Source: Candidatus Nomurabacteria bacterium (GTDB taxonomy: Bacteria > Patescibacteriota > Minisyncoccia > Phycocordibacterales > UBA9973). From it: a stretch of DNA of 64,000 nucleotides. The notes beneath the pieces were generated by a model. It was not told the origin of the DNA. It did no database searches and worked only from the letters and a program-made list of their open reading frames with translations. The position numbers were made by a program, and so were the translations under genes. Every line of letters starts with the position of its first letter. Within the stretch, counting starts at the first letter, position 1. Location: assembly GCA_016699085.1 (NCBI GenBank), contig CP064958.1, forward strand, positions 604,619 through 668,618, written 5' to 3'. Below are positions 1-64,000 of the stretch, in pieces.

Positions 1-3000
1 GTGTATACCATGACATTAACAGCACAAACATTAAGTGGCACCAAAACAGTTAGTGATTCATTTGAGACGAAGTCATCTCCTTTGTTTGATGTGGTGCGGA
101 CAGGACCAACAAGAATAAATCCAACCGCAGGGTATCCAGTAACGATTGATATTATTCCTAAAAAAAATTGGGAAGGGGTGATCACTGAAAGAGTGCCTTC
201 TGATTTTACTATTTCACCACCAATAAGAAGTATTTCATACGATACTGTTGAAACTCTAAATAATGAAAAGATACTTACGTGGAATGTATCACTTGTTAAA
301 GGCAAGAAAACAACTATTGGCTATTACTTTGATGCTCCAGACGAAAGTCCGCAATTTTATCTCCTTGGACCACTTACATTTGAGCTTGCTTCAACAGAAG
401 ACACAAAAGCGACAACAGTATTTAAGGAGGCACGACAATGGCAAATTGCAAGTGACGTTGCGACTGTCGTACTTTTAACGACTGGTACGAGCTGGAGTGT
501 GCCTGTAGACTTTGATCCAGCAAATAATACTATTGAAGGCATTGGTGGCGGTGGCGGCGGTGGTGGCGGAACAAATGGGACAGGAGCACAGGGTCGTGGA
601 GGTGGAGGAGCTGGTGGAGGAGGTGAATATAGAAAAATTTCGAATTTCAATCCAGGCGGTGCTGGATCAATATCATATGTAATTGGTCAAGGTGGTAGTT
701 TTGGTGCAGCAAATGCAAGTGGTAGTAGTGGTACTGATACGACATGGAATAGTACATCACTCGTAGCTAAGGCGGGTCTTTTAGGTGCAAATACAGGAGC
801 AGGTACAGGAGGTACTGGGGGCGCAGGGGGCACTGGTGGCACAGGAGCTGCAGGGAATAATGATGGTGGTAAGGGTGGCAAAGGTGGGAATCGAAGTGTT
901 ACATTAGGTGGAGGTGGAGGTGGAGGTGGAGGAGCTGGCGGAACAAGTGCTGTCGGAGCTGGAGGAACAAACGGTACTGCTGGTAGTACTGGGGGCGCAG
1001 GAGGTGCTGGGGGTAATGCTTCTGGTGGAACAGCAGGAACGAGTAATGGAGGAGCTGGAGGAGCTGGTACTGTTTGGACCGATAACTCAGGTGGTGCTAA
1101 TAATGGCGTACAAGGTGGAGCTGGTGGTGGCGGTGGAGGAGGACTTGCCGGTGCTGGTGCCGGTGGCGCATCAGGTACGGCTGGTAATTATGGAGCTGGC
1201 GGTGGCGGTGGAGCCGGTGGAGGTTCAGGTTCTTCAGCTGGAAGTGCTGGTACTACAGGAGCAAACGGTATTATTGCTGTTACCTATACTCCGTTTACTA
1301 TTTCGGGTACTGCAAACGGTAATGATACTGCCACTGTAAGAGTTGCTATTAATGGAACTTTACAAGCTCAAACAGGAACTATTTCTGCTAGTGCCTGGTC
1401 TATTAGTGGAGTTACTTTACCAACGTCTGGAGATATTATTACTGTTTGGGTAGATAACGTAACTGATGCAAATGAATCAACTGCTGTAACCATATGGAGC
1501 TCGGGTAGTGTTTCTAGTATGTTGCTAAACACAAATTTTTTAACAATTGGAAGTAATCAAAATACAAGTTTGACGGTCACTAATCTTGGTCAATATGATT
1601 CTGATAATGACGAAGATATTATGCACACCGCAAATAGTGGCGCTTTCTTAGTGCAAGCAGCTGGCAATACGTATACAGGGGAAACTGTTACAATCGCTTC
1701 AAGTAATACACTAACAGTTAGTACGAGTGAATCACTTACAACAGAAAAAATGATTATAAGTGGGACAGTCACTTCATCTGGTACTGCTACGTATACATTT
1801 ACAGGGACAACAGGGACACTCCTTACTAGAACTGGAACATTCACTCAAAGTAATTCAACGGTTAATATTACATCAGCATCTGGAACACCAACATTGCTGT
1901 CTGCTGCGGTCACGTTTCATATTCTTACTATTAATGCAGCTGCAACAGTCATAAATGCAGGTGCCGTCATAACTATCGAAGACACAAGTGGATCTTTGCT
2001 CTATATCCAAACTGGAGTACTCAATGATGATGGTTTAGGAATATCAACTTCGGCTTCTACCACCAATACATTGCAAATTGATTCTGGAGGTACGCTGTGT
2101 TTAGGTGGATCAAGCTCAAATACATCTGCAACTTGCAACACTGGTACTGTATCAACAACGACAAGGTCTATGCCAGCATTTAGTACGTATACATTAAATG
2201 CTTCTTCGACTGTTATTTATTTATCAGATGCGGACACAACTATTTCATCTACACCAACATATGGTAATTTGAAATTACAGCCAAAATTCGTAACTACTGC
2301 ACGTACATATACCTTAAATGGCGCTATGACCGTTAATGGTAATTTTGATATAAATCCCGAAGAATCGGGTGCGGGCACACCTGCACTTACAGTTAATGCC
2401 GGAGGTACCATTACAGTAGCGACAACAAAAACAATAACTCTAACAAGATCAAATAGTTCAAGTAGTTCTCTTGATCTAAGACCTTCATCAACTGATTACG
2501 ATCTTTCGGCTGGGTTCTTGGTGGTAGCCACTAGTGGTACTCTAGATGCAGGAAGTGCTTCATCTGCTATTACACTTACTGGTACTTCTGGAACGCTATT
2601 TACAAAAGCGGGTACCTTCACGCAAGGTACTTCTGAGGTAATTATAACGAGTGCGTCAGGTACGCCGACCTTGCTCTCGGCTGCAACAACATTCCATAAG
2701 TTGACTATTAATAGTACGGCAACCGTGATCAACGCTGGTGCTGTAATAACACTATCGAGTGCAGATGCTGCTAATAAACTTTATATTCAACAAGGTGTAT
2801 TAAATGATGGAGGTAATCAAATCGTTGGCACAGCAAATGGAACTATGCAAATAGATGCTAGTGCAATGCTTTGCATAAATGGCACTGCTGCAGGAACAAA
2901 TGCAACTTGTAATAGTGGTGCAACTATAGGTGGTGGATCAGGCGGATTCCCAACTAACTATACGAATGGCAATATTACCCTTGCAGTTACGTCTACTGTT

Positions 3001-5301
3001 TCATATTTGGGAAATGGTGGTCTGTCTATTTCATCTACACCGACGTATGGGAATCTTAAATTTAATCCAGTAATGGCTGGATCAAATAAAAGTTATACAT
3101 TTTCTGGCGCAACAACTATAAATGGGGATTTTACGATCCTACCTTCAGGTGCTGCATTAGAATTAAAAGTAAAATTAGGGGGCGATCTGACTGTGGCTGC
3201 AACTAAAACAACGACAATTTCAAATAGCGGGGTTCCAACATCTTTATTGCAGCTACGTCCCGTGAGTACAGATTATAATTTGACCACTGGTTTTTTGAAT
3301 GTCAGTAGTGGTTCCGAACTTGATGCAACTATCAGCTCATCGACTATTACTATTACGGGAACATCAGGTACGCTGTATACCAATGCTGGGACATTTGTTA
3401 ATGGAAGTACAGAAGTAAACTTTTCCGGTAATGGTAGTGCGACGATCAATTCTGGCAGTATTACCTTTAATAATTTTAGAAGTTCTGGTACTGGTACAAA
3501 AAGCCTTGGTGTTTCAGGAATTTCTGTTGCGAATAATATATTTATTACTGCAGGAACCTTTAATCCAAACGGAGTAGCCATATCAGGTTCAGGAATTAGT
3601 AATGTACTAACAGCGACAAATAGTACTCTATTGGTAGATCAAAATACAACGACTGCTTTTTCTGATAATTATTCAAGTATGGAAACAGTAACACTTGGTA
3701 CTGGTTCGACAGTTGACTACACGGGAAGTGGTTCGCAGACGATTAGTAGTTCATTCGGTTATGAAAATATAAAAACCTCAACAGGAGGCACCAAGACTTT
3801 AAATGGCACAACGGTGGCTAATGGATCAATTACCATTACTACATCAACACTTACGACAGCAGGTAATACACTGACCGCTCTGAGCATTTCGGTTGATGGG
3901 ACAAGTACATTTACTGCTAGTTCGACATCTACTGTCACGATTAACGGCACCACCGGACCAGTTTTTACGCTTACCTCGGGGGGTGCATTCAATGCAAATT
4001 CATCATCGTTTATCTTTGACGGCAATGCGAGTATGACGCTTCTTTCTGGTGCATTCACCGGTAGTAATGCATTTAATAATGTCACCTTCTCTCCGACAGT
4101 GTCGATTGGCGGTAATAAAACCTATACTCCAAGCTCTACAGCAGTAGAGATAAATGGTAATTTTATTATTAATCCTTCAGCATTGGCTGTCTCGACAACT
4201 TTGATAGTAAATTTAGCAGCAAATCTTACTGTCGCAACAAATAAAACGGTAACAATCCAAGGAACTGGCACTGGGTTAGGCAGGATTGATATACAATCAT
4301 TTGCTCTGAGTGCAGGTTCGATATCAATTGCATCAACTGGGACTATACTCGGTAATAGTGGGAATATTACCTTAGCTGAAAGCTGGACAAATAATGGAAC
4401 ATTTACTGCTGGAACATCAACAGTAACATTAAATAGTGGGACAACTGCAGTCGTAACCGGAACAACGACATTTTACAATCTCACTATTACCCATACGGCA
4501 GCCAAAGAGGTTGATTTTGCAACATCGGGCACCCCAATTTTTCACGTAACGAATGCATTTGTTGTTACGGGTAGTTCAGGTAATTTAATCAAACTGTACT
4601 CAGACTCTGCTGGTACTCAGTGGGAATTTCATCCTACAGGAACTGCTTCAGTTGATTATGCTGATGTCAAAGACGGCGGGTGTCAGTCGGGCGCTATAAC
4701 TATTTCACCGACAAACTCAACGAATAGTGGCAATAATGATCCTTGTTGGTTTTTTGGTACTGCAATATCATTTGATATTGATACAGCGCTCACCGATAGT
4801 GACTCAAATGCCCCATATAGTGTGGCACTGGGCGCTATTACAACATCTGATACGAGAGTATCAGGAAGTACTGATTCTATAAATTATATTTGGTTTGATG
4901 TATCTAGTTCTGCATCTGGTGGTGTAGTTATAACAGTTGTTAATACAAATGGCTCCAATGGTTTAGTTTCTACTTCAGTACCAGCAGATAACATAAATAG
5001 TGCTGACGGTTCTGTCGCAGATGGTACCGAAAATTACGGATTGTGTATTGTTGCGGTTTCAGCAGTGTCAGGCACACTGGATGATGAAGGAGGGTATGAT
5101 GGAGATACGTGTGCAGGTGACAGCGAAACCAATAATGTGCAACAGTTAACATCCACCGGTGAAATTTTATTTGATACAAATGGAGCCCCTATTACTACAG
5201 GTAGGGCACAAATCTCAGTTAATGCTTCAATAAGTGCCACAACTCCGGCACATGATAATTACACGGATACCTTGACCTTTATTGCAACTGGAACATTTTA
5301 A
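1..5301 (+). CDS. Giant secreted/surface protein, 5'-truncated at window edge. It has a Gly-rich low-complexity segment, three tandem ~270-aa Thr/Ser-rich β-helix-like modules, and a ~170-aa C-terminal domain shared with the downstream 379-aa protein.
   Basis: One continuous 1766-aa ORF from base 1; GGxGG-type low complexity at roughly aa 180-420; three internally repeated modules (...TGTSGTL(F/Y)T.AGTF..S.V.I.SASGTPTLLSAA.TFH.LTIN..ATVINAGAVIT...); C-terminal 170 aa about 55% identical to the C-terminus of ORF 5438..6577. Confidence 0.8.
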   Translation: MYTMTLTAQTLSGTKTVSDSFETKSSPLFDVVRTGPTRINPTAGYPVTIDIIPKKNWEGVITERVPSDFTISPPIRSISYDTVETLNNEKILTWNVSLVKGKKTTIGYYFDAPDESPQFYLLGPLTFELASTEDTKATTVFKEARQWQIASDVATVVLLTTGTSWSVPVDFDPANNTIEGIGGGGGGGGGTNGTGAQGRGGGGAGGGGEYRKISNFNPGGAGSISYVIGQGGSFGAANASGSSGTDTTWNSTSLVAKAGLLGANTGAGTGGTGGAGGTGGTGAAGNNDGGKGGKGGNRSVTLGGGGGGGGGAGGTSAVGAGGTNGTAGSTGGAGGAGGNASGGTAGTSNGGAGGAGTVWTDNSGGANNGVQGGAGGGGGGGLAGAGAGGASGTAGNYGAGGGGGAGGGSGSSAGSAGTTGANGIIAVTYTPFTISGTANGNDTATVRVAINGTLQAQTGTISASAWSISGVTLPTSGDIITVWVDNVTDANESTAVTIWSSGSVSSMLLNTNFLTIGSNQNTSLTVTNLGQYDSDNDEDIMHTANSGAFLVQAAGNTYTGETVTIASSNTLTVSTSESLTTEKMIISGTVTSSGTATYTFTGTTGTLLTRTGTFTQSNSTVNITSASGTPTLLSAAVTFHILTINAAATVINAGAVITIEDTSGSLLYIQTGVLNDDGLGISTSASTTNTLQIDSGGTLCLGGSSSNTSATCNTGTVSTTTRSMPAFSTYTLNASSTVIYLSDADTTISSTPTYGNLKLQPKFVTTARTYTLNGAMTVNGNFDINPEESGAGTPALTVNAGGTITVATTKTITLTRSNSSSSSLDLRPSSTDYDLSAGFLVVATSGTLDAGSASSAITLTGTSGTLFTKAGTFTQGTSEVIITSASGTPTLLSAATTFHKLTINSTATVINAGAVITLSSADAANKLYIQQGVLNDGGNQIVGTANGTMQIDASAMLCINGTAAGTNATCNSGATIGGGSGGFPTNYTNGNITLAVTSTVSYLGNGGLSISSTPTYGNLKFNPVMAGSNKSYTFSGATTINGDFTILPSGAALELKVKLGGDLTVAATKTTTISNSGVPTSLLQLRPVSTDYNLTTGFLNVSSGSELDATISSSTITITGTSGTLYTNAGTFVNGSTEVNFSGNGSATINSGSITFNNFRSSGTGTKSLGVSGISVANNIFITAGTFNPNGVAISGSGISNVLTATNSTLLVDQNTTTAFSDNYSSMETVTLGTGSTVDYTGSGSQTISSSFGYENIKTSTGGTKTLNGTTVANGSITITTSTLTTAGNTLTALSISVDGTSTFTASSTSTVTINGTTGPVFTLTSGGAFNANSSSFIFDGNASMTLLSGAFTGSNAFNNVTFSPTVSIGGNKTYTPSSTAVEINGNFIINPSALAVSTTLIVNLAANLTVATNKTVTIQGTGTGLGRIDIQSFALSAGSISIASTGTILGNSGNITLAESWTNNGTFTAGTSTVTLNSGTTAVVTGTTTFYNLTITHTAAKEVDFATSGTPIFHVTNAFVVTGSSGNLIKLYSDSAGTQWEFHPTGTASVDYADVKDGGCQSGAITISPTNSTNSGNNDPCWFFGTAISFDIDTALTDSDSNAPYSVALGAITTSDTRVSGSTDSINYIWFDVSSSASGGVVITVVNTNGSNGLVSTSVPADNINSADGSVADGTENYGLCIVAVSAVSGTLDDEGGYDGDTCAGDSETNNVQQLTSTGEILFDTNGAPITTGRAQISVNASISATTPAHDNYTDTLTFIATGTF

Positions 5302-5437
5302 AAAAATAATAATTTTTGTTGGCAAATTATGATGGTAGTATGGACTGTGGATAACCCATATTGTGGATTTAGATGTTTTTTTGTGTTAAAATAATAGCAC
5401 CTACGAAAATTTATTAACTATTTCATTTCTCTATATT

Positions 5438-6577
5438 ATGAAAAGTATGCGCAGGTCTTTGGTTTTATTAGTTATACTAGCTGTTATTTTAAGTACGACT
5501 TATTATCCGTATCCTCATCTTGTTGAAGCAGCGTCAATTACTAGTGCAAAAGCAACATTTGGTAGATTAAAAGCAAGTACTGCCAATGAATTTGGTACCA
5601 TCGAATTTGCAACTCCATCAGGTATTCAGACCGGCGGTGCTGATACTATTTCATTTACATTTAGTGCTGATTTTACTCTAGCCGCTGAAGTTGCCAATAA
5701 CTACGATATCGAGCTTGGTGATAGTGCAACTTGTTCGAGTGCTACCTATACAGATGAAGTTGTGGCGCTTTCACCATCTGCGACTGATTGGGGGCTTGAT
5801 ATTACAGGTCAGGTAATCACACTTAGTCCTGAAACGGACCAGGTCCTTACGGCTGGTTTTTGTATGCGACTTGTTTGGGGTACAGCTGCAACAACTGGTG
5901 CGACAGGTTCATCGAGTACGATTACAAACGGTGCAGTGGATGATGATGATACCATTACGATTGGAGGCGTTTTTGGTGATAGTGGAACAATAACTGTGGA
6001 TATTATTGATGATGATCAAGTCAGTGTTACTGCATCAGTTAATCAATCCATTACGTTTGACCTTGATGCAACAGTAGCTGATGGCGAGACAAATACGCCG
6101 TATTCTGTGGCACTTGGAACTATTACAACGACAGACACAAGAGTTTCTGGATCAACGGATACTGTGAACATGATTGTTGCTGAAGCAGACACCAATGCTA
6201 GTGGAGGCTTGGTTGTGACAGTCAGAAATGCTAATGGATCAAATGGTCTAGTTTCAACTTCTGTCCCAGCAGATAATATAAATAGTGCTGACGCTGCAAT
6301 GATTGACGGAACAGAAAATTACGGACTATGTGTTATCACTGCTGGTCTAAGTGGCTTTACAATTGCGACCCCCTATGCGACTAATACCTGTGCTACCAAC
6401 TCAGAAACAAATGACGTTGAAGCTCTAACAACAACAGGTGAGAGTATTCTAAGTACAACTGCCCCAGTAGCAGCGGCCCATGCAGAAATTTCAGTTAATG
6501 CTGCAATATCAGGCACTACAGTTGCTCATTCTGACTATACTGATACCCTTACCTTTATTGCCACGGCCACATTCTAA
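5438..6577 (+). CDS. Secreted protein (379 aa). N-terminal signal peptide; C-terminal ~170-aa domain homologous to the C-terminus of the giant protein, both ending ...YTDTLTFIAT(G/A)TF.
   Basis: ORF with hydrophobic N-terminus MKSMRRSLVLLVILAVIL; C-terminal alignment to ORF 1..5301 read directly from the translations. Confidence 0.75.
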   Translation: MKSMRRSLVLLVILAVILSTTYYPYPHLVEAASITSAKATFGRLKASTANEFGTIEFATPSGIQTGGADTISFTFSADFTLAAEVANNYDIELGDSATCSSATYTDEVVALSPSATDWGLDITGQVITLSPETDQVLTAGFCMRLVWGTAATTGATGSSSTITNGAVDDDDTITIGGVFGDSGTITVDIIDDDQVSVTASVNQSITFDLDATVADGETNTPYSVALGTITTTDTRVSGSTDTVNMIVAEADTNASGGLVVTVRNANGSNGLVSTSVPADNINSADAAMIDGTENYGLCVITAGLSGFTIATPYATNTCATNSETNDVEALTTTGESILSTTAPVAAAHAEISVNAAISGTTVAHSDYTDTLTFIATATF

Positions 6578-6690
6578 TATCTTTTAATTATTTGATGAAT
6601 CACATTAAAAAAAAGAGAGTAATCACATTGCTTGTTGTATTGTTTTTTTCTATTGTAAGTTTTACAACAAAAGCTGAGGCCCTGTCTCTT

Positions 6691-6906
6691 TGAAGGAGGG
6701 TATGATGGAGATACGTGTGCAGGTGACAGCGAAACCAATAATGTGCAACAGTTAACATCCACCGGTGAAATTTTATTTGATACAAATGGAGCCCCTATTA
6801 CTACAGGTAGGGCACAAATCTCAGTTAATGCTTCAATAAGTGCCACAACTCCGGCACATGATAATTACACGGATACCTTGACCTTTATTGCAACTGGAAC
6901 ATTTTA
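6691..6906 (+). pseudogene. Duplicated 3'-terminal fragment (last ~72 codons) of the giant surface-protein gene, with no start codon. It is part of the tandem duplication.
   Basis: Nucleotides 6691..6906 are identical to 5085..5301; no in-frame ATG. Confidence 0.8.
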
Positions 6907-7043
6907 AAAAAATAATAATTTTTGTTGGCAAATTATGATGGTAGTATGGACTGTGGATAACCCATATTGTGGATTTAGATGTTTTTTTGTGTTAAAATAA
7001 TAGCACCTACGAAAATTTATTAACTATTTCATTTCTCTATATT

Positions 7044-8185
7044 ATGAAAAGTATGCGCAGGTCTTTGGTTTTATTAGTTATACTAGCTGTTATTTTAAGT
7101 ACGACTTATTATCCGTATCCTCATCTTGTTGAAGCAGCGTCAATTACTAGTGCAAAAGCAACATTTGGTAGATTAAAAGCAAGTACTGCCAATGAATTTG
7201 GTACCATCGAATTTGCAACTCCATCAGGTATTCAGACCGGCGGTGCTGATACTATTTCATTTACATTTAGTGCTGATTTTACTCTAGCCGCTGAAGTTGC
7301 CAATAACTACGATATCGAGCTTGGTGATAGTGCAACTTGTTCGAGTGCTACCTATACAGATGAAGTTGTGGCGCTTTCACCATCTGCGACTGATTGGGGG
7401 CTTGATATTACAGGTCAGGTAATCACACTTAGTCCTGAAACGGACCAGGTCCTTACGGCTGGTTTTTTGTATGCGACTTGTTTGGGGTACAGCTGCAACA
7501 ACTGGTGCGACAGGTTCATCGAGTACGATTACAAACGGTGCAGTGGATGATGATGATACCATTACGATTGGAGGCGTTTTTGGTGATAGTGGAACAATAA
7601 CTGTGGATATTATTGATGATGATCAAGTCAGTGTTACTGCATCAGTTAATCAATCCATTACGTTTGACCTTGATGCAACAGTAGCTGATGGCGAGACAAA
7701 TACGCCGTATTCTGTGGCACTTGGAACTATTACAACGACAGACACAAGAGTTTCTGGATCAACGGATACTGTGAACATGATTGTTGCTGAAGCAGACACC
7801 AATGCTAGTGGAGGCTTGGTTGTGACAGTCAGAAATGCTAATGGATCAAATGGTCTAGTTTCAACTTCTGTCCCAGCAGATAATATAAATAGTGCTGACG
7901 CTGCAATGATTGACGGAACAGAAAATTACGGACTATGTGTTATCACTGCTGGTCTAAGTGGCTTTACAATTGCGACCCCCCTATGCGACTAATACCTGTG
8001 CTACCAACTCAGAAACAAATGACGTTGAAGCTCTAACAACAACAGGTGAGAGTATTCTAAGTACAACTGCCCCAGTAGCAGCGGCCCATGCAGAAATTTC
8101 AGTTAATGCTGCAATATCAGGCACTACAGTTGCTCATTCTGACTATACTGATACCCTTACCTTTATTGCCACGGCCACATTCTAA
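7044..8185 (+). pseudogene. Frameshifted duplicate of the 379-aa secreted-protein gene (copy of 5438..6577). Two single-base homopolymer insertions split it into three ORFs.
   Basis: Identical to 5438..6577 except T6 becomes T7 near 7467 and C5 becomes C6 near 7977; the ORF track shows three overlapping fragments 7044..7550, 7471..7992, 7958..8185. Confidence 0.8.
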
Positions 8186-8199
8186 TATCTTTTAATTAT

Positions 8200-9261
8200 T
8201 TGATGAATCACATTAAAAAAAAGAGAGTAATCACATTGCTTGTTGTATTGTTTTTTTCTATTGTAAGTTTTACAACAAAAGCTGAGGCCCTGTCTCTTTC
8301 TCCTGTGCGATTTGAGCTTTCTGCTGACCCTGGAACCGTGATAAAAGATGAAATGGTATTACTCAATGAGACTGATACCACTGAAACATTTTATGCATCA
8401 TTCTCAAATTTCGAGGCACAAGGCGAGAGTGGAAGTCCTAGCTTTTTGGAGCCAACAGAAGGTCTCGGTACTTGGATTACTACGCAAGATAGTATTACGA
8501 TCCAAGGTGGTCAATCACAGATAGTTCCTTTTGAGATTACTGTGCCAAGCAATGCTCCTGCTGGGGGTAATTTTGCAGCAATTTTTTGGTCAACTAGTCC
8601 TCCAGTTGATGGTAGTGACTCTGTTATTATTGGTGCAAAAACAGGTATATTAGTCCTACTATCAGTCAATGGAGACGTAAAAGTTGCGGGTGGTATTAAT
8701 GACTTTGATACTCTAGGGGGTCAACATTACTTTGAATCATTGCCTATTGATTTTATATATCATTTTCACAATGAAGGTGGCGATAGAATAAAGCCAGACG
8801 GAAATATTATTATTAAGAATATGCTTGGTTTGACCACTCTTATTCCTGCCAATAAGGTTGAGGGGAATGTGCTTCCAAATCAAACTAGAAAATTTGAAGT
8901 ATTGTGGCAAGGTAAAGGTAGTCATTCAGTTAGTGAAGCCCAAGCAATCAGTGGATTTTTTAATAAAGCAAGATACGAATGGCAAAATTTTGCTATTGGC
9001 CGATATAAAGCTACATTATCGCTCATCTATGGCACCGTAACCGAGCCAGTAACCAAGTCAACTGTCCTTTGGGTTTTTCCATGGCACTTCCTGCTTATTT
9101 TTACCATAGTACTTCTCTTGGTATTGTTTATACTAAGAAAACTAATACGCACCTACAATCATTGGATTATTAAGCAAGTTGAAAAGCGGATGGAAGCTCA
9201 AGCCGCAAAGGACGCTACAATTTCTCAAAAAACACCTAATGATATGGGCCCGCGGATATAA
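8200..9261 (+). CDS. Cell-surface protein with N-terminal signal peptide, ~300-aa extracellular domain and a C-terminal TM anchor followed by a basic tail. The architecture is reminiscent of DUF916-type anchor proteins that accompany surface-protein clusters (inference).
   Basis: MMNHIKKKRVITLLVVLFFSIVSF...KAEA signal; C-terminal hydrophobic helix VFPWHFLLIFTIVLLLVLFIL followed by RKLIRTY. Confidence 0.7.
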   Translation: MMNHIKKKRVITLLVVLFFSIVSFTTKAEALSLSPVRFELSADPGTVIKDEMVLLNETDTTETFYASFSNFEAQGESGSPSFLEPTEGLGTWITTQDSITIQGGQSQIVPFEITVPSNAPAGGNFAAIFWSTSPPVDGSDSVIIGAKTGILVLLSVNGDVKVAGGINDFDTLGGQHYFESLPIDFIYHFHNEGGDRIKPDGNIIIKNMLGLTTLIPANKVEGNVLPNQTRKFEVLWQGKGSHSVSEAQAISGFFNKARYEWQNFAIGRYKATLSLIYGTVTEPVTKSTVLWVFPWHFLLIFTIVLLLVLFILRKLIRTYNHWIIKQVEKRMEAQAAKDATISQKTPNDMGPRI

Positions 9262-10975
9262 GAGTTTTGCATTAATGCTTATAGCACTCACCTTTGGGTG
9301 CTTTTGGCTTTTTCAGTCCGCAGACTTATTGCCAATTACAGTCTTTGCTGATGAAATCATAGTAGAGGAAGATCCGGTAAGTGTTAATGCAGTCGTTGGG
9401 TCAGGTGATGGTGGGGAAGATACAGGCGGTGGTGGAGGTTCAGTTTCGTACTGCCAAGACGCAGCTGCAACAAATTTTGGAGATGTGCTGCCTTGTCAAT
9501 ACTCTCCATTGCCGACGACGTGCGTAAATCCACTTGCAACAAACTATGGAGGTGATTTGCCATGTGTTTTTGCAGTAGAGAATTTATGTCAAGATCCTGA
9601 TGCAGTAAATTATCAAGGTGTATTGCCGTGCTTCTATGCTCCACCACCACCGAGATGCCAAGACGCAGCCGCGACAAATTTTGGAGAATTTTTACCATGT
9701 ACATATCCTGAATCTCTCTTGTGTCAGGATTTATTTGCAGAAAATTATGGTAATCCACTGCCTTGTAGTTATCAAGAAGACTGTACGGGGCCTGATTGTG
9801 ATGTTCCGTCGCCGTGTGTTGGCACAGGCTGCACGAATGATGAGAGTACTACTCCAGGAGGTGGAGGGACTGGAAATACAAATCCAACAGGACCGAGCGA
9901 TTTTGCGACGGCTATTACCAACGTGGGCATAATTACTGATCAGGTTACTGAGAGCCTTTCAAATGCGCTTACTATTATCGGCAATACGATCCAGAATGTG
10001 ACACCAGTTCTGGTGATGCCTGCAGGTAGTGTAGAAACAAAAATAATTACAACAGGAGGTTTGGTTGGGGCGGGCGTGTTCTCGCTTGCTTCATTGCTGT
10101 TTATAAATCCACTGTCATTTTCAGAAATTATATTCTTGCCGCTTCGTCTATGGTCGTTACTTCTCGCTGCACTAGGATTGTGGAAGCGCCGTCCGCCGTG
10201 GGGAACTGTGTATGATTCAATAACCAAGCAACCGCTTGATCCTGCTTATGTTGTTCTTTACGATAAGGATGGCAAGGAAGCTGCAACATCGATTACAGAT
10301 CTGGATGGGCGATACGGCTTTTTGCCCCACGTTGGCACCTATACGATTACAGTTCAAAAAACCAATTATGAATTTCCGTCTAAAAAATTACAAGGACTTA
10401 CTCATGATGAAATCTATCAAGATTTGTATTTTGGTAGCAGTCTAATAATCAAAGAAGAAGGGGAAGTTATTACTAAAAACATCCCTATGGATCCGCTTAA
10501 TTTTGACTGGAACGAATTTGCTAAGCGCCAAAACAAACTCATGAAATTTTATTCAAAGCGCTATGTTATTTGGAAGCAAATAAGTGACACTCTTTTTGTT
10601 ATCGGTCTTGTGCTGGCATTGATTGCATTCCTTGTTGCTCCAAAACCATACAATACGATCATACTACTGTGTTACTTGGTCTTTCTGTTCCTTCGACAAA
10701 CTAATCTATTTCGTCATCCACTCGGTAGTGTGGTTGAAAAGAGTACAAATGAGCCACTGGCATTTGCTGTCGTACATATATTCCATGCCGGGTCTACCAG
10801 TGAGATTATGCGCAAAGTTGCAGATAAAAGTGGGCGTTTCTACTCATTGGTTCCTAACGGTAAATATTATGTAAAAATAGAGAAAAAGAATGCAGATATG
10901 AGTTATAGTCTCGTTCACACTTCCATGCCGTTTATTGTTCGTAAAGGTCATATCGATACAACGTTTAAAATATAG
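9239..10975 (+). CDS. Membrane/surface protein. It has a signal peptide, six ~20-aa Cys-containing repeats (C-x-D-x-x-A-x-N-Y/F-G-x-x-L-P-C-x-Y), a Gly/Thr linker, TM segments, and two C-terminal carboxypeptidase-regulatory-like (CarboxypepD_reg-type) β-sandwich domains.
   Basis: Repeats read in the translation (CQDAAATNFGDVLPCQY, CVNPLATNYGGDLPCVF, CQDPDAVNYQGVLPCFY, CQDAAATNFGEFLPCTY, CQDLFAENYGNPLPCSY); motifs DLDGRYGF...GTYTITV and DKSGRFYS...GKYYVKI. Start chosen at the internal ATG 9239 with a signal-peptide-like N-terminus; the ORF is open from 9179. Confidence 0.65.
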   Translation: MIWARGYKSFALMLIALTFGCFWLFQSADLLPITVFADEIIVEEDPVSVNAVVGSGDGGEDTGGGGGSVSYCQDAAATNFGDVLPCQYSPLPTTCVNPLATNYGGDLPCVFAVENLCQDPDAVNYQGVLPCFYAPPPPRCQDAAATNFGEFLPCTYPESLLCQDLFAENYGNPLPCSYQEDCTGPDCDVPSPCVGTGCTNDESTTPGGGGTGNTNPTGPSDFATAITNVGIITDQVTESLSNALTIIGNTIQNVTPVLVMPAGSVETKIITTGGLVGAGVFSLASLLFINPLSFSEIIFLPLRLWSLLLAALGLWKRRPPWGTVYDSITKQPLDPAYVVLYDKDGKEAATSITDLDGRYGFLPHVGTYTITVQKTNYEFPSKKLQGLTHDEIYQDLYFGSSLIIKEEGEVITKNIPMDPLNFDWNEFAKRQNKLMKFYSKRYVIWKQISDTLFVIGLVLALIAFLVAPKPYNTIILLCYLVFLFLRQTNLFRHPLGSVVEKSTNEPLAFAVVHIFHAGSTSEIMRKVADKSGRFYSLVPNGKYYVKIEKKNADMSYSLVHTSMPFIVRKGHIDTTFKI

Positions 10976-11000
10976 AAAGAAAATTGCTATACTTACTACT

Positions 11001-11531
11001 ATGCAAAGTAACTATCAAATAAAATTTAAGACGTACGTTGCGCGGGTAGTACTTGCCTCGCTCCTAATTATTATTGGTCTAGTTCCGGTTCTGGTACGCG
11101 CAGCTGCTACTCCGTTACCGCCGACTGCTGTAGGAATATTTAATAATATAGACTCTGTACAAACAAAAGTTGAAAATGCAATTCCGCCAAGTGTCTTAGT
11201 AAACCTGCAGAAAATTTTTACCACCATTGATGCATACCGAGTAACCATAGCAAATGTGATAGTTAGTAAACGCACCTCGCTCGAAAAGAAATTACAAGAT
11301 GTCCTCATACAAAAGTTAGAGAAATCAGATACACTTTTTAATTTTGAAACTAATACGAATGATGAAACCTCTGAGTATAATCCACTCGAAATGGGCATTA
11401 TTCAGTTTGAAGTATTCTTGTTGACGTTTATTTCCTATATATTTACGAGTGTAGTTATTTTCTACATTTGCTTGGCACTTTTGTTGTACTGGCTTATGAG
11501 GGCTTTTTATAGGCTTATTCGAGGCCGGTAA
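11001..11531 (+). CDS. Small secreted/membrane protein (signal peptide, C-terminal TM helix).
   Basis: MQSNYQIKFKTYVARVVLASLLIIIGLVPVLVRAAA signal-like N-terminus; C-terminal hydrophobic helix. The ORF is open from 10935 (TTG). Confidence 0.5.
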   Translation: MQSNYQIKFKTYVARVVLASLLIIIGLVPVLVRAAATPLPPTAVGIFNNIDSVQTKVENAIPPSVLVNLQKIFTTIDAYRVTIANVIVSKRTSLEKKLQDVLIQKLEKSDTLFNFETNTNDETSEYNPLEMGIIQFEVFLLTFISYIFTSVVIFYICLALLLYWLMRAFYRLIRGR

Positions 11532-11574
11532 ATAGGTATAGGCAAGCGTGGTGGGGGTGTGATATACTTTTGCC

Positions 11575-11862
11575 ATGGGAAATATTCTCCACAAGGCTCT
11601 GTATACTGTTATTCTGCTTGGTTCATTTGTCTATTTGCCATTTTGGATAAGCATTTGTATCGGTATTTTAGGTATCTTCTTGTTTAGTTTTGAAATTATC
11701 ACAGTCATTATTTTTTTTGTTGCAGACATGGTGTACGCGGATCATTTTCTGTTACATATGTTTGTCGGCAAAATTGCTCTGACATTATTAGCACTTTTTT
11801 TAGTTGGTATTTCACTTTACATCAAGCCAAAAATTCGCAGTTTACAATACAATGAGAATTAA
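11575..11862 (+). CDS. Small integral membrane protein (2-3 TM helices), function unknown.
   Basis: 95-aa ORF, strongly hydrophobic; overlaps the start of the downstream PBP gene by 11 nt. Confidence 0.4.
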   Translation: MGNILHKALYTVILLGSFVYLPFWISICIGILGIFLFSFEIITVIIFFVADMVYADHFLLHMFVGKIALTLLALFLVGISLYIKPKIRSLQYNEN

Positions 11863-13537
11863 ATTTTATAAAAAGAAAGTGCAACTTTACGAAATCGCAC
11901 CTGATGAGATTTTTCTTGACGCGCAAAATATACCTGAATTCGATACACAGCAGTTTGAAGGCAGACTAGAAAAATCAATCAACAAGAAGACTATCTTTGC
12001 GCTTGGTTTTTTTTCATTGCTATTTGGGATCTTATTTGCTGGAAGAATTGGTATTTTAGAAATTAAAAAAGGTCAAGCATATCTTGATCGAAGTGAATAC
12101 AACAGTCTAGCGACAACTCCACTGTTTGCTGATCGTGGCATTGTTCTTGACCGCAACAATAAAGAATTGATTGCAAATGTTTTAACCACTAGCGAAGATA
12201 CGTTCCCGCACCGTACGTACATCGATTTGCCTGGCTTTGGACATTTATTAGGCTACGTAAGCTACCCCGCTAAAGATAGTAATGGTATTTACTGGCAAGA
12301 AAAGATAATTGGCAAGGATGGTGTCGAAAAGCAATTCAATCAAGAACTTGCTGGAACTAATGGTCTTAAAATTCTTGAAACCGATGCGTTTGGTAATGCA
12401 CAGTCAGAAAATATACTTGATAAGCCAAAAAATGGCGATAATCTTGTCCTTGCCGTTGATGCTGATATTCAAAGTGTTTTATATAATGCAATCAAAGATT
12501 TCACTGCTCAAACAAAATTTGAAGGCGGCGCAGGTGTCATTATGAATGTAGAAACTGGAGAAATTATAGCTATGACTAGTTTCCCTGAATATGATTCGAA
12601 TATATTATCTGAAGGTGCTGATAGGGAGATGATCAATTCATATATTCATGATCCAAGAAAAGTCTTTTTAAATAAAGTCGTTTCTGGACTTTATACACCA
12701 GGGTCCATTGTTAAGCCATTTGTTGCTATTGGGGCATTGTCTGAAGGTATTATTTCACCAGAAAAGCAGATACTAAGTACTGGCTCTATTGCAATCCCTA
12801 ACCCGTATGATCCAGATTTAAAAACTGTGTTTAATGACTGGGAAGCTCATGGTTGGGTCGATCTTCGCCACGCATTAGCAGTATCATCAAATGTGTATTT
12901 TTATGAAATTGGGGGTGGATTTCAAGAGCAAGTAGGTCTTGGTATTGATAACTTACATAAATACGAATCTATGTTTGGTATGGGCAAAAAAACAAATATA
13001 AATATGCCAGGTGAAACGGCTGGCAATATTCCTAATCCAGTATGGAAAGAGAAAAATTTTCCTGGTGATCCTTGGCGAATTGGTGATACATACAATACAG
13101 CAATCGGACAATATGGCGTGCAAGTTACGCCGTTACAGATGGTGCGAGGTATCGCAGCAATAGCCAATTACGGTCGCATGATTACTCCCACTGTACTTAA
13201 AACTGATGATGTGCAAAAAGGTAGCCCAATAGATATTGCTAAAGAAAATTTTACGATTATCCACGAAGCAATGCGGCTCACGGTAACTGAAGGCACTGGT
13301 ACAGTTTTAAATACGCCGGCAGTTATGGTTGCAGCAAAAACAGGTACAGCTCAGGTTGGTATTGCAAAACAGTTTATGAACTCGTGGTCAGTTGGTTTTT
13401 TCCCGTATGAACATCCCAAATATGCGTTTGTTGTACTCGTTGAACGTGGCCCAAAATCAAATACAATCGGGGCTTCGCATGTCATGCGAACCGTGCTTGA
13501 TTATATAAGTGCAAATAAGCCATCTATGCTCGAGTAA
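11852..13537 (+). CDS. mrdA: Penicillin-binding protein 2-type D,D-transpeptidase.
   Basis: SxxK (SIVKP), SxN (SSN) and KTG(T) (KTGTAQ) motifs in order; N-terminal TM anchor; a second PBP (ftsI) lies in the dcw cluster, so this one is assigned to the PBP2 role by context. Confidence 0.8.
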   Translation: MRIKFYKKKVQLYEIAPDEIFLDAQNIPEFDTQQFEGRLEKSINKKTIFALGFFSLLFGILFAGRIGILEIKKGQAYLDRSEYNSLATTPLFADRGIVLDRNNKELIANVLTTSEDTFPHRTYIDLPGFGHLLGYVSYPAKDSNGIYWQEKIIGKDGVEKQFNQELAGTNGLKILETDAFGNAQSENILDKPKNGDNLVLAVDADIQSVLYNAIKDFTAQTKFEGGAGVIMNVETGEIIAMTSFPEYDSNILSEGADREMINSYIHDPRKVFLNKVVSGLYTPGSIVKPFVAIGALSEGIISPEKQILSTGSIAIPNPYDPDLKTVFNDWEAHGWVDLRHALAVSSNVYFYEIGGGFQEQVGLGIDNLHKYESMFGMGKKTNINMPGETAGNIPNPVWKEKNFPGDPWRIGDTYNTAIGQYGVQVTPLQMVRGIAAIANYGRMITPTVLKTDDVQKGSPIDIAKENFTIIHEAMRLTVTEGTGTVLNTPAVMVAAKTGTAQVGIAKQFMNSWSVGFFPYEHPKYAFVVLVERGPKSNTIGASHVMRTVLDYISANKPSMLE

Positions 13538-13542
13538 TAAGA

Positions 13543-13570
13543 TTGACTTTAGCCTATAAATGATTACAAT
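13543..13570 (+). promoter_or_regulatory. Candidate promoter for greA: -35 TTGACT (13543-48), 16-nt spacer, -10 TACAAT (13565-70).
   Basis: Hexamers read directly; the ATG of greA is 7 nt after the -10, implying a short or absent leader. Confidence 0.35.
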
Positions 13571-13576
13571 AATCCA

Positions 13577-14044
13577 ATGAATCAAGACACAGAATACCTA
13601 ACGAAGGATAGAAAAAAGGAGCTTGAAGTCGAATTGCTGAATTTGCAAACGAACAGGCGCAAGGAGATATTAGAAAATTTGGAGTATGCCAAATCTCTTG
13701 GTGATTTGTCTGAGAATGCTGAATATCACCAAGCACGCGAAGAACAAACAAAACTTGAGGAACGAATTTCAAAAATCGAACATGTGCTCAAAGAGTCAAA
13801 AGTCATTGAGCAGCATCACAGTACAACAGTTGAAATCGGCTCAACAGTCCAAATACAAAAGAAAGGCGTCAAGGATGTGCAGACAATGCATGTCGTTGGA
13901 AGTGAAGAGGCTGATATGGCGCAGGGTAAAATATCTCACCGATCACCGCTTGGCAATGCACTCTTAGGCAAGAAAAAGAATGATAGTGTTTCAGTTAAAA
14001 GTCCCAACGGTACAGCAACTTATACCATAATTGCCATTGAATAA
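13577..14044 (+). CDS. greA: Transcription elongation factor GreA.
   Basis: 155 aa; N-terminal coiled-coil ...LGDLSENAEYHQAREEQ... and C-terminal FKBP-like domain typical of GreA. Confidence 0.9.
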   Translation: MNQDTEYLTKDRKKELEVELLNLQTNRRKEILENLEYAKSLGDLSENAEYHQAREEQTKLEERISKIEHVLKESKVIEQHHSTTVEIGSTVQIQKKGVKDVQTMHVVGSEEADMAQGKISHRSPLGNALLGKKKNDSVSVKSPNGTATYTIIAIE

Positions 14045-14058
14045 TAATTCGCCGCACT

Positions 14059-15519
14059 ATGGCGTCATTTGAAGAATTACAACAGGCACGCAAACAGAAA
14101 CTCGACCTACTTATTACAGGCGGTGTTAATCCATATCCAGCATCATCAAAACGAGATACACGAATCGTTGATATTGGTGCGCAATTTGCATCCCTAGAAA
14201 AAGAGCAAAAAACTATCACAATTGCAGGTAGAATCCTTTCTCTGCGAGGACAAGGGGCAATCATATTTGCAAATATTACTGATGGTGGAGCTATATTTCA
14301 GCTGCTTTTCAAGCGTGATGTACTTGGTGATGAAGTATTATCATTTTTTGAAAGTACGATTGATATTGGAGATTTTATCGATGCAACGGGGACTGTTTTT
14401 TTAACAAAAACTAATCAACAAACACTCCAAGTCTCATCATGGCAAATGCTCACGAAGAGTCTTGCCCCACTTCCAGAAAAATGGCATGGGCTTGAGAATT
14501 ATGAAGAGCGGTTCAGAAAACGTTACTTAGATTTACTCTTGAATCCAGAAGAAAGAGAGCTTTTCATAAAAAAAGCAAAGTTCTGGGAAGTGACAAGAAC
14601 ATTCCTCAAAGAGCGAGGATTTTTGGAAGTCGAAACTCCTACACTTGAAATCACAACAGGCGGTGCTGAGGCAAGACCATTTAAGACTCATCACAATGAT
14701 TTTGATCTAGATGTCTATATGAGAATTTCCGTAGGAGAGCTATGGCAGAAACGCCTTATGGCTGCTGGCTTTGAGCGGACATTTGAAATCGGAAGAGCAT
14801 ATAGAAATGAGGGCTCGAGTCCTGAGCATGTTCAAGAATTCACAAATATGGAATTTTATGCAGCTTACATGAATTTGGATGAAGGCAAAAAAATGGTAAG
14901 AGATTTATATATTAAAATCGGGAAAGAAGTATTTGGCAAAACAATTTTTGAGACGCGTGGTCATACATTTGATTTAGAGAGTGAGTGGGCTGAAATTGAT
15001 TATGCTCAAGAGATAGAGAATCGGACAGGTATTGATATATTCTCTGCGACTGAAGATGAAATGATTGCAAAACTGACATCGCTTGGCGTTACATACGAAG
15101 GCAAAAATAGGGAGCGATTGACTGATTCCTTATGGAAATATTGCCGCAAGCAAATAAGCGGGCCTATATATCTTATTAATCATCCAAAGCTCGTTGCTCC
15201 ATTATCTAAAACAAATCCACTTGATCCAAGAAAGACTGAAATGTTCCAAGTTATTATTGGGGGGAGTGAAATAGGGCGCGCTCATGCTGAGCTTAATGAC
15301 CCGATTGATCAGCGAGAGCGTTTCGAAAAACAGCAAACACTTGTTACTGAAGGTGATGAAGAAGCTATGATGGCTGATTATGATTATGTCGAAATGCTTG
15401 AACACGGCATGCCGCCGACATTTGGCTTTGGTTTCGGTGAACGATTCTTCTCATTCTTGGCTGACAAACCTATTAGAGAAACACAACTCTTTCCATTAAT
15501 GAAGCCAAAGGAAAAATAA
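14059..15519 (+). CDS. lysS: Lysyl-tRNA synthetase, class II.
   Basis: Class II motifs (FLEVETP; ERTFEIGRAYRNEG; GGSEIGRAHAELNDP; HGMPPTFGFGFGERF). Confidence 0.95.
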   Translation: MASFEELQQARKQKLDLLITGGVNPYPASSKRDTRIVDIGAQFASLEKEQKTITIAGRILSLRGQGAIIFANITDGGAIFQLLFKRDVLGDEVLSFFESTIDIGDFIDATGTVFLTKTNQQTLQVSSWQMLTKSLAPLPEKWHGLENYEERFRKRYLDLLLNPEERELFIKKAKFWEVTRTFLKERGFLEVETPTLEITTGGAEARPFKTHHNDFDLDVYMRISVGELWQKRLMAAGFERTFEIGRAYRNEGSSPEHVQEFTNMEFYAAYMNLDEGKKMVRDLYIKIGKEVFGKTIFETRGHTFDLESEWAEIDYAQEIENRTGIDIFSATEDEMIAKLTSLGVTYEGKNRERLTDSLWKYCRKQISGPIYLINHPKLVAPLSKTNPLDPRKTEMFQVIIGGSEIGRAHAELNDPIDQRERFEKQQTLVTEGDEEAMMADYDYVEMLEHGMPPTFGFGFGERFFSFLADKPIRETQLFPLMKPKEK

Positions 15520-15565
15520 AAAAGCACTCTATATCAGAATGCTTTTCTTCTCTTAACTAAATAGA

Positions 15566-16450
15566 TCAGTAAACAAAATCTGTAACGGGTGTGCAGATAT
15601 TTTCTCTTTCCGTTATAATTTTCATTGCCTCAAAAACCATTCGATGCCCTGCGCACTGTGTCTTAATCTCGCAGGAGGGCAACATATAGTGAGAAAATAA
15701 ACTTATTTCTCCTAACCGGTCCACCATTGTGTGGGATAAAAATTTTCTTTGCAATTCGTCAGGGCTTATTTCTTCATCGGGCCACACAACAATTTTATGA
15801 TACTCAAGATTGAATAATCTTGATATAAATTTGAAAAGGTTTGAAATCCCCTGAGGTCCAACTGGAAAAATTTCCGCAATAAGTTCGTCCGTTACTGTCC
15901 TACTTGCTCTACCTTTGACTGACAATTTTTTGTAGTCAATTGATACATTTAATTTAGTCACTTCGTGATTCGCAGGACGTATTTCAACAAACTTATAAAG
16001 TCCATTTTCCCTTAGACTTAGTGGTCCGTATGAATTTATAAATGAAAGATATGGAACTTCGTTATTAGTTATTTCTGCATGTTCCATTATTTTTTCAAAC
16101 ATTGTTCCTGAAGTTAGGTACGGAGGCCATGTGCTTGCTGAAATTGCAATACTATCAAGTCCCGTGAATCGTAGTGCTCCAATATGTTCGTAAATAAATA
16201 ATTTTTTCTTCCCATATTGTAAATAAATATTATGCAACTTTGAAATTTTTGCAATTCGATAATCTATTGGGATATATTTATAAGTGTTTTTTTTGGAGGT
16301 AGGTATTTTCCAGAAAATACCCCTTTCTCCATTAGGCATTGGTTCAAACATTATCCAGGCTTCTCCTCCAAAAGGGTTTTTTCCTAGTATAGGAGTCACA
16401 GGTTCTTTGAGTATGATCTGTTTCATTGTCAATTTTTTATTATAATACAA
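15566..16450 (-). CDS. LpxC-like UDP-3-O-acyl-N-acetylglucosamine deacetylase family protein.
   Basis: Conserved catalytic/zinc-ligand blocks align to LpxC: EHIGALRF (E-H), HTMVDRLGE (H-x3-D), CAGHRM (G-H). The true start may be the internal MKQIILK. Confidence 0.6.
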   Translation of the reverse strand: MYYNKKLTMKQIILKEPVTPILGKNPFGGEAWIMFEPMPNGERGIFWKIPTSKKNTYKYIPIDYRIAKISKLHNIYLQYGKKKLFIYEHIGALRFTGLDSIAISASTWPPYLTSGTMFEKIMEHAEITNNEVPYLSFINSYGPLSLRENGLYKFVEIRPANHEVTKLNVSIDYKKLSVKGRASRTVTDELIAEIFPVGPQGISNLFKFISRLFNLEYHKIVVWPDEEISPDELQRKFLSHTMVDRLGEISLFSHYMLPSCEIKTQCAGHRMVFEAMKIITERENICTPVTDFVY

Positions 16451-16508
16451 TTTTTATTTATTTTTGTCAAAGTTTCGTTACTTCAAGTTATCCACAGGGT
16501 ATAGCTTT

Positions 16509-16537
16509 TTGTATTGTGGGAGAAAGTGGAGTATAAT
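16509..16537 (+). promoter_or_regulatory. Putative sigma70-type promoter of the dcw (mraZ) operon: -35 TTGTAT (16509-14), 17-nt spacer, -10 TATAAT (16532-37).
   Basis: Read directly; perfect -10 hexamer and 17-bp spacing upstream of mraZ. Confidence 0.5.
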
Positions 16538-16560
16538 CACATGCAGTGGGATTAAGTGGG
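16516..16560 (+). promoter_or_regulatory. MraZ-box-like operator: four GTGG(G/A) repeats with 10-bp phasing (16516, 16526, 16546, 16556).
   Basis: gtggg-agaaa-gtgga ... gtggg-attaa-gtggg, overlapping the promoter spacer and 5' leader; MraZ is known to bind direct TGGG repeats with 10-bp periodicity. Confidence 0.5.
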
Positions 16561-16572
16561 AAAAATGTTTTT

Positions 16573-17007
16573 ATGCTAATCGGACAATACTCGCATACAT
16601 TGGATGAGAAAAATCGCATATCGCTTCCTGCCAAGTTTCGTAGGGAAATGGGGAAGAAAGTTATTCTTGCGCCTGGACTCGACCAATGTATAGCGATGTA
16701 TACCGAAAGCGAATGGAAACGTGTTTCCGCGAAGTTGGGTGATTCCTCGGTGTTAGCTTCAGACAATAGAAGCTTTAGCCGGTTCATGTTTGGTGGAGCT
16801 GTAGAAACACAACTAGATGGAGCAGGCAGAATCCTCATCCCAGATTTTTTGAAAGAACGAGCAAATCTCAAATCAAAGGTAATTGTTATCGGTGTTCAAA
16901 ATCGCATAGAAATATGGAATGAACGTATCTGGGAAGACTACAAACAGCAGATAGATGCAAAAGCCGATCAATTAGCAGAGAAATTGGGGCAGCTTGGTGT
17001 CTTATAA
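16573..17007 (+). CDS. mraZ: Transcriptional regulator MraZ.
   Basis: Two SpoVT/AbrB-like halves with DEKNRISLP and DGAGRILIP (DxxxR motifs); start chosen at ATG 16573. The ORF is open from GTG 16546. Confidence 0.9.
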   Translation: MLIGQYSHTLDEKNRISLPAKFRREMGKKVILAPGLDQCIAMYTESEWKRVSAKLGDSSVLASDNRSFSRFMFGGAVETQLDGAGRILIPDFLKERANLKSKVIVIGVQNRIEIWNERIWEDYKQQIDAKADQLAEKLGQLGVL

Positions 17008-17893
17008 CATGCATACAAGTGTTCTTTTACGCGAAGTTATAGATGGTTTGGCGATACAAAAAGGAGATATTGTCGTCGATGCAACATTAGGCGGTGGTGG
17101 TCATGCTGAAGCAATACTAGACGCATTTGGAGACAGTATTACGTTTGTTGGTTTTGATGCTGATAGTAGTGCAATTGATCGAGTAGGGCAGAGACTACAA
17201 CAGTGGCATCTGCATTTAATCAATGCAAACTTTAGATCTATGCAGGTAGCATTGGAGAATGTAGGAATTTCAAAAATAGACAGAATTATGTTTGATCTTG
17301 GTATTAGCTCTTTTCAATTAGAAACAAGCGGGCGAGGCATATCATTTAGTAAAGATGAGCCACTCGTGATGACACTCTCGGACACGCCTACAGAAGAAAC
17401 TTTAACAGCACGAGATATTGTTAATGCTTGGGATGAAGAAGCAATTGCCAATGTGCTCTACGCTTACGGCGAGGAAACATATGCAAGACGGATCGCCAAA
17501 GGTATCGTTACTGCCCGGAAAGTGAATCCTATAGAGACAACATTTGCTCTCGTTGAGATCATCAAGCAAAGCGTTCCAAAAGCTTACACCTATGGGAAAA
17601 AGCATTGTGCAACGAAGACATTTCAAGCCTTGAGGATTGCAGTCAATGACGAATTAGATACACTGCGCACTGGGTTAGAGACAAGTTTTGAACTTTTAGC
17701 AAGTGGTGGACGAATGGCAGTAATTTCATTTCATAGTCTAGAAGACCGAATCGTTAAACATTTTATATTAGAAAAAAAAGAAGCAGGCATAGGATTTTCA
17801 TTACATAAAAAGCCGATTGAACCATCCGAAGAAGAGATCAAAAGTAATCCACGTTCTCGAAGTGCAAAATTAAGAATTTTAGAAAAAAAATGA
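16994..17893 (+). CDS. rsmH: 16S rRNA (cytosine1402-N4)-methyltransferase RsmH (MraW).
   Basis: HTSVLLREVIDGL...DATLGGGGHAEAIL SAM-binding N-terminus; follows mraZ. Confidence 0.95.
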   Translation: MVSYNMHTSVLLREVIDGLAIQKGDIVVDATLGGGGHAEAILDAFGDSITFVGFDADSSAIDRVGQRLQQWHLHLINANFRSMQVALENVGISKIDRIMFDLGISSFQLETSGRGISFSKDEPLVMTLSDTPTEETLTARDIVNAWDEEAIANVLYAYGEETYARRIAKGIVTARKVNPIETTFALVEIIKQSVPKAYTYGKKHCATKTFQALRIAVNDELDTLRTGLETSFELLASGGRMAVISFHSLEDRIVKHFILEKKEAGIGFSLHKKPIEPSEEEIKSNPRSRSAKLRILEKK

Positions 17894-18231
17894 CCTTACA
17901 CCAAGTACACACCAATACACATGCATTAGCAAAAGCCAGAGGCAAGCAGCTTTTTTATATACTCATTTCGGTTATTGTCCTGGCTTTCTGTGTCTATGTG
18001 TATTTTCTCGGCAGAACAGTGTTTGCTGTCGTCGTAAGGAAAAATATTGAGAATAATATCCGCACAAAAGTTACTGCTATTAGTGAGTTAGAACTTGCTT
18101 ATTTGTCAAAGAATAATACGATTGATCCAAATTTGCTGCAGAAAGAAGGATATGTTGCGCCAGAAAAAATGTATTTCATTTCAAGAGAAAATACCGTTGG
18201 ACTAGCATCAGTCAAGGGCTATGACCTCTAA
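17890..18231 (+). CDS. ftsL: FtsL-like cell-division protein (single TM helix).
   Basis: 113-aa bitopic protein between rsmH and ftsI, the canonical ftsL position; sequence itself is uninformative. Confidence 0.5.
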   Translation: MTLHQVHTNTHALAKARGKQLFYILISVIVLAFCVYVYFLGRTVFAVVVRKNIENNIRTKVTAISELELAYLSKNNTIDPNLLQKEGYVAPEKMYFISRENTVGLASVKGYDL

Positions 18232-19942
18232 TTTTTTATTGCGCCTGAGAATACTTGCTGGTTTTTTTATTGTCCTCATTATGCTTATTGCACTGAGGCT
18301 TTTTAGTGTTCAGATTGTGCATAGTGAGGATTATAAAGATCGAGCTGATCGTCAATACGCTGCACCTGCCAGCTCTCTTTTCGAGCGAGGTAGTATATTT
18401 TTTACTGAGAAAGATGGATCGAACGTAAGTGCAGCAACATTGAAGACATTATATAAGGTAGCAATTAAGCCTAAAGAAATCAGTGATAGTGATGCGACGT
18501 ATGCATTTCTCGAACCGTATGTATCACTAACACGTGAAGAATTTCAAAAGAAAGCAAAAGCGATTGATGATCCATACGAACAAGTTGCCAGTCGATTGCC
18601 TAAAAGTGTCGCTGATGCTATTGAAGCTAAACATTTGCCAGGTGTCTATGTATATAAAGAAAAAATTAGATTTTATCCAGGTGAAAGCCTGGCGGCGCAG
18701 GCTTTGGGATTTGTAGCTTATAAAGGTGATGAACTCTCTGGTCGTTACGGTATTGAGCGAATGTATAATGCGATCTTATCCCGTGACAGTAGTACAACTC
18801 AGGTGAATTTTTTCGCAGAAGTATTTTCAAATATTACAAAAACCATTTTTAAAAATCCTGAGGCAGAGGGTGATATTGTACTGACACTTGACCCCGCAAT
18901 ACAAGCAACGTTTGAGAAAACCTTACTCGAAACTAAGACCAAATGGAATGCGGACGCTATTGGTGGCATCGTTATTAATCCGATCGATGGTGCAATTTAT
19001 GCCATGGCATATGCGCCAACCTTTGACCTAAATGCATTTCAGAGTGTCGAAGATCCACTCTTGTATGCAAATCCAAATGTTGAGAACGTCTACGAATTTG
19101 GTTCTGTGATTAAGCCTCTAACGCTTTCTGGTGGTCTCGATACTGGTGTGATCAAGCCTACAACAACCTACGATGACAAGGGTTTTGTGATACTAAGCGG
19201 CAAACAAATAAATAACTTTGATAAAAAAGCTCGTGGACCAGGAACCAGCATGCAAGATGTGCTCAATGAATCATTAAATACTGGCTCTGTCTTTGTTATG
19301 CAAAAAATGGGTCGTGAAAGTTTTAAGAAATATATGCTCTCGTTTGGTATAGGAGACAAGACTGGCATTGACCTGCCAAACGAAACCAGCGGCCTCATAT
19401 CGAATCTAAAGACCAATCGTGATCTCGAGTATGCCAATGCTGCCTTTGGTCAGGGAATCGCTATTACACCGATCGAGGCTGTACGTTCATTTTCAGCTAT
19501 TGCAAATGGTGGACTGATGATTACACCTCACTTGGTGAGCCAAATCAACTACACCAATGGCACGCATACAGAAATTGAACCAAAGGCAGGTACACGTATC
19601 TTGAAGCCTGAAACTTCTCTCGCGATGACAGAAATGTTAACCATTGTGGCTGATACAATGATGAAAACATATAACGAATCACTGCCACATTATAGTATTG
19701 CGGTTAAGACTGGGACGGCTCAAATTGCCAAAGCTGATGGTACTGGCTATATCGAAGGCCAGAATCTGCACTCTATATTCGGCTACTTTCCTGCGTATGA
19801 TCCGAAATTCCTAACTTTTGTCTATATGAAAAACCCAAAAGGTGCGAAATTCTCAGCGCAAACCTTATCTGGGCCGCTTCTGAGTACAGCGTCGTTCCTA
19901 CTTAATTACTACGACGTAACACCGGATATTACTTCCGAGTAA
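18221..19942 (+). CDS. ftsI: Peptidoglycan D,D-transpeptidase FtsI (PBP3-type).
   Basis: SVIKP (SxxK), SLN (SxN), KTGTAQ (KTG) motifs; N-terminal TM; dcw-cluster position. Confidence 0.9.
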   Translation: MTSNFLLRLRILAGFFIVLIMLIALRLFSVQIVHSEDYKDRADRQYAAPASSLFERGSIFFTEKDGSNVSAATLKTLYKVAIKPKEISDSDATYAFLEPYVSLTREEFQKKAKAIDDPYEQVASRLPKSVADAIEAKHLPGVYVYKEKIRFYPGESLAAQALGFVAYKGDELSGRYGIERMYNAILSRDSSTTQVNFFAEVFSNITKTIFKNPEAEGDIVLTLDPAIQATFEKTLLETKTKWNADAIGGIVINPIDGAIYAMAYAPTFDLNAFQSVEDPLLYANPNVENVYEFGSVIKPLTLSGGLDTGVIKPTTTYDDKGFVILSGKQINNFDKKARGPGTSMQDVLNESLNTGSVFVMQKMGRESFKKYMLSFGIGDKTGIDLPNETSGLISNLKTNRDLEYANAAFGQGIAITPIEAVRSFSAIANGGLMITPHLVSQINYTNGTHTEIEPKAGTRILKPETSLAMTEMLTIVADTMMKTYNESLPHYSIAVKTGTAQIAKADGTGYIEGQNLHSIFGYFPAYDPKFLTFVYMKNPKGAKFSAQTLSGPLLSTASFLLNYYDVTPDITSE

Positions 19943-20058
19943 TTACAAATTTCAAAAAAAATGTTATAGTGTTTTCGCAATTTGGCCCTATCGCCCCCGC
20001 CTGCCCTCATGAGTACACGAGGGAGCGGGCAGGTAACGGCTAACGCATTAAAATCGTT

Positions 20059-20295
20059 ATGTACTTTGTCTATGTACTTAAAAGCAAAAAGGATGAGAAA
20101 CTTTATTATGGGTTTACAGAAAATATAGAAAAAAGGTTACATCAACACAATAATGGTGAAGTTCGATCTACGAAATATAGAATTCCACTTCAGTTGCTTT
20201 ATTATGAGAAAGTGGATAATCTTACAGAAGCACGAAAACGCGAAAAGTATTTTAAATCTGGATTTGGTCGAAAATATATAAAAAGTAAACTTTAG
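20059..20295 (+). CDS. GIY-YIG nuclease family protein (UPF0213/YhbQ-like small GIY-YIG).
   Basis: MYFVYVLKSKKDEKLYYGFTENIEKRLHQHNNG...; GIY-YIG motif spacing and conserved R and E positions. Confidence 0.85.
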   Translation: MYFVYVLKSKKDEKLYYGFTENIEKRLHQHNNGEVRSTKYRIPLQLLYYEKVDNLTEARKREKYFKSGFGRKYIKSKL

Positions 20296-20300
20296 CATTT

Positions 20301-20375
20301 GGCCCTATCGTCTAACGGCTAGGACAGATCCTTCTCAAGGATTAAATCAGAGTTCGATTCTCTGTAGGGTCACCA
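20301..20375 (+). tRNA. tRNA-Glu (anticodon CUC), CCA encoded.
   Basis: Hand-folded cloverleaf: acceptor GGCCCUA/UAGGGUC, D arm GUCU-AACGGCUA-GGAC, anticodon arm GAUCC-UUCUCAA-GGAUU (U33, anticodon CUC, A37), 4-nt variable loop, T arm CAGAG-UUCGAUU-CUCUG, discriminator A, CCA. Confidence 0.8.
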
Positions 20376-20428
20376 GTTGCCAGATCTAGCAATTTTTCCC
20401 CCTTGATTAATATTTAAATTGAACTTTA

Positions 20429-21541
20429 ATGATAGCGAGATTTAAATGTCAGATAATACCAAGTTTTTCAATTCCAGTACCGGTATATTCGGTACTAGAA
20501 CCCATTAAGACTCACTTGGGTATAATGGAGGTTGTAATTCATTCACCGCTACAGGCAGAGGCTGAGCTCCCTGATCTAAGTCTGCCGCGACAGGTATTAC
20601 CAGGAAAAACACCACCTTATTTTTCACCAAAAACTCATCCTGTTGTCTCAAATACGAAGATTAATGACGAGGAAACCATAAAAGCTAATTTGATTTTTAT
20701 CGATTTTAAGAAGGAGAGCTTTAGGCGATTTCGTAAAGAACCAAACCCAACTGACCCTTCGAAAGAACAAGTTGAAGAAATTTTATTGCTTTATATTTCT
20801 TCGATTAGAACGATCCTTCAAGGTGGTCAGATAAAGTTTAAACCCATAGACTCAATTCCTTGGATGATTGAATATCTGAATGATGACTACTCCGAACTAC
20901 CCATAGATGAGGCATTGATTAGGGGCGCATTCAATTTTAAATCTGAATTTAATATTTCCCCAATAGATGGGCCTTTATGGGAGCAAATTAAATTGCTCGT
21001 TATGACCAAAGAAAAACCACACATTTGGGAGACTTTATATTTAAATGCGTTATCAGTTTTACCAGATAGCGGAGCAGCCATAACCCTTACGTTTGCATCA
21101 TTAGAAAATCTTATTAACCACGCTTTAGAGTCTCTTGTAGTAAAAAGTAGTATAACCCCTGAGGTTTGGGATTGGATTAAAATTCCGTCAAATGAAAAAC
21201 GTAATTGGTTCAAGGAACCATCCGTGATTGAGCAATACACAAGTATTTTACACATGGTTAGTGGGAAAAATATACAAGAAGATAAGGAATTGTCTGAGCT
21301 ACTTTTAGAGATCAAGAATGTAAGAAATAATTTTATTCATGAAGGTTTACTTTTAAATTCTAAGAAGAAGGAGTTATCTGATACTGAAGTTGAAAATCTT
21401 GTAAGAAGTGCCTCAAAAATTATTGAATGGGTTGAAAGTTATTTACCTGAAGAAAAGCGCCGCAGGAAAAACACGACAAAAATAAATTTTGAGGACTCAA
21501 TAATTTATGACACAACACAGCTTAATGATCGCTCTAATTAA
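20429..21541 (+). CDS. Hypothetical protein with a C-terminal HEPN-like motif (R-x4-H: VRNNFIHEG at about nt 21320-21346); candidate RNase/abortive-infection-type effector. The true start is likely downstream of 20429.
   Basis: Rx4H motif in an all-helical C-terminal segment; no other recognisable domain; located next to a tRNA and an XRE regulator. Confidence 0.5.
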   Translation: MIARFKCQIIPSFSIPVPVYSVLEPIKTHLGIMEVVIHSPLQAEAELPDLSLPRQVLPGKTPPYFSPKTHPVVSNTKINDEETIKANLIFIDFKKESFRRFRKEPNPTDPSKEQVEEILLLYISSIRTILQGGQIKFKPIDSIPWMIEYLNDDYSELPIDEALIRGAFNFKSEFNISPIDGPLWEQIKLLVMTKEKPHIWETLYLNALSVLPDSGAAITLTFASLENLINHALESLVVKSSITPEVWDWIKIPSNEKRNWFKEPSVIEQYTSILHMVSGKNIQEDKELSELLLEIKNVRNNFIHEGLLLNSKKKELSDTEVENLVRSASKIIEWVESYLPEEKRRRKNTTKINFEDSIIYDTTQLNDRSN

Positions 21542-21774
21542 TTTTTGTATCTGTTTCTTTTTCTCATTTCTCTTAACGCCTCCCCATACAACTGATGTGG
21601 ATACACCCCATAGAGCACACAGAGCCTAAACAAGTACTCTGTTCCTGGATAGTAATGTCCTTGCTCCCATTTAGAAACTTGGCCTTCATCTGTAAATCCT
21701 AGGTACGTTGCCACGTCTTTCTGTGTAAGGCCATTGAGCTTCCTAGCTTCTCGTAGTTTGTTTGGTATAGGCAT
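21538..21774 (-). CDS. XRE-family helix-turn-helix transcriptional regulator (78 aa).
   Basis: LREARKLNGLTQKDVATYLGFTDEGQVSKWEQG is a typical Cro/C1-type HTH. Confidence 0.8.
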   Translation of the reverse strand: MPIPNKLREARKLNGLTQKDVATYLGFTDEGQVSKWEQGHYYPGTEYLFRLCVLYGVYPHQLYGEALREMRKRNRYKN

Positions 21775-21777
21775 AGG

Positions 21778-22110
21778 TTATAGCGAAGGGAACCTACCTA
21801 AGAATGGTAAGTCATTATCAAGGTTCTCCAGCTTCTCCTTGGTCTCTTTTTCCTTCTGCTCCCGCTCCCAAGCATCTACTTTCTCCTGAGCCTTCTCAGC
21901 AACACCAGGGAGTGACAAAGCTTTTAAATCCGCTATACTGCTTTGTACTGGTCTCTTATTTTCTAGCAATTCGGAAATCCAGACATTTGGATCACAAACG
22001 GCGCAAAGCCAAATAAACTGCTTTATTTGCGAGCCGTTCGTGAAGCCGCAGTCATGTCGCTTTGCGACAGACGAGGCGGGGTCGCAAGTACTTACGTAGA
22101 ATTTGAGCAT
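21778..22110 (-). CDS. Hypothetical protein (110 aa), co-oriented with and immediately upstream of the XRE gene (3-nt gap).
   Basis: ORF only; acidic/Lys-rich C-terminus; no recognisable motif. Confidence 0.4.
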   Translation of the reverse strand: MLKFYVSTCDPASSVAKRHDCGFTNGSQIKQFIWLCAVCDPNVWISELLENKRPVQSSIADLKALSLPGVAEKAQEKVDAWEREQKEKETKEKLENLDNDLPFLGRFPSL

Positions 22111-22199
22111 AGCGAAAAATTATACTTAGTAACTTGTGACCACATAAACAAAGTACGCGCAGCGTACAAAATAATGGCACCTAAACCCATAATCAAAAC

Positions 22200-23432
22200 A
22201 TGGAAAATCAAAACTTTAGCAACGGATCAGCCAAAAAGAATGAAAAAGAAACTCAAAACAATGAGGTGTCTTTGGGTGCAGATAGTGTTTCAAAGAAAGA
22301 ATTAGGTAAAAAGGAAAAAATAACCCTGGAAATTAATGGGCAAACAATTGAAGCAGTAAAGTATTATTTTGAATACCCTGAAAAGATTCAAAAAGAATCA
22401 GGGATTTTGGGGTATGAGAGAACAAAGATTTCAATAGATGAAAAGTTGATAAGTGACGAGATGGAGCATTATGAGCAATCTAAAATAATTACAGATTTAC
22501 TTGTTACTTTATCAGATGGAGAATATCCTGAGACATGTGTTACGCATAAATTCGGAGCTTATGGTTCTCATGAAGGATTCAAAAAAGGGTTTGCTGAGGA
22601 TAAATTTTTTGTTCAAAAAATATATGATTTAGATCGGATAGAAAAACTAAAAGATGAAATGGATCCAAATTACATATTTAATAACAATGGTGCAAAATTA
22701 GACATTTTTAATAAAAAAGACAACAGCCCCTATTCTGAAAATACCTATGGAAAAATTCCTGAACACCAAGTCTATCATGAAGGAGTACTCTTTTATGAGA
22801 CTACCCCAATTGCAAAAATTCCAAAAAAAATCTTAAGCAATGAGAGTGAATTTTACATTAAAAAAGATTTTTACCTAGAACCAGGGAATTTTTGGCATGG
22901 TGTAGGAATAAAAGATATTGGATTTGGTTTTTCAGTTCTCAATGATCCTTTTTTCTTAAAATATATTGAAGAATCCATTTTACTTGATCCTGAACCTTTA
23001 TTTAAATCTGAGGACTCTACCACAAAGGATATATTTTGTATTTATCTTATAAATGAGTACCATCGACTTGGTTACTCTTTTATTAGTAACTCATCTGATG
23101 ATAAAACTATCGATGAAATAAAAAGAAAATTTATTTTAAAAATAGATGAAATTGCAAAAGAATTTTTAAAAAACAAGATATTATCCAATGGTGATTTATA
23201 TAATTCTGAAATTAGTATGGGTAAGTATGCCACAGAAAAATTTTTAGGGCGTTCGGGTGCTTTTAAAGGAAATTATTTTGTAGGTAATGAAATAAAAATT
23301 CCAATTTTTATGAATCATGACAATATTCCCCAGCTTTCGTGGGGTCACGCAAAATATGCTCATTATTTCAATGATAAAGGTTTAAATTTTTTCAAGTTCA
23401 AACACGCAGACTATTTACCAAAGAAAGAGTAA
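22200..23432 (+). CDS. Hypothetical Lys/Asn-rich protein (410 aa) in a markedly AT-rich segment.
   Basis: Long ORF, composition distinctly more AT-rich than flanking housekeeping genes; no confident domain assignment. Confidence 0.55.
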   Translation: MENQNFSNGSAKKNEKETQNNEVSLGADSVSKKELGKKEKITLEINGQTIEAVKYYFEYPEKIQKESGILGYERTKISIDEKLISDEMEHYEQSKIITDLLVTLSDGEYPETCVTHKFGAYGSHEGFKKGFAEDKFFVQKIYDLDRIEKLKDEMDPNYIFNNNGAKLDIFNKKDNSPYSENTYGKIPEHQVYHEGVLFYETTPIAKIPKKILSNESEFYIKKDFYLEPGNFWHGVGIKDIGFGFSVLNDPFFLKYIEESILLDPEPLFKSEDSTTKDIFCIYLINEYHRLGYSFISNSSDDKTIDEIKRKFILKIDEIAKEFLKNKILSNGDLYNSEISMGKYATEKFLGRSGAFKGNYFVGNEIKIPIFMNHDNIPQLSWGHAKYAHYFNDKGLNFFKFKHADYLPKKE

Positions 23433-23696
23433 ATAAATTCTTCAAATCTATAATGCTACGGTTCATTTTTCATATTTACAAACATATTTTCTCAAGATGA
23501 CACAATGAAGGACTTGAACTTTTTTAATTCTTTGTTGCATTTTGGATTATCTTTTATCTGAACCTTCATTAGTACAAGCAGCTGCAATGACTACTTTTTA
23601 CATTGTGGTACTAAAATCTCTAATACTGCTTTTTTTCCTTAAGTTCACCATGATATAAAAATGTCCATTATAAAATGGTTATCCACAGCTAAATTC

Positions 23697-23725
23697 TTGC
23701 AAGAGAACGAATGTTCTCCTATACT
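23697..23725 (+). promoter_or_regulatory. lexA promoter with embedded SOS (Cheo-type) box: -35 TTGCAA (23697-702), 17-nt spacer containing AGAACGAATGTTCT (23704-23717), -10 TATACT (23720-25).
   Basis: GAAC-N4-GTTC inverted repeat read directly; it sits exactly in the spacer between plausible -35/-10 hexamers, about 205 nt upstream of lexA. Confidence 0.6.
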
Positions 23726-23731
23726 ATATTC

Positions 23732-23920
23732 ATGAGCAAGCATGAATATTTTAAATCAATACATAAGGAACTTAAAAAGATCAATAAAGTTATTGATGAG
23801 AAAATTATTCTTGGCAAGAGCTACAAAGAAGAATCTATGCGTCATAAATTTCTCCTTACACAAATCCGCAAATTGCAAAATAGTCAGATGATGTATAAAT
23901 TCATGACTTTTCTATTCTAA
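23732..23920 (+). CDS. Possible small protein (62 aa from ATG 23732) co-transcribed with lexA. The ORF-track start at 23711 lies upstream of the predicted transcription start.
   Basis: ORF ends 1 nt before the lexA ATG; Lys-rich; no homology recognisable. Confidence 0.3.
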   Translation: MSKHEYFKSIHKELKKINKVIDEKIILGKSYKEESMRHKFLLTQIRKLQNSQMMYKFMTFLF

Positions 23921-23921
23921 T

Positions 23922-24497
23922 ATGTTTGAAACATACAAAAACAAAATAGTAGCGTTCTACAAATCCAACAAGCGTATGCCAAGTTATTCAGAAATTATGA
24001 AAATTACCGGACTCAAATCAAAGAGTCCGGTATTTAAGCTCGTCGGCAAGCTCGTCGAGCAAGGATTCATTGGGAAAGACGCAAACGGTAAACTTATCCC
24101 CAAGCAATCATTTAACAGCATTACACGACTTTCTCAGACAGTATCTGCCGGATACGGTGCAGCTGTGGAAGATGAGGTGGGGGAAAAGGTTGACCTTGAT
24201 GATTGGCTTGTCAGAGATAGTAGCAAGACGTTTGTACTTGAAGTAAATGGAGATTCGATGAAGGATGCCAGCATTCTCGATGGTGACAGTGTCCTTGTTG
24301 AACGGACGACTAACTTCAAAGATGGTCAAATCGTTGTCGCGCTTTTAAACGATGGCTATACAGTCAAATATCTCCGGAAAACACAAAAGTCTATGTATCT
24401 TGAACCAGCAAACAAAAAGTATAAACCCATATATCCAACTGAAGATAATCAAATAGAGCTTGTCGCTGTGGTAAAGACAATCATACGAGAGTTATAA
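23922..24497 (+). CDS. lexA: LexA repressor (winged-HTH plus S24 peptidase domain).
   Basis: C-terminal S24 catalytic Ser in GDSM and Lys in TVKYL; N-terminal wHTH; SOS box upstream. Confidence 0.85.
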   Translation: MFETYKNKIVAFYKSNKRMPSYSEIMKITGLKSKSPVFKLVGKLVEQGFIGKDANGKLIPKQSFNSITRLSQTVSAGYGAAVEDEVGEKVDLDDWLVRDSSKTFVLEVNGDSMKDASILDGDSVLVERTTNFKDGQIVVALLNDGYTVKYLRKTQKSMYLEPANKKYKPIYPTEDNQIELVAVVKTIIREL

Positions 24498-24586
24498 AAC
24501 ATAAAGTAAAACAAAAGTATCTTGACAGGATATGTAAGTAGAGTATTCTATTTTCAGAAAGCTATTTAAATCCAAAAACTACTAGT

Positions 24587-24958
24587 ATGGCCACATCCAG
24601 CAAGCTCAGTGATAAAAAGAAAATAGTAAAAATAAAAAACTGGTATATGTATGCAATTTGCATCCTTGTTGCCACTACCTTAGGTGTGTATAGCTATCAA
24701 TATTTTTGGGAAATATATCCTAAAAGCGATAATCCATATAGCTATATGATATTTATATCAATGCCTATTGGACTGTTGTTTAGTCTAATATTACTCATGG
24801 CAATTGCCGATTGGAGAGATGTGTTTATGGTTACTATTTCGAGACGCATGTACTATATGATAAAAAATATTTTAGATAGGATTATTTTCCTACTAACAAT
24901 AATTGGTATAACATTGTTCCTACTAATTTTCTTTACACTTATTGTTATTTTAATTTAA
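24587..24958 (+). CDS. Hypothetical integral membrane protein (3-4 TM helices).
   Basis: Hydrophobicity pattern only. Confidence 0.45.
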   Translation: MATSSKLSDKKKIVKIKNWYMYAICILVATTLGVYSYQYFWEIYPKSDNPYSYMIFISMPIGLLFSLILLMAIADWRDVFMVTISRRMYYMIKNILDRIIFLLTIIGITLFLLIFFTLIVILI

Positions 24959-24999
24959 AAAACTTCTGGTATTTCCAGAAGTTTTTGTTTTGATAACGA

Positions 25000-25470
25000 T
25001 TATTGTACTAATTTGTACATTTTAACATGTGGCTCATCACGTAATAGAAATATGTCAGATTGTATAGACCAGCCTAATTTTTTATAGAATCCTATCGCTG
25101 ATTGTCTGGCATTACACCAAAATTCATGAATATTTGTTTCGAGAATTATTATTGTCTCAGCGGTTATTAGTAATTCTTTACCGATTCCATACCCTTGGAA
25201 CTGAGTATGTGTTGCCATGCCGCGCAGTTGATATGCAGGTTTTTGTTCCCAAACGTTTAAAATAAATGTGGCGCATCCAAGGATATTTCCTATAGGGTTG
25301 CCAGTCGGATCTTGCCAGTAAGCTCCAAAATGATAGGTTGTACTCTCATTATCGCCTATAAATATGGCCTCATCTTTTGGCAGGCCTTGCCTTAGAATGT
25401 GATGCCTAAGATCAAATATTGCTTCAATATCTACTTTTATTGCAATACGAGCAAGTATGTTATTTTCAAC
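25000..25470 (-). CDS. GNAT-family N-acetyltransferase.
   Basis: Acetyl-CoA-binding motif A (QLRGMATHTQFQGYGIGKELL); start chosen at MVENN. The ORF is open to 25518. Confidence 0.7.
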   Translation of the reverse strand, partial: VENNILARIAIKVDIEAIFDLRHHILRQGLPKDEAIFIGDNESTTYHFGAYWQDPTGNPIGNILGCATFILNVWEQKPAYQLRGMATHTQFQGYGIGKELLITAETIIILETNIHEFWCNARQSAIGFYKKLGWSIQSDIFLLRDEPHVKMYKLVQ

Positions 25471-25546
25471 CATTATAAATTTTTCATTACAATACCATAT
25501 CAAAAATAATATGTACACCTAATGAGATGTAACAAAAATACCTGTT

Positions 25547-26797
25547 TTGCGTTACTATATAGGCATGAAATCACATACACGAAACATATTGTTACTGGCA
25601 GGTGTTGTTCTCATTGCTCTATTTTTTATAATAAGCAATAAGTACAACTTGCCTGTAGCTATACCCAATGAATCTGAAGATATACCTACAATAAAATTTG
25701 ATGCGCCAATCTTTATTTCACCAATTAGTGATCTAGGGTTAGATACTAGTACGCTGTCAGGTTATTTTTCTCTCGCTCCTGATGGCTCAAAAATTCTTTT
25801 TAATGGTATGGGAACAGATGATGAAGTGCATACTGCTGTTGCGCATTTGGATACAGGTAGTGTTGAAGATTTAGAAGGGAATTTACTTTCTGGTTGGGTA
25901 GATAGCGATCTGGTTGTACTCACAAGTAATACTGATATTGTGTTGCATGATTTTAAGACTGATAAGATATATACGATACCGTCCGATGGCAACATGTACC
26001 AAGGCTCACTTTCTCCAGATAGGAAGTGGTATGTCTATCACACACAACAAGGCTTGCGACTGTTCAATCTAGATACTCAAGCGGTCACTGTGCTTTCAAC
26101 TAATAACTACGATGGCGCACATGCATGGTATGCAGACTCAAAACATATCCTCGGGTATAGAGGGACCGATGAAAATCTATTTGAAGCAGGCAAAGGCAAG
26201 CAGTTGGCTATCTGGGACATAGAGACCAAAACATATCAGGATCTACATGTAACACTTCCTATTCATACGCTCAAATATGTTGAATGGCTTGTTCCAGACC
26301 ATATAGCAAGAGTTGTGGCAGGATATGATGACGGATCACATGATTACATCGTCAATATTGATAAAAACATGGTAGTTGATCTAGGTGATACATCAGGGAT
26401 GCTTATGGGTGGTATTGCTATTGATCAGAGTCTGGGCTTGATTGCCTATGTCGGACCAACATACTCAATAAGCGGGGACACAAAAAATAGCGCTAAAGTG
26501 TACACATTTGATGGGGTCATACAGAAAGAAGTACCATTTGCATTTAGTCCTGATCCGAATGCATATGAGAGTAGGGAAAGTGTACGAATACTGAGTGATC
26601 ATGAACTTATATATATTAAAAAAAATGCAGACAAGGGTAGTGCGGCAACAGCATCAATCATAAAACTAGACCTTACAACTCAGGAAGAAATCACACTCCG
26701 AGTAGTTGATGCTTCGGTAAAGCAGATTGCAGTATTGCCTGATCATACAGCTTGGATTACCGCAGATGCGAAGCAGTTTTATATCGAGAAGCTATAG
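25547..26797 (+). CDS. Membrane-anchored β-propeller-like protein (TolB/PD40-like repeats), function unknown.
   Basis: N-terminal TM; repeated D-G-S/K...F/Y β-strand motifs (DGSKILF, SPDRKWYVY). Confidence 0.55.
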   Translation: MRYYIGMKSHTRNILLLAGVVLIALFFIISNKYNLPVAIPNESEDIPTIKFDAPIFISPISDLGLDTSTLSGYFSLAPDGSKILFNGMGTDDEVHTAVAHLDTGSVEDLEGNLLSGWVDSDLVVLTSNTDIVLHDFKTDKIYTIPSDGNMYQGSLSPDRKWYVYHTQQGLRLFNLDTQAVTVLSTNNYDGAHAWYADSKHILGYRGTDENLFEAGKGKQLAIWDIETKTYQDLHVTLPIHTLKYVEWLVPDHIARVVAGYDDGSHDYIVNIDKNMVVDLGDTSGMLMGGIAIDQSLGLIAYVGPTYSISGDTKNSAKVYTFDGVIQKEVPFAFSPDPNAYESRESVRILSDHELIYIKKNADKGSAATASIIKLDLTTQEEITLRVVDASVKQIAVLPDHTAWITADAKQFYIEKL

Positions 26798-26877
26798 TAT
26801 CAAATAAATATACAAAATGATATTTGTGTGGTAGAGTATTTGACACGTTCTTTAAAACAATAAAAAAGGAGGATATA

Positions 26878-27555
26878 ATGCCGAAAAGGTTAGATTTAAG
26901 CAATAAGGCATTTTTTGAAATTAAAAATTGGCTAGTAGATACATTAAAATATCGACAAGTTGGTAGAACAGAATTTCAAAAGGACTTTGAAAGATTGGGA
27001 TTAGTTCCGCCAAGACCCAGAGAAGGTAGGGAAGTAGGTTTTGTATTAACAATGAATGGCTATACAGCAAAAGTCTGGCCAACGTATGATATTGTACATG
27101 GAAAATTTATAGAAAGTGATGCTGCCTGGTTCCTGATTTGCAAGGGAGACAACGCTCTTTATTTTTCTGGGCCAATTCATAGAACAGAGCATTTCGTTCA
27201 GACCCTAGTTTCACTTGCCTGGATTGGTAGAATACGATTGGAAAATTGGCCACTATGCCCAGAAGAAATGTGTAGAGCAACTATGCAAATTGGAACTGGA
27301 AAGAAAAATTTAAAACAAAAGTATCTCTATTGCCCGCACAAAGAATATCATTTAGATGGTGAGGTTAGAATGGAAAGTTGGGACTATGGTATGCCCTGGC
27401 AATTCTATCCAAAAGCACATAAGTTTGTTTTGGAAAGGAGAAAGAGGAGAGCTCGTTGGTATAAAAAACTCAAACAAGATGGCAAAGAACCAAACCAAGC
27501 AATGAAGAGGAGAAAAAAGTGGAAAATAACGAAACCACAAAATATTAGACATTAG
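26878..27555 (+). CDS. Hypothetical Cys/His-containing protein with a highly basic C-terminal tail (possible zinc-ribbon nucleic-acid binder).
   Basis: Strong SD AGGAGG 5-10 nt upstream of ATG 26878; C-P-E-E-M-C ... Y-C-P-H cluster; KRRKKWK tail. Confidence 0.55.
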   Translation: MPKRLDLSNKAFFEIKNWLVDTLKYRQVGRTEFQKDFERLGLVPPRPREGREVGFVLTMNGYTAKVWPTYDIVHGKFIESDAAWFLICKGDNALYFSGPIHRTEHFVQTLVSLAWIGRIRLENWPLCPEEMCRATMQIGTGKKNLKQKYLYCPHKEYHLDGEVRMESWDYGMPWQFYPKAHKFVLERRKRRARWYKKLKQDGKEPNQAMKRRKKWKITKPQNIRH

Positions 27556-27579
27556 ACCCGTATGAATATTACGGGTTTT

Positions 27580-28509
27580 TTATTTATTCTTATGCAACCA
27601 CATGTATATATCTTCAAGAGCTTTGACAGCATCTCCTACGGCGATGTTGTTCTGATGGTAAAGGCCATTGGTGACATCGCCGGCTGCCCAAACACCAGAA
27701 ACACTTGTGCGTTGGTTCATAGGATCAACAACAATTTTCTTCTCTTCGTTAAGTGTGACAAATGATGCAACAAAATCTGTATTTGGAATTTGGCCGATTT
27801 CTACGAAAATCCCGCCAGTTGGAAGTGTTGTCTCTTCGTTCGTATTTTTGTCTTTAAATGTAATTGATTCGATAAATTGTGAACCGCTAACTTTCAATAC
27901 ATCAACATTTTTGTAGGCTTTCATGTTTGGATTCGCAAGTACTTTGGCTACCGTCACTTCATCTGCTCGGTAAGTATCGCTACGGTGTAGGAGGGTAACA
28001 CTAGGGCAGTACGCAAGTAATTGTGCTGCAGTTTCAAAGCCAGCATTGCCGCCACCAATCACAACAACATTCTGTCCTGCAAAAAGCGGACCATCGCATG
28101 ATGCACAATACGTAATACCTTTATTCTCATATTCGCTCGCATTCTCTGCCTCAAGCTTCCTTCGTCCAGATCCTGTGACTATGAGGACTGATCTTGATTC
28201 ATACGTTTTGCCATCATCTGTGGTTACATTAAAACCTGAATCAGTCTTGGCAATAGTTGTCACTTTGACGCCTTCAACTAGATCGAGCATGTCAGCTTTA
28301 TACGCAAGGACGTGATTTTTGAGAGTTTTAGCTAGATCGTTACCACTTATTTTTTCTGTTCCAATCCAGTTCTCGATACCTTCTGAGACCGTTGATTGTC
28401 CACCGAATTCGTAGGTGAGCATAAGCGTCTTCAAACGCTTACGAGAAGCATATACAGCTGCTCCCGCGCCTGCTGGCCCGCCTCCTAGTATAAGTAAATC
28501 GTATTTCAT
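27580..28509 (-). CDS. trxB: Thioredoxin-disulfide reductase.
   Basis: FAD motif LILGGGPAGAGAAVYA, redox-active CASCDG, NAD(P) motif VVVIGGGNAG. Confidence 0.85.
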   Translation of the reverse strand: MKYDLLILGGGPAGAGAAVYASRKRLKTLMLTYEFGGQSTVSEGIENWIGTEKISGNDLAKTLKNHVLAYKADMLDLVEGVKVTTIAKTDSGFNVTTDDGKTYESRSVLIVTGSGRRKLEAENASEYENKGITYCASCDGPLFAGQNVVVIGGGNAGFETAAQLLAYCPSVTLLHRSDTYRADEVTVAKVLANPNMKAYKNVDVLKVSGSQFIESITFKDKNTNEETTLPTGGIFVEIGQIPNTDFVASFVTLNEEKKIVVDPMNQRTSVSGVWAAGDVTNGLYHQNNIAVGDAVKALEDIYMWLHKNK

Positions 28510-28550
28510 GACAGAAGTATACCATATGGGTCAATATGGGGAATATAATA

Positions 28551-28576
28551 AAATTCCGCTTTGAAGCGGAATTTTA
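28551..28576 (-). terminator. Intrinsic terminator downstream of ftsZ (10-bp stem AAAATTCCGC/GCGGAATTTT, T-rich tail on the minus strand).
   Basis: Perfect hairpin read directly, followed on the minus strand by an A/T-rich run. Confidence 0.55.
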
Positions 28577-28587
28577 TTTAGGCAATT

Positions 28588-29847
28588 TTACTTTTTTGAA
28601 CGCCTTAAGAAGGCTGGTACACCTCGCCAGTCATCGTTATCTTCATCAAATATATCGATATCTTCCTTTTTAACATCACCTTTCTTTACATAATCAGTTG
28701 GGAGTGCATTATGAATTTCTTTTTTATTTGAAGCCATATCACCAGTTGCATCAATTTCACCAACATCTACTTTTTCGATTTTTTCAATTCGGTCATTTTG
28801 GAACAATGATCGCTTTGGCATAGCAGATGCGTTAAATCCTGTTGCAATGACGGTCACTTTGATCTCGCCTTTTTTCAAACGGTCATCCTTGATGGTGCCA
28901 AAAATAACTTTTGCATCTTTATCGATAGATTCAGTAATTGTCTTGGCCGCTTCTTGGATTTCAAGTATGCCGAGATCTTCACCTCCTGAGATAGCAAAGA
29001 GTACGCCACGAGCACCATTGATAGAAATATCGAGTAGGGGAGAATTAATAGCCTGGAGCGCTGCAGTTTGTGCACGATTTTCGCCTGAGCCATAACCAAT
29101 ACCCATCAGTGCTGAACCTGCATCTGCCATGACAGCCTTGATATCAGCAAAGTCGATGTTGATAATACCAGGAGTCGTAATGAGATCTGAAATACCTTCG
29201 ACAGCTTGTCGGAGGATTTCATCACAAAGTGCAAATGCATCTTTGAAGCTAGTATTTTTATCAGCGATCATGAGCAGACGATCATTTGGAATAACTAAAA
29301 TTGCATCAACTTCTTTTTCAAGTTCTGCAATACCGTTCTCAGCGATCCGCATTCGTTGGTTGCCTTCGAATGAAAATGGTTTGGTTACAACTGCAACTGT
29401 GAGAATGCCTTGCTCTTTGGCTGCGCGTGCAACGATAGGTGCTGCACCTGTTGCAGTTCCGCCTCCTTGTCCGCAGGCGATAAATACCATATCTGAACCT
29501 TTGAGTGTATCTTGAATTTCTGCTTTGGTTTCTTCTGCAGCTTTTTTGCCAATCTCAGGATTCATACCGGCACCGAGACCTTTTGTTAGATTTTTACCAA
29601 CATGGATTTTCTTATCAGCAAGTGATTTGTGCAAGTCCTGCGTATCGGTATTCATGCAAATAAACTCCACACCCTTTATCTTGGATTGGATCATGTGGTT
29701 AATGGCATTGCCTCCAGAGCCGCCAACACCGATAACCTTGATTCGTGCAAATGTTTCTATATCTGGGTTGATTTTAGGCATATAAAATAAGCTTTTTTCA
29801 CCTACGAGCGCTGGTGAATTAATAATGCTCGTCTTATGGGGCATCAT
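28588..29847 (-). CDS. ftsZ: Cell-division GTPase FtsZ.
   Basis: GVGGSGGNAINHM and tubulin signature ACGQGGGTATGAAP. Confidence 0.95.
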   Translation of the reverse strand: MMPHKTSIINSPALVGEKSLFYMPKINPDIETFARIKVIGVGGSGGNAINHMIQSKIKGVEFICMNTDTQDLHKSLADKKIHVGKNLTKGLGAGMNPEIGKKAAEETKAEIQDTLKGSDMVFIACGQGGGTATGAAPIVARAAKEQGILTVAVVTKPFSFEGNQRMRIAENGIAELEKEVDAILVIPNDRLLMIADKNTSFKDAFALCDEILRQAVEGISDLITTPGIINIDFADIKAVMADAGSALMGIGYGSGENRAQTAALQAINSPLLDISINGARGVLFAISGGEDLGILEIQEAAKTITESIDKDAKVIFGTIKDDRLKKGEIKVTVIATGFNASAMPKRSLFQNDRIEKIEKVDVGEIDATGDMASNKKEIHNALPTDYVKKGDVKKEDIDIFDEDNDDWRGVPAFLRRSKK

Positions 29848-29873
29848 AGCAGAAAAGCCAAAAAAGATACAGC

Positions 29874-31037
29874 CTAGGGTAAGAGCTGGTTTCCTATGCG
29901 AAGGAAGAACTGTTTTATTGATTCCAGTAATCCTGAAGAAGAATCAGGACGACGTTTTGCGGTGTCATCGCGATCAAGGACACAAAGTCCATACGCAACT
30001 GCAAATGCAGTGTCGCGTAGTTTGCCTTTGGTGCGTTCGACGAGAATATCAATACCAAATTTTGCTGGTAGTCTTAGTGCTGCTCGTGCTGCCTCATCTA
30101 TCATGGGAAATTGGGAACTTCCGCCAATCAGTATTGCACCGGCAGGCAGGAGGCCGTTACGACGGATTTTTTTTAATTGCGCATCAATAAGATCAAACAT
30201 ATCTTCAAGTCTAGCATTGACTATTTCATCCAGTTTCTTTTTTGGTGTGTTGCTCATGATACTGCCGATTTTGATACCATCAGCTTCTTCAAGAGGAATT
30301 TTGAGACCAAGCGCAATATCATTTGTTATGTCATTGCCTCCAATAGGAAAAATTTGTAGCGAGACTAGTTTGTTATCCTCGTAGACAATTGTTGAAAGTG
30401 TTTCTGCTCCAAAATTTGCGAGCACGCAGCCAGCCATACGTTGCTTATCAGATAGTATGCCGGCAGCACTAGCAACTGGTGCAGGGACAACGTCGATTAC
30501 CTCGAGTCCAGCGTCAGAAACGGCTACAATAAGGGAGTCAATATGTTGGCCAAGTGCAGTAACAAATAATGATCTGACTTCGAGTTTTACTCCTTTCATG
30601 CCTTCAGGTTCTCCGAGAAGCTCTTTACCATCTAAGCGATAGGCAATCGGGTAGCTATCAATTATTTTCTTATTTGCAATAATAATTGATTCCTCAGATT
30701 GATCCAAAGCTTTCTTGACATCAAGGTGAGTAATCTCACTATCGGCTTTTGAAATAATTGCGCTACCGAGGCCTATGTCAGTACCTAATGTAATACCACC
30801 AATACCGATCATGACCTGCCGTACTCGTACGCCCGCGCTTTTCTCTGCTTCAGCCAATGCTTGTTTAATACTCTCACACGCAAGTTTAAGATTTGTGATG
30901 TAGCCATGATGTATACCTAAAGACGGTGCAGTGCCTACACCTAAAACTCTTGGATATTCTCCAGATTTTTTTTCACAGACGACTATGCGAGTAGTTTGTG
31001 AACCAACATCAATACCAGCTAGAATGGTGCGTATCAT
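29874..31037 (-). CDS. ftsA: Cell-division protein FtsA (actin-like ATPase).
   Basis: ILAGIDVGSQTTRIVV phosphate-1 motif, actin-fold layout, immediately upstream of ftsZ. Confidence 0.9.
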   Translation of the reverse strand: MIRTILAGIDVGSQTTRIVVCEKKSGEYPRVLGVGTAPSLGIHHGYITNLKLACESIKQALAEAEKSAGVRVRQVMIGIGGITLGTDIGLGSAIISKADSEITHLDVKKALDQSEESIIIANKKIIDSYPIAYRLDGKELLGEPEGMKGVKLEVRSLFVTALGQHIDSLIVAVSDAGLEVIDVVPAPVASAAGILSDKQRMAGCVLANFGAETLSTIVYEDNKLVSLQIFPIGGNDITNDIALGLKIPLEEADGIKIGSIMSNTPKKKLDEIVNARLEDMFDLIDAQLKKIRRNGLLPAGAILIGGSSQFPMIDEAARAALRLPAKFGIDILVERTKGKLRDTAFAVAYGLCVLDRDDTAKRRPDSSSGLLESIKQFFLRIGNQLLP

Positions 31038-31070
31038 TCGAATAAGAAAAAGAGTAGAACGCTTTCTTTT

Positions 31071-31466
31071 TTAAGCAATAATATGGAAATGTTTTTTCCA
31101 ACGTTCCTCTTCTGTATCCATCTTACTACTATGTTCCATTCCTTTCAAATGAAGCATACCGTGGATAAGTAAATACGCGAGATGCTTTGTGTAGTCTGCT
31201 CCAAGATTTTTTGCTTCTTTTTTAATTAAGCCAAGTTCAAGCATCAATTCACCACTTACAGGAGATAGAGAAAAACTTAGAATGGTTGTTGGTTTATCTT
31301 TTTTTCGAAAGCGAAAATTAAACTTTTTTGAAACAGCGGGAGTGGCGATGATGATTGATAGATCGTATGTTTCGCCTAGGATTGCATTTTTTATAGACAC
31401 CAAAGGCAAGCTTGGAAGCTTGCCTTTGGTCATTGATGAAATAGCTACAGTATCAGTCGTGTACAT
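31071..31466 (-). CDS. ybeY: rRNA maturation endoribonuclease YbeY.
   Basis: HGMLHLKGMEH (H-x3-H-x5-H zinc motif). Confidence 0.85.
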   Translation of the reverse strand: MYTTDTVAISSMTKGKLPSLPLVSIKNAILGETYDLSIIIATPAVSKKFNFRFRKKDKPTTILSFSLSPVSGELMLELGLIKKEAKNLGADYTKHLAYLLIHGMLHLKGMEHSSKMDTEEERWKKHFHIIA

Positions 31467-31705
31467 TATCGTCCTCGTTCTACATACTTACCTAATTTCT
31501 TGAGACGCTCAGTTTCTTTGCGTCGTTTCATTTTTTTGAGAGCACTTTTTTTCTGGGTCAGTTTTGAAGGGCTTCGTTCGCTGTAGCGATTGCCTTTTAC
31601 TTTAGGAAGAATACCGGATTCTTGGACTCGGCGCATAAAACGACGAATAACACTTGCGTTATTTTCGTTTGCGTTTTTCTTTATTTCAATGGTTGTAATT
31701 GACAT
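31466..31705 (-). CDS. rpsU: 30S ribosomal protein S21.
   Basis: IRRFMRRVQESGIL...KRRKETERLKK, an S21-like basic small protein. Confidence 0.8.
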   Translation of the reverse strand: MSITTIEIKKNANENNASVIRRFMRRVQESGILPKVKGNRYSERSPSKLTQKKSALKKMKRRKETERLKKLGKYVERGR

Positions 31706-31744
31706 AGGAAAACAATAGCATAGAAAAAGCAGCCCCGCAAGATC

Positions 31745-33670
31745 TCAAAGGAGGACATCCGAATCTACATGGATAGAGACTGATGGAGGTAGACATGCTA
31801 ATTTTTCATACAAGGTAAAATCAAACTCATTTTTTTCTGTTAAATAATTGATGTTCCAGCATTCTCGAGATAGTTTGACTAAACATGTTTCTACTGACAT
31901 CTTTTTGTTACTAGAATAGCCAGAAAAGAAGTAGTGTGTCTCATTTGCTAAAAAATTTGTAAGCATAGCATGGACAGCGTTGCGCTCTTCTCCATTACCG
32001 CCATATTGGATGCGAATGAGAGAAGCAAACGGTGGATACTTGTATTTTTCTCTATCTCGAATTTCACTTCGATAAAAATCAGCATACATGCCATGCATTA
32101 GTTCCTGGTAGATATTTTCCTGCTTGGTGCGAGTTTGTACGAATGTATGCTTTGTTGCCAATTGGCGGACTTTACTACTTAAGCGAAGTATTTTTTCATT
32201 CATATTAAAACTTGGAATCGAAAATAATGAATCAAAAGAAGTAATGAGTGTAATAGCAACTGGTGTACTCAAATAGAAGAGTGCCATTTCTGTTCCGACT
32301 AAGATACTGCCTGGTGTTTTATAATATTGCTCGACAAGCTCGTAAGCTTCTTTGTTTGAATGAACAGTATCTTTGCTCAATATAAAAACTGGTACTTTTG
32401 CAAAAGTTTCTTTTACTTCTTCAACAACACGCTCAATCCCTATACCAAGTGGTACTAATTGCCAATTGCCGCAGTACGTACATGTGCGTTCTGTTGTCTC
32501 TGTGCTCTGACAATGAGAACAATAGAAAATTTTTTGTTCTGAATGGGAATCTTTGCTTTGTTTTAAAATTAAGCTTTGGCCACACTTTGTGCATCCTACG
32601 CGTTGTCCACAGTCGCTACAGATTGTAATGGGGGCGTAATTTTTACGGAGCGTAAATATAAATGAATGCTCGCCGTGTTCGATAGCATTTGCCATCGCAG
32701 CACGTGCTTGCAGTGAAATATTTTTAAAACTGTCTTTATTTTTTTGATCTTTCATATGTATGACATCAAACATTGTCACACCCGGTAGTCGCATACTAAT
32801 GGGTGCATACTCTGTTGCCTCGTGAGTCTCTAATCGATGTAGTGTCTCTATTCGCAAGATAGTATCCGCAAAAATTATTTTTGCTTTCATGATTACCGCG
32901 TAGGTCTCTGCAATCACACGCATATCTAGGTATGGCCTTGCTAATCCCACATATGCCTCAGAACTCTCAGATTCAATAATAATTGTTTTGATATCTTTTC
33001 TTGGAATAGAGAGAAAACTTCCTGTGCCAATAATAACAACTGGATGTTTTTCATCCATAATCTTGTTGTAAAAAGCTAGCAATTGTTTGTCTGATACAGA
33101 ATTGTGCAACATGAACGTATAGGGTTCTATGCCTTTTTGAAGTTGCTCATGTAAAACGGTAATATCAAAAATAGTTGGCGCACAAATGTATACCGATTGC
33201 TTGCGGGCAAATGATTCGCGGATCAGAGTTTTGTAATGTCCTAATCGCTCCTCCAAACATGCTTGTAGCAAGAGTCGTTCAGTACGTAGTGGCAACTTTT
33301 TCTCTGTTTCGACAGCGCCTATTTGTAGTGTATTTGCGCGTTTTAAATATATGGAAGGGATAAGGCTTTTAAGAATGGCGCCAGTACTTGCGACATAGTA
33401 GTAATGCAAAACTCTGGCTAATTCTAAAAATTCTAAAGATATGAATGATGGACCAACAATGCTTTTTATTTTCTTTAGTGTATAGGAGCTATTTTTAAGA
33501 GCTTGCTTTTCATACACAGCGTCTTCGCATTCGATAACAAGCGCGACAATATGACGTTTTGCAATAGGCACTGACACTAAGGTTCCAATGGCAATAGGAA
33601 GTGAGGAGAAATAAGATAATGATTCCTTTTGAATACCCCGTGACAAGGGAATGACGCGGACTATTTTCAT
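31745..33670 (-). CDS. priA: PriA-like primosomal protein N'. The Cys4-Cys4 zinc-binding region is present; helicase Walker A/B motifs appear degenerate.
   Basis: CSDCGQRVGCTKCGQSLIL...CSHCQ...CTYCGNW cysteine cluster typical of PriA; no GSGKT; DEEH position reads ESES. Confidence 0.5.
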   Translation of the reverse strand: MKIVRVIPLSRGIQKESLSYFSSLPIAIGTLVSVPIAKRHIVALVIECEDAVYEKQALKNSSYTLKKIKSIVGPSFISLEFLELARVLHYYYVASTGAILKSLIPSIYLKRANTLQIGAVETEKKLPLRTERLLLQACLEERLGHYKTLIRESFARKQSVYICAPTIFDITVLHEQLQKGIEPYTFMLHNSVSDKQLLAFYNKIMDEKHPVVIIGTGSFLSIPRKDIKTIIIESESSEAYVGLARPYLDMRVIAETYAVIMKAKIIFADTILRIETLHRLETHEATEYAPISMRLPGVTMFDVIHMKDQKNKDSFKNISLQARAAMANAIEHGEHSFIFTLRKNYAPITICSDCGQRVGCTKCGQSLILKQSKDSHSEQKIFYCSHCQSTETTERTCTYCGNWQLVPLGIGIERVVEEVKETFAKVPVFILSKDTVHSNKEAYELVEQYYKTPGSILVGTEMALFYLSTPVAITLITSFDSLFSIPSFNMNEKILRLSSKVRQLATKHTFVQTRTKQENIYQELMHGMYADFYRSEIRDREKYKYPPFASLIRIQYGGNGEERNAVHAMLTNFLANETHYFFSGYSSNKKMSVETCLVKLSRECWNINYLTEKNEFDFTLYEKLACLPPSVSIHVDSDVLL

Positions 33671-33695
33671 ACACCTAGGGTAGCATATTTGCCAC

Positions 33696-35216
33696 CTAGA
33701 TGCTTTTTAGAATTTTTATGTCTGCGCCGATTGATCGCAACCTCTCGTCGATGCGCTCGTAGCCTCGTTTAATTGCGTAGACATTCCTCAGTATTGAAGT
33801 GCCTTTGGCACCAAGCATGGCAACAAGGATCATCATTGAAGGTCTAAGCGCTGGTGGACAAATAATTTGGGCAGGTACGAGTTTGGTGGGTCCTTGGACG
33901 AGAACTCGGTGGGGATCAGCAAGCGTGATTGATGCTCCAAGTCGATTGAGCTCAGTAAAATAAATAGCGCGATTTTCCCACATCCAGTCATGGATAAGTG
34001 TTGTTCCTTCAACTTGAGTTGCAATAGGTACAAAAAAAGGTAAGTTATCCGAATTAATGCCAGGATAGGGAAGTGGATGAATTTTGTCTTGGGGGGCAAC
34101 CATAGATGATGAGTAAACGGTTATATCAACAAGTTTTGTGCGATTGTTGAAGGATAGGTATTCTTTTCCATAGGAAGTTTTGAGACCCATCTTTTCTAAT
34201 TTCAAAAGCTCAAGTCGCAAGAAATCAATTGGGCAGCGAGTAATCGTAAGTTTTGATTTAGTAACAATCGCAGCAGCTATAAACATCATTGACTCAATTG
34301 GGTCTTCGCTGTTTGTGTATTCAATTGTTTCTTTGATTTCACTTTTGCCATGGATGACAAGCGTTGTGGTGCCAATGCCTTCGATACTCACTCCTAATTT
34401 TTCAAGAAAAAAGCAGACTTCTTGCACTTGGTAATTTGGTGGAGCAAAACGAAGTGTTGTTGTGCCTGGAATAAGTGCAGAAGCTATGAGTACATTTTCG
34501 GCAGCCGTATCACTTGCTTCATACAGGGTAATATCAGCTGAGTGCAGTTTGCTTGCTTTAATTTCATATACAGATTCTTTTGTCGTTATTGCCACTCCTA
34601 ATGATTCCAATGCGTACCGGTGCGCCGCTATTGTTCGTTCGCCCATTTTGCATCCGCCAGCATGAGGAATAACAAATCGCTTTTTGTTGTGTACAAGTGC
34701 TCCAATGAGCATAATAATTGATCGTATGCGAGCAGCTGAAACATTATTGAGTGATTCAGTTCTGAATACTTTCGGTGGGGTAATGCGAATGCTATGTTCT
34801 GCTATCCATTCAATTTTAACCCCGATACTCTCAAAGACTTCAATCATCCGGTATAGTTCTTCTATTTTAGGAATACCATGAAATACTGTTGGTGCTTTAT
34901 TTATCAGCGCAGCACAAAAAAGTCCCATAGTTCCATTTTTAGAAGTATTAGTTTCAATAGTCCCGTGTAATTTTTTGCCACCAGTAATTTCGAAGTCATC
35001 AGTGAGATCTGCGATACGTACAACATTTTGTTTCAATACACCACTAATTTTTGAGAGTTGCTTCGTGGTGAAATTCTGCTTGCCCTTTTCCATGCGAGCA
35101 ACAGCGCTTTGGGAGGTCTGCAGTGCACGAGCAAAGTGCTTCTGGGTCATATTGCTGGCTTCACGACGAGTTTTTATAAATGTTGCAATTTGTTTTTGAG
35201 CAGACTCTTTTTTCAT
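33696..35216 (-). CDS. murA: UDP-N-acetylglucosamine 1-carboxyvinyltransferase MurA with an in-frame N-terminal XRE-type HTH domain (~80 aa).
   Basis: N-terminus MTQKHFARALQTSQSAVARMEKGKQNFTTKQLSKISGVL (HTH_3-like), then a full MurA/EPSP-synthase fold including active-site Cys in HAGGCKMGERTIAAH; no stop or Met between the two parts. Confidence 0.85.
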   Translation of the reverse strand: MKKESAQKQIATFIKTRREASNMTQKHFARALQTSQSAVARMEKGKQNFTTKQLSKISGVLKQNVVRIADLTDDFEITGGKKLHGTIETNTSKNGTMGLFCAALINKAPTVFHGIPKIEELYRMIEVFESIGVKIEWIAEHSIRITPPKVFRTESLNNVSAARIRSIIMLIGALVHNKKRFVIPHAGGCKMGERTIAAHRYALESLGVAITTKESVYEIKASKLHSADITLYEASDTAAENVLIASALIPGTTTLRFAPPNYQVQEVCFFLEKLGVSIEGIGTTTLVIHGKSEIKETIEYTNSEDPIESMMFIAAAIVTKSKLTITRCPIDFLRLELLKLEKMGLKTSYGKEYLSFNNRTKLVDITVYSSSMVAPQDKIHPLPYPGINSDNLPFFVPIATQVEGTTLIHDWMWENRAIYFTELNRLGASITLADPHRVLVQGPTKLVPAQIICPPALRPSMMILVAMLGAKGTSILRNVYAIKRGYERIDERLRSIGADIKILKSI

Positions 35217-35224
35217 GTTTGTAC

Positions 35225-35242
35225 TATATCACATGTGATATA
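35225..35242. promoter_or_regulatory. Perfect 18-bp palindrome TATATCACA|TGTGATATA centred in the 34-bp divergent murA/murB intergenic region. It overlaps extended -10-like elements for both genes (TGaTATACT on +, TGaTATAGT on -).
   Basis: Read directly; the whole intergenic spacer is essentially this palindrome. Confidence 0.6.
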
Positions 35243-35250
35243 CTTTTTAT

Positions 35251-36273
35251 ATGAAAATTATTGACCATATTTCGCTTGAGAAGCTATCTACATTTAGTAT
35301 TGGTGGTACTGCGAGGCATGGCATTGTCATTTCAGACAAAAATGATATTCCTAAAGCGTTTGCATTTGCCGAGGAACAAAAGCTTAGAGTGCATGTTACA
35401 GGTGGTGGATCTAATACCATATTTGATGATAGTAAAGAGTTGCCACTTTGTATACTTAAGATAGAAATTGATGGCAAGGATGTACACAATCAAGGAGATA
35501 AAATTCATATTTCATTTGGTGCTGGGGTATCTTGGGATGAGGCAGTGCAATATACACTCGATCATAATGCAAGCGGCATCGAAGCATTATCAATGATACC
35601 AGGCACTGTTGGTGCTGCCCCGGTACAAAATATTGGTGCGTATGGTCAAGAAGTTTCGCAGACGATTTATGCTGTACATGCATATGACAGCATTGGGAAA
35701 AAATTTGTAACATTATCGAATCGCGATTGCGAGTTTTCTTATAGACAGAGTATTTTTAATACAGTGGCAAAAAATCGCTATGTTATTCATTCGGTTACGT
35801 TTGCTCTTTCAATGGAATTGCCAGCAGTACCTGTGTATGCGGGAGTATCAGAATTAGTCCAGGCAAAAACGGAAGGAAGTTTGTTGGAAAAAATTAGAGA
35901 ATCAGTCATGGAGCTCCGTAAAAATAAACTACCAGATCCTTCACATATTCCAAATTGCGGCTCATTTTTTAAGAATCCGATAGTCGCAAATAATCTTATC
36001 GAGACTCTGCAAGCTGCTTATAAAACTATGCCAGTCTATAAAGTAACTGATAAGCAAAGTAAATTATCAGCCGGGTGGCTGATCGAGCAGTTAGGTTATA
36101 AAGGTACAACCATTGGCCCAGTTGGCATATATGAAAAAAATGCTTTAGTACTTTACAACCGAGGTGGTGCAACACTTATTGATCTAGAACAAGCCATACG
36201 AGAAATTACTACCAAGGTGAGTAATCGTTTTGCTGTTACACTTATTTGTGAGCCTCTTATTCTTAAAATATAA
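35251..36273 (+). CDS. murB: UDP-N-acetylenolpyruvoylglucosamine reductase MurB.
   Basis: FAD-binding N-terminus (TFSIGGTARH...VTGGGSN) and MurB C-terminal domain. Confidence 0.9.
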   Translation: MKIIDHISLEKLSTFSIGGTARHGIVISDKNDIPKAFAFAEEQKLRVHVTGGGSNTIFDDSKELPLCILKIEIDGKDVHNQGDKIHISFGAGVSWDEAVQYTLDHNASGIEALSMIPGTVGAAPVQNIGAYGQEVSQTIYAVHAYDSIGKKFVTLSNRDCEFSYRQSIFNTVAKNRYVIHSVTFALSMELPAVPVYAGVSELVQAKTEGSLLEKIRESVMELRKNKLPDPSHIPNCGSFFKNPIVANNLIETLQAAYKTMPVYKVTDKQSKLSAGWLIEQLGYKGTTIGPVGIYEKNALVLYNRGGATLIDLEQAIREITTKVSNRFAVTLICEPLILKI

Positions 36274-36279
36274 ACCAAT

Positions 36280-37725
36280 ATGGAATTAGAAAAAATATTT
36301 ATTGATATCCCAATAGAAAAAATTCATGGCAGTTTTGATTGCAGTGTTTCTCATATGACGCTCGATTCTCGCGATGTGCGTGGTGATTCAATTTTCGTAG
36401 CAATCAAAGGGGACAAGAGCGATGGTCATGTATTTATTGACTTGGCGATTCAAAGTGGAGCATTAATGATTATTTGCTCAGTGATGCCAGAGAAAATCCA
36501 TGAAAATATAACCTACGTTTGCATATCAAATATTGAAAGGTTTATTGGAGTTATTGCAAGTCGGTTTTATGGACATCCATCAGAAACACTAAAAGTTATT
36601 GGTGTTACAGGAACTAATGGCAAGACGACTATTGCAACACTTCTATATAAAGCAGTGGGACATTTAGGGAAAAAAGCCGGCCTTATTTCGACAATCGAAA
36701 ATTATGTCTGTGAGAAAGTATTGCAAACAAGCAACACAACACCTGATGCCATAACAATACAGCGATTATTCCGTGAGATGATCAATGCAGGATGCGAGTA
36801 TTGTTTTATGGAAGTCAGTTCTCATGCGCTTGTGCTTGGACGTGTCAATGGCATAAAATTTCATGGTGGAATATTTACAAATCTAACACTTGATCATTTG
36901 GATTTTCATAAAACTCTTTCTAATTACTTAGAAGCCAAAAAACTATTTTTTGATATGTTGCCACAGGGTGCATTTGCACTTGTAAATAGTGATGATGAAG
37001 CAACTGCAAAATTAACTAGAGATACGAAAGCAACTATTTCGACCTATGCACTTTTAAAGGACGCTTTTTATAAAGGTGAAATTAAAGAATTAGTATTTCC
37101 TAAAATGGCATTTGAGATTAATGGACTCCAGGGTAATTTTAAGCTAGTTGGGGATTACAATGCGTATAATATTTTAGCTATATATGGCACATTACAAATA
37201 TTGGGCTTTGAGCCAAACAAAAGCATACAAATAATTGAACGACTTGATGGAGCTAGAGGTAGGTTTGAAATATTAGTATCAAAACTTGGCGCTATAGCAA
37301 TTATCGATTATGCGCATACTCCAGACGGTTTGCAAAATGTTTTAAAAACTATAAGTAATATAAATCAAAACAAGCATAGCATTATAACTGTATTTGGATG
37401 TGGAGGGGACAGGGATAGAACCAAACGGCCACTCATGACTGAGATTGCACTACGCTACAGTAATAAAGTTATAGTAACAACAGATAATTCTCGTAGTGAA
37501 AATCCAGAAAACATAATTGCTGATATGGTTGCGACTCTTGCAGAAAAGACAAATATTGAAATAATTCTAGATCGTAGTTTGGCAATTGCAACTGCGGTGA
37601 AATCATTACAATCGGGAGATATTGTGCTTATTGCAGGTAAGGGTCATGAAATGTATCAAGATATCAAGGGTCTCAAAACTCATTTTAGTGACAGAGAAGA
37701 AGTAGAAAAAATTTTTACATTTTAG
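36280..37725 (+). CDS. murE: UDP-N-acetylmuramoyl-L-alanyl-D-glutamate--2,6-diaminopimelate (or L-Lys) ligase MurE.
   Basis: Mur ligase P-loop GVTGTNGKTT, central and C-terminal Mur ligase domains; DNSRSE in place of the DNPR motif, so substrate preference is uncertain. Confidence 0.85.
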   Translation: MELEKIFIDIPIEKIHGSFDCSVSHMTLDSRDVRGDSIFVAIKGDKSDGHVFIDLAIQSGALMIICSVMPEKIHENITYVCISNIERFIGVIASRFYGHPSETLKVIGVTGTNGKTTIATLLYKAVGHLGKKAGLISTIENYVCEKVLQTSNTTPDAITIQRLFREMINAGCEYCFMEVSSHALVLGRVNGIKFHGGIFTNLTLDHLDFHKTLSNYLEAKKLFFDMLPQGAFALVNSDDEATAKLTRDTKATISTYALLKDAFYKGEIKELVFPKMAFEINGLQGNFKLVGDYNAYNILAIYGTLQILGFEPNKSIQIIERLDGARGRFEILVSKLGAIAIIDYAHTPDGLQNVLKTISNINQNKHSIITVFGCGGDRDRTKRPLMTEIALRYSNKVIVTTDNSRSENPENIIADMVATLAEKTNIEIILDRSLAIATAVKSLQSGDIVLIAGKGHEMYQDIKGLKTHFSDREEVEKIFTF

Positions 37726-39124
37726 GAAACTTTTTTTCAAAAAATATAGGCAAGGTTTGGGGTAAGTTATCAAGGCCGCCTGAAGACATTAGGACAACAA
37801 TATCATCTGCGCCAACTTTTTCATTAAGAAATTGTGTTGCTTCGGTATTCGTACGTACTCCGATGGCCTGAGGTGTATGGATATGTACACGATCAAGAAT
37901 TTCCTCAAATGAGCTTTGTTCATGGGATGCTTTGCCATGGGTTGGCGGTTCAAAAATAACTACATTGTCAGAATCTCGGAAAAGGTCATCGTACCAAGGC
38001 AGTGCAGCCTTATTTCTCCAACTAAATGTATGTGGCTCAAAAACGGTTATTATTTTTTTATTTGGAAAATGGAGTTTTAGTGCGTCAAAAACACTTCTCG
38101 CTTTTGCGTAGGATGAGCCAAAGCCATCATAAATATGCACAGTTGTTTTTTGTGACTTTAAATTAATTCTTCCCTCTAAGCCTTCGAAAGATGCAAGTGC
38201 GAATTTAATTTCATTTGGTGTAAGTAAATTTTTTTCTAACAATACAGCGCTGACACCGATGCAATTTTCGATATTGTGTTTCCCAAGTAGTTTAGTTTCT
38301 AAAGATATAATTTTTTCCTCATCGTGATAAAGATCAAAGCTTGTTATATGGTCAAAAATTAGATTTTTTGCGTACCACCCATTTTGGTTAGCCAGACTGT
38401 ATGTACTTTTGTTTGATTTGGTCTCTCTTAGTAACTGTGGAATATTGGGATGTTCGATTGCTGCGACAATGAGTCCATCACTTGGTAGGTTTTGTAAAAG
38501 TTTCTTGTATGGTTTTAAATAACTTTCTTCTGTTGGAAATATATTGAGATGGTCATGTTCGCCTGAGGTGAGTAATAGAGTGCTTGGGGTATAGTAAAGA
38601 AATTTTGAAGTAAGATCCCAATTAGCGGATGGGTATTCATCGCCTTCAATAATAAAAAGTTCACCATCACCCAAGTGAGCTGTCTCTTCAAAGCCTAAGG
38701 GCACGGCACCAATAAAATAGCTAGGGTCTTTGCCATTTTCTTTGAGACACCAGGCAAGCAACGCGGTACATGTAGATTTGCCGTAACTTCCTGCCACAAC
38801 GATAGTCTCCTTATCTTTTGCCAGCTCTCTAATAATTTCTGGAAACGATGCAATCCGAATGCCAGAATCAAATGCTGCTTTCACTTCTTCATTTTTCTCT
38901 GGTACCAATTCTGCATGTTTGCCAATAATAATGACATCAACGTCACGTGGAATATTTTCTTTTGCATAGTGTGGTGAAAAAGAAATATGCTGATTTACTA
39001 GATAACTAAATACTGGTTCGTATGTGCCACTATCTGAGCCGGTAATTTCCCAGCCTCTCTGTTTTAGCATGCTCGCAACACCACTCATGCCTTTGCCGCA
39101 TATACCAATAAAGTGTGCTTTCAT
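37715..39124 (-). CDS. murC: Mur ligase of the MurC/Mpl type (UDP-N-acetylmuramate--L-alanine ligase or murein-peptide ligase).
   Basis: N-terminus HFIGICGKGMSGVASML (MurC/Mpl Rossmann-like), P-loop GSYGKST. Confidence 0.8.
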   Translation of the reverse strand: MKAHFIGICGKGMSGVASMLKQRGWEITGSDSGTYEPVFSYLVNQHISFSPHYAKENIPRDVDVIIIGKHAELVPEKNEEVKAAFDSGIRIASFPEIIRELAKDKETIVVAGSYGKSTCTALLAWCLKENGKDPSYFIGAVPLGFEETAHLGDGELFIIEGDEYPSANWDLTSKFLYYTPSTLLLTSGEHDHLNIFPTEESYLKPYKKLLQNLPSDGLIVAAIEHPNIPQLLRETKSNKSTYSLANQNGWYAKNLIFDHITSFDLYHDEEKIISLETKLLGKHNIENCIGVSAVLLEKNLLTPNEIKFALASFEGLEGRINLKSQKTTVHIYDGFGSSYAKARSVFDALKLHFPNKKIITVFEPHTFSWRNKAALPWYDDLFRDSDNVVIFEPPTHGKASHEQSSFEEILDRVHIHTPQAIGVRTNTEATQFLNEKVGADDIVVLMSSGGLDNLPQTLPIFFEKKFPKM

Positions 39125-39141
39125 AACAAAACTATATCACA

Positions 39142-40431
39142 TTAGCCTATGAGTACTTCTTTCATTGTAAGTAGGTATTCACCAAACAAATCTGAAGATT
39201 GAGATTTATTCTCTGATCCCAATAGGATATCGATCGGGTGCAAATTTGGCTGCTTTGGAAACATGCCTGTTGTCAAGTTATCTGTTGGCACTTTTTCTGG
39301 TTTGTATTTAGTAAATAATGCAAGCTTTTGCCACTCCTCTTTGTATTTTGAAAGGTATTCTACTTGTCGAAAACTGCCGAGACATTTGAAATGATTAAGT
39401 AATGAGAGAATAGTAAAAACAAGCAGTGTGCCAGGGCATAGATCTCGCGATTCGAAAGCTTCAAGCAGGTTTTCTTTAGTTAATTTTATTACGGTTGATT
39501 TGCTTTGTATAAAACCTTTGTAGAGAATAAATGTCTCTAGTTTGGAATGCTTACTATTTGATTTACCGTAAAATAGACAAACCTTTTCTCCAAATGCTCT
39601 TATGATCTGCTCTTGGTGCTCCTCCTTTAGAAGTATTTTTGTTATTGGATGATTATCGTTTTCTAGTACCTTTTTTATATACGACATGATTACTTCATTA
39701 ATATCTACATAAACAGACGTAGTCTGTGGGAATAGACGTTTGGCAATTTTCGAATGGTTTCCCAAAACCCATGCTGAAAAAGAAGTTTCCTCATCTGGTA
39801 GTGCAAATACTGATTTTGCTGTATCGGTAAAGTATTGTGCGTAGTGGTGTGCTTTTGATGGGATAGTACTTCGATATACTAATGCGTCTTGCATAGAAGA
39901 AGGTATAAAAGATATTTTCCTGACTTCCGATACGGTTTGCGCAGATCGTGTCTCCGCTGAGATTATTTGCTCACGTTCTAAATCTTTGGGAAGCTTTACT
40001 AATGACTCAAGTTTAGTAGTAGCTCCATAATGAATGCAGCCAGGGCGAGTGAGATTCGAAAACGGTATACCAGAGAACATTGCAACAATATAGTAATCTT
40101 TTTTACCAAGTGATGAATTCGAAATCCAATCAATGCAAAACATTCGTGATGTATGAGAAATGCCTAAATGTGGTGCGGTTTGTATGACGCGTGATCGAGT
40201 AATATAGTCTCGTATGTTGGAACTTTCCTCAGTCGGATACCCTAATCTGGTGAGTTCTTCTTGGAATGCTTCATCTAGTGCTTGCTCAAGAGGTAAAATT
40301 GGTTTGTAGCTATAGAGTTCACGGCTGTAGTTTTTGATGGATAGATGCGCATGTGATTGGATAGCTTGAGCGAGGTAAGGTTTTTCTTGAGCTTCTAATA
40401 TTTCCACGAGGCTTTCAATCTCTTTTTCCAT
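39142..40431 (-). CDS. Hypothetical cytoplasmic protein (429 aa) embedded in the mur gene cluster.
   Basis: Long ORF with no recognisable motif; same strand as, and 17 nt downstream of, the murC/mpl-like gene. Confidence 0.55.
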   Translation of the reverse strand: MEKEIESLVEILEAQEKPYLAQAIQSHAHLSIKNYSRELYSYKPILPLEQALDEAFQEELTRLGYPTEESSNIRDYITRSRVIQTAPHLGISHTSRMFCIDWISNSSLGKKDYYIVAMFSGIPFSNLTRPGCIHYGATTKLESLVKLPKDLEREQIISAETRSAQTVSEVRKISFIPSSMQDALVYRSTIPSKAHHYAQYFTDTAKSVFALPDEETSFSAWVLGNHSKIAKRLFPQTTSVYVDINEVIMSYIKKVLENDNHPITKILLKEEHQEQIIRAFGEKVCLFYGKSNSKHSKLETFILYKGFIQSKSTVIKLTKENLLEAFESRDLCPGTLLVFTILSLLNHFKCLGSFRQVEYLSKYKEEWQKLALFTKYKPEKVPTDNLTTGMFPKQPNLHPIDILLGSENKSQSSDLFGEYLLTMKEVLIG

Positions 40432-40472
40432 ATAGTTAGTATAGCAAAGTATTAATTTGATATGATAAAACC

Positions 40473-41735
40473 ATGACAGATGTAGAACATATATATAAGC
40501 TCTATAAAGTGTGTCCTAAAGTTTTTACTGATTCACGAAAAGTTGAAGTAGGAGGCATTTTCTTTGCTCTCTCTGGTGAACAATTTGATGGTAACGCCTT
40601 TGCAGAAAAAGCACTTGAGCTTGGTGCCCGATCTGCAGTCATTGATAATGAAATATATAAAAAAGATGAGCGATATATCGTTGTACCCAATGTACTGCAA
40701 TCATTGCAAGAGTTGGCAAGAAAACATCGTGAGCAATTTACGATTCCAATAATTGGCATAACAGGCAGTAATGGAAAAACGACGACAAAAGAATTGTGCA
40801 GAGAAGTGTTAAGTCAAAAAGGGTATGTGCTCGCGACGGAAGGTAATTTGAATAATCATATTGGCGTACCACTGACGATCCTTACACTCACTCATGAACA
40901 TCAATACGCAATTATTGAAATGGGGGATAATAAACGCGGAGATATTAAAGAATTATGTCAAATTGCGAAACCAACTATTGGCATTATTACAAATGTAGGT
41001 AAAGATCATTTGGGTGGCTATAAAAACCAAAAGGAAAATGTCGCAACTAAGCTTGAACTCTTTGACTATCTCAAAGAGCAAAATGGTGTCGTGCTCGTCA
41101 ACAGTGAAGATGCAGACTTGATGAATGCAGCAGAACATATTGAAAAGAGTATATATACACCGAGTAACTATGAAGTAAAACTAGAAAATGCATATCTTAC
41201 GTACAAACAAAAAGACGCTTGGATACCAACAAAACTGTATGGATTATTTAATATTGCAAATATAGCTTGTGCTAAAGCGCTCGGAGATCATTTTGCTACA
41301 AATAATAAAGAGATGGATAAAGCAATAAGTAATTATGAACCGCTCCTCATGCGTTCGCAGATTGTAGAGACGAAGACAAATACGATTATTCTGGATGCTT
41401 ACAATGCGAACCCATCATCAATGGTACTTGCGCTTGATTCATTCAATATACTTGAAAGCAAAAATAAAAAAGTCGCCATTTTGGGTGATATGTTGGAACT
41501 TGGAATTGAAAGTGAGGAAGAGCATAGAAAGATTGTCGACTTGGTTGAACAGTATGGAATCGAAGCTTATTTGTATGGTCCAGAATTCTATAAAAGTAAA
41601 AATGACAAAGCACTTTTCTTTCCAAATTTTGAAACGTTATTTGACCATATTACAAATATGAAATTTTCGAATACAACAATACTTTTGAAGGCATCACGTG
41701 GAATGAAAGTAGAGAGATTGGTGCCAGTACTGTAA
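40473..41735 (+). CDS. murF: UDP-N-acetylmuramoyl-tripeptide--D-alanyl-D-alanine ligase MurF.
   Basis: P-loop GITGSNGKTTTKEL and Mur ligase architecture. Confidence 0.9.
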   Translation: MTDVEHIYKLYKVCPKVFTDSRKVEVGGIFFALSGEQFDGNAFAEKALELGARSAVIDNEIYKKDERYIVVPNVLQSLQELARKHREQFTIPIIGITGSNGKTTTKELCREVLSQKGYVLATEGNLNNHIGVPLTILTLTHEHQYAIIEMGDNKRGDIKELCQIAKPTIGIITNVGKDHLGGYKNQKENVATKLELFDYLKEQNGVVLVNSEDADLMNAAEHIEKSIYTPSNYEVKLENAYLTYKQKDAWIPTKLYGLFNIANIACAKALGDHFATNNKEMDKAISNYEPLLMRSQIVETKTNTIILDAYNANPSSMVLALDSFNILESKNKKVAILGDMLELGIESEEEHRKIVDLVEQYGIEAYLYGPEFYKSKNDKALFFPNFETLFDHITNMKFSNTTILLKASRGMKVERLVPVL

Positions 41736-41778
41736 AAAGAAATTCCCCATTCATCAGAATTGATAAAAGGGGAAAGAT

Positions 41779-42213
41779 TTATATGCACCAGGGAAATGCA
41801 CGTAGTGATTTATAATTACTGATGGTTGTGACAATAGTCCCAACACTTAGTCCTATTGGAAACCCGATATATACCGGAGTAATGGAAGAGTGTGTTAGCA
41901 ATAGTAATGCAATAAATATTTGTATTGCAACGTAGCTGTACAGCACCTGGTTAATTTTAGGTCTATAAATTTCTACGGAGAGTGCTATGTCATTATTTAT
42001 ATCCTTAATAATGGCGTTAATTGCAATCTTTAAGGCAAAGGCTGTGAGACCCGCGCCATAAATGCTGAAGCCGAGGTTGAACACTAGTGCATTATTTTCA
42101 TTTACGCTTATTAGTAGTACGATAGCAATTGCGATTGCAATAGAGTCGCCTATATTAGCCCAGATACTGGTTGGAGTAAGAAAGATGAGCTTGAATATCC
42201 GAAGTAGTTTCAT
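41779..42213 (-). CDS. Hypothetical integral membrane protein (4 TM helices).
   Basis: Hydrophobicity only. Confidence 0.45.
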   Translation of the reverse strand: MKLLRIFKLIFLTPTSIWANIGDSIAIAIAIVLLISVNENNALVFNLGFSIYGAGLTAFALKIAINAIIKDINNDIALSVEIYRPKINQVLYSYVAIQIFIALLLLTHSSITPVYIGFPIGLSVGTIVTTISNYKSLRAFPWCI

Positions 42214-42320
42214 TTGCTTTGATTTAAGTTAAAAGAATGTTGAATTTATTTAATCACATCTTAATACATTAGTCAATATTTTTTATCGTCCGGTCGAGAA
42301 TATGCTATTATCAACTCCAC

Positions 42321-43334
42321 ATGGGACTTTTTTCTAAAAAATTAGGCATTGATTTAGGGACGGCCAACACGCTCGTGTTTGTTCCAGGCAAAGGCATTGT
42401 CTTAAACGAGCCTTCAGTTGTCGCTGTTTCTGAGCTCGATAATAAGATTTTGGCTATCGGCAACGACGCCAAAGAAATGATCGGACGCACACCAGAAAGT
42501 ATTATTGCCTACCGTCCAATGAAAGATGGTGTGATTGCAGACTATAGGGTAACAGAGGCTATGTTACGTTATTTTATCTCCAAAGCTCTCGGCAAATGGA
42601 ATCTCATCAAGCCTGAAGTTATGATCTCTGTGCCTGCGGGCGTGACCTCGACTGAACGCCGTGCAGTTGTTGAGGCTGCGATCAAAGCTGGTGCCAAGAA
42701 TGCATATGTTGTCAAAGAACCGATCTTGGCAGCGATCGGAGCGGGTATACCGATCCATGAATCTCGAGGCTATATGATCGTTGATATCGGCGGAGGTACG
42801 ACAGATGTGGCAGTGATATCTCTTGGCGGTATCGTTGCGTGCACGTCGGTCAAATGTGCTGGCAATAAAATTGATCAGGCAATCGCTGATTATATTAAGA
42901 AAACATTTAGCTTGGCTATCGGAGATAAGACTGCTGAAGAAGTAAAAATCCGTATCGGGGCAGCCGTACCACTCGAAGAAGAACTTACGATGACGATCAA
43001 AGGTCGTGACTTTATCCAAGGTCTACCACGCTCAGCACAAGTGTCGACCAATGAAATCGTCAAAGCTATCGATAGTGAACTTAGGCAAATGATACGCGCC
43101 ATTAAAGATGTGCTCCAAGAAACCCCACCTGAGCTTGCCTCAGATATTATTGATCAAGGCATCATTATGACTGGTGGTTCTTCTATGCTTCGCAATCTAC
43201 CAGACCTCGTATATAGAAAAACTGGTGTCAAAGCGAGACTCGCCGAAGATGCACTGTATTGTGTCGCCAAAGGCACTGGTATCGCTATCAACCATCTCGA
43301 TACCTACAAAAAGACGATTATCTCTAAGCGTTAG
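42321..43334 (+). CDS. mreB: Rod-shape-determining actin homologue MreB.
   Basis: GIDLGTANTLVFV...IVDIGGGTTDVAVISLGG motifs. Confidence 0.95.
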   Translation: MGLFSKKLGIDLGTANTLVFVPGKGIVLNEPSVVAVSELDNKILAIGNDAKEMIGRTPESIIAYRPMKDGVIADYRVTEAMLRYFISKALGKWNLIKPEVMISVPAGVTSTERRAVVEAAIKAGAKNAYVVKEPILAAIGAGIPIHESRGYMIVDIGGGTTDVAVISLGGIVACTSVKCAGNKIDQAIADYIKKTFSLAIGDKTAEEVKIRIGAAVPLEEELTMTIKGRDFIQGLPRSAQVSTNEIVKAIDSELRQMIRAIKDVLQETPPELASDIIDQGIIMTGGSSMLRNLPDLVYRKTGVKARLAEDALYCVAKGTGIAINHLDTYKKTIISKR

Positions 43335-43337
43335 ACT

Positions 43338-44030
43338 ATGGAAGATATTTTTGCGCATCTGTCACTTGAAAAGCTACATCATGCGTACTTAGTGCCGTAT
43401 GCCCATGAAGGAACGAAGGCTGCATTATTGGAATTTCTCAAAAAAGAAAATGTTACTCTAACAGAGAATCCAGATATGTATAATGCAACATTTTCAACGT
43501 TTACTGTTGAAGATGCAAGCATACTTAAGTCTCAACAATTACTGCGAGGAATAGGGAACGGAAAAAAGTTTTTCATCATTTATTTTACTGCAATGACGAG
43601 TGAGGCTGAACATGCACTCCTGAAAGTACTTGAAGAACCAGCTCGTGATGTGCATTTTTTCTTTCTTACCCCACAGAGCGCAACGATGAAAGATACATTG
43701 CTATCTCGCATGCAAATTATCGTTGGAACATTTGCAAATGAAGAGATACGAAATGCAAAAATGTTTTTGGAATTCGCAATACAGGAGAGATTGGCATTTG
43801 TTACAAAATTCCTAAAGGCATTCGATGATGAAGAAGACACAGGGAAAGTTCGCAATGCATCGATAAAACTTTTGCAGGGTATTACATCGATACTCTATGA
43901 CACGAACCATGATCTTGTACATACTAGCCCAGCATTATTTAGAGAATTGGAAAATTGTATTGTGTACCTCCATGATCGAGGGTCATCGCCAAAGATGCTT
44001 TTGGAACACATTGCACTAATGCTACCGTAA
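43338..44030 (+). CDS. holB: DNA polymerase III delta-prime subunit-like AAA+ protein.
   Basis: HAYLV..., GKKFFII (Walker B region), LLKVLEEP, SRMQII sensor motif, the typical HolB pattern. Confidence 0.7.
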   Translation: MEDIFAHLSLEKLHHAYLVPYAHEGTKAALLEFLKKENVTLTENPDMYNATFSTFTVEDASILKSQQLLRGIGNGKKFFIIYFTAMTSEAEHALLKVLEEPARDVHFFFLTPQSATMKDTLLSRMQIIVGTFANEEIRNAKMFLEFAIQERLAFVTKFLKAFDDEEDTGKVRNASIKLLQGITSILYDTNHDLVHTSPALFRELENCIVYLHDRGSSPKMLLEHIALMLP

Positions 44031-44081
44031 GTATCCAATTGTGATTTGTGCAGATACAAGAAAAAAGCTACACTTAGATCC

Positions 44082-44621
44082 ATGGCATACAATTTCTCAT
44101 CATTTAAAGATAAGATTGCGAAAGCGGAAGAATGGCTTTTGCATGAATACGCATCACTTCATACAGGACGTGCAAGTCCAGCAATACTAGACGGTATAAC
44201 TGTCGAATCATATGGCACTATGCAGACACTAAAAAATGTTGCATCTATCGGTATTGAAGATGCCAAAACACTCAAAATCGCTCCGTGGGACAAATCACTG
44301 ATTCCTGAAATCCAAAAAGCAATCGGTGCAGCAAATATTGGCCTATCAACAGCGCCGGATGATACAGGAGTTAGAGTTATTTTCCCAATGCTGACGACTG
44401 AAACGAGAGAGCGATTGGTCAAGGTCGTCAAAGAACGACTCGAGGATGCACGTATTACGATTAGAAAAGAGCGCGAAGAAGAACAGTCAAACATGAAGGA
44501 TGCAGCAATGTCCGAAGATGAGCATTTTAGAGCTAAAGAAGAATTACAGAAGTACGTTGATGAAGCAAACAAAAAACTCGAAGGGTTGTTTGAGAAAAAG
44601 CAAACTGAAGTAATGAATTAA
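44082..44621 (+). CDS. frr: Ribosome recycling factor.
   Basis: ...LHTGRASPAILDGITVESYG...IRKEREE...; start chosen at MAYNF. The ORF is open from 44046. Confidence 0.9.
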   Translation: MAYNFSSFKDKIAKAEEWLLHEYASLHTGRASPAILDGITVESYGTMQTLKNVASIGIEDAKTLKIAPWDKSLIPEIQKAIGAANIGLSTAPDDTGVRVIFPMLTTETRERLVKVVKERLEDARITIRKEREEEQSNMKDAAMSEDEHFRAKEELQKYVDEANKKLEGLFEKKQTEVMN

Positions 44622-44623
44622 AT

Positions 44624-45721
44624 ATGTCTATACTTATTTTTATAATCGTCTTATTAGTGCTCGTTACTGTTCATGAATTTGGGCATTTTATTGTTGCCAA
44701 AAAATTTGGTATTAAAGTGGATGAATTTGGTTTCGGCTTCCCACCACGGGCAGCTGTACTCGGTAAAATCGGTGAGACGCTCTACACAGTAAACTGGATT
44801 CCATTTGGAGGCTTTGTAAAAATTTTTGGCGAGAATCCTGATACTGAATCAATGACCGGACCTGACAGTAGTAGAAGCATGGTGAATAAACCCAAACTCG
44901 TCCAGGCAGCAGTCTTGTTTGCTGGAATCTTTTTTAATATCGTTTTCGCGTGGATTCTGATTAGTGTTGGTTACATGACAGGATTGCCGACATCAGTCTC
45001 TGAGGCGCCGAAAAACGCGACTATTACAAACCAAGTATTGATGATTACAGAAATATTGCCAAATTCACCAGCACTAGCTGCAGGACTCAAATCTCAAGAT
45101 ATTATTACGAACATTTCAGCTGATGGCGATACGATAGGTATACTAACGCCAGAATCATTGCATGACTTTATTATTGCACATGGCGATAGTGACATCCTCA
45201 TCACCTATGAACGCGACAAAGTAGAAGCAACGACGAGTGCACGTCCGGTAGCTGGCATTATTGGTACTGATAAGGGTATTGGTATAGCAATGGATGCCGT
45301 TGGTATTATTCGCTTGCCATTTTTCTCTGCGATAGGTAATGGTGCCAAGACGACTGCATACTTGTTAGTAAATACGCTCAAAGGTTTCGGCATGCTCATA
45401 AGTGGGGCGTTTAATGGAACAGGGAATTTAGATCAAGTGTCTGGTCCAGTGGGTATAGTGAAAATAGTTGGTGTGGCATATAACTTCGGCTTTGCATACT
45501 TACTCTCATTCACCGCACTCATATCGATCAATCTTGCAATCATCAACCTGATGCCATTTCCGGCACTCGATGGCGGACGACTACTCTTCATCCTCATCGA
45601 ATCCATCAAAGGCTCACGTATTAATCCGAAGGTGGCAAATATTATCAATTTCGCTGGCTTCATAATATTGATAGGCCTGATGCTCCTCGTGACTGTGCAT
45701 GATGTGATAAAACTTTTCTAA
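44624..45721 (+). CDS. rseP: Site-2 protease RseP family zinc metalloprotease with PDZ domain.
   Basis: HEFGHF (HExxH) in TM1; PDZ region; LDGG motif near the C-terminus. Confidence 0.85.
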   Translation: MSILIFIIVLLVLVTVHEFGHFIVAKKFGIKVDEFGFGFPPRAAVLGKIGETLYTVNWIPFGGFVKIFGENPDTESMTGPDSSRSMVNKPKLVQAAVLFAGIFFNIVFAWILISVGYMTGLPTSVSEAPKNATITNQVLMITEILPNSPALAAGLKSQDIITNISADGDTIGILTPESLHDFIIAHGDSDILITYERDKVEATTSARPVAGIIGTDKGIGIAMDAVGIIRLPFFSAIGNGAKTTAYLLVNTLKGFGMLISGAFNGTGNLDQVSGPVGIVKIVGVAYNFGFAYLLSFTALISINLAIINLMPFPALDGGRLLFILIESIKGSRINPKVANIINFAGFIILIGLMLLVTVHDVIKLF

Positions 45722-45834
45722 ATATACAAAAAGAAAAACTAATGATATTCATTGGTTTTTCTTTTGCTTGAACAATTTTTGTTTTTCATGTATAGTATTT
45801 CTGCATTCCTTGCGGGGAATTTTTTATTTACACT

Positions 45835-47628
45835 ATGGCAACCTACAAACAAATTAGAAATATCGCTATCATTGCTCACGTTGACCACGGTAAGACGACA
45901 CTTACTGATGCGCTTTTAAAACAGCAAGGTATGACAGAAGGTGATGTAACGATGGATTCAAACGCGCTTGAACTTGAACGCGGTATTACTATATATGCAA
46001 AAAACACTTCGCTTTTCTATAAAGATACAAAAATTAATATTGTAGACACACCAGGTCATGCAGACTTTGGTTCTGAAGTTGAGCGCGTACTCCGCGCTGT
46101 TGATTGTGTGCTCCTCGTTGTTGATGCTCAAGAAGGTCCTATGCCACAGACACGATTTGTCTTGAAGAAGTCTCTCGAGCTCGGTATGAAACCTATCGTT
46201 GTCATTAATAAAATCGACAAACCTGCAGCTGATCCTAATCGTGTTCATGAGGAAGTATTAGAACTTTTCTTAGAACTCGGTGCCAATGAAGATCAACTTA
46301 ATTTTGAAACTATTTATGCGATCGGACGGCAAGGTATAGCAAAGCGAAGTCTCACTGATGAATCAAAAGATTTAACACCATTACTTGATCTTATACTAAC
46401 AGCTGTGCCAGAAGCATCTGGTAAAGAAGATGCACCGTTTACTGCACAAGTATTTAATTTAGCGTACGATAATTTTTTGGGTCGTATGGCTATTGTCCGG
46501 GTATATCAAGGTATCGTCGAAGATGGTAAAACGCTTACTGCAATCATGCCAAATGGTGAGCGTCGAGTAGGGAAAATTACCAAGCTCTTTACCTTTGAAG
46601 GTATCGCTCGTAAAGAAGTCAAAAGTGTTAGTGCCGGCGACATTGCCATGATTGCAGGTATTCCTGATATTTATATTGGCGAAACACTTTCTAATGATGC
46701 AGATATGGCTCCGATGCCTGCGATTGCGATCGATGAACCAACGATATCTCTTCGATTTCTTGTTAATGATTCACCATTTGCGGGGCGCGAAGGTAAGTTT
46801 GTTACGGGGCGTCAGATTCGAGAGCGACTTGAACGTGAGCTCGAGATAAATGTTGGGCTTCGAATTGATTTTGATACGAGTGAATACTTTTTAGTGTATG
46901 GACGTGGGGAACTTCACATTGCAGTACTTTTGGAAAATATGCGCCGAGAAGGTTATGAGCTTCAAGTGTCACAACCGCATGTCATCATTAAAGAAGAAAA
47001 CGGCGAGAAGTTGGAACCATTTGAAGAAGTGGTGATTGATGTTCCGGAAGTTTCTTCTGGTGTTGTCATTGAAAAGTTAACCAAGCGCCGTGCGCTCATG
47101 ACAGAAATGCGAGAAAAAGATGGTCGCATGCGTGTTGTTTTCGAAATGCCATCACGTGGACTTTTGGGGTATCGAGGTGAATTTGTTATTGATACAAAAG
47201 GTGAGGGTATTATTTCATCTCGCTTTGTTGGTTTCAAGCAGTATGTCGGCGAAATCAAAAAACATGAATTAGGTTCTATGACTTCTATGGTCAAAGGATT
47301 TGCGGCCGGCTACGCACTTTGGAATTTGCAAGACCGTGGTGTTTTATATATTGAACATGGCGCAGAAATATACGAAGGTATGGTTATTGGTAATGTGACC
47401 AAAGGGGAAGAAATGGTGGTAAATCCAAGCAAAGGCAAACAGTTGACCAATGTCCGTGCGTCAGGAACTGATGAAGCGATGGTGCTCAAACCGGCGTTTA
47501 TTCTTTCTATCGAGAGAGGACTTGAGACTATGGCACCAGATGAATACCTAGAAATAACACCAAAATCAGTCCGATTGCGCAAAAAATACCTTACTGAGCT
47601 CGAACGGTCAAAGAAGGGCAAGGAGTAA
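45835..47628 (+). CDS. typA: Translational GTPase TypA/BipA.
   Basis: G1 [10 protein letters not shown]3 DTPGHADF, G4 NKID; BipA-type C-terminal domain. Confidence 0.95.
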
Positions 47629-47730
47629 AAAGGCTAGTTTTCCCCATTTTTGCACATGCTTGACAGGTTTTAGTATATCGAGTATAGTAAATATGACTTA
47701 GTTATTAACGTTTATATATTTATATATTTT

Positions 47731-48759
47731 ATGGCAACAACAAGCTTCAAACCTAAACAAGTTACGAAAAAAATCTTATCACCACTTCAAGACCGTGCGT
47801 ATGATGTTATCCTTTCCCGTTTCGGGCTAGGTGATGACGCCAAGCGCAAGACGCTCGAAGCTATCGGTGAGACATATGGCATTACTCGTGAACGCGTTCG
47901 TCAAATCGAAAACGCGGCTTTGCAGACGATCAGAAAATCAGATGATTTTAAAGAACAAGAATATATTTTTGATGAATTGAAAGGTATTATTGAATCATTG
48001 GGTTCTGTTGTTGCTGAAGATGATTTACTTGAACATTTAGCTAAGGATGAATCAACGCAAAATCATTACCATCTCTATCTGGTGCTTGGTGATGAATTTG
48101 AAAAAAGCAAGGAAGATGACATGTTTAAAGCTCGATGGAGCGTTGATCAAGAGGTAAGTAATAGCGTCCATACATCACTCGAGAAATTATATTCGTCAAT
48201 CAAAGATGAAGAACTCATACCTGAAAGCGAACTTATTGCAAAATTCCTCGAGCATTTAAAGGATGTTTCAGAAGAATATAAAAATAAAGAAATTGCTCGA
48301 CGATGGCTTAATATTTCTAAGAAAATCGACAAGAACCCACTGGGCGAATGGGGTAAATCAGATTCAGCAAATGTTAAAACCCGCGGTATTAAGGATTATG
48401 CTTTTTTGATGATGCGCAAGCATGGCTCTCCGATGCATTTCCGAGAAGTTGCAAATGCTATCTGTGATACGTTTGGTAAAAAAACTCATGTGGCTACATG
48501 TCATAATGAACTTATTAAAGATGGACGTTTTGTATTAGTTGGTCGTGGTGTGTATGCGCTTAAGGATTGGGGATATGAGGCAGGTGTGGTTAAGGAGGTA
48601 ATCAGAAAAATTATCAAAAAAGAAGGTCCGCTTTCTAAGGAAGATATAGTAGAGAAAGTTATGAAAGAGCGTTATCTTAAGAAAAATACTATTCTTGTTA
48701 ATCTCCAAAATCCAAAATATTTCAAGAAAAACAAACAAGGATTGTATACGATCGCATAA
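47731..48759 (+). CDS. Two-HTH protein: N-terminal sigma-70 region-4-like HTH plus C-terminal HARE-HTH (RpoE-delta-like winged helix).
   Basis: N-terminus TLEAIGETYGITRERVRQIENAAL (sigma70 r4 signature); C-terminus PMHFREVANAI...RFVLVGRGVYALKDW (HARE-HTH signature). Confidence 0.65.
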   Translation: MATTSFKPKQVTKKILSPLQDRAYDVILSRFGLGDDAKRKTLEAIGETYGITRERVRQIENAALQTIRKSDDFKEQEYIFDELKGIIESLGSVVAEDDLLEHLAKDESTQNHYHLYLVLGDEFEKSKEDDMFKARWSVDQEVSNSVHTSLEKLYSSIKDEELIPESELIAKFLEHLKDVSEEYKNKEIARRWLNISKKIDKNPLGEWGKSDSANVKTRGIKDYAFLMMRKHGSPMHFREVANAICDTFGKKTHVATCHNELIKDGRFVLVGRGVYALKDWGYEAGVVKEVIRKIIKKEGPLSKEDIVEKVMKERYLKKNTILVNLQNPKYFKKNKQGLYTIA

Positions 48760-48771
48760 ATTTTATTCCCG

Positions 48772-48860
48772 AAAAGAGCAGCAATAATTTTAAAAGTCTT
48801 CGGATCTCCTGTCAGCAGACAGGCCAGACATTTTAAAATTATTGCTGCTCTTTTTCTGTT
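48772..48860 (+). terminator. Large intrinsic terminator: a 22-24-bp stem (AAAAGAGCAGCAATAATTTTAAAA ... TTTTAAAATTATTGCTGCTCTTTT) enclosing an inner 6-bp hairpin (CCTGTC-AGCA-GACAGG), followed by a T-run.
   Basis: Read directly, immediately after the stop of ORF 47731..48759. Confidence 0.6.
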
Positions 48861-48904
48861 ACCCTCGTATGTAACTGTTTTTTATTATTTGCTATACTAC
48901 ACCC

Positions 48905-49393
48905 ATGGAAAATCGAGGATTTGTGAATATACTGCTTATTATTTTTGGGTTTATTTTAGTAGGTATTATAGTAGGATTTTTTGCTTCGAGACATTCAGTT
49001 TCACCGATAGTATTCCCAAACATAACTGGCAAAGAAACCGCCTCACCATTTACGACATTTACTACTGCAAAATGCGGTCTTGTTATAACATCCCCAGAGC
49101 CTAATGCAACAGTAACAATACCCATTGTTGTAACTGGCTATGTAAATGGCTGTGGATGGAATGAAGATGATCAAAATGCCGGGACAGTAGTGCTCTTGAA
49201 TGACCAAGGTCAGGTTATTTCAGGTACATACGTGCTATTTGTAGGTCAGCGCCCACTTTTTTCTTCTGCAAATTTTACAGCAACGATTTATTCTTCTGGC
49301 AAAAAAACTACAAATATGAGTCTGCTTTTCAAAAGCAATGATATTCCGTCAAAGCAGCAAATCTTCCAGCTTCCTCTTATATTAAATAAATAA
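48905..49393 (+). CDS. Hypothetical membrane-anchored/secreted protein (162 aa).
   Basis: N-terminal TM/signal anchor ILLIIFGFILVGIIVGFFA. Confidence 0.5.
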   Translation: MENRGFVNILLIIFGFILVGIIVGFFASRHSVSPIVFPNITGKETASPFTTFTTAKCGLVITSPEPNATVTIPIVVTGYVNGCGWNEDDQNAGTVVLLNDQGQVISGTYVLFVGQRPLFSSANFTATIYSSGKKTTNMSLLFKSNDIPSKQQIFQLPLILNK

Positions 49394-49414
49394 AACATAG
49401 TATACTCTACATAT

Positions 49415-50680
49415 ATGGATCCGAGTTTTGTTGGTGGAACGTTTGTACAATTACTTTTCTTTATTTCATCTTTGGCGCCAATTTGGTTTCCGATTGTGTT
49501 GGTTTTCGTGGCATGGCATTCGTGGCTGCGTTATGTTCGACTTAGTTTCATTTCGAGCCTCAAATGGACACTCTTAGAAATTCGTTTGCCACGTGATGTA
49601 TTTAAATCTCCTCAAGCGATGGAAATAGCGCTTGTTAATGCATTCCATCAAGGTGGGGGTGTGGGTACCTGGTATGCAAAATATTATCTTGGAAAAGTGC
49701 TCATGTGGTTTTCGCTTGAAATTGTATCTATCGATGGTAATGTCTTTTTCTTTATCCGCATCCCCTTAAATTTCAAAAGCTTGGTTGAATCCCAGATCTA
49801 TGCCCAGTATCCTCAAGCTGAGATAAAGATTGTTGAAGACTACACCGATCGCATACCGCATGAAATGAAAACTAATGCATGGAGCATGTGGGGCACTGAA
49901 TTTGAATTTACCAAACCTGACGTTTATCCAATCAAAACGTACGTTGATTATGGCTTAGATAAGAGCACGAGTAGCCTAGATCCTGAGCAGCAAATCGACC
50001 CTATGACGCAAATGATTGAGTTTATGGGCTCTCTCGGCAAAGGTGAACAATTGTGGCTACAGATTATTATCCAGGTTCATTCAAAGCGATTTTCAGAACC
50101 GGGTAAAATGTTTGGTGGTCGCAATTGGCAAGGGCTCGCAAAGGAAGAAGTACAAAAAATCGTCAAGGATGGATTGCTTACAACTGGTGATGAAAAAATA
50201 AAATCAACTCTCAATCTCACCAAGACACAACAAGATGTCATTACTGCCATTGATCGACATATAGAGAAGCCAGCATTTGATACAGGGATCAGGGCGATTT
50301 ATTTAGCAGAGAAAGATAAATTTAATCCGATCAACATCGTCGGCTTGCTTGGTATGTTTAAGCAATACAATTCAAATACCCTAAATGGCTTCAAGCCACG
50401 TAACCTAACAGATTTTGATTACCCGTGGCAAGACCGAAGTGGTGCTCGTAAGGCCGCACTTAAATTAGAGATGTTTGAGGCATATAGACTTCGATCATAT
50501 TTCAATGCACCACATAATAGTAAAAAAGCCGGGGGAAAACATATAATCAGAAAACCACTTGTACTATCAAGTGAAGAATTGGCCACACTGTTTCATTTTC
50601 CTGGTCGTGTATCTGAGACACCTTCATTTGGTCGTATTGAGTCAAAGAAAATTGAGCCTCCACAAAATTTGCCACTCTAA
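49415..50680 (+). CDS. Hypothetical membrane protein (421 aa; N-terminal TM helices plus large soluble domain).
   Basis: ORF and hydrophobicity only. Confidence 0.55.
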   Translation: MDPSFVGGTFVQLLFFISSLAPIWFPIVLVFVAWHSWLRYVRLSFISSLKWTLLEIRLPRDVFKSPQAMEIALVNAFHQGGGVGTWYAKYYLGKVLMWFSLEIVSIDGNVFFFIRIPLNFKSLVESQIYAQYPQAEIKIVEDYTDRIPHEMKTNAWSMWGTEFEFTKPDVYPIKTYVDYGLDKSTSSLDPEQQIDPMTQMIEFMGSLGKGEQLWLQIIIQVHSKRFSEPGKMFGGRNWQGLAKEEVQKIVKDGLLTTGDEKIKSTLNLTKTQQDVITAIDRHIEKPAFDTGIRAIYLAEKDKFNPINIVGLLGMFKQYNSNTLNGFKPRNLTDFDYPWQDRSGARKAALKLEMFEAYRLRSYFNAPHNSKKAGGKHIIRKPLVLSSEELATLFHFPGRVSETPSFGRIESKKIEPPQNLPL

Positions 50681-50683
50681 CCT

Positions 50684-51697
50684 ATGTCTTTTCAAGAAAA
50701 TCCTACAAATGAGCACAGTATTTTACCTCGTACTTTTAATAAAAGTAATTTGCATTTTCTTATTAGACAGTGTATTTTTCTTGCTGTCATTTTATTTACG
50801 GCGAGACTTGTCTTTCTCATATTTGTACCGGCAGCTACGTTCACGCAAGGCTCGATTATTCGTGTGTCACGCGGGGAGAGTCTTATGCATGTGAGCGAAG
50901 AATTAAAAAAAAATAATATCATTTCATCCATTCCTCTATTTCAATTCTTTGTCGTACTTAATGGAGGTGATCGCAGTATAGTGGCTGGAGATTATTATTT
51001 TGGTAGTGCGCAGCCAGTCTATACTGTAGCCAAGCATATGGTAGAAGGCAATTTTGCTATTACTGCAACAAAGGTCACAATTCCTGAAGGATTTACTAAT
51101 AGCGAAATAGGGCAAACATTTGATAAGTTATTCCCATATTTTGATTTGGCAGCTTTTGATGAATTAACAAAAGACAAAGAAGGTTATTTGTTTCCTGATA
51201 CGTATTTCGTCTCGCCTTATAGTGACGCAGCATTTTTAACGAGCACACTTGAAAATACTTTTACAAAAAAGATTTCAACACTCACAGAAGCTATTGCTTC
51301 AAGCGGTCATACGGAAAAAGATATTATAACCATGGCTTCTATTATTGAACGTGAGGCGCGCGGTGATGATGATCGAGAAGTCATTTCTGGTATACTTTGG
51401 CACCGAATGGCGATTGGTATGCCGCTTCAAGTCGATGCAACCTTAGGTTATGTAACAAAGAAAACTAGCAGTGAACTGACGCTTACAGACCTTGCAAGTG
51501 ATTCATTGTATAATACCTATACTCATACTGGTCTGCCACCTGGTCCAATTGCTAATCCAGGAATGCTTGCAATAAAAGCAGCACTAGAGCCTAGTGCATC
51601 GCCGTACCTCTTTTACCTCCATGATAACGACGGGGTGATACATTACGCAAAAACTTTTGATGAGCATAAAGCCAACAAAGCCAAATACCTAAATTAA
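50684..51697 (+). CDS. mltG: Endolytic murein transglycosylase MltG (YceG family).
   Basis: N-terminal TM, YceG-like blocks (MASIIEREA; LQVDATLGY; GLPPGPIANPG). Confidence 0.8.
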   Translation: MSFQENPTNEHSILPRTFNKSNLHFLIRQCIFLAVILFTARLVFLIFVPAATFTQGSIIRVSRGESLMHVSEELKKNNIISSIPLFQFFVVLNGGDRSIVAGDYYFGSAQPVYTVAKHMVEGNFAITATKVTIPEGFTNSEIGQTFDKLFPYFDLAAFDELTKDKEGYLFPDTYFVSPYSDAAFLTSTLENTFTKKISTLTEAIASSGHTEKDIITMASIIEREARGDDDREVISGILWHRMAIGMPLQVDATLGYVTKKTSSELTLTDLASDSLYNTYTHTGLPPGPIANPGMLAIKAALEPSASPYLFYLHDNDGVIHYAKTFDEHKANKAKYLN

Positions 51698-51700
51698 TAT

Positions 51701-52252
51701 ATGCATACACAAAATTTAGCCTTTATAGATACTGAAACAACAGGACTTGATATTGAAAAGCATGAGATTATTCAGCTTGGTTGTGTAGTAGTTTCGCAAA
51801 CGCCAGGCGCTAGTAATGGCGAGGTATATGATATTGTCGAAGAATTTGAATTAAAGATTAAGCCCGCAAGGATTGAAGATGCAGATAAGACTGCACTTAG
51901 GATTAATGGGTACAACGAGGCTGACTGGGTACTTGGTTACACACTTACTGAAGCAATGCAGATCTTTGCCAATAAGACCAAAGATGCCATCATGGTAGGA
52001 CATAATTTGCCATTTGATTTCGCTTTTATTACCAAGGCTTTTGCAACGACTGGTGTCGAGAATAAAATGCATTACCACAAGCTCGATACGATTTCTATAG
52101 CCTTTGCAAAAGCTAAGAAGCGTGATGATATCAATCGTTTCTCGCTTCGATCATTATGCGAAGTATTTAAAATTGAAAATACGCGCGCACATACGGCACT
52201 TGCGGATGCACGGGCGACATTTGAATTGTATAAAAGGTTAATGGCGCTTTAA
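51701..52252 (+). CDS. DEDDh 3'-5' exonuclease (DnaQ/epsilon-like).
   Basis: Exo I FIDTETTGLD, Exo II HNLPFDFAF, Exo III HTALADARA. Confidence 0.8.
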   Translation: MHTQNLAFIDTETTGLDIEKHEIIQLGCVVVSQTPGASNGEVYDIVEEFELKIKPARIEDADKTALRINGYNEADWVLGYTLTEAMQIFANKTKDAIMVGHNLPFDFAFITKAFATTGVENKMHYHKLDTISIAFAKAKKRDDINRFSLRSLCEVFKIENTRAHTALADARATFELYKRLMAL

Positions 52253-52253
52253 A

Positions 52254-52901
52254 ATGAATCACGGTCTTGAAAATCACTTTGAAAATGGTGAAAAGATGTC
52301 TTTGGGATCTGCCCTCTCTGAAGTTTTTGAAGCTCACAAAGCAAAAAGTCTCATTAATTCATATTCTATCCGGACCTTAGAATTATCAAGATCTTATTTT
52401 TGCAAGATAAATTACAAAAGTCCATATAGTAAAAATGCAAAAATATATTTTACTATTAATTCAGAATCTTATGACGTTCCAAATTACCAACTTACTGAAA
52501 GAACAAGTATTCACGAGGTAGAACAATTATTGAATACGATTTTTGAAAATAATGAAACGTTTCTAAAGACAAGCAGAATTGGACAAGAAAAAGGCATAAA
52601 TGCTGAGAATATGTGCCAGCAAGCCCTACTTATTTTGCAAAATCAAGGGAAAATCACTACATTTGAAAAAACTAATTTATGGGAGGAGGGGAAAGCAAGA
52701 GATTTTAAAATAGAATACAAAATTTTTATTATTCCATTACAAATTAAATCTTCAACAAAAGGACAATTTGAGCACAAGAAAAATGCTCTTGGTGTACCTT
52801 CATTAGTAATAAAAGACACAGATAGGGTTGAGTCAATTACTGAAAAAATCATGAAAATTGTCACTGCCTATGAAGAAAAAGGAAATATTCTTCATTTGTA
52901 A
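52254..52901 (+). CDS. Hypothetical protein (215 aa).
   Basis: ORF only. Confidence 0.45.
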   Translation: MNHGLENHFENGEKMSLGSALSEVFEAHKAKSLINSYSIRTLELSRSYFCKINYKSPYSKNAKIYFTINSESYDVPNYQLTERTSIHEVEQLLNTIFENNETFLKTSRIGQEKGINAENMCQQALLILQNQGKITTFEKTNLWEEGKARDFKIEYKIFIIPLQIKSSTKGQFEHKKNALGVPSLVIKDTDRVESITEKIMKIVTAYEEKGNILHL

Positions 52902-52943
52902 CGCTTTGCCCCATCTTTCAAAAAAGGTATAGTAATAAGCCAT

Positions 52944-54041
52944 ATGAATAAAAGCAGAAAAAAACAAACTGTCTTTGTTGGGGTTTCGGGCGGTGTAGAT
53001 TCCTCGGTCTCGGCGTATTTGCTCAAAAAAGCTGACTACAATGTTGTCGGTGTTTTTATACGTACATGGCAACCGGACTTTATCGAATGTACCTGGCGGG
53101 AAGAGCGACGAGATGCTATGCGGGTCTGTGCCCATCTAGATATCCCATTTCTTGAGTGTGATGGGGAAGTTGCGTATAAAAAGGGTGTTGCAGACTATAT
53201 GATCGAAGAATATAGACAAGGACGAACACCAAACCCAGATGTGATGTGTAATCGAGAAGTTAAATTTGGTGTATTTTGGCAGTTTGCAAAAGACTATGGT
53301 GCGGATTATATAGCAACTGGACATTACGCACGGGTTAGTAAAAAGGAAACAGCAAACAGTAAACAGAGGGTATTAGAAATGGGTGTTGATACGACTAAGG
53401 ATCAAAGCTATTTTCTCTGGACACTGACAGAAAAAGATCTTGAGCATACACTTTTTCCCATAGGACATCTCAAAAAAACAGAGGTTAGAAAAATCGCAGC
53501 AAAGATTAAATTACCAACTGCCGCTAAAAAAGATAGCCAAGGGGTATGCTTTTTGGGGCCCCTCAATATGAAAGAATTCATAGAGCACTATATTCCAAAG
53601 AAAACAGGGAATGTGCTTGATACAAAAGGCAATATCATCGGTACACATGATGGTGCGGTTTTTTATACATTGGGCGAGCGTCATGGTTTTACTATTACAA
53701 AGAAATCGGCAATTGATAAGGCATACTATGTTGTCGCTAAAAATATGAAAGCGAATACAATTACGGTTTCTGCATCAACAAATAATATTTCTAATACCGG
53801 TATTTTGCAAAATAACAGTATTGAGCTCATTGGAGTGAATTGGATACATGGGCTACCAAAAGATGGCAAAGAGTATACTGCCCAGATTCGCTATCATGGT
53901 GAACAGGTACCTTGTACAGTTACGAGCAATAAAGCTAATAATGTCACAGTTTTTTTCACTAAGGAAATCTTAGTTTCTCCCGGACAATCCATCGTTATCT
54001 ACAATAAAGATGTATGCGTAGGTGGTGGCATTGTTAAATAA
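52944..54041 (+). CDS. mnmA: tRNA-specific 2-thiouridylase MnmA.
   Basis: PP-loop VGVSGGVDSSV, catalytic Cys context and C-terminal domain. Confidence 0.9.
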   Translation: MNKSRKKQTVFVGVSGGVDSSVSAYLLKKADYNVVGVFIRTWQPDFIECTWREERRDAMRVCAHLDIPFLECDGEVAYKKGVADYMIEEYRQGRTPNPDVMCNREVKFGVFWQFAKDYGADYIATGHYARVSKKETANSKQRVLEMGVDTTKDQSYFLWTLTEKDLEHTLFPIGHLKKTEVRKIAAKIKLPTAAKKDSQGVCFLGPLNMKEFIEHYIPKKTGNVLDTKGNIIGTHDGAVFYTLGERHGFTITKKSAIDKAYYVVAKNMKANTITVSASTNNISNTGILQNNSIELIGVNWIHGLPKDGKEYTAQIRYHGEQVPCTVTSNKANNVTVFFTKEILVSPGQSIVIYNKDVCVGGGIVK

Positions 54042-54072
54042 AAATATTACAAATATTTGCTATACTCACTAC

Positions 54073-55830
54073 ATGAAAACAAAATGGAATTTAAAGCTAC
54101 TGTATAAGTCACTTGAGGATCCTCAAATCAATAAGGATGTTTCAAAACTTGAAGAATCCTACCAAAATTTTAAAAAGAAATACCAAGCTCAAAATTATTT
54201 ACATGATGAAAAGAAATTACTTGAAGCTCTCGAGTTATATGAGAGTTTTGATCTTATACAAAACCCACTGTATTACCTATTTTATTTCACTGATATTCAA
54301 AACGGGAATGCTAAAGCGGAAGCATTACGAAGCAGTATTACGCAAAGATTGACCAATGCAAGCAATCAGATTGTCTTCTTTACATTATCCCTAGCCAAGA
54401 TCTCTAAAGCTGAACAGCAAAAAATACTTACTAATAATAAATTCAAAAAATTCCATCATTTCTTAGAGCAAATTTTTATCACTAGTAAGTATCGTTTGAC
54501 AGAATCAGAAGAGAAAATTCTTAATCTGAAATCGCTTCCCGGCCATACATTATGGAGAGAAGGGCAAGAAAAACTACTCGGGAATACGAATGTCATTTTT
54601 AAAGATAAAAAAATGTCTATCGGTGAGGCTATGAATAAAATACCAGAGTTATCTTTAAGGGAAAGACATGGATTGAATGAACAAGTAATGAAAATGTTAA
54701 AATCAATTAGCCATTTTGCTGAAAGTGAAATGAACGCATTAATTATTGATAAAAAAATCAATGATGAATTGCGAGGGTATGCACATCCAGCCAGCGCAAC
54801 TATCATTGGTTATGAAAATGACGAAAAAGCAATATTAAATTTTGTTGAAACTGTTAGTAATTATTTTCCTATAAGTCATCGGTTTCTTAAAATAAAACAA
54901 AAAATGCTTGGTTTGAGAACATTAACCTATGCAGATCGTTCAGCTCCTGTAGGTAAAACGAAAAGAAAAATATCATTCGAAAACGCCATTGAGATTATCA
55001 AGGTTGCATTTGAGAAGGTAAATCCTGAATATCGAAAGATATTTGAAAACTATTTGCGTAATGGACAGATTGATGTTTTCCCGTATCCCGGCAAAAGAAG
55101 TGGTGCCTATTGTTCGTCTGATGAGGTGCGACCGACTTTTGTACTTCTAAATTATACAGAAAGTATGAAGTCAGTAATGACAATGGCCCATGAAATGGGT
55201 CACGCTATTCATGCAGAATATTCTAAAACTCAGCCGATAATTTCAAGGAATCATACAATTGCAACTGCGGAAGTTGCGAGTACGCTTTTTGAGAATTTTG
55301 CATTCGAAGAAATATTTGCAACTCTGAGTGAGGAAGAGAAAATTATTGCTTTACATGATCGAATCGGTGATGATGTGCAAACAATCTTTCGACAAATTGC
55401 TTGTTTCAATTTTGAAACTGAACTTCATCTAACCGTCAGAGAAAAAGGTACTCTTGCAAAAGAAGAAATTGCTAAACTTATGAACAAGCATATGGGTTCG
55501 TATCTTGGTCCAAATTTTAAATTTACTGAGCTTGATGGGTATTTCTTTGTCTATTGGTCACATATTCGTCAGTTTTTTTATGTGTATTCATACGCATATG
55601 GCCAGCTCATAAGTAAGTCATTGTATGCAAAATACAAAGCTGATCCATCATATCTCTTAAAAATTGAGGAATTTCTAAAAGCCGGTGGAAGCAAAAGCCC
55701 AGAACAAATTTTTAAAGATATAGGCATTGATACTTCTAAATCAGGCTTCTTTATAGAAGGGTTGAAAAGTATAGAGGCAGATATAAAACGCTTGGAGAAA
55801 TTGGTTGGGAATGGTAAAAAGAAAAAGTAA
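54073..55830 (+). CDS. pepF: Oligoendopeptidase F (M3B family).
   Basis: HEMGHAIH zinc motif and M3 architecture. The ORF is open from 54022. Confidence 0.85.
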   Translation: MKTKWNLKLLYKSLEDPQINKDVSKLEESYQNFKKKYQAQNYLHDEKKLLEALELYESFDLIQNPLYYLFYFTDIQNGNAKAEALRSSITQRLTNASNQIVFFTLSLAKISKAEQQKILTNNKFKKFHHFLEQIFITSKYRLTESEEKILNLKSLPGHTLWREGQEKLLGNTNVIFKDKKMSIGEAMNKIPELSLRERHGLNEQVMKMLKSISHFAESEMNALIIDKKINDELRGYAHPASATIIGYENDEKAILNFVETVSNYFPISHRFLKIKQKMLGLRTLTYADRSAPVGKTKRKISFENAIEIIKVAFEKVNPEYRKIFENYLRNGQIDVFPYPGKRSGAYCSSDEVRPTFVLLNYTESMKSVMTMAHEMGHAIHAEYSKTQPIISRNHTIATAEVASTLFENFAFEEIFATLSEEEKIIALHDRIGDDVQTIFRQIACFNFETELHLTVREKGTLAKEEIAKLMNKHMGSYLGPNFKFTELDGYFFVYWSHIRQFFYVYSYAYGQLISKSLYAKYKADPSYLLKIEEFLKAGGSKSPEQIFKDIGIDTSKSGFFIEGLKSIEADIKRLEKLVGNGKKKK

Positions 55831-55831
55831 T

Positions 55832-57658
55832 ATGCGATCCGAAGAAATTAGAAAACGATTTTTAGCATTTTTTGAAAAGCGTGGCCATACGATTATTCCA
55901 TCTGCGCCCTTAGTGCCCCAGAACGATCCGTCAGTGCTTTTTAACACTGCAGGCATGCAACCGCTCGTGCCGTATCTTCTCGGTGAACCACATCCAGCTG
56001 GTAAACGAATAGCAAATATTCAAAAGTGTGTACGCACAGGTGATCTTGATGATATTGGCGACAATCGTCATTTTTCTTTTTTTGAAATGATGGGTAACTG
56101 GTCGCTTGGAGATTATTTTAAAAAAGAAGCAATCAGTTGGAGCTATGAATTTCTGACATCGAAAGAAGAGGGGCTAGGGCTCAACCCTAGTCAGCTTTAT
56201 GTGACTGTATTTGAAGGCGATGAGAACGCTCCACTTGATATGGAGTCGATAGAAATCTGGAAAAGTCTTGGTATTCCCGAGAACAGAATCTATGCACTTC
56301 CGGCTGATGATAACTGGTGGAGTCCTGGAGATAATGGTCCGTGTGGTCCTTGCACAGAAATGTTTTACGATGTGACAGGTAAAGTTGGCGATCTTACTCA
56401 AGAGCAATTTATTGAAGCAGTGAAAAAGGAAGATGTGATAGAAATATGGAATGATGTTTTTATGGAATATGAGAAAAAAGATGGAAAGGTGATCGGGAAA
56501 CTTGCTCAAAGAAATGTTGATACTGGCGCTGGTCTTGAACGTATTACAGCAGTGATGCAAGGAAAGAAAACAGCATATGAGACGGATTTGTTTGAAGAAC
56601 TAATACAGAAAATACAGAAATTGTCGGAAATTAAAAATGAAAAACTTGAAAGAATTATTGCTGATCATATTAGGACATCAATTTTTCTAATTTCAGACGG
56701 AGTTATTCCATCTAGTTCTGCGCAAGGATACATTCTTAGACGTTTACTTAGACGAGCAATTCGTTCCGGACATGCATTAATAACGAACGTAAGTGGAAAT
56801 TACAATCAATTAGTAGAGATTGTAGTAAATAAGTATCAGGTCAGTTATCCTAACTTGAAAGAAAATAAGAATAAAATAATTTTAGAGCTAGAGAAAGAAT
56901 TTGATAAATTTATTAATACACTTGAACTTGGCTTAAAAAAAATTAAAGAGTTATTTGGAAAGGAGGAAGATATAAATACTTTTGGTTTAAATAGTGCTAT
57001 TTTGTTTGATCTTTATCAGACATATGGATTTCCACTTGAGCTTAGTATTGAAGAAATAAATAGAGAGCGTTCTAACCGAGGTCTTCCAGTGTTAGATGAA
57101 CAGCTACGAAAAATTTACCAAGAACAATTTAATAAAAATATGGCTGAGCATCAAAAGCTTTCTCAAACTTCATCCGCTGGCATGTTCAAGGGCGGACTGG
57201 CCAATCATAATGAAAAAACAATTCGTCTTCATACAGCGCACCACCTACTTCTTGCTGCACTTCAACAAGTTTTAGGCAAAGAAGTAAAGCAACGCGGTAG
57301 CAACATTACTGAAGAGCGATTGCGCATTGATTTTTCTTTTGACAGGAAGATGACTGATGAAGAGAAAAAGCAAGTTGAAGATATTGTGAACGCCAAAATC
57401 AAGGAAGGATTAATTGTCGAACGGTGTGAAATGTCAAAAGCTGAAGCTGAAAAGTTAGGCGCTGAAATGGAATTTGGGACAAAGTATGGCGATATGGTCA
57501 GTGTCTATCTCGTGCATAATAAAAACAGTGGTCATTTTTCAAAAGAATTCTGTGGTGGCCCGCATGTTGGCAATACGAGCGAGCTTGGCATATTTAAAAT
57601 TCAAAAAGAAGAAGCATCATCGCAAGGTGTGCGTCGAATTAAAGCCACACTGGGGTAG
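55832..57658 (+). CDS. alaS: Alanyl-tRNA synthetase, short form (catalytic, tRNA-recognition and editing domains; lacks the C-terminal C-Ala domain).
   Basis: N-terminal class II AlaRS blocks (FNTAGMQP, FFEMMGNWSLGDYFK), editing-domain HxxxH (HTAHHLL) and CGGPHV; only about 609 aa. Confidence 0.9.
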   Translation: MRSEEIRKRFLAFFEKRGHTIIPSAPLVPQNDPSVLFNTAGMQPLVPYLLGEPHPAGKRIANIQKCVRTGDLDDIGDNRHFSFFEMMGNWSLGDYFKKEAISWSYEFLTSKEEGLGLNPSQLYVTVFEGDENAPLDMESIEIWKSLGIPENRIYALPADDNWWSPGDNGPCGPCTEMFYDVTGKVGDLTQEQFIEAVKKEDVIEIWNDVFMEYEKKDGKVIGKLAQRNVDTGAGLERITAVMQGKKTAYETDLFEELIQKIQKLSEIKNEKLERIIADHIRTSIFLISDGVIPSSSAQGYILRRLLRRAIRSGHALITNVSGNYNQLVEIVVNKYQVSYPNLKENKNKIILELEKEFDKFINTLELGLKKIKELFGKEEDINTFGLNSAILFDLYQTYGFPLELSIEEINRERSNRGLPVLDEQLRKIYQEQFNKNMAEHQKLSQTSSAGMFKGGLANHNEKTIRLHTAHHLLLAALQQVLGKEVKQRGSNITEERLRIDFSFDRKMTDEEKKQVEDIVNAKIKEGLIVERCEMSKAEAEKLGAEMEFGTKYGDMVSVYLVHNKNSGHFSKEFCGGPHVGNTSELGIFKIQKEEASSQGVRRIKATLG

Positions 57659-57683
57659 CTGTCACTTCCTATTGATGTAGAGT

Positions 57684-58904
57684 TTGCTATACTCTATGTA
57701 TCGTATGGGATTTTTTTCTTCATCAAGTGGCAGAGGCAATCGTGTACTTATTCTTGATATCAGATCATCAAGTGTAGGTGGCGCGCTTGTTGAGTACAAA
57801 GAACCTTCTCATGGTCAAGGCAAAACATTGCCGAGTATTATCTATACCACTCGCAAAGATTTGATTTTCCAGGAAGATCTTAACTTCGAAATCTTCCTGG
57901 AAATGATGCTCAAGTCGCTCGAGGAAGTAGTGGTCGATGTACTCCACGCAAAGCTTGGTGCACCGAGCGCTATCTACTGCGTTCTTGCGTCTCCATGGTA
58001 CGCATCACAGACACGAGTAGTCACGCTCGCAAAAAATACACCGTTTATTTTTACAAAAAAGTTTGCGCAGGAATTGATAGACAAAGAAATAGCTTTATTT
58101 CAAAGCGAACAAGTAACTAAGTACCAAGAACTCGGACAAGCAGTTCGCACAATTGAAGAACAGACCATCGAAGTTGCCTTAAACGGCTATAGCGTCAAAG
58201 ATCCGATTGGTAAGCAGGCGCGGGAGCTATCGATGACGCTTTTTTTGAGCTTTTCTCCAGAGGTTGTTATCAAGGCGATTGAAAATAGTATCCATAAACA
58301 TTTTCATAATAGGCACATAGCGTATTACACGTTTGCGTTTGCCTCATTTATTACACTACGAGATCTTTTTATGAATGAGGATACGTTTTTACTTGTAGAC
58401 GTTGGAGGAGAAATAACAGATATATCGATTGTTAAAAATGACCTTTTGTTGCAGTCAGTTTCTTTCCCTTTTGGTAAGAACTTTTTACTTAGAAAAATCA
58501 GTAAAGCGCTCGGCAAGTCTGGTGGGGAAGCATTGTCGCTCTACCGTATGTATGCAGATATGAAATTGGAGAAAAATACGATTGATCAATTGGCAAAAAT
58601 TCTAGCAGAAGCCCGCGTCGAGTGGTTAACACAGTTCCAGCATTCGTTGGAAGACATTAGTAAGGAGTTTACTTTGCCGGATACAATTTTTATGACAGCT
58701 GATCGTGACACTGTCTCCTGGTTTGTCGACACGCTCCATGCTGAGGAATTCCATCAATACACGAGTACCAAAAGCACATTTAAAATAGTAACGCTTACGC
58801 CGCAGCTTGTGAGTGAATATATTCATTTTGGTTCAGATATGCCGAGAGATTTGGCAATAATGCTCGAAACTATTTTCCTTACTCGAATAAAAGGTGTAAA
58901 ATAG
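57684..58904 (+). CDS. Actin-fold ATPase of the PilM/FtsA-like family.
   Basis: VLILDIRSSSVGGALVE (phosphate-1-like) and VDVGGEITDISIV (phosphate-2-like) motifs. Confidence 0.5.
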   Translation: MLYSMYRMGFFSSSSGRGNRVLILDIRSSSVGGALVEYKEPSHGQGKTLPSIIYTTRKDLIFQEDLNFEIFLEMMLKSLEEVVVDVLHAKLGAPSAIYCVLASPWYASQTRVVTLAKNTPFIFTKKFAQELIDKEIALFQSEQVTKYQELGQAVRTIEEQTIEVALNGYSVKDPIGKQARELSMTLFLSFSPEVVIKAIENSIHKHFHNRHIAYYTFAFASFITLRDLFMNEDTFLLVDVGGEITDISIVKNDLLLQSVSFPFGKNFLLRKISKALGKSGGEALSLYRMYADMKLEKNTIDQLAKILAEARVEWLTQFQHSLEDISKEFTLPDTIFMTADRDTVSWFVDTLHAEEFHQYTSTKSTFKIVTLTPQLVSEYIHFGSDMPRDLAIMLETIFLTRIKGVK

Positions 58905-58908
58905 AACT

Positions 58909-60309
58909 ATGCCTAAAAAAATTGTTGAAGATATGGTCAAATCAAACAAACGTGAGCCGTCAGTATTTTTTTCTGAATTGGCAAAAGCAACAAATAAAAA
59001 TTTAAGTGGCATGACACCACAAAAAACTATTCCTGTTGGAGAGGTGACTCCACCTTTACCACAAGCTCCAATGCAGTTTGAGCCTATGGTGCAAAAAGCA
59101 GCAATACCCACTCCTGTTCTATTATCGAAACCAATACCACCAGTTCAAAGGCCGCCAGCAGGAAGAAAACTTCATCCTGGAGCTATGCTCTGGACTGTAG
59201 CTGGACTCACGGTCGTTATCTTGCTATTCGCACTCTCCTTCCTTTTCTCAGGAGCAACAGTAACGGTAAAGCCAAAAAAAGTATCACTTGATTTGGTAAG
59301 TGATTTTACTGCCAACAAAGATGCTGTTATGCCGACATTGCCATTTCAACTCATGGCCATAACTGCTGATCAGACTATTGATGTACCTGCTACAAGTAGC
59401 ACAACTGAAAGTAAGAAAGCAACAGGACGCGTGATTTTATATAATGCCTACAGTGCATCTCCACAAAATTTATTGATTAATACGAGGTTAGAAGCGGCGT
59501 CAAATAATAAAATTTACTTTACTGATACGGCAGTTGTTATACCAGGGCAAACGGTTAAAAACGGTCAAAAGATTCCAGGTCAGATTGAAATTGCTGTGAC
59601 GGCCACTGAGCCCGGTCCAGAGTACAATACTGATTTGACGGATTTCACCATAGTTGGTTTTAAGGGTACGTCAAAATACACAGGCTACTACGGTAGATCA
59701 AAAACAGAAATAACAGGTGGCACCTCAGGCCTGGTCAATACAATTACTCCAGAAGCTGCAACAGCGGCATATACTGACGTATCAACCAAGCTAGAGAAAA
59801 CACTTGCTGATCGTATTCGCAATGAATTACCTGAAGGATTCGTACTGTTTGATGACGCATTGTTTATAACTCTTGATTCAAAAGTACCGCCTACTCAATC
59901 ATCTGAACCGGCTATACCAGTTACCGCAAGTGGCAGTGCGCAAGCTTTTATCTTTAAAAAGACCGATCTCTACCAGACTATTGCTAAATCATTAGTTCCG
60001 AACTTCGATGAATTGCCAGTAACTATTCCTAACCTAGATTCTTTGTCGTTTACACTTACTAATAAAGCAACAATGAATCCAAAGTCTGTCACATCAGTTT
60101 CGTTCACTCTCGGTGGTCAAACAAACATTGTATGGGATGTTGCTAGTGAAGAAATCATTGATAGTTTACTTGATAAGAAAAAAAGAGATTTTGAAAGTAT
60201 TATGAGTACCTATAAAAATATTGATAGTGCATTGGTCGTACTGCGGCCATTTTGGCAGACGACATTTCCGAGTAAACGCGAGGCTATCCATGTGCTACTC
60301 TCTGAATAG
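58909..60309 (+). CDS. Bitopic membrane protein (cytoplasmic Pro-rich N-terminus, one TM, ~330-aa extracytoplasmic domain), likely partner of the upstream actin-fold ATPase.
   Basis: Single TM MLWTVAGLTVVILLFALSFLF; 4-nt gap to the upstream gene. Confidence 0.5.
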   Translation: MPKKIVEDMVKSNKREPSVFFSELAKATNKNLSGMTPQKTIPVGEVTPPLPQAPMQFEPMVQKAAIPTPVLLSKPIPPVQRPPAGRKLHPGAMLWTVAGLTVVILLFALSFLFSGATVTVKPKKVSLDLVSDFTANKDAVMPTLPFQLMAITADQTIDVPATSSTTESKKATGRVILYNAYSASPQNLLINTRLEAASNNKIYFTDTAVVIPGQTVKNGQKIPGQIEIAVTATEPGPEYNTDLTDFTIVGFKGTSKYTGYYGRSKTEITGGTSGLVNTITPEAATAAYTDVSTKLEKTLADRIRNELPEGFVLFDDALFITLDSKVPPTQSSEPAIPVTASGSAQAFIFKKTDLYQTIAKSLVPNFDELPVTIPNLDSLSFTLTNKATMNPKSVTSVSFTLGGQTNIVWDVASEEIIDSLLDKKKRDFESIMSTYKNIDSALVVLRPFWQTTFPSKREAIHVLLSE

Positions 60310-60376
60310 AGGAATTATGCCCATATATTGCTTGACTCTTCTAGTTATTTTTGTTAAGGTTGTATTTGTTTAAAAC

Positions 60377-60592
60377 ATGAGTGAAAAAAGCGAAGAAATA
60401 CGAATGGGAACTATCACAGAAGCATTACCAAATACGCTTTTTCGTGTGGCATTTGATGAGGTAGGAGAGCCAACGTTGGCATATCTTTCCGGTAAAATGC
60501 GGATGCACCGAATCAAAGTATTACTTGGAGATAAAGTGGAAGTTGTCATTGATCCATATGGCGGCAAAGGACGTATTGTCAAAAGATTATAA
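60377..60592 (+). CDS. infA: Translation initiation factor IF-1.
   Basis: S1-like OB fold ...GKMRMHRIKVLLGDKVEV... Confidence 0.9.
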   Translation: MSEKSEEIRMGTITEALPNTLFRVAFDEVGEPTLAYLSGKMRMHRIKVLLGDKVEVVIDPYGGKGRIVKRL

Positions 60593-60687
60593 ATAGGTTA
60601 TTATGTACTCTCACTCATTCATGACGTGAAAGTAAGTTACTAATTAAGGGACATACCCTTAATTTTCAATTGATTAATCATTTTATT

Positions 60688-60798
60688 ATGAAAGTACGCT
60701 CAAGGGTAAAAAAAATGTGCGCGAAATGTAAAATTGTTAGCAGAAAAGGTCATTTTCGCGTCATTTGTGATAACCCAAAGCATAAGCAAAAACAGTAA
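60688..60798 (+). CDS. rpmJ: 50S ribosomal protein L36.
   Basis: [36 protein letters not shown] (C-x2-C-x12-C-x4-H zinc ribbon); below the ORF-track size cutoff, found by reading the sequence. Confidence 0.85.
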
Positions 60799-60800
60799 TT

Positions 60801-61181
60801 ATGAGAATTCTTGGTATTACAATTCCGAATGAAAAGCGATTGGAGATTGGACTGACGTCTCTTTTTGGTATAGGTATTTCTCGAGCTCGATCTATCTTGG
60901 ATGAAGTCAAGATTGCTCACAATATTAAAGCCGGTACACTTACCGTTGATGAAGAAAATAAAATTAGAAAAATCGTTGAAGGTCTAAAAATTGAAGGCAA
61001 TCTAAAGCGTGAAGTCGCTGCAAATATCAAACGACTTAAAGATATCAAAGCGTACCGAGGTGTTCGCCACATGAGACGTTTACCTGTTCGTGGACAACGT
61101 ACGAAGACAAACTCCCGAACTATTCGAGGCAATGTCCGAAAAACCATGGCATCAGGCCGACGTAAGACTGAGAAAACCTAA
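60801..61181 (+). CDS. rpsM: 30S ribosomal protein S13.
   Basis: MRILGITIPNEKRLEIGLTSLFGIG... Confidence 0.95.
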   Translation: MRILGITIPNEKRLEIGLTSLFGIGISRARSILDEVKIAHNIKAGTLTVDEENKIRKIVEGLKIEGNLKREVAANIKRLKDIKAYRGVRHMRRLPVRGQRTKTNSRTIRGNVRKTMASGRRKTEKT

Positions 61182-61197
61182 TCAATAATTATTTAGT

Positions 61198-61641
61198 ATG
61201 GGAAAGAAAAAAATTATAACCAAAGAGAAAGATGCAGAAACTGCTGTTGAAGGAGAAGTCAAAGTAGCTGCAGCACCAAAAGTACCAAAGAAAAAGGTAG
61301 TGTCTTCAACGCTCCACGTTGAGGCAACATTTAATAATACGAAGGTGGTACTTTCAGATAAGTCAGGTAATACGCTCTTTTGGTCATCAGCAGGGTCTCT
61401 CGGGTTTAAGGGTGCTAAGAAAGGTACACCATTTGCCGCTGCTAAAGTTGGTGAAGTGTTGGCAGACAAAGCGTTGGCGCTTGGTATTAAAGACTTTGAT
61501 GTGATTATTAAAGGTGTTGGCTCTGGTCGGGAATCAGCAGTGCGCGCATTTATGGCTCGAGGATTTGAGCTTACTGGTATTAAAGATATGACGCCAGTGC
61601 CGCACAACGGCCCAAAGCAAAAGAAGCCACGACGAGTGTAA
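61198..61641 (+). CDS. rpsK: 30S ribosomal protein S11.
   Basis: ...HVEATFNNTKVVLSDKSGNTLFWSSAGSLGFKGAKKGTPFAA... Confidence 0.95.
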   Translation: MGKKKIITKEKDAETAVEGEVKVAAAPKVPKKKVVSSTLHVEATFNNTKVVLSDKSGNTLFWSSAGSLGFKGAKKGTPFAAAKVGEVLADKALALGIKDFDVIIKGVGSGRESAVRAFMARGFELTGIKDMTPVPHNGPKQKKPRRV

Positions 61642-61650
61642 TATATTTTT

Positions 61651-62253
61651 ATGATAACAGGACCAAAATACAAAATTTGCAGACGATTAGGCTCACATGT
61701 GTTTGAAAAATGTCAAACGCAGAAATTTTCAGTTTCTGAAGGCAAGCGAGTTAGAAGTGACAAGCGACCAAAGCAGCTTTCTGATTTCGGTGCGCAACTC
61801 TTGGAGAAGCAGCGTATTCGATTTAGTTACGGTATAGCTGAAAAACAATTTAGAAACTATGTCGACAAAGCCATAGCAGTCAAAGGTGTACCAACAACAG
61901 AGAAAATATACGAGCTACTTGAAAGTCGTTTAGACAATGCTGTCTATCGTATGGGACTTGCACACACCAGATCACTTGCACGTCAGATCGTTTCTCATGG
62001 GCATATGGTAGTGAACGGCAAGCGTACCACAGTACCATCACAGCATATCAAGAAAGGCGACGTCATTACTATTCGTGAAGGCAGTCGCAGCAGTGTGCTT
62101 TTTGCTGAACTTGATAAGAAGCTTAAGAATTACACTTCGCCATCATGGATTTCATTTGACCCTACTTCGATGGAAGGCAAGGTAGTCGGCATACCAAAAG
62201 GCAGCGATCCAGTCCTTAACTTTTCCGCTGTGCTTCAATTTTATAGTCGTTAA
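61651..62253 (+). CDS. rpsD: 30S ribosomal protein S4.
   Basis: MITGPKYKICRRLG... and S4 RNA-binding domain. Confidence 0.95.
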   Translation: MITGPKYKICRRLGSHVFEKCQTQKFSVSEGKRVRSDKRPKQLSDFGAQLLEKQRIRFSYGIAEKQFRNYVDKAIAVKGVPTTEKIYELLESRLDNAVYRMGLAHTRSLARQIVSHGHMVVNGKRTTVPSQHIKKGDVITIREGSRSSVLFAELDKKLKNYTSPSWISFDPTSMEGKVVGIPKGSDPVLNFSAVLQFYSR

Positions 62254-62281
62254 CTATTATTAATTAATTTTTTGATAACGT

Positions 62282-63268
62282 ATGTCTGATCATAACATCA
62301 TGTTACCGTCAAAGCCTCGAGTTGTTTCTGAGACTGACCTCAAAGGAGTATATGAGATTGATAATCTCTACCCTGGGTATGGCCACACGCTCGGCAATAG
62401 CCTCAGGCGCATCATCCTCTCCTCGCTCTCTGGAGCTGCTATTACTTCGATAAAAATCGAAGGTGTTTCGCATGAATTTTCTACAATCGAAGGTGTCAAA
62501 GAGGACGTCATTATGATTTTGCTTAATTTGAAAAAAGTTCGCTTCAAAATTTCAGGCGATGAATCTCAAGAGGTAACACTAGAAGTCAAAGGTCCAAAAG
62601 CTATTACCGCTTCCGATATCACATGTCCTGGGCAGGTTGAAGTACTCACACCTGAGCAGTATATTTGTGAAATCACAGGTAAAGTAAAGATCAGCATGAC
62701 GCTACGTATTGAAAAAGGTCTTGGCTTTGTTCCAAAGGATGTACATCAAAAAGACAAAACTGAAATTGGTACAATCGCGCTCGACGCTATCTATAGTCCA
62801 ATTCGTCGCGTTGGTTATGAAGTTGAAAACATGCGTGTAGGGGACAAGACTAACCACAATCGTCTTCGTATGGTAATCGAAACTGATGGTACAATATCGC
62901 CACGTGAGGCACTTCAGAAATCAATCGAAATCATGATCATACAGCTTAAGGCAATATTTGACTTCAAGTTTGAAGAGGAGACAGAACCAGTGGCAGTGAA
63001 AGCACGTAAAGCAGATGATGCTACTCCTGCTCTAGCTGAAACTGATGCTGACAACAAAGAGGATGTTGCTGAAGTTCTAAAAACTCGTATTGATACGCTC
63101 ACGCTCTCATCTCGAACACTAAACGCTCTTACCGCTGCAAATATCCGAACGATTGGTGGCGTTGCCCGTAAGCGAAAAGATGATCTCTTGGAGATCGAGG
63201 GTATCGGTGAAAAGGGAATTCAAGAAATTAAGCGAATATTATCAAATTACGGCCTTACGCTTAAATAA
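62282..63268 (+). CDS. rpoA: DNA-directed RNA polymerase alpha subunit.
   Basis: N-terminal dimerisation domain (GYGHTLGNSLRRILLSS) and C-terminal alpha-CTD (LSSRTLNALT...). Confidence 0.95.
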   Translation: MSDHNIMLPSKPRVVSETDLKGVYEIDNLYPGYGHTLGNSLRRIILSSLSGAAITSIKIEGVSHEFSTIEGVKEDVIMILLNLKKVRFKISGDESQEVTLEVKGPKAITASDITCPGQVEVLTPEQYICEITGKVKISMTLRIEKGLGFVPKDVHQKDKTEIGTIALDAIYSPIRRVGYEVENMRVGDKTNHNRLRMVIETDGTISPREALQKSIEIMIIQLKAIFDFKFEEETEPVAVKARKADDATPALAETDADNKEDVAEVLKTRIDTLTLSSRTLNALTAANIRTIGGVARKRKDDLLEIEGIGEKGIQEIKRILSNYGLTLK

Positions 63269-63289
63269 TTGTCAGTTTAATGTATTTGT

Positions 63290-63643
63290 ATGCGACACCA
63301 CAATAACGTCAGAAAATTTGGAAGAACAACAGGAGCAAGAAGTGCACTTATGAAGTCCCTCGCACTCTCGCTTATTACTCATGGTAGAATCACGACAACA
63401 CTTGCTAAGGCCAAAGAGCTTCGCCCATACGTTGAGAAGATTGTTACCAAAGGTAAAACAGCCAATACTGGTAGCAAGCGCCTCGTTATTGCGAAGCTTG
63501 TCAATCGCAAAACAGAAGTCAAAAAGCTTTTTGACGAGATTGTGCCAAAGTATAAAACTAGAAATGGTGGGTATACTCGTATTCTGAAATTGCCGCCACG
63601 CCTAAGCGATAGCAGTAAGATGGCTATTATTGAATTTGTGTAA
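63290..63643 (+). CDS. rplQ: 50S ribosomal protein L17.
   Basis: MRHHNNVRKFGRTTGARSALMKSLALSLITHGRITTT... Confidence 0.95.
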   Translation: MRHHNNVRKFGRTTGARSALMKSLALSLITHGRITTTLAKAKELRPYVEKIVTKGKTANTGSKRLVIAKLVNRKTEVKKLFDEIVPKYKTRNGGYTRILKLPPRLSDSSKMAIIEFV

Positions 63644-63673
63644 TTTTAAATACTACGCTAGTATACAAACGCT

Positions 63674-64000
63674 ATGAACCACACTATCGATGCCACAAAC
63701 CAATCAGTCGGACGAGTTGCAAGCAAAGCAGCGGTATTTCTCCTTGGTAAAAATGAAGTAGGCTCAAAGAAGAATGAAGTAATTAATGTAATGGTAACGA
63801 TAACGAACGCTTCTAAAGCAGCACTTACACCTAAGAAACTGCTCACGACCATGTATGCTAACTATACTGGTTTTCCTGGAGGTTTTTCTGAAAAAAGCAT
63901 GGGCGAAATAATCAAACGCAAAGGCCATGCAGAAATTTTCAAGCAAGCAATATACGGTATGATTCCAGCAAACAAGCTCCGAAGTAAGATTATGAAGCAT
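63674..64000 (+). CDS. rplM: 50S ribosomal protein L13, 3'-truncated at window end.
   Basis: MNHTIDATNQSVGRVASKAAVFLLGKNEV... L13-like; runs off the window. Confidence 0.8.
   Translation, partial: MNHTIDATNQSVGRVASKAAVFLLGKNEVGSKKNEVINVMVTITNASKAALTPKKLLTTMYANYTGFPGGFSEKSMGEIIKRKGHAEIFKQAIYGMIPANKLRSKIMKH

What the first reader, a model, noticed from the sequence alone, without database searches (positions are those of the whole stretch)
19976..20375. GIY-YIG ORF inserted at the 5' side of tRNA-Glu with a 14-nt target-like duplication and a decayed partial tRNA copy
Integrative elements usually duplicate the 3' end of a tRNA. Here the duplicated segment is the 5' end (acceptor 5' strand plus D arm), with the upstream copy interrupted by a GC-rich 40-nt hairpin-forming insert. 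The intervening ~300 bp encodes only a UPF0213-type GIY-YIG protein. This looks like a minimal GIY-YIG-carrying mobile cassette, or the remnant of a homing event, that regenerated or displaced the tRNA 5' region.
Basis: seen in the sequence. Interest (0 to 1): 0.55.

Follow-up and report, generated by a model that had tools for sequence, protein, structure and literature searches.

The report
Mini nuclease-plus-hairpin cassette inside tRNA-Glu
A 317-bp selfish cassette (a GC-rich hairpin plus a 78-codon GIY-YIG nuclease gene) sits inside the tRNA-Glu gene but carries a spare copy of the gene's start so the tRNA survives, and it belongs to a large family, found in many bacterial phyla, that my searches did not find described.

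Summary
ATTTGGCCCTATCG occurs at 19980-19993 and 20297-20310, and TAACGGCTA at 20034-20042 and 20313-20321. A GC-rich hairpin (19996-20033) splits the upstream copy exactly between tRNA positions 12 and 13. The ORF 20059-20295 encodes a one-domain GIY-YIG nuclease of the UPF0213/Slx1 type.

A strain whose neighbouring PBP is 97% identical has the same promoter and leader joined directly to an intact tRNA-Glu. The window therefore carries a 317-bp insertion (19996-20312).

The layout is a family trait. In 56 of 80 homologue loci the ORF lies 0-120 nt upstream of a same-strand tRNA, covering 14 isotypes and several phyla. Most of these loci duplicate that tRNA's 5' part upstream, interrupted precisely by a hairpin with conserved ends (CCYGCCNG...CNGGCRGG).

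Variants exist: the ORF inside the hairpin loop, solo and nested hairpins, mirror-image 3' forms, and protein-gene targets. The ORF is under strong purifying selection (dN/dS 0.05-0.22). One syntenic pair suggests recent lateral exchange.

Best reading: a minimal mobile nuclease/hairpin element that invades conserved genes while regenerating them. It resembles fungal mitochondrial mobile endonuclease ORFs. How it cuts and how the duplication arises remain inferred. Eight literature searches found no description of it.

The parts
19942..19970 (+). Native tRNA-Glu promoter-like site (ATTACA, 17-nt spacer, TGtTATAGT). It now lies upstream of the displaced tRNA fragment and presumably drives the nuclease ORF and then the tRNA.
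   Evidence: Consensus scan. The same sequence lies directly upstream of the intact tRNA in the empty allele L081. Promoter function is inferred.
19973..19995 (+). Displaced native leader (19973-19983) plus tRNA-Glu positions 1-12 (19984-19995; position 11 is T>C).
   Evidence: Identical to the leader and tRNA start of the empty allele, apart from position 11. Direct repeat with 20290-20312.
19996..20033 (+). Family-specific GC-rich hairpin: CCCGCCTG CCCTC atgagtacac GAGGG a GCGGGCAGG. It is inserted precisely between tRNA positions 12 and 13 of the displaced copy.
   Evidence: The only match to the terminal motif in 64 kb. Folds. Homologous hairpins occur at the same position in L001, L002, L006, L007 and L087.
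20034..20042 (+). Continuation of the displaced tRNA copy (positions 13-21, TAACGGCTA).
   Evidence: Exact match to 20313-20321. Two-block analysis.
20043..20058 (+). AT-rich 16-nt spacer before the start codon.
   Evidence: Sequence. Spacers of 4-30 nt occur in homologous loci.
20059..20295 (+). Gene for a 78-aa single-domain GIY-YIG nuclease (UPF0213/Slx1-like).
   Evidence: Pfam PF01541 at 3e-14. Y5, Y16, G18, R26, H30 and E62 are invariant or nearly so. PDB sequence hits 1zg2 and 1ywl at 1e-9, plus SLX1. AlphaFold2 pLDDT 95.8; the best Foldseek matches are UPF0213 and Slx1. dN/dS 0.05-0.22.
20290..20300 (+). Second copy of the leader (CTTTAGCATTT). It overlaps the ORF stop codon TAG (20293-20295).
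   Evidence: Alignment of the left junction, right junction and empty allele.
20301..20375 (+). Intact tRNA-Glu(CTC). Its first 12 nt belong to the inserted segment in the register used here.
   Evidence: ARAGORN, Rfam. Identical to the tRNA of the empty allele.
19996..20312 (+). The whole 317-bp insertion relative to the empty allele. The register is ambiguous within the repeats.
   Evidence: Comparison of the window with L081.

Best explanation
Bases 19996-20312 are an insertion of a minimal selfish cassette into the D arm of the tRNA-Glu(CTC) gene. The cassette has two conserved components: a GC-rich hairpin with family-specific ends, and the gene for an approximately 80-aa one-domain GIY-YIG nuclease of the UPF0213/Slx1 (structure-specific) type. 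The cassette ends in a replacement copy of the leader plus tRNA 1-12, so an intact tRNA gene is rebuilt downstream. The native promoter, leader and tRNA 1-21 remain upstream as a dead fragment split by the hairpin.

The native tRNA promoter then probably transcribes fragment, hairpin, nuclease ORF and tRNA as one RNA, and RNase P releases the tRNA.

Proposed mechanism. The nuclease has no DNA-binding domain. It therefore most likely recognises a DNA structure rather than a tRNA-specific sequence. That structure could be the extruded hairpin, its junctions, or a folded tRNA-gene strand. A break or nick in an unoccupied target would then be repaired by copying from an occupied allele, with the conserved tRNA sequence on both sides serving as homology (homing or gene conversion). 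Recombination between the direct repeats would regenerate empty sites.

Shown: the insertion and its exact borders; presence/absence polymorphism; the family-wide architecture; purifying selection on the ORF; independent mobility of the hairpin; and a signal of lateral exchange.

Inferred: nuclease activity; what the nuclease cuts; the repair pathway; co-transcription; and how the duplication is first made at a new target.
For: - **Empty allele.** A 97%-related strain has an empty site with identical flanks.
- **tRNA adjacency.** In 56 of 80 homologue loci the ORF lies 0-120 nt upstream of a same-strand tRNA.
- **5' duplication.** The tRNA 5' part is duplicated upstream of the ATG. A longest exact match of 11 nt or more is found in 26/55 loci, against 0/1100 control windows. 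The tRNA 3' part gives only 2/55.
- **Precise hairpin insertion.** The flanks of the hairpin are contiguous in the downstream gene in 25/44 loci, against 3/220 mismatched-locus controls. An exact two-block structure is found in 26/57.
- **Hairpin tied to the ORF.** 52 of 59 hairpin motifs lie within 200 nt of a GIY-YIG ORF, and there is only one in the 64-kb window.
- **Hairpin under selection and mobile.** Hairpin ends are conserved, while interiors differ but stay self-complementary. Nested and multiple hairpins occur without target duplication (L005 versus L006; L087).
- **Likely active nuclease.** Catalytic residues are conserved, dN/dS is 0.05-0.22, and the fold is UPF0213/Slx1-like.
- **Lateral exchange.** In the syntenic pair L039/L058 the ORF has dS 0.12 while five flanking genes have dS 0.29-1.34. 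The element block is 96.8% identical while the flanks are 85-87%.
- **Generic targeting.** Some cassettes sit in protein genes with the same duplication logic (L012, L020).
- **Documented analogue.** Fungal mitochondrial mobile endonuclease ORFs carry a replacement gene terminus and leave the native one as a fragment (PMC3630166).
Against: - **No biochemistry.** Cleavage was not tested here.
- **Self-targeting problem.** The rebuilt downstream tRNA is identical to an empty target. A nuclease that recognised only the tRNA sequence would also cut its own locus, and classical homing does not explain how this is avoided.
- **Frequent target switching.** ORFs 70-78% identical often sit at different tRNA isotypes (35 of 57 nearest neighbours). 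The duplication usually includes 9-13 nt of genome-specific leader. The duplication therefore seems to be created in situ at new targets, which simple homing does not do.
- **Coupling of hairpin and copy end.** The end of the displaced copy always lies 6-16 nt beyond the hairpin. This coupling is unexplained.
- **Long vertical retention.** Elements persist with intact ORFs at syntenic sites despite saturated dS (L014/L023/L079 and L071/L073). This is unusual for a purely selfish homing gene.
- **Gain not distinguished from loss.** Gain in the window's lineage cannot be told apart from precise loss in L081.
- **No known vector.** There are no hits in phage or plasmid collections.
Confidence: 0.6

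Rival explanations
1. The family is a true transposon of a new kind. The hairpin arms are the element's ends, and the basic form carries the ORF in the hairpin loop. Solo hairpins are non-autonomous derivatives. The small nuclease acts as the mobilising enzyme on folded single-stranded DNA, inserting at or next to loops of stem-loops such as tRNA-gene cloverleaves. The partial target duplication would then be a programmed outcome of insertion (staggered cuts about 9 nt apart, or nick-primed re-synthesis) rather than a product of homologous repair.
For: - Forms with the ORF in the hairpin apex exist: L044, L049, L052, L055, and the tRNA-Gly 3' class L015, L036, L059, L063.
- Hairpins insert precisely and without target duplication into other hairpins' loops (L005 versus L006). 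More than one hairpin can sit in a single fragment (L087).
- Insertion points fall in or at the edges of the D loop, anticodon loop, T loop and the 8-9 linker.
- Target isotype changes often.
- Genome-specific leader is duplicated in situ.
- The distance from the hairpin to the end of the displaced copy is constant at 6-16 nt.
Against: - GIY-YIG enzymes hydrolyse DNA and are not known to perform strand transfer, so host ligation or repair would still be needed.
- In the window-type form the ORF is not flanked by hairpin arms.
- No excised intermediate or circle junction was seen.
- The clustering of insertion points at loop edges was not tested against a null model.
Confidence: 0.25
2. The upstream module (tRNA 1-12, hairpin, tRNA 13-21) is functional. 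Transcribed from the tRNA promoter, or as single-stranded DNA, it acts as a guide. The hairpin would be the protein-binding scaffold, and the flanks would pair with unoccupied tRNA genes, positioning the nuclease at the 12/13 junction.
For: - Target-identical sequence flanks a conserved hairpin directly next to the nuclease gene and downstream of a promoter.
- In old syntenic elements the flanks still match the resident tRNA at lineage-specific positions (L014, L023, L079).
- A 78-aa nuclease cannot itself encode specificity for 14 isotypes.
Against: - The intact downstream tRNA would be targeted as well.
- The hairpin can lie before, after or around the ORF.
- Many upstream copies are decayed (L003, L004, L016, L025).
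- The protein has no RNA-binding domain.
- There is no precedent for guided GIY-YIG enzymes.
- No Rfam family matches the region.
Confidence: 0.1
3. The nuclease is a domesticated host factor co-transcribed with tRNAs, for example acting in repair or processing at heavily transcribed tRNA genes. On this view the fragment and hairpin are inert scars of an old rearrangement.
For: - The ORF is under strong purifying selection.
- It is retained at syntenic sites over saturated dS.
- It is always on the same strand, directly upstream of a tRNA.
- It is absent from phage and plasmid collections.
Against: - It is present in one strain and absent in another whose PBP is 97% identical.
- The same cassette occurs in protein-coding genes.
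- The hairpin is conserved and mobile, not inert.
- In L039/L058 the ORF is much younger than its flanks.
- Relatives L082-L084 manage without it.
Confidence: 0.1
4. The feature is the remnant (attL/attR) of an integrase-mediated integrative element at the tRNA, or a chance repeat.
For: tRNA genes are common integration sites, and integration leaves partial tRNA copies (PMC9897764).
Against: - The insert is only 317 bp and encodes no integrase.
- The 5' end of the tRNA is duplicated, not the 3' end.
- There is no second copy of the tRNA 3' end in the window and no integrase nearby.
- The arrangement recurs at dozens of loci with only the GIY-YIG gene.
Confidence: 0.01

Closest known systems
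Mobile endonuclease ORFs (mORFs) of fungal mitochondria, such as Allomyces macrogynus atp6 and Glomus atp6/atp9/cox2/nad3 (PMC3630166)
   Same: A free-standing endonuclease ORF (GIY-YIG in atp9) is inserted into an essential conserved gene. It arrives together with a replacement copy of that gene's terminus, so the gene stays functional and the native terminus remains next to it as a fragment. The ORF may lack its own stop codon and read into host sequence. Alleles are polymorphic between close relatives.
   Different: Here the targets are bacterial tRNA genes (rarely protein genes), and usually the 5' end is replaced. The nuclease is only the approximately 80-aa catalytic core, without a recognition domain. 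A conserved GC-rich hairpin is an obligatory second component and moves on its own. The duplicated piece is 20-45 nt and usually identical to the resident gene rather than visibly foreign.
Free-standing GIY-YIG homing endonucleases of phage T4, especially SegB in the tRNA gene cluster (PMC2330249; review PMC2988022)
   Same: A GIY-YIG nuclease gene sits between or next to tRNA genes. Spread is by cleavage of ORF-less genomes followed by repair from the ORF-containing genome.
   Different: Seg proteins are roughly 200 aa or more and carry DNA-binding domains with sequence-tolerant but site-specific cleavage. They have no target duplication and no hairpin, and they are phage-borne. The family described here gave no hit in the phage collection.
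Slx1 / UPF0213 (YhbQ-like) GIY-YIG proteins
   Same: These are the best sequence and structure matches (1zg2 and 1ywl at 1e-9; Slx1 TM-score 0.64-0.74). Slx1 is a structure-specific nuclease acting on branched DNA and stem-loops, which fits a hairpin-associated enzyme.
   Different: Slx1 has an extra RING-type domain and needs Slx4. The UPF0213 structures have no assigned function. Neither is known to be linked to tRNA genes or to a cognate hairpin (from my own knowledge and the searches).
Integrase-mediated islands and prophages in tRNA genes (PMC9897764 and references therein)
   Same: These also use a conserved tRNA gene as target and regenerate the tRNA by carrying a copy of the part they displace, leaving a partial tRNA copy.
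   Different: They are kilobases long, encode a tyrosine or serine integrase, and duplicate the 3' part. Here the insert is 317 bp, has no recombinase, and duplicates the 5' part.
Small palindromic mobile repeats (REP/BIME with RAYT, MITEs, hairpin-ended IS200/IS605 elements, yeast mitochondrial GC clusters) - comparison from my own knowledge
   Same: These are short GC-rich hairpin-forming units that multiply in a genome, exist as protein-less copies dependent on an enzyme made elsewhere, and may insert into other hairpins.
   Different: The associated enzyme here is a GIY-YIG hydrolase rather than an HUH or DDE transposase. The hairpins are almost confined to the immediate vicinity of the nuclease gene and to tRNA-derived sequence. 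Their ends follow an unusual non-nested rule.

Membership tests
GIY-YIG nuclease superfamily (Pfam PF01541) | Profile match above the curated cut-off | tested here: met
   53.4 bits against a cut-off of 22.6, E = 3e-14, covering residues 1-72.
GIY-YIG nuclease superfamily (Pfam PF01541) | Catalytic residues present: the two Tyr of the GIY and YIG motifs, Gly, Arg, His and the metal-binding Glu | tested here: met
   Y5 (nearly invariant) and Y16, G18, R26, H30, E62 (invariant) in 34 homologues.
GIY-YIG nuclease superfamily (Pfam PF01541) | Alpha/beta fold with a three-stranded sheet flanked by helices | tested here: met
   AlphaFold2 pLDDT 95.8, with strands 2-9, 15-20 and 44-52 and three helices. 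Foldseek matches UPF0213, Slx1, I-TevI and UvrC.
GIY-YIG nuclease superfamily (Pfam PF01541) | Nuclease activity | not testable with these tools
   This requires biochemistry.
UPF0213 / Slx1-like branch | Closer to UPF0213 and Slx1 than to I-TevI or UvrC | tested here: met
   PDB profile search: 1zg2 and 1ywl at 1e-9, SLX1 at 4e-4. Foldseek TM-score 0.59-0.74 against 0.52 (I-TevI) and 0.54 (UvrC).
UPF0213 / Slx1-like branch | Slx1-type C-terminal zinc-finger domain and an Slx4 partner | tested here: not met
   The protein is 78 aa and consists of a single domain.
Homing endonuclease gene / mobile endonuclease ORF | Endonuclease ORF inserted in or next to a conserved gene, with ORF-less alleles in close relatives | tested here: met
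   Empty allele L081 with identical flanks.
Homing endonuclease gene / mobile endonuclease ORF | Site-specific cleavage of the ORF-less allele | not testable with these tools
   No biochemistry was possible.
Homing endonuclease gene / mobile endonuclease ORF | A recognition module giving a long specific target | tested here: not met
   Only the catalytic domain is present. Near-identical proteins sit at different tRNAs.
Homing endonuclease gene / mobile endonuclease ORF | Evidence of lateral spread (element younger than its flanks) | tested here: inconclusive
   One pair supports it: L039/L058, ORF dS 0.12 against 0.29-1.34 for the flanks. Other syntenic pairs show saturated ORF dS.
Integrase-mediated tRNA-integrating element | Tyrosine or serine recombinase gene in the element | tested here: not met
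   The 317-bp insert holds only the GIY-YIG ORF. There is no integrase among the neighbours.
Integrase-mediated tRNA-integrating element | Direct repeat of the tRNA 3' part at the far end of the element | tested here: not met
   The tRNA 3' end occurs once in the window. The duplicated part is the 5' end.
Group I intron in a tRNA gene | Ribozyme core interrupting the tRNA (usually in the anticodon loop) and spliced out | tested here: not met
   No Rfam match other than tRNA in 19700-20700 at E up to 10. The downstream tRNA is uninterrupted.
IS200/IS605-type or REP/RAYT hairpin elements | HUH (TnpA/RAYT) or TnpB protein | tested here: not met
   The only protein is a GIY-YIG nuclease.
MITE-like or classical transposon | Terminal inverted repeats | tested here: inconclusive
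   The hairpin arms are inverted repeats, but the outer tetramers follow t1 t2 ... rc(t1) rc(t2) in 15 cases and the palindromic order in none.
MITE-like or classical transposon | Short target-site duplication flanking the element | tested here: not met
   Hairpins are inserted with no base gained or lost (L005 versus L006).

The most novel reading that the evidence does not exclude
These cassettes may be a previously unrecognised class of prokaryotic mobile DNA. The only protein would be an approximately 80-aa GIY-YIG nuclease and the cis element a hairpin with conserved, non-nested ends. The class would include autonomous forms (ORF in the hairpin loop) and non-autonomous solo hairpins. It would target folded single-stranded regions of tRNA genes and create a programmed partial duplication that rebuilds the gene. 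The hairpin flanked by target sequence might additionally serve as a nucleic-acid guide for the nuclease.
Probability: 0.3. Interest if true: 0.9.

Novelty: new variant of a known kind. Interest (0 to 1): 0.75.

Why it matters
If correct, this is one of the smallest self-contained mobile elements known, at about 320 bp. It also shows a new way for such elements to parasitise essential, single-copy tRNA genes in tiny genomes without killing the host: the element rebuilds the gene's 5' end and borrows its strong promoter.

The family is large. It comprises 5,984 clusters at 50% identity with E <= 1e-10. It spans Patescibacteria, Bacteroidota and other phyla, yet these proteins are simply annotated as 'GIY-YIG nuclease family protein'.

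The finding explains three annotation puzzles:
- small nuclease ORFs that appear to read into tRNA genes (C-terminal 'ALSSNG' is the translation of the tRNA-Glu 5' end);
- spurious N-terminal extensions produced by translating the hairpin;
- tRNA fragments and assembly breaks next to tRNAs.

It also offers a testable system for learning how a bare GIY-YIG catalytic core finds its substrate. One possibility is a structure-specific or nucleic-acid-assisted mode of recognition, which would be of interest for enzyme engineering.

Tried and rejected
- **Exact protein look-up.** The look-up with the stop codon included returned 'not on record'. The identical protein P0001 was then found by homology search.
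- **Metagenome scan.** A scan for leader plus tRNA start (TCGCAATTTGGCCCTATCG), meant to sample more alleles of this species, gave only one unrelated coding-region match (L086).
- **Vectors of spread.** The IMG/VR scan found a single relative (L085). The phage and plasmid collections gave no match, so no vector was identified.
- **RNA and protein families.** Rfam at E up to 10 found nothing but the tRNA. PADLOC, PHROGs and NCBIfam gave no meaningful family, so the element is not a known defence or phage family.
- **Integrative island hypothesis.** There is no integrase and no repeat of the tRNA 3' end.
- **Intrinsic terminator role for the hairpin.** No terminator-like site was found and no T-run follows the hairpin.
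- **Synteny of the closest ORF homologues.** L001-L007, L087 and L089 have different neighbours from the window. They could not settle gain versus loss.
- **Literature.** Eight full-text searches found no description of this architecture. They covered GIY-YIG with tRNA, hairpin, Patescibacteria, Bacteroid*, RNA-guided, COG2827/UPF0213/YhbQ, and the hairpin sequences themselves. The library is incomplete, so prior description elsewhere cannot be excluded.
- **Models considered but not adopted.** A Campbell-type circle integration, an H-type pseudoknot for the hairpin ends, and RNA-mediated duplication bounded by the transcription start were all considered. None fits all the forms seen.
Full report
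**Observation.** The window comes from a Candidatus Nomurabacteria (Patescibacteria) genome. A protein identical to the ORF product is recorded on an 808-kb contig.

Downstream of a penicillin-binding protein gene (18221-19942; Pfam Transpeptidase) lies a promoter-like site (19942-19970). After it comes ATTT plus the first 10 nt of tRNA-Glu (19980-19993), then a GC-rich stretch, then TAACGGCTA (20034-20042), a 16-nt spacer and a 78-codon ORF (20059-20295). Six bases after the stop codon lies an intact tRNA-Glu(CTC) (20301-20375).

The 14-mer ATTTGGCCCTATCG is repeated exactly at 20297-20310. TAACGGCTA is repeated at 20313-20321. Read against the tRNA, the upstream copy is leader plus positions 1-12 (position 11 T>C), a 38-nt insert (19996-20033), then positions 13-21. 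The insert folds as a hairpin.

**Empty site.** I searched for relatives of the neighbouring PBP and fetched their contigs. L081 has a PBP that is 97% identical (Logan SRR17549186). It carries the same 3' end of the PBP gene, the same intergenic sequence and promoter, and the same leader. These continue directly into an intact tRNA-Glu identical to the window's.

The window therefore contains 317 extra bases (19996-20312 in one register). These are hairpin, tRNA 13-21, spacer, ORF, a second leader (TTTaGCA-TTT versus the native TTTcGCAaTTT) and tRNA 1-12.

More distant relatives (PBP 59-60% identical; L082-L084) also have an unoccupied tRNA-Glu(CTC) behind its own promoter. Recombination between the repeats would recreate the empty allele exactly, so gain and loss cannot be told apart.

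**The protein.** The ORF matches Pfam GIY-YIG (3e-14). Among 34 homologues Y16, G18, R26, H30 and E62 are invariant and Y5 nearly so. A profile search of PDB sequences finds the UPF0213 proteins BH0048 and EF2693 (1e-9) and SLX1.

The AlphaFold2 model is confident (pLDDT 95.8). Its best structural matches are UPF0213 and Slx1 (TM-score 0.59-0.74), ahead of I-TevI and UvrC. The protein is only the catalytic core. There is no recognition domain, and it matches no family in NCBIfam, PHROGs or PADLOC.

**A family-wide architecture.** Many homologues end in ...ALSSNG. This is the translation of G|GCC CTA TCG TCT AAC GGC TAG, the 5' end of tRNA-Glu, so those ORFs run into the tRNA gene.

I fetched 80 homologue loci from a species-level genome collection. 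In 56 of the 80 loci a same-strand tRNA starts 0-120 nt after the ORF. These cover 14 isotypes, in Patescibacteria, Bacteroidota, Desulfobacterota, Margulisiibacteriota, Ignavibacteriota and Fidelibacterota.

The tRNA's own 5' part reappears within 150 nt upstream of the ATG:
- An exact match of 11 nt or more occurs in 26/55 loci, against 0/1100 control windows.
- The tRNA 3' part gives only 2/55.

In 26 of 57 loci (the window counted) the copy is two exact blocks separated by a 20-74-nt insert with no tRNA base lost. When mismatches are allowed, the 12+8 nt flanking the insert are contiguous in the downstream gene in 25/44 loci, against 3/220 mismatched controls.

**The hairpin.**
- The inserts share conserved ends (CCYGCCNG ... 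CNGGCRGG). Their interiors differ between lineages but are always self-complementary, which indicates selection for a stem-loop.
- 52 of 59 motif occurrences in 538 kb lie within 200 nt of a GIY-YIG ORF. The window has exactly one.
- Hairpins move on their own. L005 has a 27-nt hairpin inserted precisely into the loop of the hairpin seen intact in L006. L009 has two in tandem. L087, a Nomurabacteria tRNA-Glu locus, has two at positions 12/13 and 22/23 of the displaced fragment.
- Where the two outer tetramers differ, they are arranged t1 t2 ... rc(t1) rc(t2) in 15 cases and in the palindromic order in none. I cannot explain this.

**Other forms.**
- (a) The ORF lies in the apical loop of the hairpin, in L044, L049, L052 and L055. 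The same form occurs in a tRNA-Gly class (L015, L036, L059, L063) in which the 5' arm, CCCGCTCCA, doubles as the tRNA 3' end.
- (b) The hairpin lies between ORF and tRNA, with its terminal GGG serving as tRNA positions 1-3 (L028, L030, L031, L032, L041, L043, L013).
- (c) A mirror image: intact tRNA-Ser, ORF, then a 3' partial copy with the hairpin in the T loop (L080).
- (d) ORF-less fragment-plus-hairpin next to an intact tRNA, with remnants of the ORF end (L021, L010, L026, L058).
- (e) Protein-gene targets. The 5' end of NAD-epimerase genes is duplicated and split by the hairpin in the GxGxxG-coding region (L012, L020).
- (f) Targets that themselves carry a group I intron (L073).

In the window-type form the tRNA piece after the hairpin is always short (6-16 nt), wherever the hairpin sits (positions 5-33).

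**Evolutionary behaviour.**
- The ORF is under strong purifying selection (dN/dS 0.05-0.22).
- Several pairs are syntenic with saturated dS (L014/L023/L079 and L071/L073). Elements can therefore persist vertically for long periods.
- In the syntenic pair L039/L058 the ORF has dS 0.12 while five flanking genes have dS 0.29-1.34. The element block is 96.8% identical against 85-87% for the flanks. This points to recent exchange between lineages at the same tRNA.
- Nearest-neighbour ORFs share the tRNA isotype more often than chance (22/57, against a permutation mean of 6.0 and a maximum of 16). Even so, 35/57 do not, at 59-78% identity. Targets therefore change often.
- The family comprises 5,984 50%-identity clusters at E <= 1e-10.
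- It is essentially absent from the phage, plasmid and IMG/VR collections.

**Interpretation.**
*Shown:* a 317-bp insertion in tRNA-Glu that rebuilds the gene; polymorphism between near-identical strains; a conserved two-component family (hairpin plus mini GIY-YIG gene); independent hairpin mobility; and selection on the nuclease.

*Inferred:* the nuclease is active and acts on a DNA structure rather than a tRNA-specific sequence. This rests on its being the catalytic core only, its Slx1/UPF0213 affinity, the frequent target switching and the conserved hairpin ends. Also inferred is spread between genomes by break-induced copying, with tRNA sequence as homology on both sides, and co-transcription of ORF and tRNA from the native promoter.

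The closest documented analogue is the fungal mitochondrial mORF, which carries a replacement gene terminus and leaves the native terminus as a fragment (PMC3630166). T4 SegB is a precedent for a GIY-YIG homing gene among tRNA genes (PMC2330249).

Classical homing leaves three points unexplained: how the rebuilt tRNA escapes cutting, how the duplication (which often includes genome-specific leader) is made at new targets, and why the displaced copy ends about 9 nt beyond the hairpin. These points keep open a transposon-like mechanism acting on folded single strands, and more speculatively a guide role for the fragment-hairpin-fragment module.

The integrase-remnant, intron, terminator, defence-system and chance explanations are rejected.

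**Novelty.** Eight full-text searches found nothing describing small GIY-YIG genes with a cognate hairpin invading tRNA genes. The library is incomplete, so I rate this a new variant of a known kind (a mobile endonuclease ORF with a replacement gene terminus). I give about a 0.3 chance that it is a new class of mobile element.

Noticed in passing
window 20376-24497: The contig of the relative with 97% PBP identity (L081) stops exactly at the 3' end of tRNA-Glu. In the window, the following 3 kb holds a 370-aa and a 410-aa ORF without any Pfam match and a minus-strand XRE-type HTH gene (21538-21774), followed by an S24 LexA-like peptidase gene (23922-24497). Relatives L082-L084 have different genes there. 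This may be a strain-variable island at the tRNA 3' side. However, no integrase and no repeat of the tRNA 3' end were found.
   Followed up: partly
window 19996-20033 and hairpins in L001-L007, L017, L021, L035, L043, L075: The outer tetramers of the hairpin follow the order t1 t2 ... rc(t1) rc(t2) (window: CCCG CCTG ... CGGG CAGG). This holds in 15 cases, with none in the palindromic order. The result is two mutually exclusive pairing registers shifted by 4 nt. No explanation was found.
   Followed up: partly
L012 3908-4290 and L020 2700-3096 (same metagenome-assembled genome): The same cassette is inserted in the 5' end of two NAD-dependent epimerase genes. The hairpin sits inside the region coding for the GxGxxG motif, and a replacement gene start follows the ORF.
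   Followed up: yes
L073 4264-4504 (also L017 and L013 by eye): The tRNA-Asn downstream of the GIY-YIG ORF carries a group I intron (Rfam 78.7 bits). ARAGORN therefore missed the tRNA.
   Followed up: partly
L010 3770-4500; L057 230-900: L010 holds a full-length tRNA-Arg(CCT) copy with the hairpin in its D loop, beside an intact copy. L057 holds a tandem array of about 100 nt of upstream sequence plus a hairpin-split tRNA-Lys 5' part. These suggest repeated rounds of duplication.
   Followed up: no
window 1-5301: A very long ORF (more than 1,766 aa) runs in from the left edge of the window. It was not examined.
   Followed up: no
proteins P0022, P0054, P0120 and many: Gene callers often give these nucleases N-terminal extensions of 20-50 residues. 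These are translations of the hairpin and tRNA fragment (for example ...PPASPPAGREQAG...). C-terminal tails such as ALSSNG are translations of the tRNA 5' end. Both are annotation artefacts worth flagging.
   Followed up: partly

What the first reader, a model, noticed from the sequence alone, without database searches (positions are those of the whole stretch)
33696..36273. MurA fused to an XRE-type HTH domain, facing an 18-bp perfect palindrome that fills the murA/murB divergent promoter region
The murA ORF carries an in-frame ~80-aa N-terminal Cro/C1-type HTH (MTQKHFARALQTSQSAVARMEKGKQNFTTKQLSKISGVL) ahead of a complete MurA catalytic domain with the active-site Cys retained. The start codon of the fusion is only 34 bp from the divergent murB start, and that spacer consists almost entirely of the perfect palindrome TATATCACA|TGTGATATA (35225-35242). 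The palindrome also embeds extended -10-like elements for both genes. A metabolic enzyme fused to a DNA-binding domain and sitting beside a dyad-symmetric operator suggests direct autoregulation of the first two committed peptidoglycan-precursor steps by MurA itself (a 'trigger enzyme'). I am not aware of this arrangement being described for MurA.
Basis: partly seen in the sequence, partly recalled or inferred. Interest (0 to 1): 0.75.

Follow-up and report, generated by a model that had tools for sequence, protein, structure and literature searches.

The report
Self-repressing MurA enzyme with its operator
In a large group of ultra-small (Patescibacteria) bacteria the first enzyme of cell-wall precursor synthesis, MurA, carries a built-in DNA-binding domain, and an almost invariant 18-bp palindrome sits on its own promoter, so the enzyme most likely switches off its own gene and the neighbouring murB gene, an arrangement I could not find described anywhere.

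Summary
ORF 33696-35216(-) is one 506-aa protein: an XRE/Cro-type HTH (aa 1-72), a roughly 10-residue linker, and a full MurA with its catalytic Lys, Cys, Arg and Asp. The perfect palindrome TATATCACATGTGATATA (35225-35242) lies 8 nt from each of the divergent murA and murB start codons.

It is not an artefact. All 120 best homologues have the same two domains, and at least 508 species genomes, all apparently Patescibacteria/Paceibacteria, encode the fusion.

An 18-bp palindrome alone is not rare in this window. The weight comes from comparison:
- In 73 of 75 related loci the best match to TATATCAyATrTGATATA in about 9.5 kb lies within 260 nt upstream of HTH-murA, whether or not murB is the neighbour.
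- The one locus with no site has a degenerate recognition helix.
- A scan of metagenomes for the palindrome alone recovers HTH-murA (24 of 120 loci). It also recovers toxin-antitoxin operons and a free-standing HTH whose HTH domains are related to MurA's.

Each half-site overlaps an extended -10 element of an apparently leaderless promoter.

Best reading (about 0.75): a bifunctional enzyme/repressor that autoregulates murA, and murB-murE where these are divergent. Binding, dimerisation and ligand control are untested. I found no publication. Verdict: a new variant of a known kind (BirA/PutA-type enzyme-repressors).

The parts
33696..35216 (-). HTH-MurA fusion gene (506 aa plus stop)
   Evidence: ORF; Pfam HTH_3 + EPSP_synthase and NCBIfam MurA PRK09369 above cut-off. 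Homologues of the same length and architecture run down to 58% identity.
35001..35216 (-). N-terminal XRE/Cro-C1 HTH domain and linker (aa 1-72); recognition helix TSQSAVARME
   Evidence: Pfam HTH_3 at aa 14-62. The AF2 model has helices 6-20, 25-32, 36-43 and 51-61, then a low-confidence linker at 62-72. T34, S35, Q36, S37, A38, A40, R41 and E43 are invariant in 25 diverse homologues. The nearest solved relatives are MBF1, HipB, HigA and PezA.
33699..35000 (-). MurA catalytic part (aa 73-506)
   Evidence: It aligns end to end with solved MurA structures (aa 72-504). K93, C189, R194, D390, R416 and R458 align with E. coli MurA K22, C115, R120, D305, R371 and R397 and are invariant in A1. E. 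coli numbering is from my own knowledge.
35225..35242 (.). 18-bp perfect palindrome TATATCACA|TGTGATATA: inferred operator of HTH-MurA
   Evidence: Sequence. It is the only high-scoring site in the 64 kb window. The motif TATATCAyATrTGATATA is conserved upstream of HTH-murA in 73 of 75 loci. The same palindrome lies beside related HTH genes in TA operons and a free-standing HTH gene.
35223..35231 (-). extended -10-like element TGATATAGT for murA, ending 6 nt before the ATG (leaderless arrangement)
   Evidence: There is no Shine-Dalgarno sequence. The same TGnTAnnnT + 6 nt + ATG geometry occurs at 9 genes of the window.
35236..35244 (+). extended -10-like element TGATATACT for murB, ending 6 nt before the ATG
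35251..36273 (+). murB (UDP-N-acetylmuramate dehydrogenase), divergent from murA
   Evidence: NCBIfam PRK00046 at 337.7 bits against a cut-off of 277. MurB is the divergent neighbour in about 39 of 73 related loci, often with exactly 8 nt between palindrome and ATG.
36280..37725 (+). murE, 6 nt after murB with no -10-like element of its own: probably co-transcribed with murB
   Evidence: NCBIfam PRK00139.1-4 at 568 bits; upstream sequence. Co-transcription is inferred.
39133..39141 (-). isolated half-site TGTGATATA, 8 nt upstream of a MurC/Mpl-type ligase gene (37715-39124, -): possibly a weak secondary site, possibly only a promoter
   Evidence: 4 copies of the 9-mer in the window against 0.88 expected.. 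Imperfect full palindromes precede murC in L012, L021 and L067.

Best explanation
HTH-MurA is a bifunctional protein: the cell's MurA enzyme and, through its N-terminal XRE-type HTH, a repressor of its own promoter.

Proposed mechanism. Two HTH domains bind the two 9-bp half-sites of TATATCAyA|TrTGATATA. In this window each half-site contains the extended -10 element (TGATATAGT or TGATATACT) of a leaderless promoter, one for murA and one for the divergent murB-murE unit. An occupied operator would therefore block RNA polymerase on both sides. The result would be negative feedback that holds the level of the first committed peptidoglycan-precursor enzyme steady. Where murB is divergent, the second step would be held too.

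Shown here:
- the fusion itself, and an intact catalytic residue set;
- lineage-wide conservation of an invariant recognition helix together with the palindrome;
- overlap of the palindrome with promoter-like elements;
- co-occurrence of the same palindrome with related HTH domains in other gene contexts.

Inferred:
- actual DNA binding, and dimeric binding;
- repression rather than activation;
- enzymatic activity.

Speculative: that substrate or product occupancy of the MurA domain (UDP-GlcNAc, PEP, UDP-MurNAc) modulates binding.
For: 1. The fusion is real and ancient. All 120 best homologues carry PF00275 + PF01381. At least 508 species genomes encode it.

2. The recognition helix TSQSAVARME.G.QN is invariant across 25 homologues that are only 64-74% identical overall.

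3. In 73 of 75 loci with enough upstream DNA, the best palindrome match in about 9.5 kb lies within 260 nt upstream of HTH-murA. About 20 of these sites were not in the PWM training set. In L061 the site precedes an upstream gene that sits just before murA on the same strand.

4. The symmetry is not explained by divergent promoters. In 19 of 73 loci the upstream neighbour is a co-directional ORF or tRNA ending 18-190 nt away, and the palindrome is still complete.

5. Loss goes together. L076 has a degenerate helix (TSVSVVNKME) and no palindrome.

6. Possible co-variation. All 9 loci with the helix variant SQSS[IV]PRME have a GAGATA half-site, against 7 of about 65 others.

7. An unbiased scan of metagenomes for the palindrome alone gave 24 of 120 loci with HTH-murA adjacent. 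Another 21 have an ORF matching the MurA-HTH profile within 500 nt. Eleven of these are of one antitoxin type; the two inspected in detail (L133, L167) are toxin + XRE antitoxin operons with the palindrome at the toxin start, and the L167 toxin matches Pfam Gp49. L123 is a free-standing HTH with the identical helix TSQSAVARME.

8. The palindrome overlaps the -10 elements, with 6 nt from -10 to ATG and no SD. This is the usual promoter geometry in this window.

9. XRE regulators commonly autoregulate through palindromes upstream of their own genes (PMC12565409).

10. Catalytic residues are retained and the MurA fold is predicted with high confidence.
Against: - No experiment exists. Binding, oligomeric state and the direction of regulation are all inferred.
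- MurA enzymes are generally monomeric (my knowledge), so how two HTH domains are brought together is unexplained.
- L032 encodes a MurA without the HTH yet keeps a perfect palindrome. Another protein may therefore be able to use the site, or the deletion is recent.
- The half-site TGATATA resembles the organism's ordinary extended -10 (TGnTAnnnT). Part of the conservation may therefore be promoter conservation.
- About 75 of 120 metagenomic palindrome hits have no detectable related HTH. By my rough base-composition estimate, made without a tool, that is compatible with chance matches in a very large collection. It was not examined.
- The helix/operator co-variation is confounded by shared ancestry.
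- The MurA domain scores below the TIGR01072 equivalog cut-off (312 against 392.7).
Confidence: 0.75

Rival explanations
1. The palindrome is only a compact bidirectional promoter: two back-to-back extended -10 elements for leaderless murA and murB. No repressor is involved, and the HTH of MurA does something else.
For: Each half-site contains TGATATA followed by 2 bases that complete a TAnnnT hexamer 6 nt before an ATG. The same TGnTAnnnT + 6 nt + ATG geometry occurs at other genes of the window. MurB is the divergent neighbour in about half of the related loci, often at exactly 8 nt.
Against: The full palindrome, with fixed 4-nt centre and spacing, persists in 19 loci where the upstream neighbour is a co-directional gene or tRNA and nothing can be transcribed divergently. 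Other promoters of the window have only the right-hand element, not the mirror half. The same palindrome recurs with related HTH genes in unrelated operons. In several loci it lies 22-580 nt from the murA ATG.
Confidence: 0.07
2. The palindrome is an operator, but it is bound by a different protein: a free-standing XRE regulator or TA antitoxin of the same HTH clade. The MurA-fused HTH would then serve another purpose, for example protein-protein contact as in RodZ, whose XRE-like HTH binds MreB (my knowledge).
For: L032 has the palindrome but no HTH on MurA. Free-standing HTH proteins and antitoxins with closely related helices lie next to the same palindrome in metagenomes.
Against: No free-standing relative lies within +/-4 kb of any of the 80 loci. 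The fused HTH keeps an invariant recognition helix over hundreds of species. The one lineage whose fused helix decayed also lost the palindrome. Whether these genomes encode the TA module elsewhere could not be tested.
Confidence: 0.1
3. The protein is a regulator only. Its MurA-like part would be a catalytically inactive ligand sensor, as the shikimate-kinase-like domain of BzdR is, and another MurA would do the chemistry.
For: The MurA part is divergent (about 30-35% identity to solved MurAs) and misses the TIGR01072 equivalog cut-off. Enzyme-derived sensor domains fused to XRE HTHs exist; BzdR family PRK08154 gives a weak HTH hit.
Against: All catalytic residues checked are invariant. The domain is 58-74% identical across the clade, which is higher than the HTH. 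The gene sits in the mur/fts cluster beside murB, murE, a murC-type ligase and murF. These genomes are small. No second murA is seen in the window or in any locus, but whole genomes were not searchable.
Confidence: 0.06
4. The fusion is an assembly or gene-calling artefact that joins a small HTH gene to murA.
For: None found.
Against: The same continuous reading frame occurs in independent assemblies from many projects and at least 508 species. The junction sequence (..D-D-F-x-I-x-G-G) is conserved.
Confidence: 0.01

Closest known systems
BirA (E. coli biotin protein ligase / bio operon repressor)
   Same: It is an enzyme with an N-terminal HTH in the same polypeptide. It binds as a dimer to a palindromic operator lying between two divergent promoters of its own pathway (bioA / bioBFCD) and blocks both (my knowledge).
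   Different: BirA has a winged-helix HTH, not an XRE type, and a different enzyme fold. It does not regulate its own gene. Its dimerisation and binding depend on the reaction intermediate biotinyl-AMP; no such ligand dependence is shown here.
PutA (proline utilisation flavoenzyme / repressor)
   Same: It is a bifunctional enzyme-repressor that autoregulates from the intergenic region between divergent putA and putP (my knowledge).
   Different: PutA uses a ribbon-helix-helix DNA-binding domain and a redox- and membrane-driven switch. It is catabolic, not cell-wall related.
XRE-family type II antitoxins (HigA/HipB type), specifically the Gp49-toxin/XRE-antitoxin operons found here (L133, L167 and others)
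   Same: The HTH family is the same and the sequence is close: 42% identity, E 7e-13, with the helix T.QS..ARME.G.QNFT shared. The same 18-bp palindrome lies at the operon start. Autoregulation through a promoter palindrome is the norm for such antitoxins (my knowledge; PMC12565409).
   Different: These are small stand-alone proteins paired with a toxin. Here the HTH is fused to a housekeeping enzyme and no toxin is present.
BzdR (XRE HTH fused to a shikimate-kinase-like domain)
   Same: An XRE-type HTH is joined by a linker to an enzyme-fold domain (weak hit to PRK08154; my knowledge).
   Different: The BzdR enzyme-like domain is a sensor for benzoyl-CoA, not the pathway enzyme. Here the catalytic residues of MurA are intact.
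Canonical MurA (E. coli, Enterobacter cloacae; PDB 1UAE, 1EJC and others)
   Same: The two-domain EPSP-synthase fold is complete, and the Lys, Cys, Arg and Asp catalytic residues are conserved.
   Different: No solved MurA has an N-terminal extension; every PDB match starts at aa 72-81 of this protein. In Firmicutes MurA level is controlled by ClpCP proteolysis (my knowledge). No case of MurA carrying its own DNA-binding domain turned up in the searches.

Membership tests
MurA (UDP-N-acetylglucosamine 1-carboxyvinyltransferase) | Full-length match to curated MurA models above their cut-offs | tested here: inconclusive
   NCBIfam subfamily PRK09369 scores 325.6 bits against a cut-off of 297 (met). 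Pfam EPSP_synthase scores 151.9 against 22.8 (met). The equivalog TIGR01072 scores 312.3 against a cut-off of 392.7 (not met).
MurA (UDP-N-acetylglucosamine 1-carboxyvinyltransferase) | Catalytic residues (E. coli K22, C115, R120, D305, R371, R397) | tested here: met
   K93, C189, R194, D390, R416 and R458 align with them in the alignment to 5UJS. They are invariant in 25 homologues. E. coli numbering is from my own knowledge.
MurA (UDP-N-acetylglucosamine 1-carboxyvinyltransferase) | Two-domain inside-out alpha/beta barrel fold | tested here: met
   AF2 model with mean pLDDT 87.5, a repeating beta-alpha pattern over aa 74-503, and an alignment with solved MurAs across their whole length. No fold search was run.
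MurA (UDP-N-acetylglucosamine 1-carboxyvinyltransferase) | Enolpyruvyl transfer activity | not testable with these tools
   Needs an enzyme assay or complementation.
XRE / Cro-C1 HTH DNA-binding domain (PF01381) | Profile match above cut-off and helical bundle with helix-turn-helix | tested here: met
   HTH_3 at 38 bits against 23, and HTH_31 at 28.2 against 27. The AF2 model has four helices at 6-61. The nearest solved proteins are HipB, HigA, PezA and MBF1.
XRE / Cro-C1 HTH DNA-binding domain (PF01381) | Sequence-specific binding to a dyad-symmetric site as a dimer | not testable with these tools
   Only comparative support: a conserved palindrome next to the gene and next to related HTH genes.
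Bifunctional enzyme-repressors ('trigger enzymes' with a fused DNA-binding domain: BirA, PutA, NadR) | Active enzyme and DNA-binding domain in one polypeptide | tested here: met
   It is a single ORF with both domains and an intact catalytic residue set. Activity itself is inferred.
Bifunctional enzyme-repressors ('trigger enzymes' with a fused DNA-binding domain: BirA, PutA, NadR) | Operator in the promoter of genes of the same pathway | tested here: met
   The palindrome overlaps the -10 elements of murA and murB. It is conserved in 73 of 75 loci. Weaker sites precede murC in three loci.
Bifunctional enzyme-repressors ('trigger enzymes' with a fused DNA-binding domain: BirA, PutA, NadR) | DNA binding controlled by the enzyme's substrate, product or catalytic state | not testable with these tools
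   There is no evidence either way. It would need EMSA with and without UDP-GlcNAc, PEP, UDP-MurNAc and fosfomycin.
Type II toxin-antitoxin antitoxin (HigA/HipB type) | Small HTH protein encoded in an operon with a cognate toxin | tested here: not met
   No toxin gene flanks HTH-murA in the window or in the 80 loci. The neighbours are murB, priA, tRNAs and others. The HTH is homologous to such antitoxins, but the protein is not one.

The most novel reading that the evidence does not exclude
HTH-MurA is a true ligand-responsive trigger enzyme. The open/closed state of the MurA domain would set dimerisation or HTH accessibility. That state depends on free enzyme versus enzyme loaded with UDP-GlcNAc and PEP, or locked by the downstream product UDP-MurNAc. 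The flux through the first committed steps of peptidoglycan precursor synthesis would then be read out directly at the murA/murB promoter. This would be a one-protein feedback loop replacing dedicated regulators in genome-reduced Patescibacteria. In addition, it shares its operator with a resident toxin-antitoxin module, which would allow cross-talk between growth arrest and cell-wall synthesis.
Probability: 0.25. Interest if true: 0.85.

Novelty: new variant of a known kind. Interest (0 to 1): 0.66.

Why it matters
MurA is the committed step of peptidoglycan synthesis, the target of fosfomycin, and a known control point. Firmicutes tune its level by regulated proteolysis (my knowledge). How Patescibacteria (CPR) regulate anything is largely unknown, because they are mostly uncultured and have few recognisable regulators.

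If this reading is right, a whole class-level lineage (at least 508 species genomes) controls cell-wall precursor synthesis with a single polypeptide that is both enzyme and repressor. The operator is nearly invariant across the lineage. That gives three things:
- a rare regulator/operator pair in CPR bacteria that can be tested directly with one purified protein and a 40-bp probe;
- a new example of enzyme-repressor fusion in an essential anabolic pathway;
- a likely evolutionary route, in which an antitoxin-type HTH was captured together with its operator.

It also yields an 18-bp DNA signature that marks murA promoters of this lineage in metagenomes.

Tried and rejected
- Significance of the palindrome within the window. 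Rejected as an argument, because 18-bp perfect palindromes arise by chance in 35% of simulated windows and a second one sits inside rplQ.
- Further full operator sites in the 64 kb window. None found: next best PWM score is -0.7, and matches to the 14-mer with up to 3 mismatches are at chance level.
- The sigma-70 consensus scan. It does not call a promoter in the spacer, because no -35 hexamer lies at 16-18 nt. Overall it found no more sites than shuffles did (31 against 29.1), so it was uninformative.
- HTH-only search of 1.84 billion representatives for other enzymes fused to this HTH clade. All nine close hits I inspected were truncated HTH-MurA fragments, and the rest were multi-HTH repeat proteins. 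No new fusion partner was found.
- Assembly artefact. Rejected.
- 'Bidirectional promoter only'. Considered seriously after seeing that TGnTAnnnT + 6 nt + ATG is the normal promoter form here. Rejected as sufficient because of the 19 co-directional loci and the TA and free-standing HTH contexts.
- Literature. Five full-text searches found nothing on an HTH-MurA fusion.
Full report
**What is in the window**

ORF 33696-35216 on the minus strand encodes 506 aa, starting at an ATG that has an in-frame stop four codons upstream. Pfam finds an XRE-type HTH_3 domain at aa 14-62 and an EPSP_synthase domain at aa 78-493. The NCBIfam MurA subfamily model PRK09369 is passed (325.6 bits, cut-off 297). The stricter equivalog TIGR01072 is not (312 against 392.7).

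Solved MurA structures align only to aa 72-504. In that alignment K93, C189, R194, D390, R416 and R458 fall on the catalytic Lys, Cys, Arg and Asp positions of MurA (E. coli numbering from my own knowledge).

An AlphaFold2 model (mean pLDDT 87.5) shows four helices at aa 6-61, a low-confidence linker at aa 62-72, and then the MurA fold.

The divergent gene 35251-36273 is murB. murE follows it after 6 nt. A MurC/Mpl-type ligase, an unassigned 429-aa ORF and murF lie beyond. priA, ftsA and ftsZ lie downstream of murA.

The 34-nt spacer holds the perfect palindrome TATATCACATGTGATATA at 35225-35242, exactly 8 nt from each start codon.

**Is the palindrome more than chance?**

Taken alone, no. In 200 Markov-1 simulations of the window the longest perfect palindrome was 18 bp or longer in 71 cases. 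A second 18-bp palindrome lies inside rplQ at 63518. The argument therefore has to rest on position and on comparison with other genomes.

**The fusion is real and widespread**

- All 120 best database homologues (63-98% identity, 490-521 aa) carry both Pfam domains.
The 80 best are labelled Jorgensen-, Zambryski-, Nomura-, Kaiser- and Uhrbacteria, Paceibacteria, Parcubacteria and Minisyncoccia. A few automated labels (Saccharibacteria, Gammaproteobacteria) look unreliable to me.
- In an alignment of 25 homologues that are 64-74% identical to the query, the stretch T-S-Q-S-A-x-A-R-x-E-x-G-x-Q-N is invariant. This is the second helix of the HTH motif and the turn after it.

An assembly artefact is excluded.

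**The palindrome travels with the gene**

Reading the 90 nt upstream of each orthologue showed TATATCAyATrTGATATA in most of them. I built a position weight matrix from the 54 exact matches and scanned each locus of about 9.5 kb.

- In 73 of 75 loci with enough upstream sequence, the top hit lies within 260 nt upstream of HTH-murA. About 20 of these are variant sites that were not used for training. The second-best hits score far lower.
- Exception L061: the site is 595 nt upstream, in front of a 192-aa gene that immediately precedes murA on the same strand.
- Exception L076: there is no site, and the recognition helix has decayed to TSVSVVNKME.

The upstream neighbour is a divergent murB in about 39 of 73 loci, frequently with the same 8-nt gap as here. 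In 19 loci it is a co-directional ORF or tRNA ending 18-190 nt away, and the palindrome is still complete. The symmetry is therefore not a by-product of two divergent promoters.

**Searching from the palindrome outward**

- 24 have HTH-murA directly beside the palindrome. These include distant versions at 45-48% identity and 51-54% G+C.
- 21 more have an ORF matching a profile of the MurA HTH within 500 nt.
- 11 of those 21 are of one type: a roughly 100-aa protein whose C-terminal HTH has the helix T-K/T-Q-S-N/D-I/V-A-R-M/I-E. In 9 of the 11 the HTH starts a constant 460-490 nt from the palindrome. In the two loci inspected (L133, L167) the antitoxin follows a toxin gene with the palindrome at the toxin start, and the L167 toxin matches Pfam Gp49. 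The L167 antitoxin HTH is 42% identical to the MurA HTH (E 7e-13).
- L123 encodes a free-standing protein of about 100 aa with the identical helix TSQSAVARME, and the palindrome lies at its start.
- The remaining 75 or so loci show no related HTH. By my rough base-composition estimate, made without a tool, that number is compatible with chance matches in a collection of this size. I did not examine them.

So the same HTH clade and the same palindrome co-occur in three different gene contexts. That is what a cognate domain/operator pair should look like. It also suggests that the domain and its site were recruited together from an antitoxin-type autoregulator.

**Promoter anatomy**

Genes in this window largely lack Shine-Dalgarno sequences: 7 of 48 have even a weak match. 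Seventeen of 48 have a TAnnnT hexamer ending 5-9 nt before the start codon, mostly exactly 6 nt, against 11% at random positions. Nine of these have an upstream TG. Leaderless transcription from extended -10 promoters seems to be the local norm.

murA (TGATATAGT, 35223-35231, minus strand) and murB (TGATATACT, 35236-35244, plus strand) follow this pattern. Both elements lie inside or across the ends of the palindrome.

In the related loci the gap between the palindrome and the murA ATG varies:
- 8-15 nt in roughly 40 of 66 loci;
- 22-57 nt in about 12;
- more than 100 nt in 6.

A protein on the palindrome would occlude the -10 region and start site. In the divergent arrangement it would do so for both genes at once. 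priA has its own TGnTAnnnT element, so murA may be monocistronic here. murE has none and is probably co-transcribed with murB.

**Hints of a slightly larger regulon**

Imperfect palindromes (PWM scores 16.7-25.5) lie just upstream of a Mur ligase gene in L012, L021 and L067. The L012 ligase is MurC by NCBIfam (403.5 bits, cut-off 335.1).

In the window the 9-nt half-site TGTGATATA occurs four times against 0.88 expected. One copy lies 8 nt upstream of the MurC/Mpl-type ligase gene. That copy may simply be its promoter.

**Possible co-variation**

All nine loci whose helix reads SQSS[IV]PRME have at least one half-site changed to GAGATA. Only 7 of about 65 loci with other helices do. The nine are clearly close relatives, so this is suggestive only.

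**Points against, or unexplained**

- L032 encodes a 443-aa MurA that lacks the HTH (MKKTEKIQKNTDDF...) but keeps a perfect palindrome about 9 nt upstream of its GTG start. No free-standing relative lies within 4 kb of any locus.
- MurA enzymes are usually monomers (my knowledge), so how a dimeric complex forms is open.
- Part of the half-site conservation may be promoter conservation.

**Known or new?**

Five full-text searches found no description of an HTH-MurA fusion. One recent paper states the general rule that XRE regulators autoregulate through palindromes upstream of their own genes (PMC12565409).

The public sources that name these proteins call them plain MurA, and no solved MurA has the extension.

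In how it would work, the closest analogues are BirA and PutA. Both are enzyme-repressors acting on an operator between divergent promoters. By descent, the HTH belongs with HigA/HipB-type antitoxins.

I file this as a new variant of a known kind.

**Verdict**

Confidence that the fused HTH binds this palindrome and represses murA (and murB-murE here) is about 0.75. Ligand control is unproven; I give it about 0.25.

Noticed in passing
window, all 48 larger ORFs (for example 27580-28509, 37715-39124, 39142-40431, 40473-41735, 48905-49393): Genes almost never have a Shine-Dalgarno sequence (7 of 48 weak matches). 17 of 48 have a TAnnnT hexamer ending 5-9 nt before the start codon, mostly exactly 6 nt, against 11% background. 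9 of these have an upstream TG. This suggests that leaderless mRNAs from extended -10 promoters are the norm in this organism.
   Followed up: partly
L133 1535-2219; L167 2043-2728; also L106, L107, L169, L170, L180, L189, L192: Operons of a Gp49/HigB-like toxin plus a 100-aa XRE antitoxin carry exactly the same 18-bp palindrome at the toxin start. Their HTH is 42-47% identical to the MurA HTH. Operator and domain may have been recruited together. If both systems occur in one genome, they could cross-talk.
   Followed up: partly
L123 5865-6176: A free-standing HTH protein of about 100 aa has a recognition helix identical to MurA's (TSQSAVARME). The palindrome overlaps its start.
   Followed up: partly
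L032 3959-5317 (Parcubacteria bacterium C7867-006): MurA without the HTH domain (443 aa, apparently an in-frame loss of about 65 residues), while the perfect palindrome is kept about 9 nt upstream of its start. It could be a recent deletion, an assembly problem, or a site used by another protein.
   Followed up: partly
L076 1150-1600 (Kaiserbacteria): The only locus with no palindrome upstream of HTH-murA. It is also the only one whose recognition helix is degenerate (TSVSVVNKME).
   Followed up: partly
window 39133-39141 (-) and 11558-11566 (+): Two extra copies of the half-site TGTGATATA (4 in the window against 0.88 expected). One lies 8 nt upstream of the MurC/Mpl-type ligase gene 37715-39124, the same spacing as at murA and murB. 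The other lies in the gap between ORFs 10935-11531 and 11804-13537.
   Followed up: partly
L012 ~2605, L021 ~1909, L067 ~2061: Imperfect copies of the palindrome lie directly upstream of a Mur ligase gene (MurC by NCBIfam in L012; Mur-ligase Pfam domains in L021), which suggests that murC belongs to the regulon in some lineages.
   Followed up: partly
window 63518-63535: A second perfect 18-bp palindrome, GTCAAAAAGCTTTTTGAC, lies inside the rplQ (L17-like) coding sequence. It is probably chance, and it is useful as a reminder that such palindromes are not rare here.
   Followed up: yes
window 39142-40431 (-): A 429-aa ORF sits in the middle of the mur cluster, between the MurC-type ligase and murF. 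It has no Pfam match at E <= 0.001 and no NCBIfam match at E <= 1e-10. It has its own TGCTATACT + 6 nt + ATG promoter-like element.
   Followed up: no
window 5413-5437 and 7019-7043: An identical 25-nt sequence (ATTAACTATTTCATTTCTCTATATT) precedes the start codons of two different ORFs (5438-6577 and 7044-7550). This is a repeated upstream region or a local duplication.
   Followed up: no
window 1-5301 (+): A very long ORF (at least 1766 aa) runs off the left end of the window. It was not examined.
   Followed up: no
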